This document shows, piece by piece, positions 1-64,000 of a stretch of DNA of 64,000 nt (positions within the stretch are counted from its first letter, which is position 1; each line of letters opens with the position of its first letter). Where the stretch lies: contig CAVXJS010000010.1 in assembly GCA_963762145.1 (NCBI GenBank), forward strand, positions 260,203 to 324,202, written 5' to 3'. The notes under the pieces are model-generated. The model had not been told where the DNA came from and searched no databases. It saw nothing but the letters and a program-made list of their open reading frames with translations. The position numbers and the translations under genes are program-made. The DNA is from an uncultured Candidatus Rokubacteria bacterium (lineage in GTDB: Bacteria > Methylomirabilota > Methylomirabilia > Rokubacteriales > CSP1-6).

Positions 1-641
1 ACGACTGGGGCGTGCTCGCGCCGAACGCGAAGCTCTCCCACATGGTGTACCTCGACGAGGCCGATATCGTGTTGCTCGCGCGGCGCGGGGTGAAGGTCAG
101 CCACTGTCCCACCGCCGGGCTCAAGCACACCAAGGGGCTGGCCGCGCACGCGCGCGTGCCCGAGATGCTGGCGGGGGGCGTGTGCGTCTCGCTCGGCGGC
201 GACAGCGGCAACGGATCGAATCACTTCGACATGCTGCGCATGATGTACCTCGTCGCCAACATCTACAAGGACGCGCGGCTCGACGTCACCGTGATGCCGC
301 CCGAGACGGTGCTGGAGATGGCGACGATCCAGGGTGCTGCGTCGCTGCTGATGGAGCGCCGGATCGGCTCGATCGAGGTGGGCAAGCGGGCCGACCTCGT
401 CTGCTACGACCGCGACCAGCCGGAGTGGCGGCCGCTCCTGAACCCGCTCAACAACCTGGTCTACGCCGCGACCGGATCGAGCGTGCGGAGCGTGCTGATC
501 GACGGCCGCCTCGTGCTCGACGAGGGCCGCATCACCACGGTGGACGAGCGCGCGATCTACGAGCGGGTGGAGGTGCTGGCGCGCGAGCAGGTGCGGCGCG
601 CCGGGCTCACCGTCGAGAGCAAGTGGCCGACTACAGGATGA
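1..641 (+). CDS. amidohydrolase-superfamily protein, C-terminal part (5' end outside window)
   Basis: ORF 12..641 is open to the window edge. The sequence (..VSLGGDSGNGSNHFDM.., ..GSIEVGKRADLV..) matches the C-terminal half of chlorohydrolase/aminohydrolase-type enzymes. Confidence 0.7.
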   Translation, partial: DWGVLAPNAKLSHMVYLDEADIVLLARRGVKVSHCPTAGLKHTKGLAAHARVPEMLAGGVCVSLGGDSGNGSNHFDMLRMMYLVANIYKDARLDVTVMPPETVLEMATIQGAASLLMERRIGSIEVGKRADLVCYDRDQPEWRPLLNPLNNLVYAATGSSVRSVLIDGRLVLDEGRITTVDERAIYERVEVLAREQVRRAGLTVESKWPTTG

Positions 642-1392
642 AGCCCTTGAACCCCTTGCGCGCCAGGGCGTCGCGGGCCGACTCGGCCTGCTCGCGCGAG
701 GCGTAGCCGCCGACCCGCACCACGTAGGGCACCGCGGACGACTCGACGCGCCGGACGTCGGCGTGGTAGCCGTCGCGCTTCACGCGCTCGGCGAGCTGGC
801 CCGCCTGCTTGGCGTTCTTGAAGGCCGCGATCTGGATCGTGAACGTCCGCCGGGAGGGGCTCGCGGGCGGCGCGGTGACCGCCGGCGGGGCCGGCTTCGT
901 CTCCTTCACGACCGCGGGCGGCGGCGCCTTCGTGTCCTTCGCGCTCTCCTTCGCGACCGGCGCCTTTGGAGGCATGGCCGGCGACGCCGTGGCGGGCGGC
1001 GTCGCGACCGCCGCGACCGCCGGCGGTCCCGTCTCGACGACGGCGGCGCCCGAAGGCTTCGCGGTCACGGTGGAGATGATCGCTTCCGGGGTCCCCTCGC
1101 GCTTGGCCTGTGAAGGAGGCGGCGGGCCGATGTCGTACCAGCCGAGCCATTGCGGGATCGCGAAGACCAGCACGAAGGTGACCGCGGCGGCCGCGATCCC
1201 GATCCACATGCCGCGGAACGGCGAGTCGGACGGCTCCTCCATCTCGTCGTCCTCGTCCTCGAGCCACGCGGGCTCCTCGAGGGCGGGGAATTTCATCTGC
1301 GCGTCGTGCTCGTGGGGGCTCCGGCCCTCGAGCGGCAGCTCGCGCTCGTCGTGATCGTCGTGTTCCCGTCGCGTCTCGTGATCGGTCAGCAT
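631..1392 (-). CDS. SPOR domain-containing membrane protein
   Basis: 253-aa ORF with an acidic N-terminus, one TM segment (IGIAAAAVTFVLVFAI), a Pro/Ala-rich linker and a C-terminal SPOR-like domain (FTIQIAAFKNAKQAGQLAERVK..VRVGGYASREQAESA). Confidence 0.75.
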   Translation of the reverse strand: MLTDHETRREHDDHDERELPLEGRSPHEHDAQMKFPALEEPAWLEDEDDEMEEPSDSPFRGMWIGIAAAAVTFVLVFAIPQWLGWYDIGPPPPSQAKREGTPEAIISTVTAKPSGAAVVETGPPAVAAVATPPATASPAMPPKAPVAKESAKDTKAPPPAVVKETKPAPPAVTAPPASPSRRTFTIQIAAFKNAKQAGQLAERVKRDGYHADVRRVESSAVPYVVRVGGYASREQAESARDALARKGFKGFIL

Positions 1393-1472
1393 AGTCCCGG
1401 TTTAGCATGGCCCCCGCCACCCTCCGGCAAGAATAAAGACTGTCCCGAGTGACGCTGCGCGGCAGTGAATAA

Positions 1473-1511
1473 TCTCCCTCGCCCCGGAGGGGAGAGGGCA
1501 GGGTGAGGGGG
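1473..1511. repeat. REP-like palindromic element, copy A (single unit)
   Basis: ctccctcgcccc-gga-ggggagagggcagggtgaggggg. It shares the GGGGAGAGGG / GGGTGAGGGG core with the copies at 2996, 8094 and 36477. Intergenic. Confidence 0.6.
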
Positions 1512-1594
1512 TCGGGGCGCGCCTTGACTCGGCGCATCGCCCGACGTAGCGTTCAGCCGTTCCCGACCGACCCCTCACCACGAAGGAGATCGCG

Positions 1595-2431
1595 ATGCGC
1601 CTCAAGGATCGAGTGGCCCTGGTGACCGGCGCCGGCTCCGGTATCGGCCGGGCCATCGCGCTGCGCTTCGCCCAGGAAGGGGCGCGGGTGATCGTCAACG
1701 ACATCACGCAGGAGACGGCCCAGGAGACGGCGGACGCGATCGCGTCGGGCAGCGAGGCGGCGCGGGGGCGCGCCCTCGCCGCCGACGTGGCCGACTCGGG
1801 GCAGGTGCGGCGGATGTTCGCGGAGGTGGAACGCGAGTTCGGCGCGCTCGACATCCTCGTCAACAACGCGGGGATCGCGGAAGCGGCGCCCGGCGACCGG
1901 GAGAAGATCCGCGCGCGGTCGGAGGCGCGCATGAGCGAGCTCATGGGGGGCGGGCCGGTGACCACGCACTGGGACCTGACCCAGGAGATGTCCGACGAGG
2001 CGTGGCGCCGGATGATGGGCGTGCACCTCGACGGGACCTTCTTCTGCACGCGCGAGGCCCTGCGCCTGATGGCTCGCAAGAACCGCGGCGCGATCATCAA
2101 CATGTCGAGCGTGGCCGCGCTCATGGGCCTCGAGGCCGCGGTGCACTACAGCGCGGCCAAGGGAGGCATCCTGGCCTTCACCCGCGCGGTCGCGCGCGAG
2201 GTGGCCTCCCGCGGGATCCGGGTCAACGCGATCTGCCCGGGCTACATCGACACGCCCATGACCAGGCCCATGTCGCCGGTGTCGCAGCGGCTGATCATCG
2301 CCCGCACCCCCCTCGGCCGCTGGGGCGAGCCCGAGGAGATCGCCGCCACCGCCGCCTTCCTGGCCTCCGACGACGCCTCCTACTTCACGGGCCAGTGGCT
2401 CTCCCCCAACGGCGGCCTCTTCATCGGCTAG
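1595..2431 (+). CDS. SDR-family oxidoreductase (FabG-like)
   Basis: 278-aa ORF with TGAGSGIGRAIA (NAD(P) binding), NNAG and the YSAAKGG catalytic motif. Confidence 0.85.
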   Translation: MRLKDRVALVTGAGSGIGRAIALRFAQEGARVIVNDITQETAQETADAIASGSEAARGRALAADVADSGQVRRMFAEVEREFGALDILVNNAGIAEAAPGDREKIRARSEARMSELMGGGPVTTHWDLTQEMSDEAWRRMMGVHLDGTFFCTREALRLMARKNRGAIINMSSVAALMGLEAAVHYSAAKGGILAFTRAVAREVASRGIRVNAICPGYIDTPMTRPMSPVSQRLIIARTPLGRWGEPEEIAATAAFLASDDASYFTGQWLSPNGGLFIG

Positions 2432-2437
2432 CAGATA

Positions 2438-2521
2438 GGGGTCAGGTCTTGAATTACGACATTTCAGCGCGCGGTGTATCTCTGACCGCGATGAAAATGT
2501 CGTAATTCAAGACCTGACCCC
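2438..2521. repeat. perfect 27-bp inverted repeat with 30-nt spacer (MITE-like or very long hairpin)
   Basis: ggggtcaggtcttgaattacgacattt (2438-2464) is the exact reverse complement of 2495-2521. The arms are much more AT-rich than the surroundings. It lies between the convergent SDR and rnhA genes. Confidence 0.8.
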
Positions 2522-2537
2522 AGACTAAGCGCCCGGC

Positions 2538-2996
2538 CTAGCGCGCGACGCGTTGGATGGCGGAGCGCGCGAGGGCGTCGGCGCGCTCGTTGAGCGGGTC
2601 GCCGCTGTGGCCGGCGACCTTGTGCCAGGTGACGTCGTGCTGGTCGACGGCCAGCGCGATCAGCGGCTCCCAGAGGTCGCGGTTGTCCACCGGCTTCTTG
2701 CTGGAACTGATCCAGCCGTTCTTCCGCCAGCGCTCGTACCACTTGTCGCGGAAGCAGTTGATCACGTACGCGCTGTCGCTGTAGATGGCGACGCGCCGGC
2801 GGCCCGGGAGCGAGCGGAGGCCCTCGAGCGGGGCGGTCAGCTCCATGCGCTGGTTGGTGGTGGGGTTCTCACCCCCCGAGAGCTCGAGCTCCCGGCCGTC
2901 CTCCATGAGGATGGCGCCCCAGCCGCCGGGGCCGGGATTGCCCGAGCAGGCGCCGTCCGTGTACATGACGATCGGGGGTTGCGGCATCAGACCCAC
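2538..2996 (-). CDS. rnhA: ribonuclease HI
   Basis: 152-aa ORF with YTDGACSGNPGPGGWGAIL, NQRMELTA, IYSDSAYV and GHSGDPLNERADALA. The start is GTG at 2996 or ATG at 2987. Confidence 0.9.
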   Translation of the reverse strand: MGLMPQPPIVMYTDGACSGNPGPGGWGAILMEDGRELELSGGENPTTNQRMELTAPLEGLRSLPGRRRVAIYSDSAYVINCFRDKWYERWRKNGWISSSKKPVDNRDLWEPLIALAVDQHDVTWHKVAGHSGDPLNERADALARSAIQRVAR

Positions 2997-3080
2997 CCCT
3001 CACCCTGGCCCTCTCCCCTGGGGGGAGAGGGGAACGTCAAACCCTCGCCCCGGCAGGGGGAGAGGGAAGGGTGAGGGGGA
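2996..3080. repeat. REP-like palindromic element, copy B (two inverted units)
   Basis: cccctcaccctggccctctcccc-tgg-ggggagagggg ... accctcgcccc-ggca-gggggagagggaagggtgaggggg. The outer halves also pair with each other. Confidence 0.65.
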
Positions 3081-3108
3081 TTCCCAAGAAGAGGGGGATT
3101 GGGACTTT

Positions 3109-3816
3109 CTATGAGGGCCAGTAGATGTAGCGGCCGCAGGACTCGCAGGGGATCAGCGAGGCCTGCGCGCGGAGCTCCTGCAGGCGCTGGGGCGTGATCT
3201 GCATGCGGCAGGCCCCGCAGAAGTTCGGCTTCGCGACCGGCGCGAGCGCCAAGCCGCCGCGGGCGCGCAGGATGCGGTCGTAGTCGGCCAGGATGGGGCC
3301 CGGCAGCTGGCCGGCCAGCTCCTTGCGCTCCGTCCGCACCCCGACCAGCTCGGACTCGACCGCGCGGAGCTGCTCCTTGGCGGTGGCCTCCTGGCTGCGG
3401 CCCTCGGCCTCGCTCTGCTTGAAGCGCGCCTCCGCCTCGCGGATGTCGCCCGTCAGCCGCTCCTGGGCCTCCATGAGGACCAGGATCTCCTCCTCCATCT
3501 TGGCCTTCTCCTGCTTGATGTCCTCGATCTCGATCAGGACCGCGGAGTATTCCTTGTTGGTCTTGACCTCGTAGAGGCGGGCTTCGTTCTTGCTGCGCTT
3601 GCCCTGGACGACCTCGAGGTCCTTTTCCTTCGCGCGCTGGTCCTTGCGGGCGGCGTCGAGCCGGGCCTTGGCCTGCTCGACGTGCTTCTTGGCGTCCTCG
3701 ACCGCGGCGTGGATGGCGGCGATCTCCCGAGGGAGCCGCGCGGCGTCCGCCTCGAGGGCGGCGATGCGCGAGTCGATCGCCTGCAGACTGATCAGTGTCT
3801 GGAGCTTCTGGTCCAA
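3109..3816 (-). CDS. coiled-coil / C4 zinc-ribbon protein (COG1579, DUF164-like)
   Basis: 235-aa ORF with long heptad-like coiled-coil segments and a C-terminal CGACRMQI...CESCGR zinc ribbon. Confidence 0.7.
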
Positions 3817-3932
3817 TGACCCCCCTCTGGCATTTCTTGCGTTCCGATCCCTTCAAGCATTTCTTGTATTCGCTCGGCTCGCCTTCGGCTCACCTCGCCC
3901 TGCTGCCCTGCTACTGCCCCTGTCTAACGGGT

Positions 3933-4010
3933 TTTGGTGGGCCCACTTGGACTCGAACCAAGACCGGACCGGTTATGAGCCGGGGGCTCTGCCAATTGAG
4001 CTATGGGCCC
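3933..4010 (-). tRNA. tRNA-Met (CAU), elongator-type, CCA encoded
   Basis: Reverse complement reads GGGCCCATAGCTCAATTGGCAGAGC..CTCATAA..CTTGGTTCGAGTCCAAGTGGGCCCACCA. The G1-C72 pair excludes an initiator; an Ile2 (lysidine) identity is not excluded. Confidence 0.85.
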
Positions 4011-4039
4011 GGCGGTCATCATACCACCGCGTCCGGGGC

Positions 4040-5857
<1,818 letters not shown>

Positions 5858-5881
5858 GCCTCGCCGTTCTCCTGGTGGGGT

Positions 5882-7807
5882 TTAGAGTGTGTCCGCTTGA
5901 CGCTGGTGGCCCCCCGGCCACTCGTTCGGCAGCGCCGGGCGCGCCAGGGCTAGCTCCCTGACCGCCTCCGCCTCCCGTTGCAGGTCACGCAGCAGCGCGC
6001 GAAGCTCTTCCTCGAGCGCGGGCAGCGCCGGGTCCCCGGTGGCCTGGGCGAGAGTGACCGCCCGCTCCACCTGACGTACCCGGTGTTTGCGATGCCGGAT
6101 ATGGTACCGCCTCTTTAGCTCTGCGACGTGACTATGTGTATCGCCCCACTTGCGGTCCTCGACCAGGAGGGCCGCCAGCAGCCCCCGCTCGCGATCCCCC
6201 GGCAGGTCGGCCATCAATGCCTCGGGCTGCGCGCCGGGTGTGCGCCGCAGGGCGGTCAGCACCAGGCGCAGCCCCGGGTGCGCCACGTCCTCATCCGCGA
6301 GCACGGGAAGGAGCTCGGCCCGCGCCTCATCGACTTGCAAGAGGAGGGCCACGAGATCCCGCTCGAACGGAACGGGCGGCGGCCAGGAATCCGATTCCCC
6401 GCTTCCGTGGCCCGATTGGGAAAGCTGTTCCGGCCGGCGACCCCGCGCGCGGGAGCCCTGCAGCTGCTGCGCCTCGATCCAGAGCTGGGTGGAGTCCACG
6501 CCGAGCCGTCGGGCAGCCTCCCGCGCCAGCTCGGTGGCCTCCTCGGCATTGGCCACCTTGGAGAGGATCAGGGCCACGCGGGCGTGGGCATTGGCCCGGC
6601 CCCGCGCGGTGGTCAGGTCCTCGTCGGCGAATGCCTTCTCCATGACGAAGGAGAGCAGGGGGCGCGCCGCGTCGAGCCGCGTGGTGAGCGCGGCGGCGCC
6701 CTCGGCGCGCAGCAGGCTGTCCGGGTCGTGGCCGGCGGGGAGGAGCGCCACGCGGATCGGCAGGTGCCCCGCCTTCTCGAAGCCGCCGGTGCGCGAGACG
6801 GACCAGCCCAGATTCTGGAGGTCCATCACGTCGTTCATCATCTCCTCGAGGCGCGAGGAGGCCTTCTGGCCCGCCGCGTCGGCGTCGAAGAGCGCCACCA
6901 CCTCGTCGGCGTAGCGGCGCAGCAGCCCGAGCTGGGCGGTCGTGAACGCGGTGCCGAGCGCGGCCACCGTCTCCCCGAAGCCGTGCTGGTGCGCCATGAG
7001 GCAGTCGAGGTAGCCCTCGACGATGATGGCGCGGCTCCGCTCCCGCATCGCGATCCGGGCCACGTCGAGCGCGTAGAGGATCTGGCCCTTCACGTACAGC
7101 GGCGTCTCCGGGGAGTTGAGGTACTTGGGCTCCTCGCCCGAGAGCGCGCGCCCGCCGAACGCCACCACGCGGCCCTGCACGTCACGGATGGGAAAGAGCA
7201 GCCGGCCGCGGAAGCGGTCGTAGAAGCCCGGCCCGTTCTGGCGCGCGAGGATGAGCCCGGCCTGCACCAGGACGTCCTCGCCGATGCCCTGCCGGGCCAT
7301 GACGCCCAGCAGCGCGTTCCAGCTCTCGGGCGCGTAGCCGAGTCCGAAGCGCTTCGCCACTTCCGGATCCACGCCGCGCTGCTCCAGGTACGCGCGTGCC
7401 TTCTCGCCTCCCGGTTCCCAGAGCGAGCGGGTGTAGAACTCGGCCGCGAGGGCCATCGCGCGCCGCAGCGCCTCGAGCTTGCCGTCCACCTCCGGTGCCC
7501 GCTGGCCCGCGTCGGGCAGGGCGACGCCGGCGCGGTCGGCCAGCGTGCGCACCGCTTCCGGGAACGCCACGCGCTCCTGGCGCATGAGGAAGCTGAAGGC
7601 GTCGCCACCCGCGCCGCAGCCGAAGCAGTGATAGATGTTCCGCTTCGGGTTCACGGTGAAGGAAGGCGTCTTCTCGGAGTGGAAGGGACAGAGGCCCTTC
7701 CAGTTCTCCCCGGTCCGCTTGAGCTTCACGACCTGGCCGACGATCTCGAGGATGTCGGCGCGGGAGCGGATCTCGTCGAGGAGCTGCTGGGAGTATCCGC
7801 CCGGCAT
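5882..7807 (-). CDS. dnaG: DNA primase
   Basis: 641-aa intact ORF with an N-terminal CHC2 zinc finger (CPFHSEKTPSFTV..YHCFGCGAGGD) and a TOPRIM region (IIVEGYLDCL). It lies directly upstream of rpoD. Confidence 0.93.
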   Translation of the reverse strand: MPGGYSQQLLDEIRSRADILEIVGQVVKLKRTGENWKGLCPFHSEKTPSFTVNPKRNIYHCFGCGAGGDAFSFLMRQERVAFPEAVRTLADRAGVALPDAGQRAPEVDGKLEALRRAMALAAEFYTRSLWEPGGEKARAYLEQRGVDPEVAKRFGLGYAPESWNALLGVMARQGIGEDVLVQAGLILARQNGPGFYDRFRGRLLFPIRDVQGRVVAFGGRALSGEEPKYLNSPETPLYVKGQILYALDVARIAMRERSRAIIVEGYLDCLMAHQHGFGETVAALGTAFTTAQLGLLRRYADEVVALFDADAAGQKASSRLEEMMNDVMDLQNLGWSVSRTGGFEKAGHLPIRVALLPAGHDPDSLLRAEGAAALTTRLDAARPLLSFVMEKAFADEDLTTARGRANAHARVALILSKVANAEEATELAREAARRLGVDSTQLWIEAQQLQGSRARGRRPEQLSQSGHGSGESDSWPPPVPFERDLVALLLQVDEARAELLPVLADEDVAHPGLRLVLTALRRTPGAQPEALMADLPGDRERGLLAALLVEDRKWGDTHSHVAELKRRYHIRHRKHRVRQVERAVTLAQATGDPALPALEEELRALLRDLQREAEAVRELALARPALPNEWPGGHQRQADTL

Positions 7808-7818
7808 CGGAAGTGGCC

Positions 7819-8193
7819 TCAGCCCTGGGTGAGCGTCGCGACGGTGGCGCCGGCGCCGCCCTCGGAGGACGCCCCCGGGCGGTGCTCGGCCACGAGGGGG
7901 TGGGCGCTCAGCAATTCCTCGACCGCCCGACGGAGGGCACCCGTGCCCTTGCCGTGGATGATGCGAACCGACGGGAGCCCGGCCAGGAATGCATCGTCGA
8001 GGTACTTTTCTAGCAGATCCCGCGCCTCATCGGTAGTCCGTCCTATGATATTCAGCTCCCCACCCACCGCGCTCTTGTCGGGGGTGGTGATTCGCCCCTC
8101 ACCGCCGGCCCCCTCACCCTGCCCTCTCCCCCTTCGGGGGCGAGGGGACGTTTCACCCTCTCCCCGCCGGGGAGGGCTGGGGTGAGAGGCCAC
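7819..8193 (-). CDS. mutS2: Smr-domain ORF (detached C-terminal part of MutS2)
   Basis: LNIIGRTTDEARDLLEKYLDDAFLAGLPSVRIIHGKGTGALRRAVEELL is a typical Smr domain. The N-terminal ~32 codons of this ORF are read from REP copy C. Confidence 0.8.
   Translation of the reverse strand: MASHPSPPRRGEGETSPRPRRGRGQGEGAGGEGRITTPDKSAVGGELNIIGRTTDEARDLLEKYLDDAFLAGLPSVRIIHGKGTGALRRAVEELLSAHPLVAEHRPGASSEGGAGATVATLTQG
8094..8189. repeat. REP-like palindromic element, copy C (two units), inside mutS2
   Basis: cgcccctcaccgccggccccctcaccctgccctctccccc-ttc-gggggcgaggggac gtttc accctctcccc-gcc-ggggagggctggggtgagagg. Confidence 0.65.
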
Positions 8194-10270
8194 GTGCTAC
8201 GACGCGCACCGCCTGCATCGGCACCTTCACCGTCACCGCGCCGGCCTGCACCGTCACCGTCTCACCGTCCACGCCCAGCGCGTCCCCCTTGAGGCCGAGG
8301 TGCGTGATCTCGACGCGATCGCCCACGGTGACCGGGCCCGCCCCCTCCGGCTCTGGCCCGGTGGCCCCCGCAGTGTGCTCCACCTTCTGCGCAGTTTCCA
8401 CCAGCCGCTTGCGCGCGCGCTCCAGCTCCGGCCGGCTCTTCTCGGCCCGCTTGAGCCGGTCCCACTCCTCGTTCACGTGGCGCCGAACCTCGGTGACCAG
8501 GCGCTGCGCCTCGGCCTTCGCGCGGGCGATGGTCTCCCGCGCGCTCGCGCGCGCGGTCTCGAGCTCGGCCTGCGCCCGCGCGAGCAGCCCCGCGCTCTCC
8601 GCCTCGCGCCGCTCGAGCAGCGCGCCGCGCTCGGCGTCCCGCCGATCCCGGTCGTCGAGGCGGGCCAGCAGCTCCTGGAGCTGTCGCTGCTGGGTGGAGC
8701 GGTGCCCGTGCGCCCGCTCGATGAGCGCGGCGGGCAGGCCGAGGCGGGCGCCGATGGAGAGCGCATAGCTCTGCCCCGGGCGATCGTAGACGAGCCGGAA
8801 GGTGGGGGCGAGCCGCTCGGGATCGAACTCCACCGAGGCGTTGCGGGCCCTCGGGTGGGTGGAGGCGAAACCCTTCAGCGGCTCGAGGTGGGTGGAGGCC
8901 ACGACCATCGCGCCCCGGTCGGCCAGGTCCTCCAGCACCGCCTGGGCCAGCGCGGCGCCGTCGTCGGGATCGGTGCCCGCGCCCAGCTCGTCCAGGAGGA
9001 CGAGCGAGCGGCCGTCCACGCGCTCGAGCACCTCGCGGAGCTGCTTGACGAACGCGGAGAACGTCGAGAGGTTCTCCGCCACGCTCTGCTCGTCGCCGAC
9101 GATCGCGAAGCACTGCGAGAACACGGGTAGCCGCGCGCCGTCCCGCGCGGGCACGTGGCAGCCCGCCTGGGCCATGAGCGCGAGCAGGCCCAGGGTCTTC
9201 ATCGCCACCGTCTTGCCCCCCGCGTTGGGGCCGGTGATGACGAGCAGCGGCCGCTCGGCCGGGATCTCGATGTCCATGGGGACGACCGCTCGGCCGCCGT
9301 CGGCGCCTGCCCAGCTCTGGGCGAGTAGGATCGGATTCAGCGCGCCGCGGAGGACCACGTCGCGCTCGTCGGTGATCGCGGGCTCGACCGCGCCCATGCG
9401 CTCGGCGAGCGCGCCGCGGGCGAAGATCAGGTCGAGGCCGCCGATGCCCGCGACCAGGTCGTCGAGCTCGGGCAGCGCGGCCCGCACCGCGTCGGTCAGC
9501 GCGGCCAGGACGCGGAGGATCTCGGTCTCCTCCTCGCGCACGGCCTGGACGAGATCGTTGTTGGCCTCCACGACCGCCTCCGGCTCCACGAAGAGCGTGG
9601 CCCCGCTCTGCGAGCGGTCGTGGACGATGCCGCGCAGCCGGCTCCTGGCCTCCGCGCGGATCGGCAGGACGTAGCGGCCGTGCCGGACCGTGACGTAGCG
9701 CTCCTGGAACGTGGTGTCGGCGTTGGGCGCCCCGAAGTACGCCTCGAGCCGCTTCACGAGGTCGCGCCGCAGGGCGCGGATGGACTGGCGGACGCGGCGC
9801 AGCGCGGGCGAGGCTTCGTCGCGCACCTGGCCGTCGGCGTCGAGCGAGCGCCGGAGCAGGTCGGCCAGCTCGGTCTGCCGCGGGAAGCCCGCGAGAGCCG
9901 CCGCGAGATCCGGCGCCACCGGCTGGATGGCGCGGCCGTAGGCGAGCAGGCGCCCCGCCGCCTCCAGCAGCGGGATCAGCGCGGCGAGGTCGGCGGCCTC
10001 GGCCACCGAGCCCACCACGCGCGCGGTCTCGAGCGTGGGCCGCACGTCGGGGATGCCCTCCCAGGGGGGCACGCCGGTCTGGCCCATCGCCGCCCGGGCC
10101 TGGCCGGTCTCGCCGAGCGCGCGCCGGATCGCGCCGGGATCCGTGACGGGGAGCGTGGCGGTCGCCAGCTCGCGGCCCATCGGCGTTCGCGCTTCGCGCG
10201 CGAGGAGCGCCAGCACCTGCGGCCACTCGAGGCCGCCGCTGCCCGCGGAGAGCCGGAACGCGGGGCTCAT
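8153..10270 (-). CDS. mutS2: endonuclease MutS2, core (705 aa, ends inside REP copy C)
   Basis: MutS domain V Walker A (ITGPNAGGKTVAMKTLGL), DELGAGTDP and a long coiled-coil C-terminal region. The stop codon lies within the REP element, one frame off the Smr ORF. Confidence 0.9.
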   Translation of the reverse strand: MSPAFRLSAGSGGLEWPQVLALLAREARTPMGRELATATLPVTDPGAIRRALGETGQARAAMGQTGVPPWEGIPDVRPTLETARVVGSVAEAADLAALIPLLEAAGRLLAYGRAIQPVAPDLAAALAGFPRQTELADLLRRSLDADGQVRDEASPALRRVRQSIRALRRDLVKRLEAYFGAPNADTTFQERYVTVRHGRYVLPIRAEARSRLRGIVHDRSQSGATLFVEPEAVVEANNDLVQAVREEETEILRVLAALTDAVRAALPELDDLVAGIGGLDLIFARGALAERMGAVEPAITDERDVVLRGALNPILLAQSWAGADGGRAVVPMDIEIPAERPLLVITGPNAGGKTVAMKTLGLLALMAQAGCHVPARDGARLPVFSQCFAIVGDEQSVAENLSTFSAFVKQLREVLERVDGRSLVLLDELGAGTDPDDGAALAQAVLEDLADRGAMVVASTHLEPLKGFASTHPRARNASVEFDPERLAPTFRLVYDRPGQSYALSIGARLGLPAALIERAHGHRSTQQRQLQELLARLDDRDRRDAERGALLERREAESAGLLARAQAELETARASARETIARAKAEAQRLVTEVRRHVNEEWDRLKRAEKSRPELERARKRLVETAQKVEHTAGATGPEPEGAGPVTVGDRVEITHLGLKGDALGVDGETVTVQAGAVTVKVPMQAVRVVARGLSPQPSPAGRG

Positions 10271-10283
10271 GCGCGCCGGGCCC

Positions 10284-10826
10284 TCAGCGGCGCTCCACGA
10301 GGGCGAGCGCCTCGTCGGCGGCCTCGTCGCAGGCCGCCGCGATCGTCTCCTGCTCCTCGGGAAAGAAGGGCGAGAGCACGTGGTCGGAGACGCGATCCCG
10401 GTCCTCGCCGGGCCGGCCCGGCCGCCCGATGCCGATCTTGACGCGCCGGAGGTCGTTGGTGCCGAAGGCCGCGATCAGCGAGCGGACGCCGTTGTGGCCG
10501 CCCGCGCTGCCGGTGAGGCGCACCCGGACCTTGCCGAGCGGGAGATCCAGATCGTCGAAGACGATGACCACGTCGGCGGGTCCCAGGTGGAGCTTGCGCG
10601 CGAGGCGCGCCACCGGGGCGCCGGTGACGTTCATGAAGCTGCCGGGCTTGATGAGATAGAGGGGCTCGCCCTGCCAGCGGGCGGCGGCGACCGCGTGCCC
10701 GCTGTCGCGCTCGAAGCGCGTATGAATGCGATGGGCCAGCGCGTCGACGACGCGCTGGCCCACGTTGTGCCGGGTGTTGCGATATTCCGGGCCCGGATTC
10801 CCCAGGCCGACGATGGCCTGGGCCAC
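10284..10826 (-). CDS. pth: peptidyl-tRNA hydrolase
   Basis: 180-aa ORF with IVGLGNPGPEYRNTRHNVG, FMNVTG and GGHNGVRS motifs. Confidence 0.92.
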   Translation of the reverse strand: MAQAIVGLGNPGPEYRNTRHNVGQRVVDALAHRIHTRFERDSGHAVAAARWQGEPLYLIKPGSFMNVTGAPVARLARKLHLGPADVVIVFDDLDLPLGKVRVRLTGSAGGHNGVRSLIAAFGTNDLRRVKIGIGRPGRPGEDRDRVSDHVLSPFFPEEQETIAAACDEAADEALALVERR

Positions 10827-11525
10827 CTACTTCTTCTTCTCGCCGCCCTTGTCCTTCGCGTCCGCCTCGGCGGCTTCCCCCTCCTTCGGCTTCCGCTCGG
10901 TGAGCACTTCCGGCTCGGCCGCCGTCGCTTCCGTCGTCACCGCGGCCACCACTGCCGTCTCCTCGGCCGCCGGCGGGGCGACCGTGACCACCGCCTGGTT
11001 CGGGTCGTTGAGGACGCGCACGCCCTCGGGCACCTTCAGGTCCTTGACGGTCAGCACGTCGTGGATGGCGAGGTTCGTGATGTCGGCCTCGAGGTACTCC
11101 GGGATGTTTCCGGGCAGGCAGGAGACCCGCACCTCGCGGAGCACCATCTCGAGGATGCCCTGGGTGTCCTTGACGCCGATCGCCTCGCCGACGTGGTGCA
11201 CCGCCACCGTGACCTGGATGGCGCGGTCCATCGCCACTTCCTGCAGGTCCACGTGGATGAGATTCTCCGAGACCGGATCGAACTGCATGTCCCGGATGAT
11301 CGCCATCTTGGCGTCGGTGGTCCCCTCGAAGGTCACCCGGAACAGCTGGGTGCTGCCCTCGTGGCCGTGGATGAGGCGGAGCACGTCCTTGGGGGTCACC
11401 GCCACGTTCACCGGGCTCGCGCCGCCGTAGAGGGTCGCCGGGACCTGGCCCGCGGCGCGCAGGCGCCGGGCGGGGCCCTTGCCGGTGCCCTCGCGCTTCC
11501 GGATGGTCAACTCACGCATGTCCAT
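10827..11525 (-). CDS. rplY: 50S ribosomal protein L25 / general stress protein Ctc (long form)
   Basis: 232-aa ORF with RKREGTGKGPARRLRAAGQVPATLYG.., plus the Ctc-type C-terminal domain and a Lys/Glu-rich tail. Confidence 0.9.
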   Translation of the reverse strand: MDMRELTIRKREGTGKGPARRLRAAGQVPATLYGGASPVNVAVTPKDVLRLIHGHEGSTQLFRVTFEGTTDAKMAIIRDMQFDPVSENLIHVDLQEVAMDRAIQVTVAVHHVGEAIGVKDTQGILEMVLREVRVSCLPGNIPEYLEADITNLAIHDVLTVKDLKVPEGVRVLNDPNQAVVTVAPPAAEETAVVAAVTTEATAAEPEVLTERKPKEGEAAEADAKDKGGEKKK

Positions 11526-11556
11526 GACTCAGCTCCTTCAGGTGAAAGATTGGCTC

Positions 11557-12498
11557 TTACACGAAGAGGGTCGAGACGGATTCCTCGTCGTGGATGCGAC
11601 GGATCGCCTCCGCGAGCAGCGGGGCGACCGAGAGAACGCGGATCTTGGACAGCTGCCGCTCGGGCGTCAGCGGAACCGTGTTCGTGATGATGACTTCCTC
11701 GAGCACCGACTCCTTGATGCGGTCGATGGCCGGGCCGGAGAGCACGCCGTGCACCGCGCAGGCGAGGACGCGGCCGCGCGCCCTCGCGGCTGGAGCGCGT
11801 CCACCGCCTGGATCAGCGTGCCCGCGGTGTCGATCATGTCGTCGACGATCACGACGTCCTTGCCCTTGACGTCGCCGATGAGGTGCATGAACTCGGCGAC
11901 GTTGTTGCCCTCGCGCCGCTTGTCGATGATGGCGAGGCCCGCCTTGAGCCGCTTGGCGAGCGCGCGGGCGCGCTCCACGCCGCCCGCGTCCGGCGAGACC
12001 AGCACCGGGTCGTTCAGGTCCTTCTTGGCCAGGTAGTCGATGATCACCGGGGGCGCCGCGAAGAGGTGGTCCACCGGGATGTTGAAGAAGCCCTGGATCT
12101 GCCCGGCGTGCAGGTCGACCGCGAGCAGGCGCTGCGCGCCGGCCGCGGTGAGGAGGTCGGCCACCAGCTTGGCCGTGATCGGCATGCGCGGCTGCACCTT
12201 GCGGTCCTGGCGGCCGTAGCCGTAGTAGGGCAGCACCGCGGTGATGCGCCGGGCCGACGCGCGCTTGAGCGCGTCGATCATGACGAGCAGCTCCATCAGG
12301 TGATCGTTCACCGGGCGGGCACGTGGGCTGGATCACGAAGACGTCCTGGCCGCGGACGTTCTCGTTGATCTGCACGTAGACCTCGCCGTCGGAGAAGCGC
12401 GAGACGTCCGCGTCGCCCAGCGGGAGCTGAAGCGTCTTGGCGATCTCCTCCGCGAGCGGGCGGTTCGCGTTGCCGGAGAAGAGCTTCAGCTCGTACAT
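11557..12498 (-). pseudogene. prs: ribose-phosphate pyrophosphokinase, interrupted by two single-base indels as assembled
   Basis: The N-terminus ([30 protein letters not shown]) and C-terminus (..[25 protein letters not shown]) sit in one frame. The middle ([46 protein letters not shown]) sits in another. The frame changes near 12312 and 11770. Confidence 0.9.
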
Positions 12499-12617
12499 GT
12501 CATGACCCCGTCTCCCTTGACTGACGTTCGCGCTCTTCTTGCTTGTATCCGCTCGGCTCGCCTTCGGCTGCGCCTCGCCAGGCCACTGCGGCTCGGCGCG
12601 CCACGATCCGCGGCGTT

Positions 12618-12691
12618 TGGCTGGGGCGGGAGGAATCGAACCTCCATTGCGGGGGCCAAAGCCCCGAGTCCTGCCACTGAACGACGCCCCA
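12618..12691 (-). tRNA. tRNA-Gln (UUG), CCA encoded
   Basis: Reverse complement reads TGGGGCGTCGTTCAGTGGCAGGACTCGGGGCTTTGGCCCCCGCAATGGAGGTTCGATTCCTCCCGCCCCAGCCA, with the U1-A72 pair typical of Gln. Confidence 0.9.
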
Positions 12692-12709
12692 GTGGAAACC
12701 CGTTCAGGT

Positions 12710-13585
12710 TCATCGCGTCACCCGGATCGCGGGGCCGGAGTTGGTGCGGACCGCCCAGCAGGCCCAGCCCGCCCGGCTCACCCGCGATGCGGATCTGCCG
12801 CGCGTGGTCCAGGGACCGCGCCATCCCGAACACGGTCGGGCCGCTGCCCGACATGATCGCTCCGAGCGCGCCCGCCGCCAAGAGGGCCGCCTTCATGCGG
12901 CCGATCACGGGCAGCACCGGCTCGACCACGCGCTCCAGATTGTTCGTCAGCGCCGCCGCTACCTTGTTCACGTTCCGCGTCCTCAACGCCTCGATCACCC
13001 GCTCCGTGCCCGTGGGCTCGGCCCGCCAGCCTGCCGGAACCCGCCCGTACACCTCTGCCGTGGACAGCGGGACGCGGGGGTTCACCAGCACGAGCGCGTA
13101 ACCGCCGCCCGCCGGGCAGCACGGTCAGCTGCTCGCCGCGCCCGCGTGGCCACCGCGCGCCCCGTGCCCAGGAAGAACGGCACGTCCATGCCCAGCTCCA
13201 CCGCCAGCTCCGAAAGCCGCGCCCTGGGCCAGCGAAGCCGCCACAGCCGGTTCAGCCCCCAGAGCGTCGCGGCCGCATCGCTCGATCCCCCGCCCAGCCC
13301 CGCCGCCACCGGGATGCGCTTGGTCAGCCGGATCCGAGCTCCGGCCTCGATCCCCGCCGCCTTCTGGAGCAGCCGGGCGGCGCGCATCACCAGGTTGCCA
13401 TCGTCGGTGGGCAAGTCGGGATCGTCCGTGTGGAGCGAAAGGGTGTCGGCCGCTTCCAGCTTCAGGCGATCGAACAGGTCCACCGCCTGCAGCACCGTCG
13501 CGATCTCGTGATACCCGTCGCCCCGCTTGCCCAGCACCTCGAGGGCCAGGTTCACTTTGGCGGAGGTGCGAAGCACCACCTCCAT
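12710..13585 (-). pseudogene. ispE: 4-diphosphocytidyl-2-C-methyl-D-erythritol kinase, frameshifted as assembled
   Basis: Contains KVNLALEVLGKRGDGYHEI.., the GHMP motif PVAAGLGGGSSDAAA, then MSGSGPTVFG in a second frame. A third frame gives the tail ..[15 protein letters not shown] and a stop at 12710. Confidence 0.85.
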
Positions 13586-13643
13586 GCTGCCCCGTGACCG
13601 CTTCGACAAGGCGACGTAGGCTACCATGCGGTGCGAAAGAGTG

Positions 13644-14410
13644 TCAACGGAAGTCTTGGATTTTAACGTGTTCCGGGACAGTCGGCTTCAGCAGCGCGGG
13701 GTCGAGCCCCGTGTTCATCCGCGGGTCTCGGTAGGCCACCGTGACGCGCAGCGCCCCGTCCGGCGTCTCGAGCCTGAGGCCGGCGGGCGGGGCGTCCGGC
13801 GGCGTCGGGGTGAACGTCACCCGCGCGGGATTCTTGCCGGTCCACTCGACCTGCTTCGCCTGTCCGCTGGCGGGGTCGAACCAGATGCGCTGCTCGACGT
13901 CGCGCCCGGCGAGCCGGAGCGACGGGCCGATCTCGTCGGGGGCGACCAGCTCCCCCGGGTCGGGTCCGGCAGCGGTCGGGCGCGCCCCGCGAGCAGCGCG
14001 ACGAGATCCTCGCCGCCCAGCGCCAGGCCGAGCCACCGCCGGTTGGCGTCCGGCGAGGCGGGCGCGATGTACGCGCGGTTGTCAGCACCTCCCAGAGCGT
14101 GACGGACTGCGGGTCGCCGGCCACGATCAGACCGGCGTGCCGAACGGGGAGAGGGCCTCGAACCGGAGCGAGGCGGGCTCCCGCAGGAGCAGCATGACGC
14201 CGGAGAGGCGCTGGGCGCGCCCGCTGCGGCGCGAGCTGAGTCGACCAGCGATGCGCAGGTCGACCAAGAGCGGCGATGCTGCTCGAGTGCGCGGCGAGCG
14301 GCCGCGCGGGCGTCCTCGGCGATGGGCGTCGGCGCGGGCGCCGGAGGGACGGTGGCGCACGCGGACAGCCCGACGGCGAGCAGGAGGCCGCCGGCCAGGC
14401 GGAGCCGGCT
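13644..14410 (-). pseudogene. LolB-like / DUF4292-like lipoprotein, at least 3 frameshifts as assembled
   Basis: Lipobox-like N-terminus (RLRLAGGLLLAVGLSAC), with pieces LLVDLRIAGRLSS..LLLREPASLRFEALSPFGTPV and ..RIWFDPASGQAKQVEWTGKNPARVTFTP.. spread over three frames. Its position upstream of ispE resembles lolB-ispE-prs clusters. The start codon is not resolved. Confidence 0.5.
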
Positions 14411-16215
14411 ACTTCTGCTCGGCCTTGGGCGGCGCCACCCTTGGCCCGGAGCTGCTTCTCCCGCGCGTCCCGGATCTTGTTCCTCACCGCGTGGGCGATG
14501 CGGCCGTCCTTGTCCACCTGGAGGGCCTTCTCCCACGCCTCGATCGCCTCGCTCGACCTTGTCGTTCTTCAGGTAGGCGTCGCCGAGGTGGTCGAAGATC
14601 ACCGGGTCGTCCTTGGCCCGGTCGGCCGCGCGCTGCAGCTCGCGCAGGGCCTCCGGGTAGCGGCCCTGCTGGTAGTAGACCCAGCCCAGGCTGTCGATGA
14701 AGTAGCCGTTCTCGGGCTCGAGCGCGAGCGCGTGCTGGACCAGCTCGAGGGCCTCGGTCAGGTTCGTGCCCCGCTCCGCGTACATGTAGCCGATGTAGTT
14801 GTAGGCCTCGGCGTGCTTGGGATCGATGGCGATGCACGCGGCGGAACGAGCTGATGGCGTCGTCGGAGCGCTGCTGCTTCTCGCGCACCACCCCGAGCTG
14901 GAAGTGGAGGTCGCTGTTCTTGTCGTCCACGCGAGAGCCCTTCCTGCAGCACGTCGGCGGAGCGGTCGTACTGCTGGCGCGGTAGAGCGCGGTGCCGAGG
15001 TAGAGGAAGAGCTCGGGCGCTTGGGCTCGATGTTGACCGCCTCGCGCAGGACGCGCACCGCGTCGTCGTGGCGCTTGGCGCGGCCGTGGAGGAAGCCGAG
15101 CTGCACGCGCGCGTCCACCGAGCGGGGATCGGCGGCGATGATGCTGCTCGAGCTCGCTGCGCGCCTCGTCGTCCTTGCCCGCCTCCATCAGCGTGGTGGC
15201 CAGGAAGTAGCGGGCGCGCAGGTTGCCGGGCTCGAGCGACGACGGCCCGGCGGAACGCGGCGACCGCCTTGTCCCACTCCTTCTGCTCGTAGTGGAGCGC
15301 GCCCAGCTTCATCCACACCCGCGGGTCGCGCGGGGCGGCCTCGGTCAGCGCCTCGATCTCGCTCTGCGCCTCCTTGAGCGGCCGAGCCGGATCGAGCAGG
15401 TCGCCCAGGCGCTCGACGAAGGCGGGATTGTCCGGGTTGGCCCGAGCGCGTCCTTGTAGACCGCGACCGCCTCGTCGGGCTTGCTTCTGGTTCTCGTAGA
15501 CGAAGCCGAGCGCGGTCCACGCGCCGTCGTTGTCGGGGTCGAGCTCGACGGCGCGCCGGAGGCTGCACGATGGCCTCGGCCCAGCTCTCGTTCTCGATGC
15601 CGATGCGCCCGAGCAGGTAGTGGCCCTGCGAGAGATTCGGGCGCGCCTCGACGAGCCGGCGCAGCACCGCGCGTGCCTTGTCGTAGCTCTTCTGCTCGAA
15701 GTGGTGCTGGGCGAGGGCGAGGTAGCCGTCGGGGGTCTGCGGGTGCGAGCGCGATCGCCCGCTCCAGCTCGGCCTCCGCCTCGGGGAGCTGGCGCTGGCG
15801 CCGGTAGAGGTCGGCCAGCGTCATGTGCGCGCTCGCGGTTCTTGGGCTCGAGCGCGACGGCCTTCTGCGCGGCGGTCGAAGGCCCGGCGGTGTGCGTTGA
15901 TCCGCGATCAGCCACTGCGCGAGCTGGATCTAGAGGCGGCGGTGTTCGGGATCGTACTTGATCGCCTCGCGCAGCTGGGTGATCGCCTGCGGCAGGCGGC
16001 CGCGCGCGCGCCTGGAGCTGCGCGACGCGTAGTGGTCGTAGGCCTCGGCCCTGGCCGCTCGACCGGCCGGCGCGCCCGGCGGGCCGATCGTGACGGTCTG
16101 GGACTCGGCCGGGCCCGTCTGCGCGGTGGCGCAGCCGTGCGAGCGCCCGCCGACCACGAGCAGGAGCGCCAGTGAGCCCGCACGCCCCGGCGGCGCGGAT
16201 CAGGCCCTTGGCCAT
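14409..16215 (-). pseudogene. TPR-repeat protein, at least 8 frame changes as assembled
   Basis: Concatenating pieces from all three frames gives continuous TPR repeats (..AEAYNYIGYMYAERGTNLTEALELVQHALALEPENGYFIDSLGWVYYQQGRYPEALREL..). There is a signal-like N-terminus and a probable end ..REKQLRAKGGAAPKAEQK. Confidence 0.7.
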
Positions 16216-16661
16216 GATGCGCGCGGACGGTGGAGGCGAGCGCCTCGTCGCGCATCGGGGCGGCCGCCCCTTCCACCAGCGGCCAGCTCGTCGGCGTCGA
16301 GCCGGAGCGGAGGCGCGGGCGGTGGCGCGGCGGGCGGTCGGCGGTGCAGCGCGCCGGCGCGGGCGCCGCGAGGCTGAGCGCAGCGCGGTGACGGTCGGTG
16401 CCGTAGCGGGCGCGGAGCGCCGCGAGCGACTTCCGCGGATCGCATGGACAGCTCCTGGAGCCACGGGGAATTGTCGACCCGCACCTCGAGCGTGCCGGCC
16501 CGCAGATCGCCGGGCCGGGTGCGAGGGCCAGCGCGGCGCCGACCGCGCCGCGCCAGCCCTGGCGGATGCGTCAGCTCGAGCAGGCGCTCTTCGAGCGCGG
16601 GCACCGCGGCGGTGAGCAGGTCCGCCACGCGGAGCGGGAACGAGGAGCGGCCTGAGCGCAT
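16200..16661 (-). pseudogene. DUF721 (DciA-like) protein, frameshifted as assembled
   Basis: [23 protein letters not shown].. and ..PGDLRAGTLEVRVDNSPWLQELSMRSAEV.. match the DUF721 pattern. The 3' end and frame are uncertain. Confidence 0.5.
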
Positions 16662-16766
16662 CGTGGGTCCATGATACTTGAGCCGGGTATGCCACTCGCC
16701 ACGCTTGAACGCACGTCGGGCGGCAAATTGACTCAGATCGTACGCGACACTTATAGTGTCGCTACC

Positions 16767-18145
16767 ATGGCGCGACCGAAACGCGGCGAGATTCTGTCCA
16801 TGACGATCGACGACCTCGCCTTCGGAGGCGAAGGCGTCGGCCGCGCCGACGGCTACGTCGTGTTCGTGCCGGGCGGCCTGCCCGGCGATCGCCTGCGGGT
16901 CCGGCTCGTGCAGGCGCGCGCCGCGCTTCGGCCGCGGCGTCATCGAGGCCATCGAGGAGCCCTCGCCGCAGCGCGTGCGACGCGCCGTGCCCATACTTCG
17001 GGCGCTGCGGCGGCTGCCGCCTCCAGCACATGGCCTATCCGGCCCAGCTCGCCTTCAAGGCCAAGCAGGTGGCGGACTGCGCTGGAGCGCCTCGGCGGCC
17101 TCGGCGCGTCGAGCTCCGGCCGATCATCGGCGCGCCCGCGACCTTCGGGTACCGCAACAAGATGGAGTTCACGGTGGCGCGGCGCGCGACGGAGCCGCTC
17201 GTGGTGGGGCTCCACGAGGCCGAGCGCTACGACGCGGTGCTCGACATCGAGCGCTGCCTGCTCCAGTCCGACCGCATGAACGCCCTGCTCGGCGAGGCGC
17301 GCGCGCTTCTTCGTCGAGCGCGGCGCTCACCGTCTACGACCAGGACAGCGGCGAGGGGCTGCTGCGCTTCCTGATGCTGCGCGAGGGCACCGACACCGGC
17401 GAGACTCATGGCCAACGTGGTCACCTCCGCGCCCGCGGTGTCCGAGCTGGCCCCGCTCGCCGCGCGGCTGCAGCGCGCGCGTGCCGGGGACGACCAGCGT
17501 GGTCATGAACGTGAACCCCAAGAAGGCCAGCGTGGCGGTCGGCGTCGAGGAGCACCTGCTGGGCGGCCGCGACCACATCCGCGAGGGCATCGGCGGGCTC
17601 ACCTTCCAGGTCTCGGCGAGCTCGTTCTTCCAGACCAATACCCGACAGGCCGAGCGGCTCTTCGAGCTCGTGCTCGAGGCGGCCGGCCTGACCGGGACCG
17701 AGACGGTCTGCGATCTCTACTCCGGCACGGGCGCGATCAGCCTGCTCCTGGCCCGCCGCGCCGGTGGGTCTACGGCATCGAGGTGGCGCAGGCCGCGGTG
17801 GACGACGCGCGGCGGAACGCGGCGGCCAACGGGATCACCAACTGCACGTTCGTGTGCGGGCGAGGTGCGCTTCGTGCTGCCCGCCCTGATCGCGAAGGGC
17901 GTGACCGCCGAGGTGGTGGTGGCCGATCCGCCGCGCGCGGGGTTCCATCCCAAGGCGCTCGCCGCGCTCGTCGCGCTGGCGCCCGCCGCATCGTCTACGT
18001 GTCGTGCAACCCCACCACGCTCGCCCGCGACCTGGGCGAGCTGGTGCGCGGCGGCTACCGGCTCGAGTGGGTGCAGCCGGTCGACATGTTCCCGCACACC
18101 CCGCACATCGAGGCGGTGGCCCGGCTGGAGCGCGTGGGCTCGTGA
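16767..18145 (+). pseudogene. rlmD: 23S rRNA (uracil-C5)-methyltransferase RlmD/RumA family, several frameshifts as assembled
   Basis: TRAM domain (MTIDDLAFGGEGVGRADGYVVFVPGGLPGDRLRV), then ..YPAQLAFKAKQV..GYRNKMEFTV.., ..[27 protein letters not shown].. and ..[31 protein letters not shown] in different frames. Confidence 0.8.
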
Positions 18146-19061
18146 AGTCGTACCTGCTGCGCCGCCTCTGGCAGTCGCTGCTGGTCCTCTTCGGCGTCTC
18201 GGTGGTGGTGTTCCTGATCCTGCACCTGACCGGCGATCCCGGCCGCGCTCCTGCTGCCGCCCGACGCGACCGCGGAGGACATCGCGAAGTTCCGCGACCG
18301 CGATGGGCTTCAACGATCCGGTCGCGGTCCAGTACCTCCGCTTCCTCCGGGGCGCGGTGCGCGGGGACTTCGGCGAGTCGCTGCGCCACGGCGAGCCCGC
18401 GATGGCCCTCGTGGTCGAGCGGCTGCCCGCGACCTTCCAGCTCGCGGGAGCCGGGCTGCTCATCGCGCTGTGCCTGGCCATCCCGGCCGGCATCGTGTCG
18501 GCGGTCCGGCGCAACACCGCGGTGGACTACATCTCGACGGTGGTGGCGCTCCTCGGGCAGGCCATGCCGACCTTCTGGCTCGGGATCATGCTGATCCTGG
18601 TCTTCTCGGTGCGGCTCAACTGGCTGCCCTCCTCGGGGCGCGGCGGCCTCGAGCACCTGGTCCTGCCCGCGATCACCCTCGGCCTCTTCACCACCGCGCG
18701 CATCACGCGGCTGACGCGCTCCGGGATGCTCGAGGTGCTCGGGCAGGACTACATCCGCACCGCGCGCGCCAAGGGCGTCGGCGAGCCGCCGGTGGTGTGG
18801 AAGCACGCGCTCAAGAACGCGTCGATCCCGATCGTCACCATCGTGGGGATCGAGCTCGGCACGCTGCTCGGCGGCTCGGTGATCACCGAGACCATCTTCG
18901 CGTGGCCGGGCGTGGGGCGGCTCTCGGTGCAGGCCATCTTCAACCGCGACTATCCGGTGGTGCAGTCCGCGGTGTTCCTGCTCGCCAGCACCTTCGTGAT
19001 CGTCAACTTCCTGGTGGACGTGGTCTACACCTACCTCGACCCGCGCATCCGGTATCGCTGA
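18142..19061 (+). pseudogene. peptide/nickel-type ABC transporter permease (DppB/OppB-like), frameshifted near the 5' end
   Basis: KSYLLRRLWQSLLVLFGVSVVVFLILHLTGDP, then (after two frame changes at about 18240-18300) ..YLRFLRGAVRGDFGESL.. through ..IVNFLVDVVYTYLDPRIRY. The GTG start overlaps the rlmD stop. Confidence 0.8.
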
Positions 19062-20015
19062 TGGCCGCGGTGCCGCCCTCCACGCCGGCCCAGGACGCGC
19101 AGCTCGCCCCCCGCGACGTGGTCGCGCCGCTGGTGCGCCCGGCGCCCCTGGGCCGAGCGCGAGTGGGTGACGCCTGCTGCGGCGGCTGGTGCGGCGCCGC
19201 ACCGCGCTGTTCGGCCTGCTCGTCGTGCTGGTGGTGATGCTGGCCGCGGTGGCCGCCCCGCTCGTCGCGCCGTTCGATCCCCTGGAGCAGGACATCGGCC
19301 AGCGCCTGCGGGAGCCGGGCTGGCAGGACGCGCAGGGGCGGGTGCATCCGCTCGGCACCGACCACCTCGGGCGCGACATCCTCTCGCGCATCATCTTCGG
19401 CTCGCGCATCGCGCTGCTGGTGGGCCTGGCCGCGGTCGCTGATCTCGGGCGTGCTCGGGATGATCATCGGGCTCGTGGCCGGCTACTTCGGCGGGCGCAT
19501 GGACGACTTCCTGATGCGCCTGGCCGACGTGCAGCTCGCCTTCCCGTTCATCCTGCTCGCGATCGCGGTCATCGGCGTGCTGGGGCCGAGCCTGCGCAAC
19601 ATCATCATCGTCATCGGGGTGTCGTCCTGGGTGGTCTACGCGCGGGTGGTGCGGGGCGAGGTGCTCTCGATCCGCGAGCGCGAGTACGTGCACGCCGCGG
19701 TGGCGCTGGGCAGCCGCGCACTGGCGCGTGCTGGTCACCCACGTGCTGCCGAACACCTTCACGCCGTGGCTGGTGGTGGCCACCCTCGACATGGCGCGGG
19801 TGATCGTGATCGAGTCCGCGCTGTCGTTCCTGGGGCTGGGCGTGCAGCCGCCCACGCCCACCTGGGGCGGCATGCTCGCCGACGGCCGCGTCTACCTCTC
19901 GACCGCGTGGTGGCTCGCGACGTTCCCGGGCCTCGCGATCCTCATCACCGTGCTCGGCATCAACCTCTTCGGCGACGGGCTGCGCGACACGCTCGACCCG
20001 CGCCTCAAGGTCTGA
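19061..20015 (+). pseudogene. peptide/nickel-type ABC transporter permease (DppC/OppC-like), at least 3 frameshifts
   Basis: Pieces ..PLVAPFDPLEQDIGQRL..HPLGTDHLGRDILSRIIFGSR.., ..GYFGGRMDDFLMRLADVQLAFPFILLAIA.. and ..SALSFLGLGVQPPTPTWGGML..INLFGDGLRDTLDPRL lie in three frames. The ATG overlaps the upstream stop. Confidence 0.8.
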
Positions 20016-20027
20016 CCTCGAGGGCCC

Positions 20028-21224
20028 ATGGACAGCTCTGACACGCTGGTGCTGAGCGGGGCGCGCATCATCGACGGGACGGGGGCCGAGCCGGTGCGCG
20101 GCCGGTCGGTGGTGGTGGAGAAGGGCGTGATCACCGCGGTGGTGGACGACGCGCGGGCGCCGCGCGGCCACGGCATCGACCTGGCCGGCCACACGCTCCT
20201 GCCCGGCCTCATCAACTGCCACGTGCACCTCTGCCTCGGAGCGGAGGCCGATCCGGTCCGGCCGATCCGCGAGGAGCCGCTGGCCCTCACCGCCATCAAG
20301 GCGCTGCTGCGGGCGCGGGAGACGGCGCGCGCCGGGGTGACCACGGTGCGGGACCTCGGGGGCCGCGAGTACGTGGAGATCGCGGCGCGGCGGGCCATCC
20401 AGGAGGGCCTCATCGACGGGCCGCGCATCCTGGCCGCGGGCCGCCCGGTGTGCATGACCGGCGGGCACGGGCACTGGCTCGGCCGCGAGGCCGACGGGCC
20501 CGACGACGCGCGCAAGGCGGTGCGCGAGCAGCTCAAGGCGGGCGCCGACGTGATCAAGATCATCGCCACCGGCGGGGTCATGACCCCGGGGGTGGAGCCC
20601 GGCTCCCCCCAGATGACGCTCGAGGAGATGCGCGCGGCCATCGAGGAGGCGCGCAAGGCCGGCCGCCGCACCGCGGCCCACGCGATGGCCGCGACCGGGA
20701 TCAGCGAGGCGATCGACGCGGGGATCACCTCGATCGAGCACGGGGTCGTTCCTCACCGAGGCGATCGTGGCCCACATGCGCCGCGACGGGACCTTCCTGG
20801 TCCCGACCCTGAACGCGCCCGCCGCCATCGCGTCGGGTGGCGTCGCGGCGGGGATTCCCGCGTTCATGGTGCGCAAGTCCGAGGAGGTCCTGTCCGCCGC
20901 ACGTGGCGAGCTTCCAGCTCGCGCATCGCGCCGGCGTGCGGATCGCGGCGGGCGCCGACTCGGGCACGCCGCTCAACTTCCACGGCTCGCTGCTGCCCGA
21001 GCTCACGCTGATGGTGAAGTACGGCATGACGCCGCTCGAGGCGATCCGGTCCGCCACCGTCACCGCGGCCGAGTGCCTCGGGCTGGGCGAGGTGACCGGC
21101 CGCGTGGCCCCCGGCTACGCGGCGGATCTGATCGCGGTGGCGGGGGATCCCGGCCGAGCGGATCGAGGCCCTCGCGGATCTGAAGACCGTGCTCGTGAAC
21201 GGCCGCGTCATCCCGACCGCGTAG
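20028..21224 (+). pseudogene. amidohydrolase-family protein (imidazolonepropionase / Xaa-Pro dipeptidase-like), frameshifted
   Basis: ..LLPGLINCHVHL.., ..DVIKIIATGGVMTPG.., ..AAHAMAATGI..SIEHG.. then ..AGADSGTPLNFHGS..GRVAPGYAADLIAV.. in other frames. Probable stop at 21222-21224. Confidence 0.75.
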
Positions 21225-21236
21225 GCGACGCGGCGC

Positions 21237-22748
21237 TCAGCCGCCCGGCGCGGCGAGCAGCCCGAGGCGGTCCGCCGCCGCGAGGAGGGCCAGCGCGGCG
21301 AACCCCAGCCCGCCCCCGATCACCACGATCTCGCGCCAGAGCGGCGCCCGCAGCGCCTCCGGCAGCAGCGCGCGATTGAGGCGCAGGGTGTGGAAGGACA
21401 GCACCGCGAAGTTCAGCGCCGCGACGTTCGCGCCGATCACGATGACGGTGAGCGGGTCGCCCGCCGTCATCGCGATGCCCCCCGCAAGCACGAAGAGCGC
21501 GAGGACCGGGTAGTAGACCCAGCCCGCCCCCGCGCTCGCCGGTCGCACGCCGGCCGTCCACAGCATCTCGGTCACGTTGCGCGCGAAGCCCTCCACGATG
21601 CCGACCTGGGTCGAGAAGAAGATCCAGAGCGTGGTCAGGAGCGCGGGGACCCAGAGCAGGGGCCAGTAGCGCCGGGCGAGCTCGCGCGCGAAGATCGCGC
21701 CCGCCCCGAAGCCGCCCGTGTCGGTGCCCGGCGGGATCGCGTCGAGGGCGAGCAGCACCGGCAGCCCCATGCCGATCAGGCAGCCGGCCGTCCACAGGTA
21801 CGAGAGGTCCGCCCGGAGGTAGCGCCACCACTCGCGCCACTTGGCGAGGTTCGCCTCGCTGGGCGGGAAGATCGCTCCCTCGCGCGGCAGCAGGATCGTC
21901 CGATCCCCCACCGGGGTCGGCTGCGCCCCCACGGTGCCCGCCATGCCGAAGCCCTTGTCGCGCAGCCAGTAGGTGAGCATGGCGTTGATCGTGCCGCCCG
22001 CGCCGGAATAGGCCGCGAAGGCGGTGACGAGCGCCCAGTCGGGCGTGGCGGGAGGGAAGCTCGAGGGGATCCAGCCCGGCTCCCACAGCGGCCGGCCCGC
22101 GAAGCTCCACGCGAGCACGGTCCAGGCCCGCCCGGGCACGAACCGGACGGCCAGCCCGACGAGGAGGCCGAGCATCCACGCCATCATGATCCACTCGGTG
22201 ATCTCGAGCGCCCGATGGGCGCGCCGCCCGAGGAGCAGGAAGCCGACCGCGCCGAGGAAGATCAGGTAGCCGAGGCCGACCACCACCTCGCGGTCCTCCG
22301 CGCGCGGCACGCGGCCGAGCAGGAGCGCGGCCAGCGCGGAGCCTCCCGCGAGCGCCCAGCCCGGCCAGCCCACCTGGGCCAGGTGCAGCAGCGAGTAGCC
22401 GGTGGCCCAGAATCGCGCCCCCGGCCGCTGGCGCATGAAGCCCGTGAAGACGGGCTCCCCGGTGGCGAGGGTGTAGCGGGCCATCTCCGCGTTGAGCACG
22501 CCCTGGAAGAGGATCGACAGCGTGCAGATCCAGAGCAGGGTGGGGCCGTAGGCGGTCGCGACGGCGGGGCCGAGCAGCCAGTCGCCCGCACCCAGCGAGA
22601 CCCCGAGCAGGATCGCGCCCGGCCCGATGACCCGGACCAGATTGACGAGCGTGTAGGCGGGCGCGTGCGGGAGGTCGCCCTGCCGCCACGCGGGCAGATC
22701 GCTCACGCGCGGACGCGCCTCCGCCGCCAGATCCAGAGGGCGAGCCAC
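21237..22748 (-). CDS. Nramp-family (distant subgroup) divalent metal transporter-like membrane protein
   Basis: 503-aa intact polytopic ORF. The N-terminal pattern IGPGAILLGVSLGAGDWLLGP..YGPTLLWI..QGVLNAEMARYTLATGEP resembles the GSGE-type Nramp-related subgroup. The canonical DPGN motif is absent. Confidence 0.6.
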   Translation of the reverse strand: MARPLDLAAEARPRVSDLPAWRQGDLPHAPAYTLVNLVRVIGPGAILLGVSLGAGDWLLGPAVATAYGPTLLWICTLSILFQGVLNAEMARYTLATGEPVFTGFMRQRPGARFWATGYSLLHLAQVGWPGWALAGGSALAALLLGRVPRAEDREVVVGLGYLIFLGAVGFLLLGRRAHRALEITEWIMMAWMLGLLVGLAVRFVPGRAWTVLAWSFAGRPLWEPGWIPSSFPPATPDWALVTAFAAYSGAGGTINAMLTYWLRDKGFGMAGTVGAQPTPVGDRTILLPREGAIFPPSEANLAKWREWWRYLRADLSYLWTAGCLIGMGLPVLLALDAIPPGTDTGGFGAGAIFARELARRYWPLLWVPALLTTLWIFFSTQVGIVEGFARNVTEMLWTAGVRPASAGAGWVYYPVLALFVLAGGIAMTAGDPLTVIVIGANVAALNFAVLSFHTLRLNRALLPEALRAPLWREIVVIGGGLGFAALALLAAADRLGLLAAPGG

Positions 22749-23281
22749 GCGGCGGGAACGCTCAGCCAGAGCCAGCCCGCCGGCGCGGCGGCGGCCACGT
22801 CGATCGCGAGCATCACGGTGCCGCCGGCGGCGGCGGCCCAGAGGAGGAGCCGCGCGAGCCCGTCGGCGGCGCGGCGCGGGCCCAGCGTGGCCACCAGGAG
22901 AGCGCCGGCGGCCGCGCTGCCGTCGAGCAGCACGTCCACGAGGCGGCCCTCACGGGTGGGAGTCAGCGCCTGGCGTATCTCGTCGAGGCCGGCGGTCAAC
23001 ATCGCGAGGGCGAGCGGCCATCGCCAGGGCGCGGGCCCGCCGGGGCCGGCCAGGGCGCGGCGCCAGAGCAGGGCGAGCACCGCGTACTCGACGACGTGAC
23101 CGGTCTTCCGCAGGAGCCAGTGGGCTCCCGCGATCTGCTCGAGGGTCGCCCAGGGCATCAGCGCGCGCAGCCAGGGCTCGATGAGCGGCGCCGTGGCGCC
23201 CCCGTGATAGCGGGCGCCCGAGAACCACGCGATCACCACCGACCACGCGAGCGGCGGCAGGAATCGGAGCGCCGTCGTCAC
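22703..23281 (-). CDS. VanZ-like family membrane protein
   Basis: 192-aa ORF with ..KTGHVVEYAVLALL.. and ..LDEIRQALTPTREGRLVDVLLDGSAAAG.. as in VanZ-like proteins. Confidence 0.6.
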   Translation of the reverse strand: MTTALRFLPPLAWSVVIAWFSGARYHGGATAPLIEPWLRALMPWATLEQIAGAHWLLRKTGHVVEYAVLALLWRRALAGPGGPAPWRWPLALAMLTAGLDEIRQALTPTREGRLVDVLLDGSAAAGALLVATLGPRRAADGLARLLLWAAAAGGTVMLAIDVAAAAPAGWLWLSVPAAWLALWIWRRRRVRA

Positions 23282-23328
23282 GACGATCTAGCGTGGCACA
23301 GGGGGCCCGGGATTGACAACGGGCCGGC

Positions 23329-24390
23329 TCAGAAGAACGCCCGCTCCACGAAGAGGACCGCGCCGACGACGAGAATCGCCAGCGAGGCGCTCCGGATCAG
23401 GCGGGGCTCCCATCCGGTTCTCCGGAGCAGCGCCAGCAGGGGAAGGGCCACCGCCAGGACCAGCGCCTGTCCGAGCTCGACCCCGGCGTTGAACCCGACG
23501 AGCGACAGCACGAGGCCCCGCGTGGGCAGACCGATCTCACGGAGGACGGACGAGAACCCGAAGCCGTGCACCAGCCCGAAGACGAAGCTGACGAGCCACC
23601 GGCGGGAGAGCACCGGATGCGGGAAGAGGTTCTCGGCCGCCACCACCGCGATCGAGAGGGCGATGACCGCTTCCACGAGGCGGTCCGGCAGCGCCACGAT
23701 GTCGAGCGCGGCGAGCGTGAGGGTGAGGCTGTGGGCCAGGGTGAAGGCGGTGATGATCTTGACGAGCGAGAGCCAGCCCCCGCCGCGCAGCATGAGCGCC
23801 AGGAGGAAGAGCAGGTGGTCCCAGCCGGTCAGGATGTGCTCGACCCCGAGCACCACGAAGCTGGCGGCGCCGGGGCGCCGCTCGTCGAGGCTCACCCGGG
23901 CCTCGCGCGCCTCGGTGCCGAACGCGAACTGGCTGGTCACGCCGGCCGCGTCGATGCGGGCCAGCGTGTGGTAATCGGCGCCCAGCGCGTCCGGAAGATC
24001 GTCCCGGATCTGGAGGTCGCGCACCACGAGGCCGCACGCGTAGTCCACCACCAGGATCAGGCTCTCGGCGGGCGGCGCCGGATCGGCCAGCGACCCCGGG
24101 CCGGGTTCGCATCGTCGTCCCTGCGCGACGAGCGCCACCTTGTCGCGGACCACGCCGAGGAGCCGGCTGCGCTCCGGGCCGGGCGCGGCGCGCGCGAGCC
24201 CCCACGTCTCGATCATCTCGGGGGGCACGCTCGCCGGCCACAGGGTCAGCGAGTAACGGACGCGCTCGCCGTCGATCGCGATCGCGGCGTAGCCGTTGCG
24301 CCCGCCGGTGTGGGCCGAGACGCTCGCGGCGGCCGCCGCGAGGACCGCGAGGACCGCGAGGCCCGCCAGGGCCGTCCACGCGGCCCTCAT
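23329..24390 (-). CDS. HupE/UreJ-family membrane protein
   Basis: Signal-like start MRAAWTALAGLAVLAVLAAAAA, an extracytoplasmic domain, then HILTGWDHLLFLLALML..TAFTLAHSLTLTLAAL..GLVHGFGFS typical of HupE/UreJ_2. The ATG overlaps the upstream stop (ATGA). Confidence 0.7.
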   Translation of the reverse strand: MRAAWTALAGLAVLAVLAAAAASVSAHTGGRNGYAAIAIDGERVRYSLTLWPASVPPEMIETWGLARAAPGPERSRLLGVVRDKVALVAQGRRCEPGPGSLADPAPPAESLILVVDYACGLVVRDLQIRDDLPDALGADYHTLARIDAAGVTSQFAFGTEAREARVSLDERRPGAASFVVLGVEHILTGWDHLLFLLALMLRGGGWLSLVKIITAFTLAHSLTLTLAALDIVALPDRLVEAVIALSIAVVAAENLFPHPVLSRRWLVSFVFGLVHGFGFSSVLREIGLPTRGLVLSLVGFNAGVELGQALVLAVALPLLALLRRTGWEPRLIRSASLAILVVGAVLFVERAFF

Positions 24391-25017
24391 CAGCGCGGCG
24401 GCCCGGTCGCCCGCGACGGCTCCGGCGCCGCGGCCATCGTCCGGATCAGCTCCCGTAGATTGTCGATCTGATACGCGGGGATCGTCACCACCACCGGATG
24501 CCCCACCGCGCGTCACGTAGCGGCTGACCGTGTCGGGAGCCACGTGGCCCACCGCGTACTGCACGAGCGGCTGCGCCTGCCCCGGCCGGTACACGAGGAT
24601 GACGAGCTCCGGCGAGGCGACCCCGTAAACGGCGCCGTCCTTGCCCAGCGGGAAGTCCCGCTCGGCGCGCGCCCGGTCGAGCGCGGCGAGGGCCCGCGCG
24701 ATCCGCTCCGCGCGCGCCGGATCGGGATCGTGGGTGTGGGCGCTCTCGGCGGCGTCGTGGGCGCCGTGATAGAACCACGCGCCCGCTGCGTCGCGCTCGA
24801 ACCGGTGGACCCGCCCGGCGTCGGCGATCTCGATCGCCCCGACCTCGCTCAGCGGGACGGGCAGCAGGCGGCGGGGGTCGGCGGGACCGGCTCCTCCCGA
24901 CGTCGCGCGGAGATGGTCCGCCCATTCCAGCGCCCCGATTCCCACCGTCAGGGCCCCCAGTAGCAGCCAGACGACGGTGAGCCCGCGGCGCCGCGGGCTC
25001 AATGCTGCTTCCACCAC
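24390..25017 (-). pseudogene. DUF4340-like protein (GldG-operon accessory), one frameshift near 24500
   Basis: N-terminal TM, then ..IEIADAGRVHRFERDAAGAWFY... Switching frame gives GHPVVVTIPAYQIDNLRELIRTMAAAPE.. and a stop at 24390-24392. The 562-aa ORF in the track is a read-through artefact. Confidence 0.6.
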
Positions 25018-26588
25018 ACCGCGGTGCCGACCATCGCGAGCAGGGCGGGCACGAGCAGCACCGCGACGAAGAACGTGGCCTTCATCTGTCGGTTGGTGAG
25101 GTTGATGCGCGGCAGGTCCGCGCTCCGGGGCTGCAGGCCGATCAGGTTTTCCTGCGCGCCCAGGAAGTTGACCGCGTTCAGGAACAGCGCGCCGTTGCCC
25201 ATGATGTGGAAGAAGGAGTTGGTGGCGAAGTCCGAGTCGCCCACCACCGCGATCCGGGAGCGCGGGCCCTCGGGCGCGGGCCCATCGCCGGTGGCGACCG
25301 GCCGGCGCAGCGCGACCGCCATCAGCGTGTTCGGGCCCGGCACGTCGCGGCCCTTGACGAAGCCCACGCGATCCGGGCTGGCTTGCCCCCAGCTGTTCTT
25401 CGACGAGTTCAGTAGCGGGACCACCGAGGTGCCGGGGACGCGCTGCGGGGTGGGGGAGACCGAGCGCGCGCCCGGGAAGAAGGTGAGCGGCAGGTCGCGG
25501 GTGATCTGGTGCCGGTTGTAGTCGCTGACCGCCGGGGAGGAAACGTCGGCCCAGAAGTGGCTCGCCTCGTCGATGACGATGTCGTCGTCAACCACGATGC
25601 CGTATTCGCGGATCACCGGCTCGAGACCGGTGGAGACGAACGGGTCGAGCAGGAAGAGGGCGTTGCCACCCGCGACGAGGTAGGCCCGGATCGCCTCCAC
25701 CTCCGCCGGAAGCAGCGGCACCTTGGGCCCCGCCACCACCAGCACCCCGCACCCGGCCAGCCCGTTCGCCTGCTGCAACAGCGAGACCTTCTCCGCCTTG
25801 TAGTTCAGGGTCTCCAGCGCGTGGCGCGCCTTGCCGAGGCCGTGACGCTCGTGCAGCACGTACTTGGCGCCCAGCCCGTGCGAGTGGCCGGGCGCGCCCT
25901 CGAGATGGTCGTGGGCCTCGAGACTGAAGGGATCCGCCTCCCGGTGGCCGTCGAGGAAGCACACCCGCTGGGTCGCGCTCTGGGACACGCGCAGGATCCC
26001 GTTGGCGATGTCGGTCTCGCTGCCGCCGTTGACCTGGAGCGTGCGCCCCTCGCTCTCCATGACCGCGGTGCCCGCGAAGTTGACGCCGAGCATGCGCGCC
26101 TGGGCCGGGTTGATCATCGGATCGTAGAACTCGACCGCGATCCGCGGACTCTGCGCGGCGATCAGCTGATAGAGCTCGACGGTGTCGCGCATCATCGGAT
26201 CGTGGAAGAACACGATGCGCACCGGCCGATCGAGCCGCTTGAGCATGGTGGCGGTGGGTTCGGAGAGCGAGTACGCCCCGGTGGTGGAGAGGTCGAACCG
26301 GAACGGATAGCGTACCGAAAGATAGGCGATCGCGACCAGGATACCGACGATCCCCAGCGCGAAGAGCGCGATCTCGGCCCGTCGGCGATGGGCGAGGGCG
26401 GCGAGCCGGTGCCTCAGCCCGAACGCGCCGATCGCCGCGAGCAGGGCCCCGGCGCCCGCGAGGACCCACGTGGCGGTGACGGTCTCGAGGAGGATCGCGT
26501 GCACCACGAGGGCGGCCGCGAGCAGCGCGATCCCCGCGAGGAGGATCAGCCCCGAGCGGATCGAGCGGTCCCGCCCTAGCGTCGCCAC
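24999..26588 (-). CDS. GldG-family ABC-type transport auxiliary protein
   Basis: The part of ORF 24999..27416 starting at GTG 26588 has TM segments at both ends and a large middle domain (..RFDLSTTGAYSLSEPT..VRIVFFHDP.., ..RIAVVGDSDFATNSFF..) as in GldG. Confidence 0.75.
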   Translation of the reverse strand: MATLGRDRSIRSGLILLAGIALLAAALVVHAILLETVTATWVLAGAGALLAAIGAFGLRHRLAALAHRRRAEIALFALGIVGILVAIAYLSVRYPFRFDLSTTGAYSLSEPTATMLKRLDRPVRIVFFHDPMMRDTVELYQLIAAQSPRIAVEFYDPMINPAQARMLGVNFAGTAVMESEGRTLQVNGGSETDIANGILRVSQSATQRVCFLDGHREADPFSLEAHDHLEGAPGHSHGLGAKYVLHERHGLGKARHALETLNYKAEKVSLLQQANGLAGCGVLVVAGPKVPLLPAEVEAIRAYLVAGGNALFLLDPFVSTGLEPVIREYGIVVDDDIVIDEASHFWADVSSPAVSDYNRHQITRDLPLTFFPGARSVSPTPQRVPGTSVVPLLNSSKNSWGQASPDRVGFVKGRDVPGPNTLMAVALRRPVATGDGPAPEGPRSRIAVVGDSDFATNSFFHIMGNGALFLNAVNFLGAQENLIGLQPRSADLPRINLTNRQMKATFFVAVLLVPALLAMVGTAVWWKQH

Positions 26589-27283
26589 TGGAGATACGCC
26601 ACGCTGAGAGTCAGCGCGATCGCGGAGACGATCATGTAGAACACCACCGCCTCGGTGCGCACGAGGCCCTGGATGAACTCGGTGAAGTGGCGGGAGAACG
26701 ACAGGTAACCGACGAGCGCGCGCATGCCCGGCGAGGCCTGAAAGGACTGGAGGTGTCCCACGAACCAGAAGGCGAGGAGCACCGCGGCGGAGAGCAGGGC
26801 GGCCACGATCTGGTTGTGGGTCACGGTCGAGAAGAGCTGGCCGACGGCGAGGCACGCCAGGCCGAGCAGCACGAACCCGAGGTAGCCGGACAGGATCGTG
26901 GTGGTCTCGGGCGTGCCGAAGAGGTAGAGCGGGATCAGGTCGACCGTGGTGCCCGCGGTGATCAGCAGGAGGATGGTGGCCGCGCCCAGGAACTTCCCGA
27001 CGACGATCTGCCACGGGGAGAGCGGCAGCGTGAAGAGCAGCTCCGCGGTGCCCGCGTTGTACTCGGCGGCGAGCAGCCGCATCGAGATCACCGGGGCCAG
27101 GGTCGTCAGGAGGATGCCCATGTTCTGGAACGTCCCCGCCATCGCGGTCTCGCCGCTCAGGAAGATGTTGTAGAGGAAGAAGTAGCCGCTGCCGAGCAGG
27201 AATACCGCGACCACGTAGTAGGCGATCGGCGACCGGAAGTAGGTCGCCATCTCCTTGCGGTAGACCGCCAGGGTTCCGCTCAC
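26576..27283 (-). CDS. ABC-2 type transporter permease
   Basis: ..YRKEMATYFRSPIAYYVVAVFLLGSGYFF.. with six predicted TM segments. The GTG start overlaps the ATPase stop. Confidence 0.8.
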   Translation of the reverse strand: MSGTLAVYRKEMATYFRSPIAYYVVAVFLLGSGYFFLYNIFLSGETAMAGTFQNMGILLTTLAPVISMRLLAAEYNAGTAELLFTLPLSPWQIVVGKFLGAATILLLITAGTTVDLIPLYLFGTPETTTILSGYLGFVLLGLACLAVGQLFSTVTHNQIVAALLSAAVLLAFWFVGHLQSFQASPGMRALVGYLSFSRHFTEFIQGLVRTEAVVFYMIVSAIALTLSVAYLQWRR

Positions 27284-28254
27284 GCCGCCTCCCCGCTCGC
27301 GGGCGAGTCCTGGACGTACCGCAGGAAGATGTTCTCGAGGGTGGGCTGGCTCCGCTCGAGGCGATGCAGATCGAAGTGGCCGGCGACCGCGCGGGCGATC
27401 GCCGCCTCCACGCCATCGCGGGCGTCCACCTGGCAGTCGACGGTGAGCACGCCGGGCTCGGCCGCCTCCGCGCGCAGGTCGACCGCCCGGACCCCGTCCA
27501 CCGCCAGTAGCGCGTCTCGCAGGGCGGGCGCAGCCCCGGTGACCCGCAGCGAGACCCGGTTGGTCTGCTCCATCGCGCGCTGGAGGCCGGATGGGGAGTC
27601 GATGGCGAGCAGCCGGCCGTGGTTGATGATGGCCACCCGGCGGCAGATCAGGGTGGCCTCCGCGAGGATGTGGGTGCTGAGCAGGACCGCGTGCTCGGCT
27701 CCGAAGGCCCGGATCACCTCGCGCGTCTCCTGGATCTGGCCGGGATCGAGACCGGCGGTGGGCTCGTCGAGCAGTAGCACCTCGGGCGATCCCAGGAGGG
27801 CCTGCGCCAGGCCCAGCCGCTGCCGGTAGCCCTTGGAGAGCTTGTAGATCTCGTGATGGAGCACCGCCTCCAGACGGCACGCGACGGTGACCCGCTCGAG
27901 CTCCGCGGGGATCGCGGTCCGGGCCACGCCCTTGGCCCGGGCCACGAACCGGAGATACGCGGAAACGCCGAGCGCGTCGTAGAGCGGCGGGCGCTCCGGA
28001 AGATAGCCGATGCGCCGGGCCGCCTCGACGTTCTGGGTCGCCATGTCGTACCCGGCCACCGTCACCCGTCCCGAGGTGGCCGCGGTGAAGCCGGCGATCA
28101 TGCGCATGGTGGTGGTCTTGCCCGCCCCGTTGGGTCCGAGGAAGCCGACGATCTCCCCCCGGCCGACCGTGAAGGAGAGGTCGTGAATGATCGAGGCGGA
28201 GCCGTAGCGCTTCGACACCGATTCGAGGGTGATGACCGGGGCGGATGTACGCAT
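27280..28254 (-). CDS. ABC transporter ATP-binding protein
   Basis: 324-aa ORF with Walker A GPNGAGKTT, the signature LSKGYRQRLGLAQAL and Walker B LLLDEPTAGLD. Confidence 0.9.
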   Translation of the reverse strand: MRTSAPVITLESVSKRYGSASIIHDLSFTVGRGEIVGFLGPNGAGKTTTMRMIAGFTAATSGRVTVAGYDMATQNVEAARRIGYLPERPPLYDALGVSAYLRFVARAKGVARTAIPAELERVTVACRLEAVLHHEIYKLSKGYRQRLGLAQALLGSPEVLLLDEPTAGLDPGQIQETREVIRAFGAEHAVLLSTHILAEATLICRRVAIINHGRLLAIDSPSGLQRAMEQTNRVSLRVTGAAPALRDALLAVDGVRAVDLRAEAAEPGVLTVDCQVDARDGVEAAIARAVAGHFDLHRLERSQPTLENIFLRYVQDSPASGEAA

Positions 28255-28315
28255 GGCAGAAACAAGAAAGCCCCCCGCGCCGGGGGGCTTTCTCAGGCCT
28301 TCGCTCGTGGAGCGG

Positions 28316-29179
28316 CTACTTATACCACTTGTTGCCGCCGGCCTTCCACTGATCCTGATCGTGGCCGAAGTAGATGTCCGCGTTCTCGAGATCGCGGATC
28401 ATCTTCAGGCGGTTCACCGAGTTGTTGTAGTCCTTGACGCTGTAGTTGAGCCCGGCCGGATGACCTTCCATGTTCTCCTTCATCCAGATGGCGTCCTGGG
28501 CCAGGACCATCGTCTTGCCGCCCGCGAGCTTGATCCGCACCGACTGGTGGCCGAGGGTGTGGCCCGGGGTGCTGAGGATCGTGACCGAGCCGTCGCCGAA
28601 CAGGTCGTAGTCGCCGTCGAGCTCCAGGTAGTTGAACTCGCGGGCCGGCCCATCGAAGTCCGCCATCACGAAGGCCCCGCCGTCCCGCTGGAACTTCTCC
28701 GGCCACCACGCCTGATACAGCTCCTTCTTCTGGAGGACGTGGACCGCCTTCGGGAACATCTTGATGTTCCCGATGTGGTCCAGGTGGGAGTGCGAGGTGA
28801 TCACCGCCTTGACCTGGTCGGTCGAATACCCGAGCTTCTTGAGCTGCGAATCGATGGTGTCTTCACGCTTCTGGCTGGGCTTGAGGAAGTCGCAGTTGCC
28901 CGCCGCCCAGTGGCTCTTGCACTTGCCGTCGATGATCGCGTTGTTGTTGCCGGTGTCGAAGACGACCAGGCCCTTCGGATGGTCGATGACCCACATGCTG
29001 ACCGGGATCGTGATGTCGCGCGCCTGCTCCTTGGGGATGCTGGGGATCAGCCCCTGGATGTTGAACGGGCCGAAGAGCCCGCTGCTCGCCCAGTAGACGC
29101 CCTTGACCTGCGCGTCGGCGGCGAGCGGGAGCACGAACGAGCAGCTGAGCAGCACCGCGAGGATTCCGAACTTCTTCAT
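28316..29179 (-). CDS. secreted MBL-fold metallo-hydrolase (N-acyl-homoserine-lactonase-like)
   Basis: Signal peptide MKKFGILAVLLSCSFVLPLAADA, the HxHxDH motif (TSHSHLDHIGN), and later TPGHTLGH. Confidence 0.75.
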   Translation of the reverse strand: MKKFGILAVLLSCSFVLPLAADAQVKGVYWASSGLFGPFNIQGLIPSIPKEQARDITIPVSMWVIDHPKGLVVFDTGNNNAIIDGKCKSHWAAGNCDFLKPSQKREDTIDSQLKKLGYSTDQVKAVITSHSHLDHIGNIKMFPKAVHVLQKKELYQAWWPEKFQRDGGAFVMADFDGPAREFNYLELDGDYDLFGDGSVTILSTPGHTLGHQSVRIKLAGGKTMVLAQDAIWMKENMEGHPAGLNYSVKDYNNSVNRLKMIRDLENADIYFGHDQDQWKAGGNKWYK

Positions 29180-29349
29180 GGCGGGATCTCCCTTGACCCT
29201 TCTCCGATCAGAGCACCGCACGACTGCTGACCCGGCGCGACCATAGCGCGAGGGTTCGCCGGATGTCAAGGTGGCGCGCAGCAGGAGCCCCGGGGGGTCC
29301 TTCCCTGCAAAGTTGACAACTTGCACCCACTAAACATAGGCTGAGCCCC

Positions 29350-31701
29350 ATGCAGATCCGGGAGCTGCTCGACGAGCTCTTGACCTCGCTGGAGACGGGG
29401 CCCCTCATCACCGCGGTCCGGCACTTCGACGCCAAGCCCCCGGTGTTCGCCCCGTTCCCGTCGTCCCTGGATCCCAGGATCGTCGAGGCCCTCAAGGCGC
29501 GCGGGGTGCAGCAGCTCTACTCGCACCAGGCCAAGGCATTCGACACGGTGGCCAAGGGCGAGCACCTCGTGGTGGTCACGCCGACCGCGTCCGGCAAGAC
29601 GCTCTGCTACAACCTGCCGGTGCTGCAGGCGCTGGTGCAGCAGCCCGAGGCGCGGGTGCTCTATCTGTTCCCCACCAAGGCACTCGCCCAGGACCAGCTC
29701 GCCGAGCTGATGGAGCTGTCGAAGTCGCTGCCCGACATGCGGATGTTCACCTACGACGGCGACACCCCGCAGGACGCGCGCCGCTCGGTGCGGGCGCGGG
29801 CCAACCTGGTGCTGACCAATCCCGACATGCTGCACTCCGGGATCCTGCCGCACCACACCAAGTGGGTGAACCTCTTCCAGAACCTCAAGTACGTGGTGAT
29901 CGACGAGCTGCACGCCTACCGCGGCGTCTTCGGCAGCCACCTGGCCAACGTGCTGCGGCGGCTCAAGCGCATCTGCCGGCACTACGGGGCCACGCCGCAG
30001 TTCATCATGGCCTCCGCCACCATCGCCAACCCGGGGGATCTGGCCCAGCGGCTCACCGGCGAGACGGTGGTCGAGCTCAACGAGAGCGGCGCGCCCACCG
30101 GCGAGAAGACCTTCATGGTCTACAACCCGCCGGTGGTGAATCCGGAGCTCGGCATCCGCGCGCCCTATCTCGGCGAGGCGTCCAAGCTCGCCACCCGCTT
30201 CCTGAAGCAGAAGGTCGCCACCATCGTGTTCTGCCAGAGCCGGCTCTCCACCGAGGTGGTGCTGGCCTCGATCAAGAAGGGAGTCGAGGACAAGACCGGC
30301 GATTCCGGCATCGTGCGCGGCTACCGCGGCGGATACCTGCCGCTCCGGCGGCGCGAGGTGGAGCAGGGGCTGCGCTCGGGCGACGTGCTGGGGGTGGTGT
30401 CGACGAGCGCGCTCGAGCTGGGGATCGACATCGGGCACCTCGACGTCGCGGTGCTCGCGGGCTATCCCGGCACCATCGCCTCGATGTGGCAGCAGGCGGG
30501 CCGCGCGGGCCGGCGCACCGGGGAGTCCGCCGCGGTGATGGTGGCCACCAGCTCGCCGATGGACCAGTACCTGGCCGCACATCCCGACTACCTCTTCGGA
30601 GCGTCGCCCGAGCACGCGCGGATCAATCCGGAGAATCCGTTCATCCTGATCAATCACGTCAAGTGCGCGGCCTTCGAGCTGCCGATCGGAGCGGAGGAGG
30701 CCTTCGGCGGCGACGTGTCGGCGCACCTGGCCGCGCTCGAGGACGAGGGCGTGCTCCACCGGGCGGGCGAGCACTTCCACTGGAGCTCGGAGACCTACCC
30801 GGCCGACCACATCTCGCTCCGCACCGTCACCTCCGATAACTTCCTGGTCATCGACACCACCGCGCGCGACGCGGCTCAGGTGAAGCGTCGGCAGATCATC
30901 GCGGAGGTGGACTGGAAGAGCGCCTTCTCCATGATCTATCCGAAGGCGATCTACATGCTGGAGGGCGACCCTTTCGAGGTGCAGGAGCTCCACTATCGCG
31001 AGGACGAGGAGAAGGTGGCCTACGTCAAGCGGGTGGCGGTGGACTACTTCACCGACGCGATCAGCGCCAAGGGCGTGTGGATCCTCCAGCGCTTGAGCCG
31101 GCAGGAGACCCCCGGTCTGCTCGCGGAGCAGGGCGAGGTGCTGGTGGCGGAGAAGGTCGTCGGGTTCAAGAAGATCAAGATGGGCACGCTGGAGAACGTG
31201 GGCTCGGGCGAGGTCGAGCTGCCGCAGCAGGAGATGCAGACCACCAGCGTGTGGCTCACGCTGCATCCCGGGCTGCTCGCCGAGATCTCTCCGCGGCGCG
31301 ACGACCTGGTGGACGGGCTCCGCGCCCTGACCCATCTCCTCCACAGCCTGGCCCCGATCTTCCTGCTGTGCGACATCCGCGACGTGGGGGCGTGGCTCGG
31401 GGACGGCTCGCCGTCCCAGGCCGGGCAGGTGGTGACGCGCGAGACGATGCGGGCCCAGCTCCTCCAGGGCGAGACCTTCACACCGACGATCTACCTCTAC
31501 GACAACCAGCCCGGCGGCATCGGCCTCGCGGAGCGCATCTTCGAGGTGCTGCCGGATCTGCTCGCGCGCGGGCTCGAGACGCTCGGGGCCTGCGGCTGCC
31601 GGAGCGGCTGTCCCTCGTGCGTGGGGCCCGTGAACGAGGTCGGACGCCAGGCCAAGCCGATCGCGCTCGCGATCCTCAAGCGCCTCGTGGCCCGGCGCTG
31701 A
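29350..31701 (+). CDS. DEAD/DEAH-box helicase with C-terminal DUF1998/MZB domain (YprA/MrfA-like)
   Basis: 783-aa intact ORF with TPTASGKT (motif I), VIDELH (motif II), helicase C motifs (QQAGRAGRR) and a C-terminal four-Cys cluster CGCRSGCPSCVGP. Confidence 0.85.
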   Translation: MQIRELLDELLTSLETGPLITAVRHFDAKPPVFAPFPSSLDPRIVEALKARGVQQLYSHQAKAFDTVAKGEHLVVVTPTASGKTLCYNLPVLQALVQQPEARVLYLFPTKALAQDQLAELMELSKSLPDMRMFTYDGDTPQDARRSVRARANLVLTNPDMLHSGILPHHTKWVNLFQNLKYVVIDELHAYRGVFGSHLANVLRRLKRICRHYGATPQFIMASATIANPGDLAQRLTGETVVELNESGAPTGEKTFMVYNPPVVNPELGIRAPYLGEASKLATRFLKQKVATIVFCQSRLSTEVVLASIKKGVEDKTGDSGIVRGYRGGYLPLRRREVEQGLRSGDVLGVVSTSALELGIDIGHLDVAVLAGYPGTIASMWQQAGRAGRRTGESAAVMVATSSPMDQYLAAHPDYLFGASPEHARINPENPFILINHVKCAAFELPIGAEEAFGGDVSAHLAALEDEGVLHRAGEHFHWSSETYPADHISLRTVTSDNFLVIDTTARDAAQVKRRQIIAEVDWKSAFSMIYPKAIYMLEGDPFEVQELHYREDEEKVAYVKRVAVDYFTDAISAKGVWILQRLSRQETPGLLAEQGEVLVAEKVVGFKKIKMGTLENVGSGEVELPQQEMQTTSVWLTLHPGLLAEISPRRDDLVDGLRALTHLLHSLAPIFLLCDIRDVGAWLGDGSPSQAGQVVTRETMRAQLLQGETFTPTIYLYDNQPGGIGLAERIFEVLPDLLARGLETLGACGCRSGCPSCVGPVNEVGRQAKPIALAILKRLVARR

Positions 31702-31714
31702 CCCGACCGCTCCC

Positions 31715-32936
31715 GTGGCGCGTGATCTCACCGAGCTGACCCGCATCATCCGCCGTATCGAGGCGAAGAGCCGCGAGCGCCCGGCCGCGGGCTCTCCTCG
31801 ATCGCTCGAGACGCTCCTCGACGGCGCCGTCGAGGAGAACGAGCGGGGCAAGCTCCTGGTGGTCCGCCGCCGGTTCCCGGTGGGCCACCGGCACGGCGCA
31901 CAGCCGCTGCTGGCCGCGCGCGACGCCACGCCGGCCGCGCTGGCCTTGCTGAGCCGCGGCGGCGAGACGGTCACCGACGGGCGCCGCCTGCTCTACCTCG
32001 ACACCGAGACCACCGGGCTCGCGGGCGGCACCGGCACCTACGCGTTCCTGGTCGGCGTCGGCTTCTTCGACGGCGACGAGTTCGAGGTGCGCCAGTTCTT
32101 CATGCGCGATCTCGACGAGGAGCCCGCGCTGCTCACCATGCTCGAGGAGACGTTCCGGAAGTTCGACGGCTTCGTCACGTACAACGGGGCCGGCTTCGAC
32201 CTGCCGCTGCTCGAGACGCGCTTCGTGCTCGGCCGGCGACGGTTTCCCGGCGAGGTCTTCCACGTGGACCTGCTCGGCCCCGCCCGGCGGCTCTGGAGCG
32301 CGCGACTGGTCGACTGCCGCCTCGGAACCGTCGAGCAGGACGTGCTGGGCTTTCTCAGGGACGACGACCTGCCGGGCGCGTTGATCCCCACGGTGTACTT
32401 CGAATACCTGCGCCGGAAGCGGCCCGACGAGCTGCCGCGCGTGTTCGAGCACAACCGGCACGACATCCTCTCGCTCGTCGCCCTCACCGGCTGGGTCGCG
32501 GACGCGGTGGCGCGCGCGCCGCATCCCGAGCTCGATCCGGAAGCGCTCGCCGGTCTCGGCCGGATGCTCGAGGTCGCGGACCCGGAGCGGAGCCAGGCCT
32601 GCTATCGGCTGTCGCTCGACAGCGGACTGCCGACGCCCTCGCGCGAGCGCCTGCTGCTCCGGCTCGCGCACCGCGAGAAGCGCCTGGCGCGCTGGGACGA
32701 GGCGCGCGCGCTCTGGGAGGCGGCGGCCCGCGCGCCGCGCGAGTTCGACCCGCGGCCCTGGGAGGAGATCGCCAAGGTCCACGAGCACCGCCGGCGTGAT
32801 CTCGCGGCCGCCGTCGAGGTGGTGGAGCAGGCCCTCGCGCTCGCCCGGCGGCACCGGGCCTCCGCGCGGGTGCTCGCCGCGTTCGAGCACCGGCTGGATC
32901 GGCTGGGCCGCCGCATCCAGATGGGTGCCCGAGTAG
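31715..32936 (+). CDS. RNase H-like (YprB/MrfB-like) exonuclease with C-terminal TPR-like region
   Basis: LYLDTETTGLAGGTGTYAFLVG..FVTYNGAGFDLPLL..HNRHDILSL match DnaQ/RNase-H-fold YprB proteins. The uninterrupted frame runs on to 33256 across two hairpins and into lysE. The real stop is probably the out-of-frame TAG at 32934-32936, so a 3' indel is suspected. Confidence 0.7.
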
Positions 32937-32947
32937 CTTTTGTTCGA

Positions 32948-33013
32948 GCGCCGGCTTTGCCGGCGCAACCCGTTTCGGGGGAGGTTCGGAGGGGGCCGTC
33001 GAGGCCCCCTCCG
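32948..33013. terminator. two GC-rich hairpins between convergent genes
   Basis: gcgccggc-ttt-gccggcgc (32948-32966) and cggagggggcc-gtcga-ggccccctccg (32987-33013). There is no strong U-tract, so terminator function is inferred from position only. Confidence 0.45.
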
Positions 33014-33021
33014 AGCAGATC

Positions 33022-33660
33022 TTACCGACGCTCGGCAGCCAGCCTGATCCCGAGGGCGATCAGCACCGCCCCGCTCGCACCCTCGAGCCGGGCGCGCCAG
33101 AGCCGGCTCTCCACCAGCGGGCGGATGCGTACGAGCGAGAGCGAGAGCAGCGAGAGCCACACGACGCCGATGCCGATGTGCAGCCCGGCCAGCAGCAGCG
33201 ACCGCGCGAGCACCGGGTCATCCGGGCGGATGAACTGGGGCAGGAAGGCCAGATAGAAGAGCCCCACCTTCGGGTTCAGCACGTTGGTGAGCAACCCTTC
33301 CAGGAAGGACCGGAGCCGTCGGGACCCGGTCGGCACGGGATCCGCCGCCGCGGCCTTCGGCGCCGCGGCGTCCACCCGCCACCAGCCCCGGATCGACTGG
33401 ACGCCCAGGATGATGAGATAGGCCGCGCCGCCCCACTTGAGCGCCTGGAATGCCTCCGCCGAGCGCACCAGGATGAGCGAGACGCCGACCGCGGAGAGCC
33501 CGGCATGGACGACGCAGCCGGCGGCGATGCCCGCGATGGTCGCGAGCCCGGCGGTCCGGCCCCGCCCGAGAACATTGCGGGCCACCAGCAGGGTGTCCGC
33601 CCCCGGGGTCACCGCGAGCAGGGTCGCCACCAGCAGGAAGGCCCAGAGCTGCGGGTCCAT
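33022..33660 (-). CDS. LysE/RhtB-family amino-acid translocator
   Basis: 212-aa ORF with ..LLAVTPGADTLLVARN..GRTAGLATIAGIAAG.. and ..LLTNVLNPKVGLFYLAFLPQF.. motifs. Confidence 0.85.
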   Translation of the reverse strand: MDPQLWAFLLVATLLAVTPGADTLLVARNVLGRGRTAGLATIAGIAAGCVVHAGLSAVGVSLILVRSAEAFQALKWGGAAYLIILGVQSIRGWWRVDAAAPKAAAADPVPTGSRRLRSFLEGLLTNVLNPKVGLFYLAFLPQFIRPDDPVLARSLLLAGLHIGIGVVWLSLLSLSLVRIRPLVESRLWRARLEGASGAVLIALGIRLAAERR

Positions 33661-33782
33661 GGCCGCATTCTAGCCGGTGCGCCCGGGGAGGCCCACCCGA
33701 CCCTTTAGGTTTGACACACTTTGATGATTAGGGTAGCCTCACCTTCCGCTTCACCCACCACGGCAGGCGAGGGGAGACGACC

Positions 33783-34805
33783 ATGGCGGCACGAGGGACG
33801 AGACGAGGCGGGGCCCGGATCCTGGCGGTGGCGCTCGGACTGGCCGCCGGGAGCGTGGCCTCCGCGGGCGAGAGCGCGGAGGTGATGGTCTACTCGGCGC
33901 GCGCCCACTACGGGCAGGAGCCGGCGATGGAAGCCTTCACCAAGAAGACCGGCATCGTGGTCAAGAGCTTCGGCGGCGAGTCCGGTCCGCTCTTCGAGCG
34001 CCTGAAGGCGGAGGGCGACAAGACGCCGGCCGACGTACTGATCAGCGTGGACGCGGGCAACCTCTGGAACGCGGCGCGCGCGGGGCTGCTCGGCAAGGTC
34101 GACTCGCCCGAGATCCAGGCCAATATCCCGGCCCACCTGCGCGATCCCGAGAGCCGGTGGGTCGGGCTCACGGTGCGCGCCCGCACCATCATGTACAACA
34201 CCACCAAGGTCAAGCCGGAGGAGCTCTCCACCTACGAGGCGCTCGGCGACCCCAAGTGGAAGGGCCGGCTCTGCCTGCGGAGCTCGACCCACATCTACAA
34301 CCAGTCGCTGCTCGCCACCATGATCAAGCGCTACGGCGAGCCGAAGACCGAGAGCATCGTGAAGGGCTGGGTCGCGAACAATCCCACCCTCATCCAGGGC
34401 GACACCAAGGTCCTGGAGGCGGTCGCGGCCGGGCAGTGCGACGTGGCCCTGACCAACACCTACTACCTCGGGCGCATCCTCGCCAAGGACGCGACGTTCC
34501 CGGTGGCGGCCTTCTGGGCCAACCAGCAGACGACCGGGACGCACGTGAACATCTCGGGCGCGGGTGTCACCACCCACGCGAAGAACCGGGCCGAGGCGAT
34601 CAAGCTGATCGAGTTCCTCACCAGCCCCGAAGCCCAGCAGATGTTCGCCGACGCCAACTTCGAGTATCCGGCGAATCCGCAGGCGGGCGTGAATCCGGTC
34701 ATCGCCAAGTGGGGCAAGTTCAAGCAGGACGACACCAACGTCGCGGCGGCCGGCGAGTTCCAGGCGGCCGCGACCAAGCTGGCGGATCGGGCCGGCTACA
34801 AGTAA
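33783..34805 (+). CDS. Fe(3+) ABC transporter substrate-binding protein (FbpA/AfuA-like)
   Basis: 340-aa ORF with a signal peptide, ..VMVYSARAHYG.., ..ADVLISVDAGNLW.., ..CDVALTNTYYLGR... Confidence 0.85.
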   Translation: MAARGTRRGGARILAVALGLAAGSVASAGESAEVMVYSARAHYGQEPAMEAFTKKTGIVVKSFGGESGPLFERLKAEGDKTPADVLISVDAGNLWNAARAGLLGKVDSPEIQANIPAHLRDPESRWVGLTVRARTIMYNTTKVKPEELSTYEALGDPKWKGRLCLRSSTHIYNQSLLATMIKRYGEPKTESIVKGWVANNPTLIQGDTKVLEAVAAGQCDVALTNTYYLGRILAKDATFPVAAFWANQQTTGTHVNISGAGVTTHAKNRAEAIKLIEFLTSPEAQQMFADANFEYPANPQAGVNPVIAKWGKFKQDDTNVAAAGEFQAAATKLADRAGYK

Positions 34806-34812
34806 GTCCGCG

Positions 34813-36468
34813 GTGTCGGTAGGGTCCGCCGTCCGCGCGCTCGCGCGGCGGCCGGTGGGGCCGTTCCTCTGGACCTGGCTCGCGGTGGGCATCGCGACGG
34901 TGCTCGCGGTGCCCATCGCGGCCGTCGTCTCCTCCCTCGCGGCTCCCGCGGGCGACGTGTGGCTGCACCTCTGGCGCACCCAGCTCCTCGAGCTCGTGAG
35001 CCAGACCCTCCTGCTGCTGGTCTCGGTCGGCGTCGGGACGCTGGTGGTCGGGGGCGGGCTCGCCTGGCTCGTGGTGCACCACCGCTTCCCCGGGCGCGGC
35101 GTGCTCGAATGGGCGCTGATCCTGCCCCTGGCCGTACCGGCCTACGTGATCGGCTTCGCGTTCATCGGCCTCTTCGAGTACGCGGGGCCGCTGCAGAGCG
35201 GGCTGCGCGGCTGGCTCGGCCCCGGCGTGCGGCTGCCCGAGATCCGCTCCTACGGGGGCGTCGTGGTCATGATGACGCTGGTCTTCTATCCCTACGTGTA
35301 CCTGCTGGCCCGCGTGGCGTTCCGCGAGCAGGGCGCCGCCTCCGTGGAAACGGCCCGGATGCTGGGCCGCTCCCGGACCGGCGCGTTCCTGCGCGTCACG
35401 GTGCCGATCGCGCGCCCGGCGCTGGTGGCCGGCGTGGCCCTCGCGATGATGGAGGCGCTCGCCGACTTCGGCACCGTGGCCAGCTTCGGCTACCGCACGC
35501 TCACCGAGGCGATCTACCGCGTCTGGTACGGGATGTTCGATCGAATCGCGGCGACCCAGCTCGCCAGCGTGCTGCTCCTCTTCGCGGCGGGCCTGCTCCT
35601 GCTCGAGCGCCATTCGCGCGGTCGCGCCCGCTTCACCCAGAGCGGCCGGCGCGGGCCGGTGGTGGAGCCGGTGCCCCTCGGCGGGTGGCGGGCCGTCGCC
35701 GCGACCGGCGCGTGCGTGGGCGTGCTCACGCTCGCGTTCCTGCTCCCGGTGGGCCAGCTCGCGTGGTGGGCGCTCGGCGCGATCCGGGCGAGGCAGGTGG
35801 CGCCCGACTTCGGCCCGCTGCTCTGGCACACCTGCGCGCTCGCCGGCGCGGCCGCGGCGGTGGCGTCCCTGCTCGCGGTGCTGCTGGCCTACGCGGGGCG
35901 GCTGCACGGCACCGCCACGGTGCGCGTGGCGGCCCAGCTCGCCTCGATGGGGTACGCGCTGCCGGGCGCGGTGATCGCGGTGGGGGTGCTGCTCCCGCTC
36001 GCCTGGGCCGATCACGCCCTGGTGCCCTCGCTCGAGCGCGCGCTCGGCCGGCCGCTCGGGCTGCTGCTCACCGGCTCCGCGGCGGGCCTCATCCTCGCCT
36101 ACGTGGTGCGCTTCCTCGCGGTGGGCCTGCAGACGGTGGACGCGAGCCTCGGCAAGATCCCGTCGAGCCTCGACGACGCGGCGCGGGTCCTCGGCGCCGG
36201 GGCGGGGTCGGCGCTCCGTCGCGTGCACCTGCCGCTCATCCGGGGGGGCCTGCTCACCGCGATCGTGCTCGTCTTCGTCGAGACCATGAAGGAGATGCCG
36301 GCCACCCTGCTGCTGCGTCCGTTCGGGCTCAACACCCTTGCCGTGGAGATCTGGGAGCGGACCGCGGAGTCGCAGTGGCAGGAGGCGGCCGTGCCCGCGC
36401 TGACCCTGGTGGCGGTCGGGCTGCTTCCGGTGGTGCTGCTGATCCGCCTGACGTCGTCGCGGCGGTAG
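34813..36468 (+). CDS. iron ABC transporter permease (FbpB/AfuB-like, duplicated 6-TM module)
   Basis: 551-aa intact ORF with two EAA-like loops (..ETARMLGRSRTGAFLRVTVPIARPAL.. and ..DAARVLGAGAGSALRRVHLPLIRGGL..). Confidence 0.85.
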   Translation: MSVGSAVRALARRPVGPFLWTWLAVGIATVLAVPIAAVVSSLAAPAGDVWLHLWRTQLLELVSQTLLLLVSVGVGTLVVGGGLAWLVVHHRFPGRGVLEWALILPLAVPAYVIGFAFIGLFEYAGPLQSGLRGWLGPGVRLPEIRSYGGVVVMMTLVFYPYVYLLARVAFREQGAASVETARMLGRSRTGAFLRVTVPIARPALVAGVALAMMEALADFGTVASFGYRTLTEAIYRVWYGMFDRIAATQLASVLLLFAAGLLLLERHSRGRARFTQSGRRGPVVEPVPLGGWRAVAATGACVGVLTLAFLLPVGQLAWWALGAIRARQVAPDFGPLLWHTCALAGAAAAVASLLAVLLAYAGRLHGTATVRVAAQLASMGYALPGAVIAVGVLLPLAWADHALVPSLERALGRPLGLLLTGSAAGLILAYVVRFLAVGLQTVDASLGKIPSSLDDAARVLGAGAGSALRRVHLPLIRGGLLTAIVLVFVETMKEMPATLLLRPFGLNTLAVEIWERTAESQWQEAAVPALTLVAVGLLPVVLLIRLTSSRR

Positions 36469-36476
36469 CCCGCGAC

Positions 36477-36515
36477 CGCCCCTCACCCTGCCCTCTCCCC
36501 TGAGGGGAGAGGGAC
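36477..36515. repeat. REP-like palindromic element, copy D (single unit)
   Basis: cgcccctcaccctgccctctcccc-tga-ggggagagggac, between the convergent permease and ATPase genes. Confidence 0.65.
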
Positions 36516-36527
36516 ATGAGGTGGGGA

Positions 36528-37556
<1,029 letters not shown>

Positions 37557-37558
37557 GG

Positions 37559-38554
37559 CTAGGCGCGCTTCAGGGCCTCGGGATTCACCGGGGACGGCGG
37601 CGTCTTGCCCTCCAGGACCGCCAGGCAGTTCTCCACCGCGAGCGTGGCCATCTGAAGCCGCGTCTCGTGCGAGGCGCTCGCGATGTGGGGCGCCAGCACG
37701 ACGTTGGACAGGTCGATCAGCCCCGGGTGCACCGTCGGCTCCTCCTCGAACACGTCGAGGCCCGCGCCCGCGATCCGGCCCTCGGTGAGGGCGGCCACCA
37801 GCGCCGCCTCGTCCACCACCGGGCCGCGCGCCGCGTTGATCAGGTACGCGGTCTTCTTCATGGTCCGCAGGGACTCGGCGTTGATCAGGTGGCGCGTCTC
37901 GGGGATGAGCGGGGTGTGCAGGGTCACGAAGTCGGACTCCCGCAGCAGGGTGGCCAGGTCGACGCGGGTGGCGTTGAGCTGGCGCTCGGTGGCGGGGTCC
38001 GCGGCCACCGCGTCCTGGTAGAGCACGCGCATGCCGAAGCCCAGGGCGCGCCGGGCCATGGCCCGCCCGATGCGGCCGAAGCCGACCACGCCGAGCGTCT
38101 TGCCGTGGACGTCGCCGCCCTGCAGCAGCATGTACTCCCACTGGCGGAAACGGCCCTCGCGCGTGTAGCGATCGGCCTCCACCAGGCGTCGGGCCGTCGC
38201 CATGAGCAGGGTCCAGGCGAAGTCGGCGGTGGTATCGGTCAGGACGTCGGGGGTGTTGGTGACCACGACGCCGCGCCGGGTGCAGGCCGCCACGTCCACG
38301 TTGTTGTAGCCCACCGCGACGTTGGAGACCACGCGGAGGCCCGGCCGCGCCGCGAGCAGCGCCTCGTCGATGACCTCGCTGATCACGCAGATCAGGCCCT
38401 GCTTGCCGGCCAGGCGCTCGAGCAGCTCCGCCCGAGGCATGGGCGCGTCCTTGGCGTACGCGTCCACCTCCGCGCGGCTCCGGGCGAACTGGACCGCTGG
38501 CTCGGGGAGCTGACGCGAGATCAAGACCGCGGGTCTACCGGCGCCAGTGGCCAT
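37559..38554 (-). CDS. D-2-hydroxyacid dehydrogenase (glyoxylate/hydroxypyruvate reductase-like)
   Basis: 331-aa ORF with GVVGFGRIGRAMARR (NAD binding), ..LINAARGPVVDE.. and ..APHIASAS... Confidence 0.85.
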   Translation of the reverse strand: MATGAGRPAVLISRQLPEPAVQFARSRAEVDAYAKDAPMPRAELLERLAGKQGLICVISEVIDEALLAARPGLRVVSNVAVGYNNVDVAACTRRGVVVTNTPDVLTDTTADFAWTLLMATARRLVEADRYTREGRFRQWEYMLLQGGDVHGKTLGVVGFGRIGRAMARRALGFGMRVLYQDAVAADPATERQLNATRVDLATLLRESDFVTLHTPLIPETRHLINAESLRTMKKTAYLINAARGPVVDEAALVAALTEGRIAGAGLDVFEEEPTVHPGLIDLSNVVLAPHIASASHETRLQMATLAVENCLAVLEGKTPPSPVNPEALKRA

Positions 38555-38598
38555 GGATTTACCTTTCCAAGGTGCTTATTTTCAAGGCTATTTTGAAA

Positions 38599-38626
38599 TT
38601 GACATCGTCGGAAGCGCTGCTATATT
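38599..38626 (+). promoter_or_regulatory. sigma-70-type promoter candidate for groESL (TTGACA-16 nt-TATATT)
   Basis: ttgaca at 38599-38604 and tatatt at 38621-38626, immediately overlapping the CIRCE operator. Confidence 0.55.
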
Positions 38627-38651
38627 AGCACTCGGCTTGGTTGAGTGCTAA
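38625..38651 (+). promoter_or_regulatory. CIRCE element (HrcA operator)
   Basis: TTAGCACTC-ggcttggtt-GAGTGCTAA, a perfect match to the CIRCE consensus TTAGCACTC-N9-GAGTGCTAA, 60 nt upstream of groES. Confidence 0.9.
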
Positions 38652-38710
38652 GCTCTGCAGCGGGACAACCCGCAAGGCCCAACATCTTACTATCTGGAGG
38701 CGCGTTGACT

Positions 38711-38998
38711 ATGAAGATTCGTCCGTTGCATGACCGAATTCTCGTGAAGCGGGAGGAGGAGAAAGAGGTCAAGAAGGGCGGGATCATCATCCCGGACACC
38801 GCGAAGGAAAAGCCCCAGGAGGGGAAGGTCGTCGCGGTGGGGGGCGGGAAGGTGAACGAGGACGGCAAGAAGATCCCCCTCGACGTGAAGGCCGGCGACA
38901 AGATCCTCTTCGGCAAGTACTCGGGCTCCGAGGTGAAGCTGGACGACGAGGAGTACCTGATCCTGCGCGAGGAGGACGTGCTCGCCATCATCGAATAG
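38711..38998 (+). CDS. groES: co-chaperonin GroES
   Basis: [44 protein letters not shown]... (95 aa). Confidence 0.95.
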
Positions 38999-39120
38999 CC
39001 CCCGGAAGGGGAATAGCTCTCCGGAAGAGCGGCGAGGGGATCGAAGCGCGCAACCCAAACGAACCCGGTCGGGCCCGGTAGCGGGCGCGGCCAATTCCAT
39101 CGAATCGGAGGAGACTCAGC

Positions 39121-40740
<1,620 letters not shown>

Positions 40741-40772
40741 GCCCGGCGAGCACCGCCGGATCCGCGGAGCGC

Positions 40773-40810
40773 GGCCCTTGCCGGCGACGGCAAGGGCCGT
40801 ACTCTTTCTT
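40773..40810 (+). terminator. intrinsic terminator candidate after groEL
   Basis: Perfect 11-bp stem ggcccttgccg-gcga-cggcaagggcc followed by gtactctttctt. Confidence 0.65.
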
Positions 40811-40905
40811 GCACTCTTGACCGAGGTTGTCTTTCGCGGCAGCCTCTGGTAACGTTAAGCGCTTCAAATAGCGAGACTTAGCGAAATTGGCGAGGAGGTG
40901 AGTGC

Positions 40906-41250
40906 TTGTACCCGTACGAGACCCTAATGATCCTGGATCCCAGGCTGAACGAGGAAGAAGTCGCCGCGCTCCTCACGAAGGTGCAGGACACGCTCAAGAC
41001 GCTCGGCGGTGAGATCGGCAAGGCGGAGAGCTGGGGCAAGCGACGGCTGGCCTACGACATGCGCAAGCAGCGCGAGGGCACCTACGCGGTCCTCGAGTCC
41101 AAGGCGGAGCCCGCGACCATCAAGGAGTTCGAGCGCCAGCTGAAGCTCAACGAGCAGGTCCTCCGGTATTTCACGACCCGCGTCCCGGCCCCCAAGCGGG
41201 TCCGGACGGCGCCGAAGCCGCCGGCTCCGGCAGTGGAGGAGGTCGTCTGA
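40906..41250 (+). CDS. rpsF: 30S ribosomal protein S6
   Basis: YPYETLMILDPRLNEEEV..WGKRRLAYDMRKQREGTY.. with a TTG start. Confidence 0.9.
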   Translation: MYPYETLMILDPRLNEEEVAALLTKVQDTLKTLGGEIGKAESWGKRRLAYDMRKQREGTYAVLESKAEPATIKEFERQLKLNEQVLRYFTTRVPAPKRVRTAPKPPAPAVEEVV

Positions 41251-41666
41251 TGGCGAACCTGAACCGAGTGTTCCTGATCGGCAATCTGACGCGGACTCCG
41301 GAGCTGCGATACACGCCGAGCGGCACCGCGGTGGCCGACCTCCGGCTGGCCGTCAACCGGAACTACACCACCCAGGGTGGGGAGAAGCGCGAAGAGACCT
41401 GCTTCCTCACGGTGGTCGTGTGGGGCAAGCAGGCCGAGAGCTGCGGCGAGTACCTCGACAAGGGCAGCCCGATCATGGTCGAGGGGCGGCTGCAGACTCG
41501 CGACTGGGAAACCAAGGACGGTCAGAAGCGCAGCGTCGTCGAGGTCGTGGCGGAGCGGGTCCAGTTCATGGGACGTAGCAAGTCCGCCGCGGCCGCCGCA
41601 CCGGGAAGCGTGCCCGAGCCGGTCGAGGCGGGCGCCGGCGAGGCCGACGACGAGGTACCGTTCTAG
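41250..41666 (+). CDS. ssb: single-stranded DNA-binding protein
   Basis: MANLNRVFLIGNLTRTPELRYTPSGTAVADLRLAVNR.., an OB fold, and the acidic tail ..DDEVPF. Confidence 0.92.
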   Translation: MANLNRVFLIGNLTRTPELRYTPSGTAVADLRLAVNRNYTTQGGEKREETCFLTVVVWGKQAESCGEYLDKGSPIMVEGRLQTRDWETKDGQKRSVVEVVAERVQFMGRSKSAAAAAPGSVPEPVEAGAGEADDEVPF

Positions 41667-41711
41667 CTAGCCCGTTCAGATTAGGTCCCGTTCCAAGAGG
41701 AGGAACAAGCC

Positions 41712-41957
41712 ATTCCGCCAGGTGGAAAGCCCGTCAAGCGGCGCCGGTTCGGTCGCCGCAAGGTTTGCAAGTTCTGCGTCGACCGGGTCAGCCTCGTCGA
41801 CTACAAGGATATTCGCCGGCTCCGCAACTTCGTCTCGGAGCGCGGCAAGATCACCCCGCGCCGCATCTCGGGGAGCTGCGCCCGCCATCAGCGGCAGCTC
41901 ACCCGCGCCGTCCGTCGCGCGCGGACGGTGGCCCTGCTCGCCCAGACCGCCGAGTGA
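41712..41957 (+). CDS. rpsR: 30S ribosomal protein S18 (start unresolved)
   Basis: A frame not listed in the ORF track reads ..[68 protein letters not shown]... No ATG/GTG lies in frame after the stop at 41682. Either ATT at 41712 is used, or a 1-nt indel separates the out-of-frame GTG at 41722. Confidence 0.8.
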
Positions 41958-41961
41958 CGCC

Positions 41962-42405
41962 ATGAAGATCATCTTGATGGACGACGTGCCGACCCTGGGC
42001 CGCCGCGGCGAGGTCCGCGATGTCTCCGACGGCTACGCCCGCAACTTCCTGCTGCCCCAGAAGCTCGCCCTGCACGCCACCCCGGCGAACCTCAAGAACA
42101 TCGAGCAGATCAAGGCGCGCCAGAGCGCGCAGGCGGCCAAGCTCCACGCGGACGCGCAGAGCCAGGCCCAGGCCATCGAGGCCCTGCACTTCGCTCAGCG
42201 CCGGCAGGCGTCCGACGAGGGCCGGCTCTTCGGCTCGGTGGGCCGCGCCGACCTCGCGAGCTTCCTCTCGCAGCACGGCATCGAGATCGAGCGGCGCCGT
42301 ATCGGGCTCGACGAGCCGATCAAGACGCTCGGCGAGTTCTCGGTGCCGGTGCGCCTGCATCACGACGTCACCGCCCAGCTGAAGGTGTCCGTGACCCGGG
42401 AGTAG
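41962..42405 (+). CDS. rplI: 50S ribosomal protein L9
   Basis: MKIILMDDVPTLGRRGEVRDVSDGYARNFLLPQKLA... (147 aa). Confidence 0.9.
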   Translation: MKIILMDDVPTLGRRGEVRDVSDGYARNFLLPQKLALHATPANLKNIEQIKARQSAQAAKLHADAQSQAQAIEALHFAQRRQASDEGRLFGSVGRADLASFLSQHGIEIERRRIGLDEPIKTLGEFSVPVRLHHDVTAQLKVSVTRE

Positions 42406-43769
42406 TGGTGGCGACGCTCACCGACCTGCTCACCTCCAAGATCCCGCCCCACAGCCTGGAGGCGGAGCGGGCCGTGCTGGGGGCGATTCTGCTGGAGCGG
42501 GAGAGCCTGCCCAAGGCCATCGAGCTCCTCAAGCCCGCCGACTTCTACAAGGAAGGGCACCGCAAGATCTTCGACGCCACCCTCGCGCTCTTCGAGCGCA
42601 ACGAGCCGGTGGACCTGCTCACGGTGTCGGAGGAGCTGAAGCGGCGCGCGAGCCTGGAAGAGGTGGGGGGCGCCGCCGCCCTCGCGAGCCTGGTCGAGGA
42701 AGCCGCGACCGCGGCCCACCTGCTCTCCTACGGAGCGATCGTGCGGGAGAAGGCCCTCCTGCGCGACCTCATCCGCATCGCCACCGAGATCATCGGGCAG
42801 AGCTACGAGGCCCGCGACGACGTCGACAAGCTGCTCGACGACGCGGAGCGGCTGATCTTCCAGATCTCCGAGCGGCGGATGCAGGGCTCGGCCTTCCCGG
42901 TGCGGGCCATCCTGAAGGACACCTTCGAGCACATCGAGAAGCTGTACGACCGCAAGGAGCACATCACCGGGCTCGCCACCGGCTTCGACGATCTCGACCG
43001 CATGACCTCGGGCTTCCAGCCCAGCGACTTCATCATCATCGCGGGCCGGCCCTCCATGGGGAAGACCGCCTTCGCGCTGAACATCGCCAAGTTCGCGGGG
43101 GTCGAGGATCACAAGCGGGTGCTGGTGCTGAGCCTCGAGATGTCCAAGGAGCAGCTCGTGCAGCGGCTCCTGTGCGCGGAGGCCAAGGTGGACTCCCACA
43201 AGGTGCGCACCGGCTACCTCGACCCGCGGGACTGGACGCGGCTCACCAACGCGGCGGGGCGGCTCGCGGAGGCGCCGATCTACATCGACGACTCGCCCGC
43301 GCTCACCGTGCTCGAGGCGCGCGCCAAGGCGCGGCGCATGAAGGCCGAGCACGGGCTCGACCTGATCGTCATCGACTATCTCCAGCTGATGCGCGGCCGC
43401 CATCAGCAGGAGAATCGCCAGCAGGAGATCTCGGAGATCTCGCGGTCCCTCAAGGCCCTGGCCAAGGAGCTGTACGTGCCGGTGGTGGCGCTGTCCCAGC
43501 TCTCCCGCGCGGTGGAGACCCGCGAGCGCAAGGAGCCCCAGCTCTCGGACCTGCGCGAGTCGGGCGCGCTCGAGCAGGACGCCGACGTGATCCTCTTCCT
43601 CTACCGGCCCGAGCGATACGGCCTGCAATCGGAAGACGGGGACCGCGTCGCCGACGTGATCATCGGCAAGCAGCGCAACGGGCCCACCGGCAAGGTCCAG
43701 GTCACCTTCATCCCCGAGTACGCCTCCTTCGAGCGCCTGGCCAAGCGCCCGGAGGCCCAGCCCTTCTAG
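42405..43769 (+). CDS. dnaB: replicative DNA helicase
   Basis: 454-aa intact ORF with ..PPHSLEAERAVLGAILL.., Walker A AGRPSMGKTAF, ..IVIDYLQLM.. and ..SQLSRAVE... Confidence 0.95.
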   Translation: MVATLTDLLTSKIPPHSLEAERAVLGAILLERESLPKAIELLKPADFYKEGHRKIFDATLALFERNEPVDLLTVSEELKRRASLEEVGGAAALASLVEEAATAAHLLSYGAIVREKALLRDLIRIATEIIGQSYEARDDVDKLLDDAERLIFQISERRMQGSAFPVRAILKDTFEHIEKLYDRKEHITGLATGFDDLDRMTSGFQPSDFIIIAGRPSMGKTAFALNIAKFAGVEDHKRVLVLSLEMSKEQLVQRLLCAEAKVDSHKVRTGYLDPRDWTRLTNAAGRLAEAPIYIDDSPALTVLEARAKARRMKAEHGLDLIVIDYLQLMRGRHQQENRQQEISEISRSLKALAKELYVPVVALSQLSRAVETRERKEPQLSDLRESGALEQDADVILFLYRPERYGLQSEDGDRVADVIIGKQRNGPTGKVQVTFIPEYASFERLAKRPEAQPF

Positions 43770-43777
43770 CCGGGCAG

Positions 43778-45130
43778 GTGACCAGGGTCGTCATCGTCGG
43801 GGCGGGCAAGGGCGGGCGCGCCCTGCTCGAGATGTTCAGCGGGGACCCCACCGTCACCATCATCGGGGTCGCCGACGTCAACTCCTGGGCCCCGGGGCTC
43901 GAGCTGGCCCGGCGCCTCAACATCGCGGTGAGCACCGACCTGCGGGAGGTCGTCGCGGATCCGCGGGTCGACCTCATCATCGACGTCACCGGCAATGCCC
44001 AGGTACAGGAAGCCATCCAGCGGGTCAAGCCGCCCGGTGCCGAGGTGATGGGGGGCGCCAGCGCCAAGTTCATGTGGGATCTCCTGGCCGAGCGGCAGCG
44101 CAGCGAGGAGCTGGAGGACCGGTACTCGCTCATGCTCCGCGAGCTGCAGGCCAAGGACGAGGGCGAGCTCATCATCGGGCAGAACCCGAAGATGCGGGAG
44201 CTGGCCGAGCAGGTCATCCGGGTGGCCCAGACCCCGACCACGGTGCTGATCCGCGGGGAGTCCGGCACCGGCAAGGAGCTGGTGGCCCGGGCGATCCACC
44301 GCTACTCGAACCTCCGCGACAAGCCGCTCGTCACCGTCAACTGCACCGCGCTGACGCCGACCCTGATGGAGTCGGAGCTCTTCGGACACAAGCGCGGATC
44401 GTTCACCGGCGCGGTGGCCGACAAGGTGGGCCTCTTCGAGAAGGCGGACGGCGCGACCATCTTCCTCGACGAGGTCGGGGACATGCCGCTCGAGATGCAG
44501 GGCAAGCTCCTCCGGGTGCTCCAGGCGGGGGAGGTGAAGCCGGTCGGCGACGTGGTCACCCGGAAGGTGCGGGTGCGGGTGATCGCGGCCACGAACCGGG
44601 ACCTCGAGAAGGCCCTGGCCGGCGCCGAGTTCCGCGAGGACCTGTTCTACCGGTTCAATGCGTTCACGGTCGTCCTCCCTCCGCTCCGCGAGCGCAGCGA
44701 GGACATCCCGGTGCTTGCCTACCACTTCCTCCGCAAGGCGGAGGCCAAGGTGAACAAGAAGGTGGATCGCTTCTCCCAGGACGCGCTGGACATGCTCAAG
44801 AGCTACGGCTGGCCCGGCAACCTGCGCGAGCTGGAGAACATCATCGAGCGAGCCGTGGTGCTCTCCTCGAGCCAGCAGATCGACGTCGCGCACCTGCCGC
44901 TCTATCTCCGCGAGTCGGGGCCGATCCGGGTGACGACGCAGGAGGGCTTCGTCCAGGCCAAGGAGCGGGTGGTGTCCATGTTCGAGAAAGAGGCCATCGA
45001 TCGGTTCCTGTCCGAAGCCCGGGGTAACATCTCGGTCGCCGCCCAGAAGGCCGGCATCACCCGCCGGAACTTCCATCGGCTTCTGTCCAAGTACTCGATA
45101 AATACGAAGAGGTTCAAGGGTGAGTCGTAG
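43778..45130 (+). CDS. sigma-54-dependent transcriptional activator with N-terminal Rossmann-like domain
   Basis: AAA+ core with Walker A GESGTGKE, a GAFTGA variant (GSFTGA), ..ATIFLDEVG.., ..RVIAATNRDL.., and a C-terminal Fis-type HTH (..NISVAAQKAGITRRNFHRLL..). The N-terminus VVIVGAGKGGRALL... looks dinucleotide-binding. The start is taken as GTG 43778, after the dnaB stop. Confidence 0.85.
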   Translation: MTRVVIVGAGKGGRALLEMFSGDPTVTIIGVADVNSWAPGLELARRLNIAVSTDLREVVADPRVDLIIDVTGNAQVQEAIQRVKPPGAEVMGGASAKFMWDLLAERQRSEELEDRYSLMLRELQAKDEGELIIGQNPKMRELAEQVIRVAQTPTTVLIRGESGTGKELVARAIHRYSNLRDKPLVTVNCTALTPTLMESELFGHKRGSFTGAVADKVGLFEKADGATIFLDEVGDMPLEMQGKLLRVLQAGEVKPVGDVVTRKVRVRVIAATNRDLEKALAGAEFREDLFYRFNAFTVVLPPLRERSEDIPVLAYHFLRKAEAKVNKKVDRFSQDALDMLKSYGWPGNLRELENIIERAVVLSSSQQIDVAHLPLYLRESGPIRVTTQEGFVQAKERVVSMFEKEAIDRFLSEARGNISVAAQKAGITRRNFHRLLSKYSINTKRFKGES

Positions 45131-45314
45131 TCAGCCCATATATGAGTCGCTAGAGACTCATGGGTTGCCTTCCGGTTAGCGCCAGTAATTCAGCTAGTTC
45201 TGACCAGCCACGCAGGAATATGTCCCCCCGAGGTGAGTCGTAGGTGTCTCTATTTCTGTGTCGTCGATTTGCACAGAGGTAGACCAATCAACTACTTCCG
45301 CTCGCTCTGAGTCC

Positions 45315-45329
45315 TGGAACGCTTCTTGA
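45315..45329 (+). promoter_or_regulatory. sigma-54 (-24/-12) promoter candidate
   Basis: TGGAAC-gcttc-TTGA versus consensus TGGCAC-N5-TTGC (13/15 with correct spacing), 38 nt upstream of the ATG at 45367. An IHF-like site (aatcaactactt, 45286-45297) and repeated TGAGTC motifs lie upstream. Confidence 0.4.
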
Positions 45330-45366
45330 CTCTATCCGAGAGCATCTCGCACTCGAGGAGGGGCAA

Positions 45367-45540
45367 ATGGGGGCTCAGTGCCGCTGTGGAACCGACATCC
45401 AGTTCTCGTTCAATCACCTAGGCTGCATCGCCTGCGGGGCCGCCTGCTGTCCCGCGTGCTCGTACGAGCTCGAGTCCGCCAGCTACTGCTCGGCCTGCGC
45501 CGAGACTCTGCTGGAGCTGCCCTGGGCCGCGAAGGCCTGA
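45367..45540 (+). CDS. small Cys-rich (zinc-finger-like) protein, 57 aa, absent from the ORF track
   Basis: ATG preceded by gaggagggg. Translation: MGAQCRCGTDIQFSFNHLGCIACGAACCPACSYELESASYCSACAETLLELPWAAKA (10 Cys, CxC/CxxC/CCxxC/CxxC spacing). Confidence 0.45.
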   Translation: MGAQCRCGTDIQFSFNHLGCIACGAACCPACSYELESASYCSACAETLLELPWAAKA

Positions 45541-45613
45541 TCGTTCCTTTACCTATCGCCGCCGGCGCGCGCTCGCCAGGGCGCCGGCGCTGTCGCTCCG
45601 AGGGAGGGTCACG

Positions 45614-46585
45614 ATGGAGTCCAAGGGGAAAACGTTCCGCCGCCTGCTGCAGGATGAGCCCTATCTCTTCACCGGCGGCATCTATTCACCGCTCGACGCC
45701 CAGATCGCCGAGCAGGCCGGCATGAAGTCCATCTACCTGAGCGGCTACTCGCTGGCCATGCTCAACGGCTGGCCCGACATGGGCTTCCTCACCATGACCG
45801 AGGTGACGAAGGCGGCGTCGATGGTGGCGAGCGCGGTGGAGGTGCCCATCATCGCGGACGCCGACGACGGCTACGGCAACGCGCTCTCGACCATGCGCAC
45901 GGTGCAGGAGTTCGTGAAGACCGGAGTGGCGGGCATCCACCTCGAGGACCAGCGCTTCCCGAAGCGCTGCGGCCACATCGCGGGGAAGACGATCGTGTCG
46001 CGCGAGGAGGCGCTCGGCAAGTACCGGTCCGCCCTCGCGGAGCGCGACCGGCTCGACCGGGACTTCGTGATCATCGCGCGCACCGACGCCTTCGGGGCGG
46101 TGGGCGGGAGCATGGACGAGGCGATCTGGCGCGGCCGGGCCTACGCCGACGCGGGCGTGGATCTCGTCTGGGCCGAGCTGTCGAGCTCGGACCGGGGGCC
46201 CGCGATCGAGTTCGCGCGGGCCATGAAGGAGACGCACCCGAACCTGCCCCTGGCCTTCAACTACTCGTCCTCGTTCCGCTGGCACAAGGACGACAACCCG
46301 CTCACCTTCCGGGAGCTCGGCGAGCTCGGCTACCGCTTCATCTTCATCACACTCTTCGGAGCCCACGCCGCGATGCACTCGGTGTGGAACTTCATGCAGG
46401 AGCTGGTCAAGAACGAGGAGCAGGCCCAGTGGACGCTCGAGCGCCTGAAGGTGGGCCATCCGACCGAGAGCCACCACGTGATGGCCCGCGTCTCGCACTT
46501 CCAGGAGCTGGAGCGCCGGTTCATCCCGGGCACCGCGGAGCGCCTGCAGGGATCCGACGGTTTCGGGGAGGCCAAGGGGCACTGA
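45614..46585 (+). CDS. isocitrate lyase / PEP mutase superfamily enzyme (methylisocitrate-lyase-like)
   Basis: 323-aa ORF with ..IYLSGYSLA.., ..PIIADADDGYGNA.., ..GIHLEDQRFPKRCGHIAGK... Confidence 0.8.
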   Translation: MESKGKTFRRLLQDEPYLFTGGIYSPLDAQIAEQAGMKSIYLSGYSLAMLNGWPDMGFLTMTEVTKAASMVASAVEVPIIADADDGYGNALSTMRTVQEFVKTGVAGIHLEDQRFPKRCGHIAGKTIVSREEALGKYRSALAERDRLDRDFVIIARTDAFGAVGGSMDEAIWRGRAYADAGVDLVWAELSSSDRGPAIEFARAMKETHPNLPLAFNYSSSFRWHKDDNPLTFRELGELGYRFIFITLFGAHAAMHSVWNFMQELVKNEEQAQWTLERLKVGHPTESHHVMARVSHFQELERRFIPGTAERLQGSDGFGEAKGH

Positions 46586-46591
46586 GCCGTG

Positions 46592-46632
46592 GCCGCGGGC
46601 ACCGGACGCGGCGTGCGTCCGGTCCCCGCGGC
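46592..46632. terminator. 17-bp GC-rich hairpin between convergent genes
   Basis: gccgcggg(c)accggacgc-ggcgt-gcgtccggt(c)cccgcggc, with one C.C mismatch and no U-tract. Confidence 0.45.
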
Positions 46633-46635
46633 GAT

Positions 46636-47253
46636 TCAGGCCTCGTCGCGACGGCGCATCGCCTGCACGATGCGCACCGCCACCAGGACCAGAATGCCGA
46701 CCAGCACGACGACCAGCACGACCCGCTCGACCTCCCCCACCACGTAGCGCAGGCGCTCCACGTAGCTCCCGAAGCCGTAGCCCACCGCGTAACCCGCGCC
46801 GACCACCACCGGCACGTAGACGACGGCGCCCGCCACGTTGGCGATGAAGAAGGACGAGAACCGCATCCCGAGGGCCCCCGCGAGGGGCCCCGCGGTGAAG
46901 CGGACGCCGGGGACGAACCGGGCGACGAATACCGCGAGCGGCCCGCGGCGGCCCACGAAGGCCTTCATGGTCTCGAGGCGCTCGGGGTGGCCGAGCACCC
47001 AGCGCGCGTAGCGAGGCATCGCGGTCTGCCCGTAGCGGCGCCCGAGCCAGTAGCCGACGTTGTCGCCCACCACCGCGCTGACGATGCCGACCGCGAGCAC
47101 CAGGGAGAGGCGGAGCTTGCCGCGCCAGACCAGGTAGCCGGCCAGCGCCAGGATCGTCTCCTCCGGCACCGGGAGGCCCACGTTGCCGAGCACCACCACC
47201 ACGAAGATGGCGAGGTAGCCCCAGTGCCCGACGAACCCCTGGAGGTCGCTCAC
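46636..47253 (-). CDS. DedA-family membrane protein
   Basis: ..GYLAIFVVVVLGNVGLPVPEETILALAGYL.. and ..VARFVPGVRFTAGPLAG... Confidence 0.8.
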   Translation of the reverse strand: MSDLQGFVGHWGYLAIFVVVVLGNVGLPVPEETILALAGYLVWRGKLRLSLVLAVGIVSAVVGDNVGYWLGRRYGQTAMPRYARWVLGHPERLETMKAFVGRRGPLAVFVARFVPGVRFTAGPLAGALGMRFSSFFIANVAGAVVYVPVVVGAGYAVGYGFGSYVERLRYVVGEVERVVLVVVLVGILVLVAVRIVQAMRRRDEA

Positions 47254-47275
47254 GAATCCTCGCGGGCGGAGGAGA

Positions 47276-47758
47276 TCACTCGCCGGCGGGCCGGCGGGTG
47301 ACGACGCTCACGCGGCCGTCCTCCTCCAGGAAGGCGTAGCGGATGTCCCGCAGCGAGATGACGCCGTGATGGCGCAGGGCCGCACGCAGATCCCGGGGGC
47401 CGAGCCGCTCCCGCCGCAGGTTGTCGCGGATGATGCGGCCGTGGCGGACGAGCACGGTGGGGGAGTGCTCAACCACGCGGTCCAAGCGCTTGAAGCGGAA
47501 GGTCACGTAGGCCACCGCTGAGTTGAGAGCCAGGATGGTGACCGCGCCGATGATCCCGCCCCCGAGCGAGTTGTCGTTGCCGATCATCGCGTTCTGCAGC
47601 ACGTTGCTGATCAGGAGCAGGACGACGAGGTCGAAGGCGGTGAGCTGGCCGAGCTGCCGCTTGCCGCAGAGGCGGAAGGCCAGCAGCAGGAATGCGTACA
47701 CCGCCCCCGCGCGCAGCACCTTCTCCGCGACGCTGATGTCGGGTACCAGGATGTCCAT
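47276..47758 (-). CDS. DUF421 (YetF-like) membrane protein
   Basis: ..GKRQLGQLTAFDLVVLLLISNVLQNAMIG.. and a C-terminal ..DLRAALRHHGVISLRDIRYAFLEEDGRVSV... The start is taken as the ATG at 47758. Confidence 0.7.
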   Translation of the reverse strand: MDILVPDISVAEKVLRAGAVYAFLLLAFRLCGKRQLGQLTAFDLVVLLLISNVLQNAMIGNDNSLGGGIIGAVTILALNSAVAYVTFRFKRLDRVVEHSPTVLVRHGRIIRDNLRRERLGPRDLRAALRHHGVISLRDIRYAFLEEDGRVSVVTRRPAGE

Positions 47759-48204
47759 GAGGCTCCGGCCCTCAGCATCGCACCCGTCCCGACGGATCGG
47801 GGCCGAAATTGACACGCGGGCATCGCGGCCGTAGGCTCGCGGCATGTGGCGGCGGACGCTCGTGGTGCTGGGACTGGCGCTGCTGCACCTCCTCCTCGCC
47901 GCGACGGTGACCCTGGAGACCGCCGACGTCGCGTGGGCCCCGAGCTACATCGACGGCGACGACCGCGACGCGACGCGATTCTCCGAGCGGCTGTGCGCGC
48001 TGGCCGGCGCGCCCGCCGGCCTGATCCCGCTCCTGGCCGCGCTCGCGATGGTCGTGGCGCGCCCGCCCGCGGCCGCGCGCCGGGTCGCGCCCGCCCGCCT
48101 CCGCGTCCGCGCTCCACCTCGCGCCTAGTCCTCTCTCCGCGCGGTTCTCGGGCGGGACTCCCGCCCGCGTCGTGATCCAAATTCCACCGTCGAGGAGGAC
48201 GCGC

Positions 48205-48399
48205 ATGTTCGGTCTCGGTGCTCAGGAGCTGATCTTGATCCTGCTGATCGCGCTGGTGCTGTTCGGTGGCTCGAAGATTCCGGAGGTCGGCCGCTCTCTC
48301 GGGCAGGCGATCCGCGAGTTCAAGCGGGGTGTGGAGACCGCGGACGCGCCCGCCGGGCCCCCGAACCGCCCCGGGCCGGACGGACCGAAGTCGACGTGA
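48205..48399 (+). CDS. tatA: twin-arginine translocase subunit TatA/E
   Basis: MFGLGAQELILILLIALVLFGGSKIPEVGRSLGQAIREFKRG.. preceded by gaggagga. Confidence 0.85.
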   Translation: MFGLGAQELILILLIALVLFGGSKIPEVGRSLGQAIREFKRGVETADAPAGPPNRPGPDGPKST

Positions 48400-48469
48400 C
48401 GCGGGCGGGCGCGGGGGACGCGAATGCTTGACACCCGGGCGCCCCCACCTCTAGCGTAGGTGCTTCAGG

Positions 48470-50288
48470 ATGAAGATCAGCGCCGTAAAGAAGCTGTTCG
48501 TGGGATCACCGCTCGCTACGGCGCAGGCCCGGCACGAGCGGCTCTCGAAGACGTCCGCGCTCGCGGTCTTCTCGTCCGACGCGCTCTCCTCGGTGGCGTA
48601 CGCCACCGAGGAGATCCTGCTGGTCCTGGTGGTCGCGGGCACCGCCGCGCTCGTCTACTCGATTCCGATCGGGCTCGCGATCGCGGTGCTGATCGCGGTC
48701 GTGGTCAGCTCGTACCGGCAGACCATCCTGGCCTATCCCCAGGGCGGCGGCTCCTACATCGTCACCAAGGACAACCTGGGCCAGGTGCCCGGGCTCGTCT
48801 CCGGGGCCGCGCTGCTCATCGACTACGTGCTGACGGTCGCGGTGAGCGTGGCCGCGGGCGTGGCCGCCATCACCTCCGCGTTCCCCGTCCTCTACGACTA
48901 TCGCGTCCCGCTCGGCGTGCTCTTCGTCGCCGGGATCGCGACCATGAACCTTCGGGGCCTGCGGGAGTCGAGCAATCTCTTCGCGGTCCCGACCTACCTC
49001 TTCGTGATGAGCTTCGGGGGCATGCTCGCCTACGGCTTCATCCGGTGGGTGGCGGGATGGGAGACTCCGCCGCCTCCGACCGCCGATCTCGCGGTGACCC
49101 AGGACCTGTCCCTCTTCCTGGTGCTGCGCGCGTTCTCCTCCGGCTGCGCCGCGCTCACCGGCGTCGAGGCGGTGTCCGACGGCGTGCCCGCCTTCCGGCC
49201 GCCGGAGGCGCGCAACGCCCGCGTCGTGCTCGCCTGGCTCGGGTTCGATCCTGATCACGCTGTTCGTCGGCATCACGTTCCTGGCCCGTCACCTGCACAT
49301 CGTGCCGCGGGAGGACGAGACGGTGGTCTCGCAGCTCGCCCGCCTCATCTTCGGAGACGGGCTCCTGTACTACGAGATCCAGGTCGTCACCATGTTCATC
49401 CTGGTCTTCGCGGCCAACACCGCCTTCGCCGACTTCCCGCGGCTGGCCTACTTCCTGGCCCGCGACGGCTTCATCCCCCGCCAGTTCGCCACCCGCGGCG
49501 ATCGGCTCGTCTTCTCCAACGGGATCCTGATCCTGGGCGGCCTCGCCGCCCTCCTCATCGTGCTGTTCGGCGGGGCCACCCACGCCCTCATCCCGCTCTA
49601 CGCGGTGGGGGTGTTCCTCTCCTTCACGCTCTCGCAGGCGAGCATGGTGCGGCGCTGGCTCACTCGCCGCGAGCCGGGCTGGCGGTGGCGGTGGGGCCTC
49701 AACGCGGTGGGAGCGGCCACCACCGGCCTCGTGATGCTGGTCATCGCGATCACCAAGTTCAGTCACGGGGCCTGGATGGTCGTGCTGCTGATCCCGCTGC
49801 TGGTGGCGGTCTTCATGATGATCCATCGCCACTACGCCGACGTGGCGGGCCAGCTCTCGCTCGACGAGTACGGAGGGCCGCCCCCGATCGACCACACCGT
49901 GCTCGTGCTGGTGGGCGACCTGCACCGCGGGGTGGCCTCCGCGCTGCGCTACGCGCAGAGCCTCTCGGCGTCGGTGAAGGCGGTCTACGTCGAGATGGAT
50001 CCGGAGCGGACGCAGAAGCTCGAGGAGAAGTGGGGCAAGTGGGGGCTCGGGGTTCCCCTCGTGGTGCTGACGTCGCCCTACCGGTCGCTGCTCACCCCGT
50101 TCCTCGACTACGTCAACCACCTCCTCGCGCTGAGCGAGCGCCAGGTGGTCACGATCGTGATCCCGGAGTTCGTTCCGGCCCGGTGGTGGCAGCATCTCCT
50201 CCACAACCAGACCGCCCTGCTCATCAAGGGCGCGCTGCTGTTCCGCAAGGGCGTCGTGGTCGTGGACGTCCCCTTCCACCTCCGATGA
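48470..50288 (+). pseudogene. APC-superfamily permease, KimA-like (K+ uptake type), copy 1, one frameshift near 49245
   Basis: KKLFVGSPLATAQARHERLSKTSALAVFSSDALSSVAYATEEIL.. resembles the KimA/YdaO N-terminus. The second part (49302..50288 frame) carries the TM core and a C-terminal cytoplasmic domain (..VLVLVGDLHRGVASALRYA..VVTIVIPEFVPARWWQHLLHNQTAL..). Confidence 0.7.
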
Positions 50289-52109
50289 ATCTCTCCAAGC
50301 TCAAACGATGGTTCGTGGGCACGCCGATCGCGACGGCCCAGGCGCACCACGAGCGGCTCGGCCCGGTCACCGGTCTCGCCGTCTTCGCTTCCGACAACCT
50401 CTCCTCGGTGGCGTACGCCACCGAGGAGATTCTGCGTGTGCTCCTCCTCGCCGGGGTGGGGGCGCTCGCGTTCTCGGTGCCCATCGGCTTCTGCATCGCC
50501 GCGGTGATCGGGATCGTGATCATGTCGTACCGTCAGAACATCGCGGCGTACCCGCAGGGCGCCAGCGACTACATCGTGGCCAAGGACAACCTGGGGGTCT
50601 TCCCGGGCCTGACCGCGGGCGCCGCCCTCCTCATCGACTACACCCTGACGGTGGCGGTGAGCGTCTCCGCCGGAGTCGCCGCGCTCACCTCCGCCTTCCC
50701 GGTGCTCTACCCGTACCGGGTCGTGCTCGGCGTGGGCCTGGTGGTGCTCGTCGCGGTGGCGAACCTGCGGGGCATTCGCGAGTCCGGCCGGGTGTTCGCG
50801 GTGTGGAGCTACCTGTTCATCGCCGGGTATGCGCTGCTGATGGTCTACGGCTTCGCGGCGCTCGCGATCTGGGGCCGCCCCCCGGTGGAGTCGGTCGCGC
50901 CCCCTCCACCGCCTCTCGCCGAGCTCGGCGTGTTCCTGCTCCTGCGTGCCTTCGCCTCCGGCGCGGTCGCCCTCACCGGGATCGAGGCGGTCTCGGACGG
51001 CACCCCGGCGTTCCGGCCGCCGGAGGTGCGCAACGCGCAGACCGTGCTCGCGGTCCTCGGCGTGATCATGATCACGCTGTTCCTCGGCATCACGGTGCTG
51101 GCGGCCAGCTACGAGATCGTGCCGCACGACCAGGAGACCGTGGTCTCCCAGCTCGCCCGCGAGGTCTTCGGGGGCGGCCTGCTCTACTACTTCATCCAGG
51201 GCGTCTCGATGGTCATCCTGGCCCTCGCGGCCAACACCGCGTTCGCCGACTTCCCCCGGCTGGCGTCGTTCATGGCGCGCGACGGGTTCCTGCCCCGGCA
51301 GTTCGCGAGCCGGGGCGACCGGCTGGTGTTCTCGAACGGGGTCATCATCCTGGCGGTGGCCGCGTCGGCGCTGATCGCGCTCTTCGACGGGAGCACGCAC
51401 TCCCTGATCCCGCTCTACGCCCTCGGGGTCTTCACGTCGTTCACGCTGTCGCAGGTGGGCATGGTGCGCCGCTGGCTCACGCAGCCGCCCCGCGGGATGG
51501 CGGCCGAAGGCGCTGATCAGCGGGCTGGGCGCGGCGACCACCGGGCTCGTGATGGTGGTCACCGCGCTCGCCAAGTTCTCGGACGGGGCGTGGATCGTGG
51601 TGGTGATCGCGGGCGCCCTCATCGCGGGCTTCGTGAGCATCAACCGCCACTATCGCGAGGTGGCGGGCCAGCTCTCGCTCGACGGCTACGCGGGGCCGCC
51701 GCCCATGCAGCACACCGTGCTCGTCCTGGTCGGCGATCTCCACAAGGGGGTCGTGCAGGCGCTGCAGTACGCGCGCACCCTCTCGCCGTCGGCCAAGGCG
51801 GTCTACGTGGAGATGGATCCGGAGAAGACGCGCCGGCTCGAGGAGAAGTGGGGCAAGTGGGGCTTCGGCGTGCCGCTGGTGGTGCTGACGTCACCCTACC
51901 GGCTGCTGCTGTCGCCGCTGCTCGACTACGTGGACCATCTCCTCGCGCTCGGCGAGAACCACATGGTGACCATCGTCATCCCCGAGTTCATTCCGGCCAA
52001 GTGGTGGCAGCAGCTCCTCCACAACCAGACCGCGCTGGTGATCAAGGGCGCGCTGCTCTTCCGGCGAAATGTGGTGGTCACGGACGTCCCGTACCACCTG
52101 CGGAGGTAG
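50285..52109 (+). pseudogene. APC-superfamily permease, KimA-like, copy 2, one frameshift near 51490
   Basis: MNLSKLKRWFVGTPIATAQAHHERLGPVTGLAVFASDNLSSVAYATEEIL.. is collinear with copy 1 over its whole length. The ATG overlaps the copy 1 stop (ATGA). Confidence 0.7.
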
Positions 52110-52167
52110 TGAACGGTAATGAACCGGGGCTTGCCGAGGGACTCCAGATGAGTATTCTTGGGCAGAG

Positions 52168-53139
52168 ATGAGCTCGTTCCCGACCCTGCAGGCACCGCTC
52201 GTCACGATCCGGTCGGCGACGGCAGCCGATCATGACGCGTTGCAGGCCCTCGAGGGTGCCGCCCCGGACTCGCGGGCGAGCCTGCTCCAGGCCCGGCGGA
52301 ACTTCTTCTCCCGGATGGCCGCCTACGACCGTACCCATGTCCTGGTCGCCGAGCAGGAGGGCCGGGTGGTCGGGGTCCAGTGCCTGGCCCTGACTCCCGT
52401 GCGGGTGGCGGGTCAGCCCTGCGCGGCCGGGTACTCGTTCAATACCCGCGTCGCGCCCGCCCACCAGACCCGGGGCCTCGGCACCCGGCTCATGAAGGCC
52501 GGAGCCGAGTGGCTCGAGCGCCAGGGCTGTCGCTATGTCACGGGCCTCATCGGCATCTCCAACACCGCGTCAATGAAGATGGTTGGGGCGCTGGGCTGGG
52601 AGACCGCGGGGCGCTTCGACTATCTGATCCTGGATCTGGCCCGGTTCGAGCCCGACCCGGCCGTGCGCATCCGGAAGGTGGATGCGCTCGGGGATCCGGC
52701 CCATGCCGCGTGGCGGTTCGGGGAGGTCTCGCTCCACCACTTCGTACCGCGGTACCTGGTCTCGGAGCTCTTCACGCCGTACCCCAAGGGCGCCTACATG
52801 GGGAGCTTGACCGCGTTCGGACCCGGGGGTAGCGCCTGGGTCTCCCTCTGGGACGACCGGGTCCGGCGTGGCCTGGATCCGGAGGTGGTCCGGGCGGTCA
52901 AGGCCTATGACGTGACCCTCAAGGGGGTGGGGGGCTTCCGCGCCTTCTCGGGCATCGCCAATACCCTCCGGGAGGCGGGTCTCGATCATGTCCTGATGCC
53001 GCTCCCGCACGATCCCGCGATGCGGGAGGTCCTGGAGCCCTACGCGGCGGAGATCCTGGAGTTCAATTTCGTCATCAAGCGACTGAACGGCGCGGGGCCC
53101 CTCCCCCCGGGCCCCATCTACTTCGACATCCGGCACTGA
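52168..53139 (+). CDS. GNAT-family N-acetyltransferase with extra C-terminal domain
   Basis: ..VLVAEQEGRVVGVQC.. and ..RVAPAHQTRGLGTRLMKAGAEWLERQG.. (acetyl-CoA binding Q/RxxGxG/A), followed by about 170 unassigned residues. Confidence 0.7.
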   Translation: MSSFPTLQAPLVTIRSATAADHDALQALEGAAPDSRASLLQARRNFFSRMAAYDRTHVLVAEQEGRVVGVQCLALTPVRVAGQPCAAGYSFNTRVAPAHQTRGLGTRLMKAGAEWLERQGCRYVTGLIGISNTASMKMVGALGWETAGRFDYLILDLARFEPDPAVRIRKVDALGDPAHAAWRFGEVSLHHFVPRYLVSELFTPYPKGAYMGSLTAFGPGGSAWVSLWDDRVRRGLDPEVVRAVKAYDVTLKGVGGFRAFSGIANTLREAGLDHVLMPLPHDPAMREVLEPYAAEILEFNFVIKRLNGAGPLPPGPIYFDIRH

Positions 53140-53417
53140 GCCGGTCGCCGGTTGCCGGCGCTGCGTTCCGCTGCCCGGACGCCTCTGGTACACTGAAGCG
53201 CCGTCATGGAGGCAAGCTTCGTCGTCCCGGGCCCCCTGGACGTGGCCGGGACGCTCTCCCGGTTCCACCTCTGGGTCGGAGACCCGGCCAACCGATTCGC
53301 CGACCCTGTCGCCCTCCCGGCGCCGGGACGCCCAGTGGTTTCCGGTCCGTCGTGTGGACCGGGGCGTGCGATGAGTGAGCCGGCGGTGCGCCGCCGCGCT
53401 GCTGCAGGAGGTGGGGC

Positions 53418-53750
53418 GTGACGCCGCTCGGGAAGTTCCTCCCCATCGTCGGCCAGCCCGATCCGGCCAAGCCGAAGGACGTGCACCTGGTCGGCCGGTA
53501 CGCGCTCGGCGTCACCTGGGCGGACGATCACGGCAGCATCTATCCATTCGATCGGCTCCGGCTGGACGATCCCGCGGGCGGCGAGGTCGACCAAGCGGCC
53601 GCGCTCACCCAGGAGATGACGTGGCCGAAGGAGATCAAGAAGCTCCCGGATACGCTGCGGGTGCTGTGGCTGGACGGCCGCGAGAGCCTCTACCCGTACT
53701 CCACGCTCCGCGCGCTCTGCCGGTGCGCGGGCTGCACGGGTGGCCACTGA
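53418..53750 (+). CDS. DUF971-domain protein
   Basis: ..LVGRYALGVTWADDHGSIYPFDRLR.. and ..LWLDGRESLYPYSTLRALCRCAGC.. as in DUF971 (gamma-butyrobetaine-hydroxylase N-terminal-like) proteins. Confidence 0.7.
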   Translation: MTPLGKFLPIVGQPDPAKPKDVHLVGRYALGVTWADDHGSIYPFDRLRLDDPAGGEVDQAAALTQEMTWPKEIKKLPDTLRVLWLDGRESLYPYSTLRALCRCAGCTGGH

Positions 53751-55198
53751 TGAGCGGGGAGCTGGACGTGGCGACGCGCCGAGGGCTGGTGCTGAGCGGC
53801 GTGATGGCCGCCGTGTTCCTGGCCGCGATGGAATCCACCGTGGTGGCCACCGCGATGCCCACCGTGATCGCCAGCCTGGGTGGCATCCGGATCTACTCGT
53901 GGACGTTCTCCGCGTTTCTCCTGACCTCCACCGTGACGATGCCGATCTGGGGCCGGCTCGCCGATCAGATCGGCCGGCGGCCCGCGTACCTGGCCGGGCT
54001 CGCGCTCTTCCTCCTCGGCTCGGCCCTCGCGGGGCTGTCACGCAGCATGGAGCAGCTCATCGCGTTCCGCGCGCTGCAGGGACTGGGGGCGGGGTCCCTG
54101 ATCTCGATCGGCATGACCATCGTCGGCGACCTCTACGGGGTCGAGCGGCGGGCGAAGATGCAGGGCTACTTCTCGAGCGTCTGGGGCGTCGCGTCCCTGG
54201 TCGGGCCGCTCGTGGGCGGTCTGCTCACGGATCGCGTGTCCTGGCGCTGGGTCTTCTACATCAACATTCCGTTCGGCCTGCTCGCCGCGGTGGCCATCGC
54301 GATCGGGCCTGCGCGATGAGCGCCGGGATCGGCCGCGCGGGTCATTCGACCTGCTCGGCATGAGCGTGTTCGCGGCCGCGATCTCGGCCCTGCTGGTGGG
54401 CCTGGTCGAGATCGGGGCGGGCGATCCCCGTCGGACGACCGGGACTCGCGCTGCTCGTGCTCTCCGCGGTGCTGCTCGTGCTGTTCGTTCTCTTCGAGCG
54501 CCAGGTGGCCGATCCGGTGATCCCGCTCCGTCTCTTCGCCAATCCGGTCCTGCGCGCGGCCGCGGTCACCGGCTTGCTCTCCGGGATGGCCATGTTCGGC
54601 GCGCTCACCTACGTGCCGCTCTACCTGCAGGCCGTCACCGGCAGCACTGCGACCCAGGCCGGCTGGGTGCTGATGCCGTTCGTGCTGGGCTGGGTGGTCT
54701 TCTCGGTGGTGGGCGCCCGGCTCGTGATGCGCGTGGGCTACCGGCGCGTCGTCCTGGCCGGGATGACCGCGCTCGTGCTCGCCTTCGTCTTGCTCGCGGG
54801 CTGGGACGAATCGCTCACGCGGCTCACCGCGGCCCGTGACATCACGCTCGCGGGCGTCGGCATGGGGCTGGTCTTCGTGCCGATGCTGATCGCGGTGCAG
54901 AACTCGGTGCCGCGATCCCTGCTGGGGTCGGCCACCTCGCTGACCGGATTCTTCCGGACGGTGGGCGGCGCGCTGGGGGTCACGGTGATGGGGGCGGCGA
55001 TGACCCACCGGCTCGAGCGGGCCCTCGATGGGGTCGTGGCGACCGCGCCGGTCGAGCTGCAGGAGCCCCTGCGCTGGCTGGCCGCCCATCCGGATCTCGC
55101 GGTCAACCCGATCACCCGGGCGACACTCGGCGAGGCCCTGCTGGGCCAGATGCGCCCGGTGCTGGCTCACGCGATCGGCGGGGTGTTCGTGGTCGGCC
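53750..55198 (+). pseudogene. MFS transporter (DHA2/EmrB-like), at least 3 frameshifts, extreme 3' end missing
   Basis: ..AAMESTVVATAMPTVIASLGG..PIWGRLADQIGRRP..FRALQGLGAG... Later TM segments lie in two other frames. Recognisable sequence stops inside the last TM (..AIGGVFVVGL) at about 55198. Confidence 0.75.
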
Positions 55199-55199
55199 T

Positions 55200-55532
55200 G
55201 TCCAGAAGAACAAGTACGGGCTGCCGGCGGTCACGCTCCGGGTCTTCAACGTCCTGAACGTGGACGCCTACCGGCTGCTCGACCACGCGGAAATGCTGGC
55301 GTTCCTGGGCGAGGCGGGGCTCGAATCGGTGCCCCAGCTCGGGACGCTGGTGCTGAACCACACGGTGGACGAGCTGGTGGCCTTCTCCGAAGGGACGAGC
55401 GTGCTCAACCCGAAGGTCCAGCGGGAAGGCGTGGTGCTTCGCCCGCTCGCGGAGGAGTATGACGAGGACATCGGCGGCCGGCTGAGCTTCAAGGCGATCA
55501 ATCCGAAGTTCCTGCTGAAGTACGACGAGTAG
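55200..55532 (+). pseudogene. ATP-dependent RNA ligase family, C-terminal fragment only (about 110 aa)
   Basis: The frame reads VQKNKYGLPAVTLRVFNVLNVDAYRLLDHAEMLAFL..VPQLG..SVLNPKVQREGVVLRP..GGRLSFKAINPKFLLKY. This resembles the C-terminal third of DRB0094/Rnl5-like RNA ligases as I recall them. No N-terminal adenylyltransferase motifs are present upstream. Confidence 0.55.
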
Positions 55533-55610
55533 GCGGGCGGCTGCGTGGCGAGGGTCAGGTCCTCGCCACCGCCCGAACCACGAAGATCGGCAACGCGATA
55601 TCGGGTCCCC

Positions 55611-56513
55611 ATGAGCACCCTGCAACGCCTGACAGACCGTGGCCTGATCCGGCCGCCGCGATGGCTGCCCGGGAACGTCCAGTACGAGACGATCATGGGC
55701 TCGGTGGCCTACGGGGTGTCCTCGGATACGAGCGACGTCGACGTCTACGGCTGGGCGATCCCGCCGAAGGAGGACATCTTCCCCCACCTCCGGGGCGAGG
55801 TCCCCGGCTTCGGGCGCCAGGCGAAGCGGTTCGAGCAGTTCCAGGAGCACCATATCCAGGACCGGGACGCCCTCGCCGGGCACGGCCGGAGCTACGACCT
55901 GGCGATCTTCGGCATCGTCAAGTTCTTCGCCCTGGCGATGGAGAACAACCCGAACATCATCGACTCCCTCTTCACGCCCACGACCTGCGTCCTGCACAGC
56001 ACTCGGGTGGGCAACCTCGTGCGGGAGAACCGGCGGCTGTTCCTGCACAAGGGGGCCTGGCCGAAGTTCAAGGGGTACGCCTACAGCCAGCTGCACAAGC
56101 TGGCGATCAAGGAGCCGCAGGGCAAGCGGGCCGAGCTGGTCGCCGAGCACGGCTTCGACACCAAGTTCGGCTACCACGTCGTCCGGCTCATCGGCGAGGT
56201 GGAGCAGATCCTGATGGAAGGCGACATCGACCTCCAGCGCAATAACGAGCAGCTCAAGGCGATCCGCCGGGGTGAATGGACCGAGGAGCGTCTGCGTCAG
56301 TGGTTCGCGGACAAGGAGGCGGACCTCGAGCGCGTGTTCGCCGAGAGCACGCTCCGGGCCGTGCCGGACGAGGCGGGGCTGCGAGCCCTGCTCCTGAACT
56401 GCCTGGAGGAGCATTACGGCAGCCTCGAGGGATGCGTCGTGGACCCCGATCGGGCGGTCGTCGCCCTGCGGAACATCCAGGCCGAGCTGGAACGGGTGAA
56501 GGACCTGCTATGA
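55611..56513 (+). CDS. Pol-beta-superfamily nucleotidyltransferase, PF10127 (Nuc-transf/RlaP) type, paralog 1
   Basis: ..YETIMGSVAYGVSSDTSDVDVYGWAIPP.. (GS-x-D-x-D NTase motif), ..KFFALAMENNPNIIDSLF.., ..AYSQLHKL... Confidence 0.7.
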   Translation: MSTLQRLTDRGLIRPPRWLPGNVQYETIMGSVAYGVSSDTSDVDVYGWAIPPKEDIFPHLRGEVPGFGRQAKRFEQFQEHHIQDRDALAGHGRSYDLAIFGIVKFFALAMENNPNIIDSLFTPTTCVLHSTRVGNLVRENRRLFLHKGAWPKFKGYAYSQLHKLAIKEPQGKRAELVAEHGFDTKFGYHVVRLIGEVEQILMEGDIDLQRNNEQLKAIRRGEWTEERLRQWFADKEADLERVFAESTLRAVPDEAGLRALLLNCLEEHYGSLEGCVVDPDRAVVALRNIQAELERVKDLL

Positions 56514-57287
56514 GCGAGGACCGGACCGTGGACGTCGATGAACGGCTCAGGCAGGAGGTCGCCCGCCACCCGTACCCGCTGGTCTTCGCCACGATCAGCG
56601 GGGCGCACCTCTACGGCTTCCCGTCGCCCGACTCGGACTACGACCTGCGGGGCTGCCACGTCCTGCCGGCGCGGGAGGTGGTCGGCCTCGACGTCGGGCC
56701 GGAGACGATCGAGTCCTCGAAGGACGAGGACGGGCTCGAGCTCGACCTGGTCACGCACGACGCCCGGAAGTTCTTCGGCCTGATGCTGAGGAAGAACGGC
56801 TACGTGCTGGAGCAGCTGTACTCGCCGCTCGTGGTCCACACCACGCCCGAGCACGAGGAGCTGAAGGCGATCGCCCGCGGGCTGCGTCACGAGGTACCAA
56901 GCCCACCACTACTTCGGGTTCGCCGAGACGCAGTGGAGGCTGTTCGACAAGGAGCGGCCCCGGCGGGTCAAGCCGCTGCTCTACGTCTACCGGGTTCTCC
57001 TCACGGGCATCCACCTGATGCGAACGGGCGAGGTCGAGGCGAACCTCGTGCGGCTCAACGTGGAGGCCCGGCTCTCGCACGTCGATGACCTCATCGCCCG
57101 GAAGATCGCCGGGCCCGAGAAGTCGGCCCTCGACGATGCCGACGTGGCGTTCCACCGACGGGAGTACGAGCGGCTCAGGGCCGAGCTGGAGGCGGCCCAT
57201 CAGTCCAGTTTGCTGCCCGAGACGCCGACCGCCCGGCCGGCCCTGAATGACCTGCTCGTGCGGATGCGGATGCGAACGGCGGGGTGA
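56510..57287 (+). pseudogene. Pol-beta-superfamily nucleotidyltransferase, PF10127 (RlaP) type, paralog 2, one frameshift near 56880
   Basis: ..LVFATISGAHLYGFPSPDSDYDLRGCHVLP.., ..KFFGLMLRKNGYVLEQLYSPL... After a frame switch: ..QAHHYFGFAETQWRLFDKE..KPLLYVYRVLLTGIHLM... The ATG overlaps the paralog 1 stop. Confidence 0.7.
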
Positions 57288-57394
57288 GCGGCTTCGCCCG
57301 CCGCCAGGTCTGCGGCCATCGGTTGTTATCCGGCCCCCAATCGGTCACGATGATCGCTCCACTTACAGTTGTCGAAGGCGCGAGATCGTGACCG

Positions 57395-58369
57395 ATGAAG
57401 AACGTGGGTTGGCTCTTCCTGGCGGTCCTCATCGCGTATGGCTGCGCCGTGGTCGCGCCGCTCCTGCGATACCGGCTTCGGGGTGGGGTCGGCGCCTTCG
57501 TCGGCTGGTGCTTCGTGCCGATGATCCTCGCCTGCCCATTGCTCATCCCGTCCGCGAACGTCGGGCTGCGGGCCGCGTCCGCCTTCGCATCGGGCGACAT
57601 CACCTTCAAGATGGTCGACTACTTTCGCCATTGGGGCCACGTGGACCGGAGCATCGTCCTTCGCGAGTACTACCGCTTCCTGATCCCGTTCCCGGTCCTC
57701 TCCGCCGTCTATCCCGATCACAAGCGCCGGTTGCTGCGTCCGGAGAGCCCCTGGCCGCAGGTCCTGCGCCTCTTCGGTGGGATCGTCGGTGTCACCATGG
57801 CCCTCCTGGCGGTGAGGACTCTCTCCGGCATCGCCCAGGTCCGATCGAGCTTCGCGTTGAACCATGCCGTGATGTTGCCGACCTTCGTGCTCGCGATCGA
57901 ATCGCTCTCGCGGGCGCTCTGCGGGCTCGAACGCCTGGCGGGATTCGACACGACTCCGATCATCCGAAACGCCTACCTGTCGCGGACCGTCTCCGAGTTC
58001 TGGCGACGGTACAACGACCGGATCCATGACTGGCTCTACCGCAACGTCTTCCAGGCGACCGGAGGCCGACGCGCCCCGGTCCGTTCCGTGCTGCTGGTGT
58101 TCCTGGTCAGCGGCCTGTTTCACGAGGTGATGTTCGCGCTGGCGACCTCGCGACTGACCGGCTATCAGCTCGCGTTCTTCGCGATCCAGGGCCCGGCGGC
58201 GCTGGCCTCGGGACGCCTCGAGCGCCTGGCCAGGCGAGGCGGGATCGCGGGCAAGATCGCGGCCCACGGGGCCACGATCCTCTTCGTCGCCGTCACGTCC
58301 GTCCTCTTCTTCGACGGGGTCGGCAAGATCTTCCCCTTCATCTATGCCAGCCAGTCGCCGCTGCCGTAG
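57395..58369 (+). CDS. MBOAT_2 / wax-synthase-like membrane acyltransferase
   Basis: 324-aa polytopic ORF with ..VSEFWRRYNDRIHDWLYRNVF.. and ..GLFHEVMF.. (conserved His). Codon third positions are visibly less GC-rich than in core genes. Confidence 0.55.
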   Translation: MKNVGWLFLAVLIAYGCAVVAPLLRYRLRGGVGAFVGWCFVPMILACPLLIPSANVGLRAASAFASGDITFKMVDYFRHWGHVDRSIVLREYYRFLIPFPVLSAVYPDHKRRLLRPESPWPQVLRLFGGIVGVTMALLAVRTLSGIAQVRSSFALNHAVMLPTFVLAIESLSRALCGLERLAGFDTTPIIRNAYLSRTVSEFWRRYNDRIHDWLYRNVFQATGGRRAPVRSVLLVFLVSGLFHEVMFALATSRLTGYQLAFFAIQGPAALASGRLERLARRGGIAGKIAAHGATILFVAVTSVLFFDGVGKIFPFIYASQSPLP

Positions 58370-58540
58370 GACGCGTTCCCCAGGTGTCCGTTCAGTGACA
58401 CCACGTCGCTCGTGAGTGTCCTTCGCCAAACGGATAGCGATTGGTGCTTGCGTGCAAAAGTTGGTGGGGTGGCTGCTACAGGAAGGCGAACCGTGAAGCA
58501 GGGCCCACCAGGGCGAATAGCCGGATGAGTCCGATAGCGG

Positions 58541-59133
58541 CTAACCACGGATGGCCTGGATCGCTCGTCCGCTTGCCAGCCGGACCACCACGTCCTTGTC
58601 CTCGAGCGCCGCGGTGAGGGCCGGGACGGCTCCCTGGCGTCCGGGCCAATCCGGCCCAGCGCCCCGCGCTGGCGCAGCGGACATTCCCTGCTCGTCCTTG
58701 AGCGCCGCGGTGAGGGCCGGCACGGCCTCCCTGGCATCCGGGCCGATCCGGCCCAGCGCCTCCGGCTCTCGCCAGCGTCCCAAGCGCCTCGGTGAGGGCC
58801 GGCACGGCCTCCTTGGCCTCCGGGCCAGATCTCTGTCCGCGCCCGAGGCATCGAGCCCGACGACCGGCATCGCGGCATCCGGCCTACCGCGTCCCTGAGC
58901 GGTGCGATGAGGGCCGGCACGGCCTCCCTGGCATCCGGGCCGATCCTGCCCAGCGCCTCAGCGGACTACCCGGACCTCGTCCTTGAGCGCCGCGATGAGG
59001 GCCGGCACGGCCTCCCTGGCAGCCGGGCCGATCCGAGCCCAGCGCGTGCGCGGCATTGCCTGCAGCGGACACTCGAATCCCCGTCCTTGAGGCCCGCGAT
59101 GAGGCCTTCGACTCGTTCCTGCAAATCGGACAT
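58541..59133 (-). pseudogene. HEAT (PBS-lyase-type) repeat protein, decayed or mis-assembled
   Basis: ATG at 59133 with a GGGAG RBS (MSDLQERVEGLIAGLKDGDSSVR..). AVPALTAALKDE.. / ..ALGRIGPDAREAVPAL.. units are spread over all three frames. The DNA repeat starts are spaced 96, 82, 115, 88 and 104 bp. Confidence 0.6.
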
Positions 59134-59865
59134 GACAACTCCCAGATTAAATACCCGGGGCGGTGGGGGAGAACACCTCCCTCGGCACCGCCTCCGCCGC
59201 GGGCGGTCGATGGACCGCCGGCGACGGAAGCGACGCCGTGAAAACCCTTGCCTCGCGTAGCAGCGCAGCCCGGGCCGGGGCCCCGGGGGGCCTCCGCGAG
59301 GGCAGCGCATCATCTATATATAGAAATCAGACCCGAGATTGAGAGGGCAAAGAGCGGGGTCTCGAAGAGACTGGAACGGTGGAGAGTGAAATCTAGTGAA
59401 ATTATTGCGACATGTCAATATCGCCGGAATTTGGCTGCTTCAGGACGGACGTGCGGGAGCAGGGACCCGGCCAGGGGAACAATTGCATCCTCCGGTCCGG
59501 GCGAAGACGGGTGACGACCCGGAAGAATCCCCGACCGGGATCGGCCCGAGGCCCTTCCGGAACAAGTCTCGAATCGGCGCGAACATCTTCGGCGACTCCT
59601 GCGTCTACAGTGGCATGCAAGGCAAGGCGATGGCCCATGTGAGCGGCCTCGCCGAAGCGGCTCGAGGCACCGAAACGACCGAGGTCACGATGTTTGCCGT
59701 GTGGACCAGTCACCCCTGTAAGCGATCCGGAGCGGGTCGTCTCGCCGGTCAACCGGCGTATTCGCTGCCCGTCCCTCCGCTGCGCCTGTGACGCCCCGGC
59801 CGACGCAACCTCGACGGTTCGCCCCGGGCCCGGCGTCATGAGACAGCCGGGCCTCTTCGTTGGAT

Positions 59866-59937
59866 GGGCCGGTAGCTGAGACGGTGTAGCGGCGGCCTGA
59901 AGAGCCGCAGACGTGGATTCGAGCGCCACCCGGCCCA
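59866..59937 (+). tRNA. tRNA-Phe (GAA), no CCA
   Basis: gggccgg ta gctg agacggtg tagc g gcggc ctGAAga gccgc agac gtgga ttcgagc gccac ccggccc a. It has a 4-nt variable loop and one A.G mismatch in the T stem. Confidence 0.7.
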
Positions 59938-59949
59938 CTCTCAAAGAAT

Positions 59950-60022
59950 GGCTCGTTCGTCTATCGGCCGAGGATACCGCCCTTTCAAGGCGAAGAGGTG
60001 GGTTCGATTCCCACACGGGCTA
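59950..60022 (+). tRNA. tRNA-Glu (UUC), no CCA
   Basis: ggctcgt tc gtct atcggccga ggat a ccgcc ctTTCaa ggcga agag gtggg ttcgatt cccac acgggct a. It closely resembles the classical bacterial tRNA-Glu body and has two G.U pairs in the acceptor. Confidence 0.75.
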
Positions 60023-60036
60023 CTCGCAGGAACGAT

Positions 60037-60110
60037 CAGGGCGTGGGAAAGCCTGGCAATCCGCAAGCTCGGGGGGCTTGAGACCGCCGGTTCGAATCCG
60101 GCCGCCCTGA
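60037..60110 (+). tRNA. tRNA-Pro (GGG as drawn; CGG if one G of the G6 run is spurious), no CCA
   Basis: cagggcg tg ggaa agcctggca atcc g caagc tcGGGgg gcttg agacc gccgg ttcgaat ccggc cgccctg a. Position 33 is C instead of U, and there is an A.A pair in the D stem. Confidence 0.6.
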
Positions 60111-60188
60111 CTCACAGACAGAACTCGTAGCGAGGACCGAGGCGATGGTCTGGATCAAACGCATACCCCGGCACGAGGTCTCCCGACC

Positions 60189-60259
60189 GGGGTCGTGGTG
60201 TAGCGGCAGCATGTCGGCCTTTTAAGCCGGTCGGCGGGGTTGAAATCCCTCCGGCCCCA
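60189..60259 (+). tRNA. tRNA-Lys (UUU), no CCA
   Basis: ggggtcg tg gtgt agcggca gcat g tcggc ctTTTaa gccgg tcgg cgggg ttgaaat ccctc cggcccc a. The T loop is TTG instead of TTC, and the first T-stem pair is mismatched. Confidence 0.6.
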
Positions 60260-60331
60260 TGGCGCCTCGCTCAACGGGAGAGCGCTCGCCTTATAAGCGA
60301 ACGACGAGGGGTTCAACTCCCCCGGCGCCGA
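60260..60331 (+). tRNA. tRNA-Ile (UAU), no CCA
   Basis: tggcgcc tc gctc aacggga gagc g ctcgc ctTATaa gcgaa cgacg agggg ttcaact ccccc ggcgccg a. It starts 0-1 nt after the preceding tRNA and has a U1.G72 pair. Confidence 0.6.
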
Positions 60332-60354
60332 CCAACGGGAGAAGCAAACAGAGG

Positions 60355-60425
60355 CGGCCTGTCGTTCAACGGGAGAACACCCGGCTGATAACCGGGCGGC
60401 GGAGGTTCGACTCCTCCCTGGCCGA
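60355..60425 (+). tRNA. tRNA-Ile (GAU), no CCA
   Basis: cggcctg tc gttc aacggga gaac a cccgg ctGATaa ccggg cggc ggagg ttcgact cctcc ctggccg a. It has the same D loop as the UAU species and one U.U mismatch in the acceptor. Confidence 0.65.
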
Positions 60426-60440
60426 CTCGCGATGGCTATC

Positions 60441-60513
60441 GGGACTGAAGTTCTAGCGGCAGAACGTCCGGCTCTTAACCGGTTCGGTGAGGGTTCGAGC
60501 CCCTCCGGTCCCA
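60441..60513 (+). tRNA. tRNA-Lys (CUU), no CCA
   Basis: gggactg aa gttc tagcggca gaac g tccgg ctCTTaa ccggt tcggt gaggg ttcgagc ccctc cggtccc a. Position 8 is A instead of U. Confidence 0.65.
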
Positions 60514-60523
60514 CTCCGATGCT

Positions 60524-60595
60524 GCACTGGTCGTCTAGCGGCGAAGATTCCGCCCTCGTAAGGCGGGGACGTGGGTTCGAGTCCCACCCGGTGCT
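60524..60595 (+). tRNA. tRNA-Thr (CGU), no CCA
   Basis: gcactgg tc gtct agcggcga agat t ccgcc ctCGTaa ggcgg ggac gtggg ttcgagt cccac ccggtgc t. All stems pair. The D arm, anticodon stem and T arm are near-identical to the Glu gene at 59950. Confidence 0.75.
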
Positions 60596-60611
60596 CTCGG
60601 CCCTCTTTGCA

Positions 60612-61216
60612 CTTCCATCTGCAGGCAGCCGTTGTGCGCGGTGACGACCTGGTAGCTGAAGCCGGCGGCGAGCAGCAGGTCGGGCGGGTCAGGCCGTGGC
60701 GGAGCAGCCAGCCGGGTCCGAGCTCGCCGCCGAACTCCTCGTCGTAGGTGAAGTGCAGCTCGACCGCGCCCTTCAGCGGCAGGTTCAGCGCCTTCGAGCG
60801 CGCGCAGCGCGAAGGTGTAGGTCGCGAAGTCGCTCTTGCTGACCGCCGAGGCGCGGCCGTAGAGCTTGCCGTCGGCGACCTCGCCGCCGTAGGGATCGTG
60901 GGTCCAGCCGTCGCCGGGCGGCACGACGTCGCCGTGCGCGTTGAGGGCGATCGTCGGGCCGTCGCCGTGGCGGCGCCGCACGATCAGGTTGGTCAGCGAT
61001 TCGAGCCCGTAGGCCGCGACATCGTCGGCCGGGACCGGCGTGGCGCTCGGCCTCGAGGCCGAACTCGGCGAGCAGTTCGGCGGTGCGTTCGGCGTGCGGC
61101 GCATTGCGGCCGGGCGGGGTGTCGGTCGGGACCTGCACCAGCGCCTGCAGGAAGCGGACTTCCTCGGCGAAGTGCGCGTCGACCCAGCGGTCGAGTTGTT
61201 CGTACGGAGTGGTCAT
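60612..61216 (-). pseudogene. M20-family metallopeptidase (ArgE/DapE-like), N-terminal about 200 aa only, frameshifted
   Basis: MTTPYEQLDRWVDAHFAEEVRFLQALVQVPTDTPPG.. then ..LIVRRRHGDGPTIALNAHGDVVPPGDGWTHDPYGG..GRASAVSKSDFATY..AGFSYQVVTAHNGCLQMEV. Similarity ends about 15 nt from the tRNA-Thr 3' end. Confidence 0.65.
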
Positions 61217-61242
61217 GCGGTGTCGACGGCTGGCGGCGTCCG

Positions 61243-63119
61243 TCAGCGGGTCGTTTCGGCGGCCACCTGGTCGAGCAGGCGGGCGAATGCCTCGACGGCG
61301 AGCTGGATGTCGTCGTTGGTGCTCGATTCGAGCGGGTTGTGGCTGATGCCGGCGTTCTCGCCGCGCACGAACAGCATGCCCTGCGGCATCACCTCGTGCA
61401 GCTTCATCGCGTCGTGGCCGGCGCCGCTCGGCATCCGGTGCGGCGGCAAGCCGGCCGCCTCGACCGCGCGGGCCCAGTGCTGCTGCCACTCGGCCGCACA
61501 CGGCGCGGCGGCGGCGCGCATCGTCTCCTCGATCCGGTAGCTCAGGCCGCGCCGCTCGCAGATCGCTTGCAGCTCGCGCGAGCACGTCGTGCGCGCAGGC
61601 GTCGCGCACCGGGTCGGTCGTCGAGCGGATGTCGAGCGTGAACTGGCAGCGGCCCGGGATCACGTTGGTCGAGCCGTTCGGCACGTTCAGGATGCCCATC
61701 GTGCCGACCACGTTCGGCTCGGCCGCCGCGCGCTCCTCGAGGTAGAGCGCGAGCTCGGCGACCGCGGTCGCGGCGTCGCGGCGGCGGTCCATCGGCGTCG
61801 TGCCGGCGTGGCTCGCCATGCCGATCACCTCGCCGGCATAGCGCACGCCGCCGTTGATCGACGTGACGACGCCGAGCGGCAGGTCGAGCTCGTTCAGGAC
61901 CGGGCCCTGCTCGATGTGCAGCTCGACGAAGCCGAGGTACATCGAGGGGTCGCGGCGCAGCGACGCGATCGTCGTCGATGCGCAGGCCGGCCTGCTGCAT
62001 CGCGTCGCGCATCGCGACGCCGTCGGCATCGAGCTGGTCGAGCCAGGCCGGGTCGAACTGGCCGACCAGCGCGCCCGAGCCGAGGAACGTCGCCTTGTAG
62101 CGCTGGCCTTCCTCCTCGGCGAAGCCGACGACCTCGAAGTCGTAACGGCAGGCGCCGGCCGGCGCGGTGCAGCTCGCGCACGCAGGCCATCGGCGCGAGG
62201 ATGCCGAGGCGCCCGTCGTACTTGCCGCCGTTGCGCACGGTGTCGTAGTGGCTCCCCGTCAGCAGCCGCCGGCTGCTGACAGGGGCCACTTCGTGGTTGA
62301 ACGGGCCCGACCCCTCCCGCTCCCGCCCCGTCCAGGGGAGGGCCTGACGCGTTCGGCAAGCGTGGTGTCGCTCCAGTAAACACCGACGACGTTGCCGACC
62401 GCATCGATCGAGACCTCGTCGAAGCCGCACTCGTCGCGCATCCAGGCGACCAGCTGCGCCGCGCAGGCGCGGTGCGCGTCGGTCAGGTAGGTGACCGTCA
62501 GCTGTCCCAGCTCGGCATAGCCGGGGTCGGTGTGCCGGGCGAGCGATTCGGCCCAGTCCCAGACGAGGTTGCCGAGCTCCGGCGTCACGCCGAACTTGTC
62601 GTCGAGGCGGATCTCGGCGATGCGGTGGATGTTGCGCAGGCACTCGGCGAGCTCGAAGTCGGGGTGGTTCGCGAGTCGGCGCTCGAAGGTCGCGATGATC
62701 TGCCGCGCGGCTCAGGCCGGCGCCGCGCGGGCCGCGCACCGCGAGGATGAACGGCCAGCCGAACTTGGCGTTGTAGTCGGCGTTGAGCCGCTGGATCCGC
62801 GCGAACTCGTCCGGCGTGCAGTCGGTCAGGCCGGCGCGGCCCTGCTCGTTGCGTCGACTCCGCGGTCAGGCTCTGGCTGACCATCGCCTTGCCGGCCAGC
62901 TCCGGGTGGGCGCGCACCAGCGCGATCTGCTTCTCGCGCCCGCTGCCGCGCACGACCTCGACGAGTGCACGCTTCAGCGCCGCGAGGCTCGCGAACGGCC
63001 GCGCGCCCGCGGCCTGCGCCGGCGATCCACGGCGAATGCTCGTAGGTGCCGTCGAGCAGCGCGGTGAACTCGTCGCGCGAGGCGGCGTTCAGTCGGTCGA
63101 GCGTCAGCACAGCGGGCAT
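61243..63119 (-). pseudogene. fused OHCU decarboxylase / allantoate amidohydrolase-like protein, many frameshifts
   Basis: N-terminus MPAVLTLDRLNAASRDEFTALLDGTYEHSPWIA.. and ..VRAHPELAGKAMVSQSLTAESTQ.. (OHCU decarboxylase). It continues without an obvious stop into ..LTVTYLTDAHRA..DAVGNVVGVY.., ..LLTGSHYDTVRNGGKYDGRLGI.., ..ELHIEQGPVL.., ..MPSGAGHDAM..FVRGENAGISHNPLE.. (M20 amidohydrolase). Confidence 0.6.
62306..62344. repeat. degenerate REP-like element inside the allantoate-amidohydrolase-like coding region
   Basis: cccgacccctcccgctcccgcccc-gtcca-ggggagggcc resembles the ccctcgcccc-N4-gggggagaggg unit of copy B. It adds a Pro/Gly/Arg-rich stretch (..RPSPGRGGSGRG..) where homologues I recall are shorter. 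Confidence 0.4.
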
Positions 63120-63129
63120 CGAGAAAGCC

Positions 63130-64000
63130 TCAGAGGGTCACGCGGATCGTCTTGACCAGCGGCGCGAGCGCTCGCCACCTGGTCGCGCACGAACGCGTTG
63201 AATTGCGCCGGCGTGCCCGGCGTGGCGGTCACGCCGAGCTCGAGCAGGCGCTGCCTGATCTCGGGCTGGGCGAGCACTTCGTTGACCGCGGTGTTCAGGC
63301 GTGCGACGAGGTCGGCCGGCATCTTGGCCGGGCCGGTCAGGCCGAAGAAGTTGTCGAGCACGAGCTTGCGGTAGCCGGCCTCGACGACGGTCGGCACGTC
63401 GGGCACGAGCGGCGAGCGCTGCGACGACGTCACGGCGAGCGGGCGGATCTGGCCGCTCTTGAAGTACGGCACGAACGCGGTCACGACGTCGATGCCGACC
63501 GGGATCACGCCGGAGATCAGGTCGGTCGTCATCGGCGCGCCGCCGCGGTACGGCACGTGGCCCATCTTGATGCCCATCGTGCGCATCATCAGCTCGCCGT
63601 AGATGTGGCCGATCGAGGCCGGGCCGCCGGAGCCGAACTGCAGCTGGCCCGACTTGCGCGCGGCGTTCTCGAGGTCGACGATGGTGTTGATGCCGGTCGC
63701 CGGATTCGCCATCACGACGCACGGCGCCGAGCCGATCGCCGCGATGTGCGTGAAGTCGACGAGCGGGTCGTACGGCTGCTTCTCGAGCGCGAACGGGCCG
63801 ATCGAGATCGGCGTCGAGTTCGACAGCATCAGCGTGTAGCCGTCGGGCGCCGACTGGGCGACCGCGCTGCCGCCGACGCTGCCGCCGGCGCCCGGCCGGT
63901 TGTCGACGATCACCGCCTGGCCGAGCCGCTTGCCGAGCTGCTCGCCGACGACGCGGGCGACGATGTCGCTGGCGCCGCCGGCCGCAAACGTGACGACGAT
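63130..64000 (-). pseudogene. tripartite tricarboxylate transporter substrate-binding protein (Bug/TctC family), 5' end outside window, one frameshift near 63175
   Basis: ..IVDNRPGAGGSVGG..PDGYTLML..VPYRGGAPMTTDLISG..QIRPLAVTSSQRSPLVPDVPT... A frame switch gives the tail ..ALAPLVKTIRVTL and a stop at 63130. Confidence 0.75.

Follow-up and report, generated by a model that had tools for sequence, protein, structure and literature searches.

The window analysed here is a 64-kb stretch of DNA containing, towards its right end, a 5.4-kb block bordered by two truncated genes. The gene to the left of the block encodes an EmrB/QacA-type MFS transporter (53750..55199, plus strand; Pfam MFS_1 matches in 53375-54319 and 54457-55257), and its final 36 codons before the natural end are missing. 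It contains 1-nt indels private to this assembly at 54304 and 54446, and assembly-private frameshifts also occur in permease genes at 49247 and 51484. The gene to the right is the N-terminal part of an M20 (ArgE/DapE-like) hydrolase of the Burkholderiales type, placed on the minus strand at 60610..61216 by frame reconstruction and a Pfam Peptidase_M20 match in 60535-61104. Approximately 203 N-terminal codons are kept and about 205 C-terminal codons are absent; the frame of this gene alone changes three times within 620 nt.

The block opens with the 3' end of a gene for an Rnl5-type ATP-dependent RNA ligase, of which the final 111 codons are retained (55201..55532, plus strand); the Pfam RNA_ligase match in 55194-55532 spans only positions 81-171 of the 171 in the profile. 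This copy lacks both the OB domain and the catalytic-lysine region and, therefore, cannot be functional. The remnant is 88-89% identical at the nucleotide level to full-length genes in three loci (L005, L007 and L008), and the full-length relative in L023 matches the structure of the Naegleria gruberi RNA ligase NgrRnl (5cot_A, E=3e-63). Two plus-strand genes encoding RlaP-family (PF10127) nucleotidyltransferases follow. RlaP1 (55611..56513; Pfam, 54.9 bits in 55545-56513) is an intact protein of 300 aa, sharing 85-92% amino acid identity with 300-aa Isosphaeraceae proteins. RlaP2 (56510..57287) is broken into two frames detected by Pfam, 56276-57088 (108.5 bits) and 57018-57287 (18.6 bits). 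The break corresponds to one additional base at 56878 relative to locus L001, which is absent from the related contigs L089 and L090 and is private to this assembly. About 65 loci share the conserved RlaP cassette (55609-57280). Among the RlaP pairs of Isosphaeraceae, most (about 60 loci) adjoin neither a tRNA array nor a ligase.

Next lies a gene for an MBOAT-family membrane O-acyltransferase of 324 aa (57395..58369, plus strand; Pfam MBOAT, 51.8 bits), with proteins at least 90% identical encoded at the same position on L089 and L090. The original prediction had singled out this gene for its lower third-position GC, which is real but differs little from that of RlaP1 (0.87-0.90 versus 0.93-0.99). 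A fragmented HEAT-repeat coding region follows on the minus strand (58342..59313), recognized by weak Pfam HEAT/HEAT_2 matches in 58541-58870. This region is internally repetitive, with multiple offset self-matches and a length difference of ~830 nt between L089 and L090, and TRF retrieved no clean tandem array from it. Pfam, thus, recovered the whole predicted inventory of protein genes, namely the truncated MFS gene, the ligase remnant, two RlaP genes, the MBOAT gene, the HEAT fragments and the truncated M20 gene. As also predicted, it detected no integrase or transposase domain in the block.

The tRNA array is separated from the HEAT gene by a non-coding leader (59314..59865). A stretch of about 730 bp without a convincing ORF had been described here; its non-coding nature holds, while its extent is reduced to about 550 nt. 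The leader is 97-99% identical in an alignment of three assemblies, above the conservation of the neighbouring genes, and is probably a divergent promoter and leader region. A single sigma-70-like site lies on its minus strand (59418-59390); the leader has no Rfam match and shows no excess folding (z=-0.03). The array (59866..60596, plus strand) comprises tRNAs Phe-GAA, Glu-TTC, Pro-GGG, Lys-TTT, Ile-TAT, Ile-GAT, Lys-CTT and Thr-CGT. ARAGORN and Rfam agree on these eight genes (Rfam scores of 44.6-63.2 bits against a cut-off of 29 bits), which include all six amino acid specificities named beforehand. In the alignment, the anticodon stem of the Thr tRNA shows a compensatory change, and Lys-CTT shares only about 57% identity with a chromosomal tRNA-Lys of Isosphaeraceae.

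Relatives of the three segments and their junctions

Contigs from four other samples (L091-L094) match the window from 43.4 to 55.2 kb, three of them (L092-L094) at 97.6-98.9% nucleotide identity. Their homology to the window ends at 55199/55200, with no match to anything past 55200. The MFS gene is complete (518 aa) in the near-identical L092, L093 and L094, and the genes that come after it in L091-L094 are a 176-aa gene, PNPOx, ABC-F and HNH, all absent from the window. No M20 gene was found near the MFS gene in the near-identical contigs of this organism (organism A); an MFS/M20 locus free of the block, as the original prediction envisaged in related genomes, is thus not what they contain. 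Proteins at least 90% identical to those of the left flank are publicly named Candidatus Rokuibacteriota or Candidatus Acidoferrum.

The relatives of the block are different. The Isosphaeraceae contigs L089 and L090 match the window over 55179-60609 at 94-96% nucleotide identity and reach upstream into a full-length ligase gene. One protein encoded in the flank of L089 has matches at 90% identity or more that are named Isosphaeraceae. Both contigs repeat the window's eight tRNA genes in identical order, and their arrays comprise at least 32 genes in L089 (the window's eight and 24 more) and 11 in L090, these counts being lower bounds, as both arrays run to the contig end.

To the right of the block, positions 60610-63063 are collinear with a replicon of Variovorax sp. 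PDNC026 (79.8% nucleotide identity), the homology beginning exactly at 60610. All M20 homologues with names belong to Burkholderiales, the best at 80-86% identity. The assignment of this segment is based on a closest relative at ~80% nucleotide identity, not on a conspecific contig. Roughly eight frame changes were counted in its 3.4 kb, a load consistent with thin read support there. Base composition was compared as well, as the original prediction had proposed. The GC content of the block (0.67) is slightly lower than that of the flanks (0.70 and 0.72). In tetranucleotide profile, the block correlates best with the L090 flank (0.86) and the right segment with Variovorax (0.77), while the correlation between the two parts of organism A is 0.92. 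These profiles agree with the three-source assignment.

A three-way comparison of organism A (L094, L092), the window and the relatives of the block (L089, L090) located the first junction at 55199..55201. It is abrupt, with a single base (G at 55200) assigned to neither side, and the MFS gene and the ligase remnant are in different frames, which refines the frame switch previously placed near 55198. The second junction, also abrupt, was located at 60609..60610 by comparison with relatives and by the start of the Variovorax homology. It lies 13 nt past tRNA-Thr, within the spacer that precedes tRNA-Gly(GCC) in relatives, in keeping with the earlier observation that an M20 gene without its C-terminal half begins within 15 nt of tRNA-Thr. 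The short direct repeat reported at both junctions is a chance match. The motif TCGGCC occurs 173 times in the window, and TCGGCCYT has 12 matches against 7.5 expected. The copy at the first junction is on the flank side, and the copy at the second is inside the block, ending 5 nt short of the breakpoint; copies so misplaced make a target-site duplication impossible. Neither a target duplication nor a recombinase was found at the two junctions.

Origin of the mosaic

These comparisons make it highly probable that the window is a mosaic of three sources, in which DNA of three different phyla was stitched together during metagenome assembly. Positions 1-55199 would derive from organism A, a high-GC soil bacterium; 55201-60609 would be an inner piece of an island carried by an Isosphaeraceae planctomycete; and 60610-64000 would come from a Burkholderiales bacterium. 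Recorded proteins of all three segments are carried by one public contig of 330,995 bp, so the mosaic is present in the deposited assembly. That contig would be a chimera, with two misjoins inside the window. Both truncated-gene borders of the block are, in all likelihood, such misjoins, while the block itself is real sequence. The truncated MFS, ligase and M20 genes would then be products of joining and not events in one genome, as would the stop of the array after its eighth tRNA; the window would hold only eight array tRNAs because the contig is misjoined. Assembly chimerism had been named as an alternative in the original prediction, and the contig comparisons of all three segments now support it. 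Like the window, chimeric contigs of long-read metagenome assemblies show abrupt joins between DNA of unrelated taxa, mid-frame gene cuts, locally raised indel errors and disagreement between independent assemblies at the breakpoints. The window differs from the usual case in having two joins merely 5.4 kb apart and three source taxa.

Other origins appear much less plausible. Organism A could have genuinely taken up planctomycete and Burkholderiales DNA by illegitimate recombination, destroying the end of its MFS gene. This strain-specific structure is improbable, even though the mosaic is in the deposited contig, the contigs of organism A without it all come from other samples, and the indel error rate is alike in the block and in organism A. 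DNA of two other phyla would have had to arrive in two very recent transfers to adjacent sites, at cut points that are functionally meaningless (mid-ligase, mid-array and mid-M20), with no recombinase and no repeats, and the frameshift density is much higher in the right segment. Moreover, the block is as close to L089 and L090 (94-96%) as these are to each other, and so bears no trace of having resided in another genome.

The two single-genome readings are less probable still. A rearrangement or deletion scar in one planctomycete genome, fusing the MFS gene to the ligase and the array to the M20 gene, would explain why truncated genes meet at both junctions. Yet non-planctomycete contigs bearing housekeeping genes match the MFS side at 98-99% identity and the M20 side is Burkholderiales-like, so the three parts were never neighbours in one genome, which makes such a scar very improbable. 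Least credible is the main reading of the original prediction, a mobile accessory island inserted between convergent MFS and M20 genes, leaving a direct repeat and serving its host as a repair and supply module. Gene content suits that theme and the GC of the block is slightly lower, but the closest relatives of the block and of each flank belong to different phyla, leaving a single-genome insertion unsupported. Furthermore, the conspecific MFS gene adjoins other genes with no M20 nearby, the block is the inner piece of a larger unit cut at both ends, with a ligase devoid of its catalytic half, and the repeat is fortuitous and misplaced for a target duplication.

The source island and known systems

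The source of the block is a real planctomycete island, in which genes for RNA-repair enzymes stand beside a very long array of additional tRNA genes. Its order in relatives is a full-length Rnl5 ligase, two RlaP genes, MBOAT, HEAT, the leader and an array of at least 32 tRNAs, with the HEAT-repeat gene on the strand opposite to the other genes. The tRNAs are on the same strand and differ from housekeeping tRNAs; in L089, 32 of them are tightly packed in 3.0 kb without periodicity. Long tRNA arrays neighboured by RNA-repair genes are already known, and the island is one of this kind. RlaP is reported to extend the 3' ends of damaged RNA by one or two nucleotides before they are ligated (bioRxiv 10.64898/2025.12.29.696909), and RNA-processing genes, rtcB among them, are enriched in the neighbourhoods of long tRNA arrays in cyanobacteria (PMC8421152). 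We infer that the most likely function of the island is tRNA supply together with tRNA repair. Through the array, the cell would gain a second tRNA set of divergent sequence; cleaved tRNAs would be repaired by the ligase and RlaP enzymes, and the island would sustain translation under anticodon-nuclease or ribotoxin attack on tRNAs or under translational stress. The RNA-repair and tRNA-supply role originally proposed, thus, fits the source island but not a 5.4-kb insertion in this host. It also fits independent loci: the combination of RlaP, RNA ligase and tRNA array highlighted in the original prediction occurs in three gammaproteobacterial loci (L070, L071 and L085).

Phage T4 uses Pnkp and Rnl1 to repair tRNA against the PrrC anticodon nuclease, and has its own tRNA cluster. 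T4 resembles the island in encoding tRNAs of its own alongside an RNA ligase and an RlaP-family enzyme, all in one genome; its NrdC.11 is an RlaP (bioRxiv 10.64898/2025.12.29.696909). Unlike T4, the source island has no phage structural genes, and no end-healing kinase/phosphatase was found in its available stretch. The tRNA array units of mycobacteria and of their plasmids and phages, discussed as possible counter-defence, resemble the island in being large supernumerary tRNA sets on mobile or variable DNA (PMC5966550, PMC12803027). The island comes from a different phylum, and the searched text of these two papers contains no linkage of such units to an RNA ligase or RlaP.

In the Pseudomonas RtcB-RlaP-RtcA operons, as in the island, PF10127 nucleotidyltransferases adjoin an RNA ligase; they are proposed to restore nucleotides at the 3' ends of damaged tRNAs ahead of ligation (bioRxiv 10.64898/2025.12.29.696909). 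In contrast, the island has a fixed pair of RlaP paralogues, a 5'-phosphate-type ligase and no RtcA/RtcR, as well as an attached tRNA array, of which that study makes no mention. The closing comparison is with the trn operon of PCC 7120 and other long arrays (PMC8421152; definition in PMC4758250), which likewise consist of dozens of same-strand, tightly packed, non-periodic tRNAs that diverge from housekeeping copies and occur in variable genomic contexts. RNA-processing or repair genes neighbour the arrays in both cases, with rtcB and an HNH endonuclease in cyanobacteria. The island differs in its Isosphaeraceae planctomycete host, in its Rnl5-type 5'-phosphate ligase instead of RtcB, and in the two RlaP, MBOAT and HEAT-repeat genes placed between ligase and array.

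Gene content and origins of the three segments

The gene inventory of the original prediction, which had read 55190-60615 as a possible RNA-repair and tRNA-supply island, was confirmed by Pfam, ARAGORN and Rfam. The left flank (segment A, 1-55199) ends in an MFS transporter gene. The flagged block (segment B, 55201-60609) starts with the 3' end of an RNA ligase gene (55201-55532; last 111 codons, profile positions 81-171 of 171), in which the N-terminal OB-like domain and a complete nucleotidyltransferase domain with the KxDG lysine are absent. It continues with two RlaP nucleotidyltransferases (PF10127; 54.9 bits for RlaP1 and 108.5 bits for the N-terminal part of RlaP2, with a Pfam cut-off of 23 bits), an MBOAT acyltransferase, weak HEAT-repeat matches on the minus strand, where TRF detected no clean tandem repeat, and eight plus-strand tRNA genes at 59866-60596 on which ARAGORN and Rfam concur (Phe-GAA, Glu-TTC, Pro-GGG, Lys-TTT, Ile-TAT, Ile-GAT, Lys-CTT and Thr-CGT, in this order). 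At the start of the right flank (segment C, 60610-64000), the minus strand encodes the N-terminal part of an M20 peptidase. The surrounding DNA has about 70% GC. No integrase, recombinase or transposase Pfam domain was detected in the ORFs of 55.2-60.6 kb, so the earlier statement that the block has neither integrase nor transposase was upheld.

Segment A carries the housekeeping genes rpoD, dnaG, mutS2, groEL and dnaB, and in the 90%-identity clusters that contain its proteins, the members with names are Candidatus Rokuibacteriota and Candidatus Acidoferrum. When the DUF971 protein adjoining the MFS gene was used for an exact-protein look-up, it retrieved near-identical contigs from four other samples, three of which align to 43.4-55.2 kb of the window at 97.6-98.9% nucleotide identity. 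In all of them the similarity ends at 55199/55200, with no match to the window beyond 55200. Their MFS gene is intact (518 aa) and is followed by a 176-aa gene, a PNPOx gene, an ABC-F ATPase and an HNH gene. More than 8 kb of unrelated genes lie after MFS in these four contigs, and no M20/AllC gene was found there. In one of them (L094), the region after the HNH gene (15274-20333) encodes an integrase of phage type, an HTH_17 protein, a DUF3987 protein and a primase-polymerase-like protein; in the other contigs, this place is taken by a series of ABC substrate-binding genes. The integrative element is strain-variable and lies about 3.4 kb beyond the end of the intact MFS gene. Elsewhere in segment A, a stretch at 13-17 kb with weak codon-position GC contrast was considered as a possible additional piece of foreign DNA; the genes there code for TPR-repeat proteins, with nothing out of the ordinary, and the idea was dropped.

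The closest relatives of the block are Isosphaeraceae. Its MBOAT protein shares a cluster (90% identity or more) with proteins encoded by two contigs of 24,652 and 18,406 bp (L089 and L090), both of which also bear close ligase fragments. Exact-protein look-ups with the MBOAT and ligase ORFs of the window gave no hits. These contigs align to 55179-60609 of the window at 94-96% nucleotide identity, and the flank of L089 encodes a protein that shares 90% identity or more with proteins named Isosphaeraceae. RlaP1 has 85-92% identity to Isosphaeraceae proteins of 300 aa, e.g. from Singulisphaera and Tundrisphaera. By homology, the block is planctomycete DNA.

For segment C, the named homologues of the frame-corrected M20 fragment are exclusively Burkholderiales (80-86% identity), including Burkholderiaceae, Rubrivivax, Ramlibacter, Polaromonas and Variovorax. 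The stretch 60610-63063 is collinear with a replicon of Variovorax sp. PDNC026 at about 80% nucleotide identity, starting exactly at 60610, and the Variovorax M20 gene extends about 615 nt past the breakpoint in the window. Judged from these matches, the right flank is betaproteobacterial. Segment C encodes the M20 peptidase, an allantoate amidohydrolase, an OHCU-decarboxylase-like ORF and a Bug/TctC-like binding protein. Its ORFs are alone or nearly alone in their 90%-identity clusters, whereas most clusters of the left flank have hundreds of members. Tetranucleotide profiles, a check proposed with the original prediction, agree with the assignment to three sources and are not decisive by themselves.

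Frameshifts, junctions and the status of the contig

A plot of GC by codon position revealed frame changes in the MFS, RlaP2 and M20 genes, in the neighbouring amidohydrolase gene and in a pair of permease genes. RlaP2 has one extra base at 56878 that is missing from both Isosphaeraceae contigs and from a third related locus (L001), and when four near-identical assemblies are compared, the 1-nt indels at 49247, 51484, 54304 and 54446 occur in the window alone. The M20 fragment has three frame changes in 620 nt, and segment C as a whole has roughly eight in 3.4 kb, a density several-fold above that of the rest of the window. The related contigs belong to one ENA project and every one of them has private indels; contigs labelled "MFD" were among the loci retrieved in a genome scan. 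From the frame changes and private indels it follows that the window comes from an error-prone metagenome assembly, probably a long-read one. The reading of the frameshifts in A and B as marks of real pseudogenes was rejected because the indels are private to this assembly. The apparent decay of the frameshifted genes is mostly non-biological, with assembly noise at the five indel positions. Two tandem paralogous APC-family amino-acid permease genes at 48470-52171 also read as a single 1233-codon ORF because the indels at 49247 and 51484 shift the frame; in the near-identical contigs both are intact (605 and 607 aa).

At junction 1, segment A runs through ...GGTCGGCCT (55199) and is followed by one unassigned G, after which the block begins with TCCAGAAGAAC (55201); the MFS and ligase reading frames are joined out of frame. 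At junction 2, the spacer of the block runs through ...CTCTTTG (60609), 13 nt past tRNA-Thr, and gives way to segment C at the point where the relatives run on toward tRNA-Gly. The short direct repeat that had been noted at both junctions proved to be a GC-rich motif that is frequent in the window (173 occurrences of TCGGCC), and the 7-8-nt motif falls within the flank at junction 1 and within the block at junction 2. A target-site duplication was rejected, as the motif is common and opposite-sided at the two junctions; host-side direct repeats flanking the two junctions are absent.

The sequence evidence makes it very probable that the window is an assembly chimera, that is, a misjoined metagenomic contig. 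Among the alternatives offered with the original prediction, this is the one now favoured: three phyla are involved, and the assemblies of A and B disagree with the window at the breakpoints. A misjoin would account for the presence of three phyla within 9 kb and for cuts at functionally meaningless points. It would also account for the independent assemblies that run beyond the breakpoints (four contigs for A, and two for B, at both ends), for the lack of recombination signatures, and for a noisy assembly with an especially error-rich third segment. For segment C, the continuation past the breakpoint was judged solely from the Variovorax relative at 80% identity. The ORFs of all three segments are recorded on one public contig of 330,995 bp, and the mosaic is therefore present in the deposited assembly.

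A mobile island inserted between the MFS and M20 genes is contradicted by the lack of an integrase, of host-side repeats and of an empty site: the MFS/M20 locus without the block, which relatives had been expected to show, was not found in the four near-identical A contigs, which carry other genes after MFS. A deletion scar within one genome is likewise contradicted by the data. A real double horizontal transfer, bringing both the block and the right flank into the organism of segment A, is far less likely than a misjoin. With the chimera as the preferred reading, the block is real sequence and its borders are artefacts; it should no longer be treated as an island of this genome, and the contig deserves a flag as chimeric. 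The practical lesson of a public MAG contig that mixes three phyla within 5.4 kb is one of quality control, since islands, pseudogenes or horizontal transfers inferred from its gene neighbourhoods would be wrong.

The natural island and its tRNA array

In the two Isosphaeraceae contigs, the genes are arranged as a full-length Rnl5 ligase, RlaP1, RlaP2, MBOAT, HEAT on the opposite strand, a non-coding leader and a long tRNA array. The mutual similarity of these contigs begins about 90 nt upstream of the ligase start codon, and their upstream flanks differ. Aligned with them, the flagged block is an internal piece of a larger unit. Relatives of the island are ERZ25039576 contig_45255 and ERZ25039536 contig_114972. 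A fixed RlaP-MBOAT-HEAT-array unit across Isosphaeraceae was rejected, with MBOAT/HEAT in none of 84 RlaP loci besides L089 and L090. The original prediction had suggested a search for the ligase-RlaP-tRNA combination in phages and plasmids, where BLAST found no copy of the block, with distant RlaP homologues (65-73%) and isolated tRNA-sized matches as the hits.

The arrays of both contigs start with the same eight tRNAs as the window and contain more genes after them. In L090, 11 tRNAs reach the contig end. The L089 array (14469-17489), the relative of 59866-60609 in the window, comprises at least 32 tRNAs by ARAGORN in 3,021 bp and runs off the contig end; 24 of them reach the gathering score in Rfam. 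A tRNA array unit, or L-array, is defined by at least 20 tRNA genes at a density of at least two per kb, in the same orientation and non-periodic (PMC4758250). The window falls short of the gene number with its eight tRNAs, which is reached by the natural locus in L089; its density lies within the definition, with eight tRNAs in 731 bp, all on the plus strand and all different.

The array tRNAs may be divergent from the housekeeping set. In one tRNA pair compared, the array Lys-CTT is only about 57% identical to a chromosomal Isosphaeraceae Lys-CTT. Bacterial tRNA-Leu normally has a long variable arm; L089 has five tRNAs with Leu anticodons, and four of these (TAA, TAG, CAA and GAG) are 74-76 nt long and lack it. 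The same array has two adjacent CAT tRNAs of 70 nt each. At 60260-60334 of the window lies a tRNA with a TAT anticodon (Ile, AUA), with no spacer to tRNA-Lys(TTT); this anticodon is uncommon in bacteria, which usually employ a modified CAT tRNA.

Leader and array together are 96-99% identical in three assemblies, versus about 94% in the genes. A compensatory change is seen in the anticodon stem of tRNA-Thr, and the array tRNAs are therefore under selection. The leader (59314-59865), with an AT-rich core at 59310-59420, is itself 97-99% identical in the three assemblies, versus about 94% for the flanking protein genes. It has no Rfam match, no excess of predicted secondary structure (z=-0.03) and no plus-strand sigma-70 consensus site, so it is solely by its conservation that it points to a putative promoter and leader region. 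Exact-pattern scans for the leader and for the Lys/Ile tRNA junction gave zero matches in viral contigs, as did the leader scan in JGI metagenome contigs.

Ligase and RlaP modules and their possible association with tRNA arrays

The ligase genes of the relatives are complete, KLDG included. A full-length ligase from a related locus (L023) matches the structure of the Naegleria gruberi RNA ligase (5cot_A) end to end (E=3e-63) and is therefore of the Rnl5 type, a 5'-phosphate/3'-OH ligase. As a discrete module, the ligase gene (1.08 kb) recurs at 89-92% nucleotide identity in unrelated contexts (L005, L007, L008, L089, L090 and L117). One of these (L117) is a conjugative-element context of 58% GC with a TrwC relaxase, a TraG-like coupling protein and an HNH gene; in another (L007), the ligase is surrounded by many small ORFs and an HNH gene. 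Two ligase homologues (P0196 and P0222) have the N-terminal OB domain fused to the C-terminal ~70-90 residues, with the catalytic core missing; these internal-deletion forms may reflect either real decay or errors of assembly.

Eighty loci came from a scan of species-representative genomes. The RlaP1-RlaP2 pair (55609-57280 in the window) is a discrete 1.67-kb unit, present at 72-89% nucleotide identity in about 65 of all fetched loci, across Isosphaeraceae, Gemmataceae and other planctomycetes. Its surroundings are always different and never syntenic with the window, and none of these ~65 loci has MBOAT, HEAT, MFS or M20 genes near the pair. One MAG (MFD01721.bin.2.217) has two copies on different contigs (L009 and L068). 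Among these loci, the Rnl5 ligase lies near the pair only in L023, where it is convergent and downstream; a small remnant is present in L038. According to a recent description, RlaP adds one or two nucleotides to damaged RNA 3'-OH ends, an activity known for Pseudomonas enzymes only, and has been proposed to let ligases restore nucleotide-depleted tRNAs (bioRxiv 10.64898/2025.12.29.696909).

Three gammaproteobacterial loci out of the 80 bring together RlaP, an RNA ligase and a tRNA array; in them, RlaP homologues belong to RtcB operons that directly adjoin the arrays. One (L071) has six tRNAs, Band7, a HEAT protein (546 aa), a CCA-adding-type enzyme, RlaP, RtcB and an RF-1-domain protein; the second (L070) has four tRNAs with an HNH gene, Band7, RlaP, RtcB and an RF-1-domain protein; and the third (L085) has two RlaP genes, RtcA, RtcB, RtcR and 12 tRNAs. 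The arrays of the first two contain a tRNA with the unusual anticodon AAT. In two viral contigs, tRNA clusters lie about 4 kb from an RlaP gene, and in two further viral contigs a related ligase is close by. The evidence for a general link between RlaP and tRNA arrays is suggestive and not statistically established, and the majority of Isosphaeraceae RlaP pairs stand alone. The original pairing of RNA repair with tRNA supply fits the natural island and the three gammaproteobacterial loci, and fails as an island in this genome.

It is possible, if somewhat doubtful, that the ligase, RlaP and a long array of divergent tRNAs form one transferable "tRNA backup and repair" unit in Isosphaeraceae, which would protect translation from tRNA-cleaving toxins or defence nucleases. 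Such a unit would take other forms in some Gammaproteobacteria and large phages, with the ligase gene and the RlaP pair as discrete conserved modules that move between contexts, the conjugative element included. The Isosphaeraceae locus, in which a long array of at least 32 tRNA genes lies directly beside an Rnl5 ligase and an RlaP pair, together with the gammaproteobacterial RtcB/RlaP/tRNA-array loci, offers a concrete and testable tie of spare tRNAs to tRNA repair, which bears on the purpose of long tRNA arrays. What the block contains is part of a known kind of locus, in which RNA-repair genes adjoin a long tRNA array: the natural island resembles the long, horizontally spread, supernumerary tRNA arrays whose neighbourhoods are rich in RNA-processing genes, rtcB included (PMC8421152).

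Follow-up and report, generated by a model that had tools for sequence, protein, structure and literature searches.

A planctomycete RNA ligase-RlaP1-RlaP2 segment in a probably chimeric metagenome contig: a proposed RNA-repair operon

Main finding

The window analysed here, a 64,000-nucleotide stretch of a metagenome contig assigned to Candidatus Rokubacteria, holds what looks like a decaying RNA-repair module, in which the 3' part of an ATP-dependent RNA ligase gene is followed by two RlaP-type nucleotidyltransferase genes, the second of them frameshifted. The truncation of the ligase and the frameshift in RlaP2 are most likely assembly artefacts of a chimeric and indel-prone contig and not signs of decay. 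Judged by matches to related sequences, the window is a mosaic of three phyla, with Rokubacteria sequence up to position 55199, Isosphaeraceae sequence from 55201 to 60609 and Burkholderiales sequence from 60610 onwards (Table 1). The RlaP family name reportedly goes back to Burroughs & Aravind 2016.

The explanation that we favour, and consider likely, is that positions 55201-60609 represent a 5.4-kb Isosphaeraceae (Planctomycetota) piece that would have been misassembled to Rokubacteria DNA on its left and Burkholderiales DNA on its right, with a native, intact Rnl-RlaP1-RlaP2 operon whose RlaPs are probably active in RNA repair. As the damage in the window would be non-biological, the native unit is most likely an intact operon in the order DRB0094/Rnl5-type ligase, 78 nt, RlaP1, ATGA overlap and RlaP2. 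The gene identities, conserved catalytic residues, co-inheritance and neighbourhoods of relatives on which this explanation draws were established here, and the activity of RlaPs is taken from the literature.

Table 1 Features at and around the module in the 64-kb window
Feature	Position	Strand	Evidence
MFS transporter gene, 3'-truncated; end of the Rokubacteria block, outside the module	54457-55199	+	PF07690 MFS_1, E 1.5e-16
Junction 1, Rokubacteria/Isosphaeraceae chimeric join	55199-55201	.	Contigs diverge on both sides
DRB0094-type (Rnl5-like) ATP-dependent RNA ligase, C-terminal 110 codons and stop	55200-55532	+	PF09414, TIGR02306
RlaP1, divergent RlaP-type Pol-beta nucleotidyltransferase, 300 aa, apparently intact	55611-56513	+	PF10127, phrog_388
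ATGA overlap, RlaP2 start codon on RlaP1 stop codon	56510-56513	+	Read directly from the sequence
RlaP2, canonical RlaP nucleotidyltransferase, about 258 aa, split by one inserted base	56510-57287	+	PF10127
Single extra base, source of the RlaP2 frameshift	56878-56879	+	Relatives and short-read contigs
Eight-gene tRNA array, native to the planctomycete block, cut by junction 2	59866-60596	+	ARAGORN
Junction 2, Isosphaeraceae/Burkholderiales chimeric join	60609-60610	.	Contig divergence and contig starts

Identity of the ligase fragment and the two RlaP paralogs

The ligase fragment comprises 110 aa (55200-55529) and a TAG stop codon (55530-55532). In PF09414 RNA_ligase it matches the stretch from 81 to 171 of a 171-position profile (E 5.6e-7; 30.3 bits, gathering score 27), and in TIGR02306 RNA_lig_DRB0094 positions 238-341 of 341, there with 23.9 bits against a cut-off of 151 because the fragment is a third of the protein; a full-length relative of 367 aa (locus L015) scores 184.9 bits, and its residues 258-367 share 83% identity with the fragment. 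The alignment thus falls on the C-terminal third of the family of Deinococcus radiodurans DraRnl (DRB0094)/Rnl5. Ligases of this type have an N-terminal domain and an adenylylation lysine whereas the window copy has neither, as it lacks residues 1-257 including that domain and motif I (KLDG/KxDG; KLDG at residue 190 of the L015 ligase). These residues are missing because of the chimeric join, so that as assembled this copy cannot function. No 5' part of the ligase was found elsewhere in the 64-kb window.

By its profile matches RlaP1 is a member of a divergent subfamily that lies closer to phrog_388 (E 6.7e-42) than to PF10127 (55611-56510; E 1.1e-14, 55.2 bits, cut-off 23). Residues G30, S31, D42, D44 and D96 are invariant in an alignment of 43 sequences. 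In the AF2 model of RlaP1 (pLDDT 90.7) residues 23-101 form a beta core and residues 102-296 are helical, a predicted arrangement that corresponds to the RlaP layout, in which a helical domain lies C-terminal to the NTase domain, and Foldseek searches with this model returned NTase folds including ANT(4')/KNTase, HalB and phage NTases. Sequence searches of the PDB with RlaP1 and RlaP2 gave spurious matches only and no RlaP structure. RlaP1 is 88-91% identical to proteins of Isosphaeraceae and Singulisphaera; an exact-sequence look-up of the protein, run for both of two possible starts, hit no contig.

RlaP2 matches PF10127 in two halves, at positions 4-117 (E 8.7e-32, 111.2 bits) and 124-249 (E 3.1e-18, 66.8 bits; cut-off 23 for both). 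Among 40 relatives S30, G31, D41, D43 and D45 do not vary; E77 and D79 are conserved in at least 90%. Conservation of these catalytic positions suggests that both paralogs are probably active Pol-beta nucleotidyltransferases. Of 43 related loci, 19 are inferred to share this 4-nt overlap between RlaP1 and RlaP2.

Much of the sequence-only reading of these genes therefore stands. It had assigned both nucleotidyltransferases to PF10127, and all profile scores lie above the gathering score, the matches being much stronger than chance would give; the GS..D.D motifs that it quoted are present in both, the ATGA overlap can be read in the sequence, and the two proteins are paralogs as it proposed, though distant ones (26% identity, hhalign probability 96.8%). 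Its view of the upstream fragment as RNA-ligase-like is likewise borne out by the PF09414 and TIGR02306 alignments. Its description of the ligase as a 5'-truncated remnant does not hold in a biological sense, as the cut falls on the Rokubacteria/Isosphaeraceae junction.

Comparison with characterised systems

It had also been stated that no biochemical characterisation of the family was known, which is outdated. PfRlaP and PaRlaP, from Pseudomonas fluorescens and P. aeruginosa, are reported to add 1-2 NMP onto RNA 3'-OH ends in a Mn2+-dependent manner, an RlaP crystal structure is reported in the same study, and T4 NrdC.11 is cited there as an RlaP (Carruthers, Fatma & Huang, December 2025, bioRxiv 10.64898/2025.12.29.696909). 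The Pseudomonas RlaP resembles the window pair in its PF10127 membership, its Pol-beta GS/DxD/D set, its NTase and helical domains and its RNA-ligase neighbours. It is however encoded by one gene flanked by rtcB and rtcA, with RtcB as its partner, whereas the window has two translationally coupled paralogs beside an ATP-dependent 5'-PO4 ligase.

Following this biochemistry, the operon may act where nuclease damage removes nucleotides from tRNA or some other RNA. One or two NMPs would be restored at the 3'-OH end by the RlaP pair, whose members probably work as one complex or divide the specificity between them, and the ligase would then seal the 3'-OH/5'-PO4 break; both the cooperation within the pair and its joint action with the ligase are inferred. 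The planctomycete block contains no end-healing enzyme of the Pnkp type.

A further set of relatives is found in phages. Jumbo phages of Caulobacter and Rhizobium encode proteins with approximately 50% identity to RlaP1, whose model superposes on a BFVD model with a TM-score of 0.85-0.89, and homologues occur in 452 phage records. The phage RlaP-type NTases (phrog_388) in the two records inspected are solo genes and, unlike the window pair, have no RlaP2 partner or ligase alongside.

Ligases, tRNA arrays and the RlaP pair in related loci

RlaP1 is followed by RlaP2 in approximately 55 of 80 related loci, across phyla and mostly without an adjoining ligase, and the distance matrices of the two proteins are strongly correlated (r = 0.95). 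On these comparisons the two genes are inherited together as a cassette. In Microbulbifer, Cellvibrionaceae and Arenicella the pair is adjoined by RtcB, PrfH and RtcA, and in Gammaproteobacteria the cassette lies inside RtcB/RtcA/PrfH operons; association with RtcB was seen in L062, L063, L067 and L074-78. RtcB-RtcA(-PrfH, -Rsr/Ro60) RNA-repair operons and the neighbourhoods of cyanobacterial tRNA L-arrays have been described (Santamaria-Gomez et al. 2021, PMC8421152). They find parallels in relatives: those of the RlaP pair occur in RtcB/RtcA/PrfH operons, and those of the ligase lie within arrays of over 20 tRNA genes. The window block itself is without RtcB, RtcA, RtcR and Ro60. The earlier RNA-repair interpretation fits these surroundings, in which RtcB, RtcA, PrfH, a CCA-like NTase with HD, Ro60 and tRNA arrays recur.

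Adjacency of RlaP to a ligase, whether Rnl or RtcB, is a feature of a minority of loci only. Around 10 of the 80 RlaP1 loci have an RNA ligase of whatever kind within 6 kb; an RlaP was present in the fetched 5-6 kb flank of 2 of approximately 127 ligase loci. As most RlaP pairs have no ligase within 6 kb and most ligases no RlaP, joint action would not be obligatory. Where an Rnl does stand beside RlaP it occurs in three orientations: tandem (the window and a short-read contig of run X3), convergent (L015) and divergent (L091, with a remnant in L030). The ligase and RlaP1 lie 78 nt apart on one strand both in the window and in X3, which suggests one operon. A metagenome scan with the ligase fragment yielded 47 loci without an RlaP beside the ligase, the tandem triad appearing elsewhere only in the X3 contig. 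The ligase-RlaP-RlaP triads for which a neighbourhood search had been suggested are exceptional in the clade, though adjacency lies well above chance (approximately 0.3 loci expected, estimated by assuming some 10 genes in a 12-kb neighbourhood and some 6000 in a genome).

The tRNA array of the planctomycete block lies 2.6 kb downstream of RlaP2, and relatives of the ligase are embedded in arrays of at least 20 tRNA genes (L144, L147, L148), with the same flanking tRNA-Trp and tRNA-Thr on the short contig L146. The arrays of these relatives are accompanied by EndoV, Ro60 and Pth2. A tRNA array beside the RlaP pair was found in 0 of 60 loci, so this link is not conserved. We offer only as a speculative extension, with rather low confidence, that the native Isosphaeraceae genome has a mobile island of tRNA supply plus tRNA repair, headed by Rnl-RlaP1-RlaP2 and carrying a long tRNA array, in which RlaP1 and RlaP2 would form an obligate two-subunit enzyme with labour divided by nucleotide or substrate, comparable to the split CC-adding and A-adding enzymes, and would rebuild excised nucleotides before Rnl5-type sealing.

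The rarity of triads also bears on whether the RlaP1-RlaP2 cassette has anything to do with the ligase. It could instead serve ligase-independent maintenance or tailing of RNA 3' ends, such as the rebuilding of tRNA 3' termini alongside CCA-adding/HD enzymes, or be a phage-derived counter-defence, its position next to the ligase being incidental. This would agree with the roughly 70 of 80 RlaP1 loci and 125 of approximately 127 ligase loci in which the other partner is absent over the distances given above, with the CCA-like PolyA_pol and HD genes that flank RlaP1 in L063, L066, L055, L072 and L018, and with the solo phage homologues. We consider it unlikely nonetheless, as RlaP adjoins ligases of two unrelated classes, Rnl and RtcB, across five or more lineages and in three orientations, far above the chance expectation, and as the 78-nt same-strand spacing recurs in the window and X3.

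Contig junctions and the weaker explanations

The junctions were judged from contigs of other samples; Logan contigs can document that a sequence is present but not that it is missing. Short-read contigs from four soil runs match the left block with 99.5-100% identity and cover it continuously from 36 to 55.2 kb, and the GroEL of this block is 93-99% identical to those of Rokubacteria MAGs. In the left contigs of all four runs matching ends exactly at 55199, where the MFS gene continues, and 55.2-64 kb is absent; the contigs of runs X25-X28, approximately 99.5% identical to the MFS gene, read CCTGATCGCGGTCGCC... past this point and extend the ORF as LLIAVAALLS. On the other side an 845-nt contig of run X3, 98.6% identical to the middle block, joins the window at 55201. 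Upstream of that position it carries 343 nt more of an uninterrupted ligase ORF (...IQAEVIGPGI, then QKNKYG), so that the intact 5' part that the sequence-only reading had suggested looking for was recovered in part, the whole 5' end not being reached. Base 55200 matches neither flank. Words from junction 1 were sought across indexed public runs, of which none held more than 3 of 8 sampled words, with one-sided holders only.

At the second junction the X1 and X3 contigs cover the tRNA array and then diverge from the window at 60609, and the X73 and X75 contigs begin at 60610-60619. Beyond it a TctC protein (63107-64000) is 93% identical to its Caldimonas counterpart, and its best 80 matches are Burkholderiales-type betaproteobacteria bar a few oddly labelled records.

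A simple within-genome deletion fusing the MFS gene to the ligase was also considered. It was rejected, since a near-identical left population exists without the entire right side and the flanks come from different phyla.

The extra base in RlaP2 lies in GCCCG[C]GGGCTGC at approximately 56878, where four intact relatives have GCCCG-GGGCTGC, and it is absent from the contigs of X1, X3 and X7. Comparison with short-read contigs showed further 1-bp insertions at 12 or more positions (40765, 49246, 51485, 54304, 54446, 60793, 61256, 61971, 62144, 62706, 62852 and 63172). Comparison with these contigs and relatives suggests that the frameshift is most likely an error of the assembly consensus. The frameshift noted from the sequence is present as an extra base, but it is most likely not genuine decay given that relatives and other samples lack it.

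Real decay would mean that the contig is correct, that horizontal transfer brought a piece of planctomycete DNA into a Rokubacteria genome and thereby truncated the MFS gene and the ligase, and that RlaP2 later became truly frameshifted in a dying module. The window as assembled does show this truncated and frameshifted state, and one locus, L030, has a genuine ligase remnant next to its RlaP pair, a 44-aa N-terminal piece. However, because the right flank is Burkholderiales, this account requires two adjacent recent inter-phylum transfers, and it has to accommodate three boundary genes that all break off inside their ORFs, nearly identical Rokubacteria populations from four runs in which the MFS gene goes on without an insert, a junction present in no indexed run, and a high rate of 1-bp insertions that breaks many genes in the assembly. 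We judge it very improbable, and retain the chimeric join of an Isosphaeraceae piece as the likely origin of the damage.

Least credible of all, a signalling NTase role for the RlaP pair in anti-phage defence, like that of Hailong HalB/CD-NTases and producing a nucleotide or oligonucleotide signal without RNA repair, could draw on the high rank of HalB among the PDB structures that match the RlaP1 model (Foldseek, E approximately 4e-4, TM at most 0.51 normalised to HalB), but this match is no better than those to aminoglycoside NTases and so reflects the shared fold only, PADLOC models gave no match to RlaP1, RlaP2, the ligase or the MBOAT protein, no conserved effector gene was found adjoining the pair, and characterised RlaPs work on RNA 3' ends.

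Implications

The module is probably an ordinary and intact planctomycete RNA-repair operon. Its apparent decay is most likely an artefact that calls for caution, and the contig is unfit for inference of gene decay or horizontal transfer. The segment adds a planctomycete case of RlaP beside an ATP-dependent RNA ligase, and the analysis documents that RlaP1 and RlaP2 are widely inherited as a pair, with active sites that both appear intact from their conserved residues. The sole biochemical study so far concerns single RlaPs, and pairs such as this one could differ from them in specificity or processivity.

The RlaP pair and the ligase fragment

All of the ORFs and motifs described in the sequence-only reading were found in the sequence, and its assignment of both nucleotidyltransferases (RlaP1 and RlaP2) to PF10127 is borne out by profile matches, with RlaP2 matched as two pieces, each in its own frame (E 8.7e-32 and 3.1e-18). 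The upstream fragment had been assigned to the RNA ligases and aligns with the C-terminal half of the PF09414 RNA_ligase profile (E 5.6e-7, 30.3 bits, cut-off 27) and the last 104 positions of TIGR02306 (DRB0094-type ATP-dependent RNA ligase), in agreement with that assignment. A full-length ligase relative of 367 aa at comparison locus L015 scores above the TIGR02306 equivalog cut-off; residues 258-367 of this protein are all that the window copy holds, and no remaining ligase part was found anywhere in the 64 kb of the window. The spacer between the ligase and RlaP1 is 78 nt.

Features of the locus (window positions)
Feature	Position	Strand	Details
Ligase C-terminal fragment	55200-55529	+	110 residues, end ...FKAINPKFLLKYDE, then TAG
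RlaP1	55611-56513	+	300 aa; PF10127, E 1.1e-14
RlaP2 start, ATGA overlap	56510-56513	+	read from sequence
Eight tRNA genes	59866-60596	+	730 bp; 2.6 kb downstream of RlaP2

RlaP1 is a distant, full-length paralog of RlaP2 (26% identity, hhalign probability 96.8%), and both retain the Pol-beta catalytic set. G30, S31, D42, D44 and D96 are invariant among 43 RlaP1 sequences, as are S30, G31, D43 and D45 among 40 RlaP2 sequences, in which E77 and D79 are almost invariant. The confidently predicted structure of RlaP1 (pLDDT 90.7) has an NTase core and a helical domain, and its closest PDB neighbours are the kanamycin/ANT(4') nucleotidyltransferases and Hailong HalB, a likeness which, judged from the model, is one of fold only.

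The top viral neighbour of the RlaP1 model is a phage protein (TM 0.85-0.89) and RlaP1 matches phrog_388 (E 6.7e-42). Homologues of approximately 50% identity are present in jumbo Caulobacter and Rhizobium phages, with matches in 452 phage records in total. Jumbo phages encode RlaP1-type NTases with 41-53% identity (records H1-H15, among them Caulobacter phage CcrBL9 at 52821-53708 and Xanthomonas phage XacN1), and 306 Mycobacterium phage records have RlaP1 matches. In the two records inspected neither RlaP2 nor a ligase lies beside the phage NTase, its neighbours being small unknown ORFs.

Gene pairing and genomic neighbourhoods

RlaP1 is followed by an RlaP2 partner at approximately 55 of the 80 loci, in taxa as diverse as Planctomycetota, Arenicella and Polaribacter, and the 4-nt overlap was inferred in 19 of 43. 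Pairwise distances of RlaP1 and RlaP2 are correlated (r = 0.95), a value to which shared ancestry alone contributes. The ligase beside the pair is in tandem in the window and in a contig from public sequencing run X3, convergent in L015 and divergent in L091. At locus L030 a 44-aa N-terminal ligase remnant (3107-3238, minus strand) is divergent from the pair, the counterpart of the intact arrangement in L091, and on this sequence layout L030 may represent a genuine ligase loss.

Ligase adjacency of RlaP is the exception, yet non-random. RlaP lies inside the fetched 5-6 kb flank of only 2 of approximately 127 ligase loci, and chance would by our own estimate give approximately 0.3 ligase-adjacent loci in 80. 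The neighbourhoods of the pair are mostly without a ligase and include CCA-like/HD genes, both of which favour a pair that works without a ligase, an alternative we consider unlikely.

PrfH-associated-type RtcB, PrfH and RtcA are found near RlaP in Microbulbifer, Cellvibrionaceae and Arenicella. In the gammaproteobacterial loci L062, L063, L067 and L074-L078 RlaP1, or RlaP1-RlaP2, lies a few kb or less from PrfH-type RtcB and RtcA; PrfH itself was recognised in L062 and L063, both of which also contain small tRNA clusters.

The tRNA array of the window comprises Phe, Glu, Pro, Lys-UUU, Ile-UAU, Ile-GAU, Lys-CUU and Thr-CGU genes. In Planctopirus and relatives the ligase lies within arrays of >20 tRNA genes, with an EndoV-like gene on one side and Ro60 and Pth2 genes on the other. 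Such long (>20-gene) arrays hold the ligase in L147 (Planctopirus hydrillae, 350-12400), L144, L146, L148, L192 and L199, with tRNA-Trp approximately 50 nt upstream and, in L144 and L146, tRNA-Thr approximately 45 nt downstream. The L147 ligase neighbours, namely an Endonuclease V-like gene, Ro60 (TROVE + vWA) and Pth2, look like an RNA quality-control island.

Interrupted copies were seen elsewhere. One MAG (MFD01721.bin.2.217) carries two RlaP1-RlaP2 cassettes on separate contigs (L060 and L001), the RlaP1 copy in L060 being split over three frames. Ligase homologues in L154 (Singulisphaera sp. Ch08, complete genome, 6001-7058; frame change at residue 292/293), L149 and L152 each contain an interrupting frame change or insertion and are either pseudogenes or sequencing errors.

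Probable chimeric junctions and single-base insertions

The MFS transporter ORF directly upstream of the ligase fragment is no longer sensible at 55199. Contigs from four soil runs (X25-X28) match the window at 99.5-100% identity between 36 kb and 55199 and all depart from it at exactly 55199, their onward sequence (CCTGATCGCGGTCGCC...) reading LLIAVAALLS, a further transmembrane stretch, in the MFS frame; essentially no sequence matching 55.2-64 kb was found in these runs. An 845-nt X3 contig has 98.6% identity to 55201-55702 and carries 343 extra bases upstream of 55201 (...GCCGAGGTGATCGGGCCGGGCA/TCCAGAAG, join at the slash), the translated join (IQAEVIGPGI/QKNKYG) giving an uninterrupted ligase as in L015. 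At most 3 of the 8 sampled words spanning this junction were present in any indexed run. At the second junction contigs of X1 and X3 depart from the window at 60609 and those of other runs start at 60610-60619; it falls 13 nt past the last tRNA gene, cutting the array. The readable boundary genes are cut mid-ORF, these being the MFS and ligase genes at the first junction and an apparent M20 peptidase gene at the second.

GroEL of the left block has 93-99% identity to Rokubacteria/Methylomirabilota MAGs, RlaP1 of the middle block 88-91% to Isosphaeraceae and Singulisphaera proteins, and a TctC-family protein of the right block (63107-64000) 93% to Caldimonas, its best 80 matches being to Burkholderiales-type betaproteobacteria apart from a few oddly labelled records. 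The contig is most likely a three-phylum mosaic running from Rokubacteria through Isosphaeraceae to Burkholderiales.

Alignment with four intact relatives places an extra base near 56878 (GCCCG[C]GGGCTGC). The frameshift reported for RlaP2 is present in the assembly as a single base, which is missing from contigs of X1, X3 and X7 and from all intact relatives; without it RlaP2 is a normal 258-aa protein, and the frameshift is most likely an assembly error. Against short-read contigs from the same, near-identical or closely related populations, single-base insertions were located at 40765, 49246, 51485, 54304 and 54446 in the left block and at 60793, 61256, 61971, 62144, 62706, 62852 and 63172 in the right. 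Insertions of 1 bp disrupt two KimA-like permease genes (frames broken by those at 49246 and 51485), the MFS gene (54304 and 54446) and an amidohydrolase gene, a pattern typical of long-read consensus errors.

Real gene decay following horizontal transfer appears highly improbable, as it requires two adjacent inter-phylum transfers, is contradicted by the run-through contigs and would be read from a contig demonstrably rich in errors. The ligase truncation, initially described as a remnant, is most likely a chimeric junction, the X3 contig extending the ligase ORF upstream. The unusual-looking features of the locus are most likely artefacts, and findings spanning 55199-55201 or 60609-60610 are suspect.

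Predicted function of the pair

The RlaP family, its RNA-ligase link and its activity are already known. The sequence-only reading knew of no biochemical characterisation of the family, which is superseded by a December 2025 preprint in which single Pseudomonas RlaPs add 1 or 2 NMPs to RNA 3'-OH ends, require Mn2+, prefer cleaved-tRNA mimics and partly restore aminoacylation of tRNA one nucleotide short before ligation (bioRxiv 10.64898/2025.12.29.696909). A defence-signalling role for the pair found no support. By our analysis the mechanism here would most likely be extension of an RNA 3' end by the RlaP pair, like the Pseudomonas RlaPs, followed by sealing of the extended RNA by the 5'-PO4/3'-OH ligase; we infer that RlaP1 and RlaP2 may act as a complex and that the pair may act with this particular ligase.

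Follow-up and report, generated by a model that had tools for sequence, protein, structure and literature searches.

Eight tRNA genes on a Methylomirabilota contig are the stump of a long planctomycete tRNA array, probably carried there by a misjoined assembly

Eight tRNA genes packed into 730 bp of a metagenomic contig raise the question of whether a bacterium of the Rokubacteria type possesses an accessory tRNA operon or whether these genes came from elsewhere. In the window, that is the whole stretch of 64,000 nucleotides that we analysed, we observed eight co-oriented tRNA genes at 59866-60596 on the + strand, found by ARAGORN and by Rfam RF00005. A sequence-only reading had placed eight genes on one strand at these positions, and both searches agree with it on coordinates and anticodons, ARAGORN having recovered every one of them. 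All eight score well above the RF00005 gathering score of 29. The genes, with two elements that accompany them, are the following.

59826-59854, + strand: GC-rich hairpin with a U-rich run after it, 11 nt 5' of tRNA-Phe; fold energy -23.7 kcal/mol
59866-59937, + strand: tRNA-Phe(GAA), Rfam 56.6 bits; same sequence as the copy in contig L121 (see below); 4 covarying base pairs among orthologues
59950-60022, + strand: tRNA-Glu(UUC), Rfam 49.6 bits; C27-A43 mismatch confined to the window copy
60037-60110, + strand: tRNA-Pro(GGG), Rfam 51.1 bits; C33, kept in orthologues
60111-60188, + strand: 78-nt spacer, kept in orthologous arrays according to the alignment
60189-60259, + strand: tRNA-Lys(UUU), Rfam 46.5 bits; T-arm damaged
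60260-60331, with CCA to 60334, + strand: tRNA-Ile(UAU), Rfam 44.6 bits
60355-60425, + strand: tRNA-Ile(GAU), Rfam 63.2 bits
60441-60513, + strand: tRNA-Lys(CUU), Rfam 51.9 bits; A8, kept in all orthologues
60524-60595, + strand: tRNA-Thr(CGU), Rfam 56.7 bits; final gene before the break

The spacers, measured from the discriminator base to the next gene, are 12, 14, 78, 0, 23, 15 and 10 nt, and our remeasurement gave the same picture as the earlier one (0-23 nt plus one gap of 78 nt). Such a density is far above chance, since only two other tRNA genes are supported by Rfam in the remaining 63 kb (61.1 and 56.7 bits). These two, a tRNA-Met and a tRNA-Gln of the host, encode CCA, as had been reported. 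The companion statement that none of the eight array genes does so is right for seven of them but fails for tRNA-Ile(UAU), which is directly followed by CCA at 60332-60334. This triplet lies within a relic (60332-60345, CCAACGGGAGAAGC) that resembles a D-arm and repeats the motif of the Ile D-arm. C-T-C stands right after the discriminator base in six of the seven other array genes.

If these genes were an ordinary housekeeping tRNA cluster of the host, their good scores would be explained, and nothing further. The array genes, Ile(UAU) excepted, differ from the host tRNAs by the missing CCA, their orthologues are planctomycete, and none of the 19 syntenic loci that we scanned in related Methylomirabilota contains a tRNA gene. 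A housekeeping cluster has in our opinion practically no chance of being the correct explanation, and the earlier view that the genes belong to an accessory, horizontally spread class of tRNA arrays, and not to the housekeeping tRNAs of the host genome, holds.

We observed that positions 55179-60609 of the window align as a single block, with about 92-98% identity, to three Isosphaeraceae-type contigs: L121 (91.7% over 5506 nt), L176 (92.6-94.8%) and, partially, L175 (94.4-98.0%). The same eight genes, in unchanged order and spacing, begin the arrays of these three contigs, which comprise 40 tRNAs in L121 (12475-17462), 40 in L176 (13595-18023) and at least 24 in L175, where the array runs to the contig end. 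Gene order and spacing are also the same in the planctomycete MAGs L117 (38 tRNAs), L115, L110 and L111. Homology to L117, L121, L175 and L176 stops at 60600-60609, and their arrays go on with Gly(GCC) and more genes, co-oriented and closely spaced like the eight of the window (spacers 0-78 nt, + strand). These alignments show that the eight genes are the leading eight of an L-array, a long tRNA array that has spread horizontally and is native to Isosphaeraceae planctomycetes. What had been described as a compact array of eight is really the 5' end of a 40-gene array, of which full copies exist in Isosphaeraceae-type contigs. The array is seen in no fewer than 7 independent contigs, among them one from an Illumina assembly, and a misassembly of the full arrays in L117, L121 and L176 is therefore unlikely.

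The flanks of the array differ among L110, L111, L115, L117 and L121, and L122, a sister contig with 95% identity around the MBOAT gene (listed below), does not contain the array. L122 carries the domains DUF1501, PSCyt2 and PSD1, which we take to be planctomycete hallmark domains. In the donor contigs the array is located among ordinary planctomycete chromosomal genes, with no integrative-element genes alongside in the stretches seen; the carrier loci analysed were 8-21 kb long. The Ile pattern matched at least 4 of 185,579 species representatives within the array family. The distribution is patchy and the genomic context varied, which indicates a horizontal spread of the array. Homology between arrays of differing genome contexts begins at the upstream hairpin, equivalents of which are present in L117, L115 and L121, and this hairpin marks the conserved left edge of the array unit. 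The window copy fails the T-run rule of the terminator/promoter scan that we used; the L117 version has a better T-run.

These relatives bear on the proposal that the eight genes form a self-contained accessory operon, which would read rare A/U-rich codons (AAA, AUA, GAA, UUY) or serve a mobile element. Indeed, all eight score as good tRNAs, several of their anticodons read A/U-rich codons, and the host's own tRNAs differ in style, with CCA encoded. However, it is the breakpoint and not selection that sets the number eight: the orthologous arrays add 30 or more tRNAs, which serve all other amino acids, G/C-rich anticodons included, and the break lies only 13 nt past the Thr gene. Taken together, the full arrays serve all 20 amino acids and their anticodons end in G/C as well as in A/U, and the codon bias noticed earlier is a product of which eight genes precede the cut. 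In addition, the scan detected no promoter-like site on the array strand between 58.3 and 60.8 kb, the locus is missing from all related genomes examined, and tRNA-Lys(UUU), one of the members supposed to be key, has a defective T-loop in the window copy only. We consider such an operon highly improbable.

The structural deviations that had been listed for these tRNAs are all present, that is C33 in tRNA-Pro(GGG), whose anticodon loop is UCGGGGG, a TTG T-loop in tRNA-Lys(UUU) (UUGAAAU, where orthologues have UUCGAAU), A8 in tRNA-Lys(CUU), U1-G72 in tRNA-Ile(UAU), and a mismatched 27-43 pair in three genes (Glu, Ile(UAU) and Lys(CUU)). As peculiarities of the array, however, they stand only in part. 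Conserved traits of the array family are C33 in tRNA-Pro, A8 in tRNA-Lys(CUU) and 3' ends that lack CCA and start with C-U, and such conserved deviations evolve with compensatory changes. The T-arm defect of Lys(UUU) and A43 in Glu and Ile(UAU) are window-specific lesions or consensus errors; in the window copy of Lys(UUU) a run of five G has lost one G, and the gene scores 46.5 bits versus 60.8-62.2 bits in four orthologues. The eight orthologue sets show 15 covarying base pairs in total, and these compensatory changes mean that the tRNAs stay foldable in their native hosts, where the array is predicted to be functional.

The window carries rpoD, dnaG, dnaB, groEL and the gene of ribosomal protein L25, and its GroEL is 97-100% identical to those of MAGs named Methylomirabilota bacterium; judged from these genes, its backbone is a Methylomirabilota (Rokubacteria-type) chromosome. 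The region around the array is composed, from left to right, of the following other genes.

53375-55200, + strand: host MFS transporter gene, frameshifted (Pfam MFS_1 in two frames); about 36 C-terminal codons lost at the left junction
55201-55532, + strand: C-terminal fragment of an RNA ligase gene (PF09414 RNA_ligase, profile positions 86-171 of 171, 30 bits)
55611-56513, + strand: RlaP nucleotidyltransferase 1 (PF10127), 300 aa, intact; 83-92% identical to Isosphaeraceae proteins
56510-57287, + strand: RlaP nucleotidyltransferase 2, with a frameshift from a 1-nt insertion near 56878
57395-58369, + strand: MBOAT-family acyltransferase of Isosphaeraceae type (PF03062), 324 aa
58342-59313, - strand: degraded or frameshifted HEAT-repeat gene in several reading frames, with weak HEAT_2 and HEAT_PBS matches
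60610-63107, - strand: Burkholderiales-like segment with an M20 (ArgE/DapE-like) gene, then an OHCU decarboxylase/allantoate amidohydrolase gene (Pfam, tblastn)
63104-64000, - strand: TctC-family solute receptor gene (PF03401, 202 bits), cut by the window end

The MBOAT protein is 98% identical to those of L121 and L175 and 88% identical to that of Singulisphaera, and the direct repeats of the HEAT-repeat gene recur every 82-115 nt, in most cases about every 90-96 nt. The gene context of the array is not native: it lies in a 5.43-kb planctomycete block within a Methylomirabilota contig, followed by Burkholderiales-like DNA. The junctions are all within genes and the synteny of 22 related contigs is lost, which points to a chimeric assembly or to the capture of a dead fragment. 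At the left junction (55200/55201) the host MFS gene and the donor RNA ligase gene are both cut. At the right junction (60609/60610) the array is cut 13 nt past the Thr gene and a truncated M20 peptidase gene follows, whose Variovorax counterpart extends past that point. About 80% nucleotide identity to the Variovorax plasmid NZ_CP070344 begins exactly at 60610; a BLAST search of the array against plasmids returned single-tRNA matches and one 41-nt Variovorax match, through which the foreign right flank was later recognised. The tblastn frames of the Burkholderiales-like segment change at least 5 times.

The related Methylomirabilota contigs that extend to the counterpart of position 55200 number 22, and every one aligns with the window as far as 55199/55200 and diverges after it. 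In these contigs the MFS ORF is intact and longer, and downstream of it every one of the 22 keeps a conserved region of 5-7 kb that is missing from the window. No match to 60610-64000 was found among them, and no relative shows an empty site in which the MFS gene is joined directly to the M20 gene. Both foreign segments are outliers in composition: compared with the host, the planctomycete block has a tetranucleotide correlation of 0.898 and the right-hand segment one of 0.896, for host pieces of the same size it is 0.965 ± 0.015 with a minimum of 0.926, and the block correlates at 0.969 with the L121 flanks and the right-hand segment at 0.919 with Variovorax.

We propose, with a probability of roughly 60%, that 55201-60609 was brought in by a chimeric long-read metagenome assembly. 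The 5.43-kb block would come from a random part of an Isosphaeraceae chromosome and would abut, blunt end to blunt end, on Methylomirabilota DNA at the left and on Burkholderiales-like DNA at the right, a chimeric read or a misjoin at low coverage having extended the contig; the array would then have no function of its own here. Frameshifts are dense in both foreign segments and their density climbs toward the right end of the window, which fits a falling read coverage. Some features do not favour a chimera: the block sits within a 331-kb contig, three-part chimeras are uncommon, and the RlaP1 and MBOAT ORFs are intact, so that the quality of the block is not uniformly poor. The sequences joined at both junctions share a weak, partial similarity, which microhomology-mediated joining inside a living cell could explain just as well, and a shared habitat of donor and host is probable and makes a genuine transfer possible.

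Such a transfer would mean that a 5.4-kb Isosphaeraceae piece and the neighbouring Burkholderiales-like piece entered the Methylomirabilota chromosome by illegitimate recombination as a dead insert. An end-joining or microhomology-mediated event would have destroyed the end of the MFS gene, and the eight tRNAs would be passengers in a decaying insert, at most weakly expressed. This scenario agrees with the sharp junctions free of adapter-like filler, with the partial similarity at both joints and with the position of the block inside a large contig, and organisms of the donor type recur in assemblies with nearby ENA analysis accessions (ERZ250394xx-ERZ250395xx). Several lesions of this copy would fit decay after the transfer, namely the damaged T-arm of Lys(UUU), A43 in both Glu and Ile(UAU), the frameshift in RlaP2 and the HEAT-repeat pseudogene. 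However, frameshifts are also found in adjacent host genes that Illumina assemblies show intact, pointing to consensus error and not to decay. It would also require two unrelated foreign fragments back to back, each ending within a gene, and the hallmarks of a mobile element are missing: we found neither target-site duplications nor terminal repeats at the junctions, nor integrase or transposase genes in a Pfam search of 45-64 kb. Host synteny does not return within 8.8 kb, the insert is present in none of the 22 related contigs, and the composition shows no drift toward the host. A real capture is thus possible in our opinion but rather doubtful. The chimeric assembly being preferred, the contig warrants a check for chimerism from about 55.2 kb on, and inferences on tRNA repertoire or codon usage for this Methylomirabilota MAG should omit the array. 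A more general caution is that a seeming non-canonical accessory tRNA operon can be the stump of a far larger array in a probably misjoined block.

The array could also have been a phage- or ICE-borne tRNA cluster, located in one of the host's prophages or integrative elements. Phage tRNA clusters (T4 with SegB, mycobacteriophages, jumbo phages), for which a role in escaping tRNA-cleaving defences was proposed (PMC10264068), have a comparable gene density, can contain an endonuclease gene within the array and include Ile(UAU), and the conserved non-canonical anticodon loop with C33 in Pro(GGG) is a further likeness. The Ile D-arm type of the array family is otherwise almost confined to viral arrays; indeed, five IMG/VR contigs have the same unusual tRNA-Ile D-arm, all in phage arrays of 10-31 genes. 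An HNH ORF (PF01844, 48 bits) lies between His and Trp inside the L117 array, with a degenerate copy in L121; the window fragment contains no endonuclease gene. However, no phage structural, integrase or conjugation genes were detected by Pfam in 45-64 kb, BLAST found no match of the array in phage genomes, two array-specific patterns are unmatched in IMG/VR, and the setting of the array in the donor contigs is chromosomal, among ordinary planctomycete genes and without phage genes nearby. A loose pattern of three anticodon loops matched about 100 stretches in IMG/VR; the contigs concerned were all AT-rich, and this gene order did not occur in any of the stretches. The phage or ICE reading is largely refuted for the window and we give it hardly any credit.

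The L-array itself is an already known kind of element. L-arrays were defined by Santamaria-Gomez et al. in 2021, with the 23-tRNA trn operon of Anabaena sp. PCC 7120 as an example, and Planctomycetes are among the phyla listed as having them (PMC8421152). The arrays of L121, L176 and L117 are likewise long (38-40 genes), co-oriented and non-periodic, they occur in varied contexts of related organisms and are missing from the near-identical sister contig L122, and an HNH homing-type endonuclease gene accompanies the L117 array. The gene order of the Anabaena array is unrelated to that of the planctomycete one. The tRNA array unit was delimited by Tran et al. in 2016 by a minimum of 20 tRNA genes and a density of 2 per kb or higher, as in Acidithiobacillus ferrooxidans and A. 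ferrivorans, and the few planctomycete cases recorded in that survey were judged independent insertions (PMC4758250). The native planctomycete arrays qualify, at 8 genes per kb (40 over about 5 kb), whereas the fragment in the window, which has no endonuclease gene and retains 8 of 40 tRNA genes within 0.73 kb, is below the 20-gene threshold. The window holds a fragment of an L-array member, not a member in its own right.

In its native form, the unit measures about 5 kb and has a GC-rich hairpin ahead of 40 tRNA genes in one orientation, with an HNH gene inside some copies. Nearly all array genes are without CCA and their 3' trailers mostly begin with C-U. From this gene anatomy, one precursor transcript would be cut by RNase P and RNase Z and finished by the CCA-adding enzyme. 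By analogy with the Anabaena L-array, the native array may supply supernumerary tRNAs that are normally quiet and come into use after damage to translation or to the tRNA pool. As a by-product of this analysis, the conserved 40-gene L-array family of Isosphaeraceae is modestly useful: with its fixed gene order, boundary hairpin, CCA-less C-U 3' ends, C33 tRNA-Pro and internal HNH gene as hallmarks, it is a reasonable test system for L-array function.

In some strains the array stands beside a mobile RNA ligase-RlaP-RlaP cassette. RNA repair operons composed of RNA ligase and RlaP (PF10127) have been described (PMC12776372), and the donor cassette comprises a 5'-phosphate-type RNA ligase (PHA02142 OB plus PF09414) and two RlaP. 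The Anabaena array is linked to rtcB by co-regulation, whereas the link to RNA repair in planctomycetes is physical adjacency in some copies. In the window this Rnl-RlaP system is not intact: RlaP1 is whole, RlaP2 is frameshifted (after frame repair it matches PF10127 positions 4-249 of 249 with 189 bits), and the ligase, which forms the left end of the block, is reduced to about its C-terminal third, lacking the OB domain at its N-terminus as well as the first half of the ligase domain.

A joint reading would regard the Isosphaeraceae 40-tRNA array as a self-sufficient "spare translation kit" that moves between phyla and is coupled to RNA repair in one lineage, the window being a genuine partial-island transfer from a planctomycete to Methylomirabilota. 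The non-canonical members would belong to the kit (C33 Pro(GGG), A8 Lys(CUU) and an Ile(UAU) reading AUA without lysidine), and the physically coupled RNA ligase-RlaP-RlaP cassette would counter tRNA-cleaving toxins. We regard this combination as unlikely.

RlaP and the array as a conserved functional pair were rejected as a general rule, since each occurs without the other. The RlaP loci of Singulisphaera, Tundrisphaera and L004 contain no tRNA genes within 10 kb, RlaP pairs in L001 and L004 and a single called gene in L005 have no tRNA gene nearby, and no RlaP gene lies next to the array in L110, L111, L115, L117 and L175. Cassette and array are thus mutually independent, L175 having the array without the cassette and L001, L004 and L005 having RlaP without tRNA genes. 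The complete RNA ligase gene (PHA02142 OB domain plus RNA_ligase) is found upstream in L121 and L176, and the cassette adjoins the array only in some copies, namely those of L121, L176 and the window.

The sequence-only reading had proposed a compact array of eight accessory tRNA genes, and ARAGORN placed eight tRNA genes on the + strand at 59866-60596, scoring 44.6-63.2 bits with the Rfam tRNA model (gathering score 29). The anticodons it had assigned were confirmed, namely Phe GAA, Glu UUC, Pro GGG, Lys UUU, Ile UAU, Ile GAU, Lys CUU and Thr CGU, with spacers of 12, 14, 78, 0, 23, 15 and 10 nt in that order. We also observed the structural oddities that had been listed: C33 in Pro, a UUGAAAU T-loop in Lys(UUU), A8 in Lys(CUU), U1-G72 in Ile(UAU) and 27-43 mismatches in Glu, Ile(UAU) and Lys(CUU). 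The other Rfam-supported tRNA genes of the window, Met (3938-4010, 61.1 bits) and Gln (12621-12691, 56.7 bits), both encode CCA as claimed; the statement that no array gene does so fails for Ile(UAU), which is followed by CCA at 60332-60334. ARAGORN also called an 84-nt tRNA-His at 2575-2658 (+), inside a minus-strand coding region, which has no Rfam match and is probably a false positive.

Features of the array and its neighbourhood
55201-55532, + strand: RNA ligase gene, C-terminal fragment (PF09414 profile positions 86-171 only)
55611-56513, + strand: RlaP nucleotidyltransferase 1 (PF10127)
56510-57287, + strand: RlaP nucleotidyltransferase 2 (PF10127; 1-nt insertion)
57395-58369, + strand: MBOAT gene
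Upstream of the array, on the opposite strand to it: degraded HEAT-repeat gene
59826-59854: GC-rich hairpin and U-rich run (also L117 ~3290-3316, L115 ~4990-5016, L121 ~12436-12462)
60332-60345, directly 3' of Ile(UAU): CCAACGGGAGAAGC, repeating the D-arm motif TCAACGGGAGA of both Ile genes
Downstream of the array, - strand: M20-family gene and OHCU decarboxylase/allantoate amidohydrolase gene, both frameshifted
Downstream of the array, - strand: TctC gene

Relatives were searched for with the unusual D-arm and anticodon loop common to both Ile genes (TCAACGGGAGA...CTKATAA). In IMG/VR this pattern was found in only five contigs, always inside phage tRNA arrays of 10-31 genes, and in 185,579 species-representative genomes at only ten loci, four of which lie in planctomycete MAGs (L110, L111, L115 and L117). 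The arrays of these four comprise 12 to 38 or more tRNAs and start with the same eight genes in the same order as the window, but after Thr they go on with Gly, Pro, Asn, Gly, Gly, Gln, Gln, Ser, Leu and others. Window 59827-60600 is 88% identical to the Illumina-assembled L117, the alignment ending a few bases past Thr. With the MBOAT protein as query we recruited further contigs (96-98% protein identity), and three of them, of Isosphaeraceae type, are collinear with the whole stretch: L121 matches 55179-60609 with 91.7% nucleotide identity over 5506 nt, L176 matches 55179-58958 and 59491-60609 with 92.6-94.8%, and L175 matches 57162-58441 and 59440-60609 with 98.0% and 94.4%. Their array extends over ~5 kb, with 40 tRNAs in L121 and in L176 and at least 24, to the contig end, in L175; L121 and L176 also carry a full-length RNA ligase gene upstream. 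It is thus firmly established that the eight genes are not a unit, as had been assumed, but the remaining 5' end of a 40-gene L-array (a long, horizontally spread tRNA gene array) of Isosphaeraceae type, and that this remnant sits in a 5.43-kb sub-fragment of a planctomycete chromosome truncated at both ends.

The surrounding DNA is different. The window carries rpoD, dnaG, dnaB, groEL and the ribosomal protein L25 gene, and GroEL shares 97-100% identity with proteins of MAGs named Methylomirabilota bacterium; the window therefore belongs to a chromosome of Methylomirabilota (Rokubacteria type), on a MAG contig of 330,995 bp. Anchoring on the GNAT gene (52168-53139), we retrieved 45 related metagenome loci. 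All 22 that were long enough align to 55199/55200 and then diverge from the window, continuing with 5-7 kb conserved among them and missing from the window; none of the 22 matches 60610-64000, and none of 19 related loci scanned has tRNA genes. At the left junction the host MFS gene is cut ~36 codons short and runs directly into the donor's RNA ligase gene at its middle. At the right junction array homology stops at 60609, and 60610-63063 is ~80% identical in nucleotide sequence to the Variovorax sp. PDNC026 plasmid NZ_CP070344 (ureide-pathway genes), beginning in the middle of the M20 gene, which extends further in Variovorax. In composition, too, this stretch is closer to Variovorax than to the host, and it thus forms a second foreign segment, next to the first with no gap. 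The gene context in which the array had been read is not a native one: planctomycete DNA lies between Methylomirabilota and Variovorax-like DNA, with junctions inside genes. Neither direct or inverted repeats bracketing the block nor an integrase or transposase gene was found.

Both foreign segments are set apart from the host by tetranucleotide profile. Host pieces of 3.4 kb correlate with the host at 0.965 ± 0.015 (minimum, 0.926), whereas the planctomycete block (55200-60609) gives 0.898 with the host and 0.969 with the L121 flanks, and the right-hand segment (60609-64000) gives 0.896 with the host and 0.919 with Variovorax. Near the block, two tandem amino-acid permease genes (48470-52109) and the MFS gene (53375-55200) are split by frameshifts, but they are single intact ORFs in L124, L131 and L134, which are Illumina-assembled relatives. 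The PRPP synthetase gene (prs, ~11557-12498) also appears frameshifted; frameshifts are seemingly sparser in 0-48 kb, and the right-hand segment has at least five frame changes in 2.5 kb. The pattern suggests that the contig contains indel errors whose density rises toward 64 kb, a gradient that would be expected from falling coverage in a long-read assembly.

Because three taxa are joined blunt-ended inside genes, synteny is lost, composition is unadapted and indels are dense, we infer that a chimeric assembly is the most economical explanation, with a probability of about 0.6. A genuine capture of foreign DNA through illegitimate recombination is the less likely alternative, and even then the host would hold a fragment without a recognisable promoter or the rest of the array, and bearing lesions. 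The window copy is thus probably an assembly artefact, and the array a further L-array, of a class already known. Kinship with such arrays is the part of the earlier interpretation that stands; an operon selected for A/U-rich codons is unsupported, since the choice of eight genes was set by the breakpoint.

In their native hosts the array tRNAs are probably functional: among 5-6 orthologues per gene, 15 stem pairs are changed on both sides with pairing kept, including four in Phe, three each in Ile(GAU) and Lys(CUU) and two in Ile(UAU). Several features first described as deviations are conserved traits of the array family, namely C33 in Pro(GGG) (4/4 copies compared), A8 in Lys(CUU) (6/6) and a 3' trailer beginning with C-U (15-20 genes in each array, of the 24-30 that Rfam detects). 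In the window, C-T-C follows the discriminator base in six of the seven genes other than Ile(UAU); the array's only CCA comes from CCAACGGGAGAAGC, which L117 has kept as well and which resembles a scar left by tRNA duplication. Other changes are found in the window copy only and could be decay or consensus errors. In the T-arm of Lys(UUU) one G is missing from a run of five (UUGAAAU versus UUCGAAU in orthologues), which costs ~15 bits (46.5 versus 60.8-62.2); A43 gives rise to a C-A mismatch both in Glu and in Ile(UAU); and the two Ile genes have C9 (60268, 60363) in place of the A9 of all orthologues, a parallel change in paralogues that suggests either gene conversion or systematic errors in base calling. 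The 78-nt Pro-Lys(UUU) spacer (60111-60188) is conserved in L121, L117 and L110, the last itself without the Pro gene, and L115 has an additional Pro(UGG) gene in this interval; the spacer may be what is left of a former tRNA gene, or else a short element under conservation. In L110, from a MAG named Planctomycetaceae, Pro(GGG) and Ile(UAU) were lost at ~1524-1713 by clean deletions between adjacent tRNA genes, which shows that arrays change by recombination between members.

As defined in the literature, the Isosphaeraceae array qualifies both as a tRNA array unit (PMC4758250) and as an L-array (PMC8421152), and both papers name Planctomycetes among the carriers. It is a variable, mobile-type element of Isosphaeraceae, because it is present in L121, L176 and L175 and absent from the sister contig L122. 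The latter contains DUF1501 and PSCyt2/PSD1 domains, which we take to be planctomycete hallmarks, and has the MBOAT gene and neither the array nor the repair cassette. The L117 array contains an HNH endonuclease ORF (PF01844; 6539-7213) between tRNA-His and tRNA-Trp, an arrangement that the L-array literature also reports for Anabaena and phage T4; the L121 copy (~15770-16950) is disrupted, with an AT-rich insert within. The hairpin lies 8-25 nt upstream of tRNA-Phe (-23.7 to -27.2 kcal/mol). Whatever the genomic context, homology between arrays begins on the left precisely at this hairpin, and the unit ends ~10 nt past tRNA-Cys. Although placed at the expected promoter site, the hairpin looks like a terminator, and is a candidate insulator, attenuator or recombination site.

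Packing too tight for individual promoters makes a polycistronic precursor likely, and the CCA-less ends with C-U trailers would imply 3' processing by RNase Z and then CCA addition. The full set could decode all amino acids, and its Ile(UAU) would need no lysidine modification to read AUA. By analogy with Anabaena-type arrays, which are quiet until translational stress (PMC8421152), the array may be silent until such stress. The conserved odd Pro(GGG) anticodon loop recalls phage tRNAs that evade anticodon nucleases (PMC10264068).

RlaP enzymes extend damaged RNA 3' ends by one or two nucleotides and partner RNA ligases in repair operons (PMC12776372). The RNA ligase (PHA02142 OB domain and PF09414)-RlaP-RlaP cassette, also found in L176, is a ~4-kb presence/absence difference between near-identical Isosphaeraceae contigs (L121 5822-9797 versus L122 9788-9820). 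RlaP genes 83-92% identical occur in three or more further contexts: L001 and L004 each hold a pair, and in L005 one gene was called. The cassette has the look of a small mobile module for RNA repair. A conserved pairing of RlaP with the array was rejected, as no tRNA genes lie within 10 kb of RlaP in Singulisphaera, Tundrisphaera or another contig. Finally, an Acidobacteriota MAG locus (L114) has a lone tRNA-Ile(UAU) with the same D-arm type (3348-3421), ~800 nt from an ORF (1565-2566) with tyrosine-recombinase-like motifs, and may be another mobile context for this Ile tRNA type.
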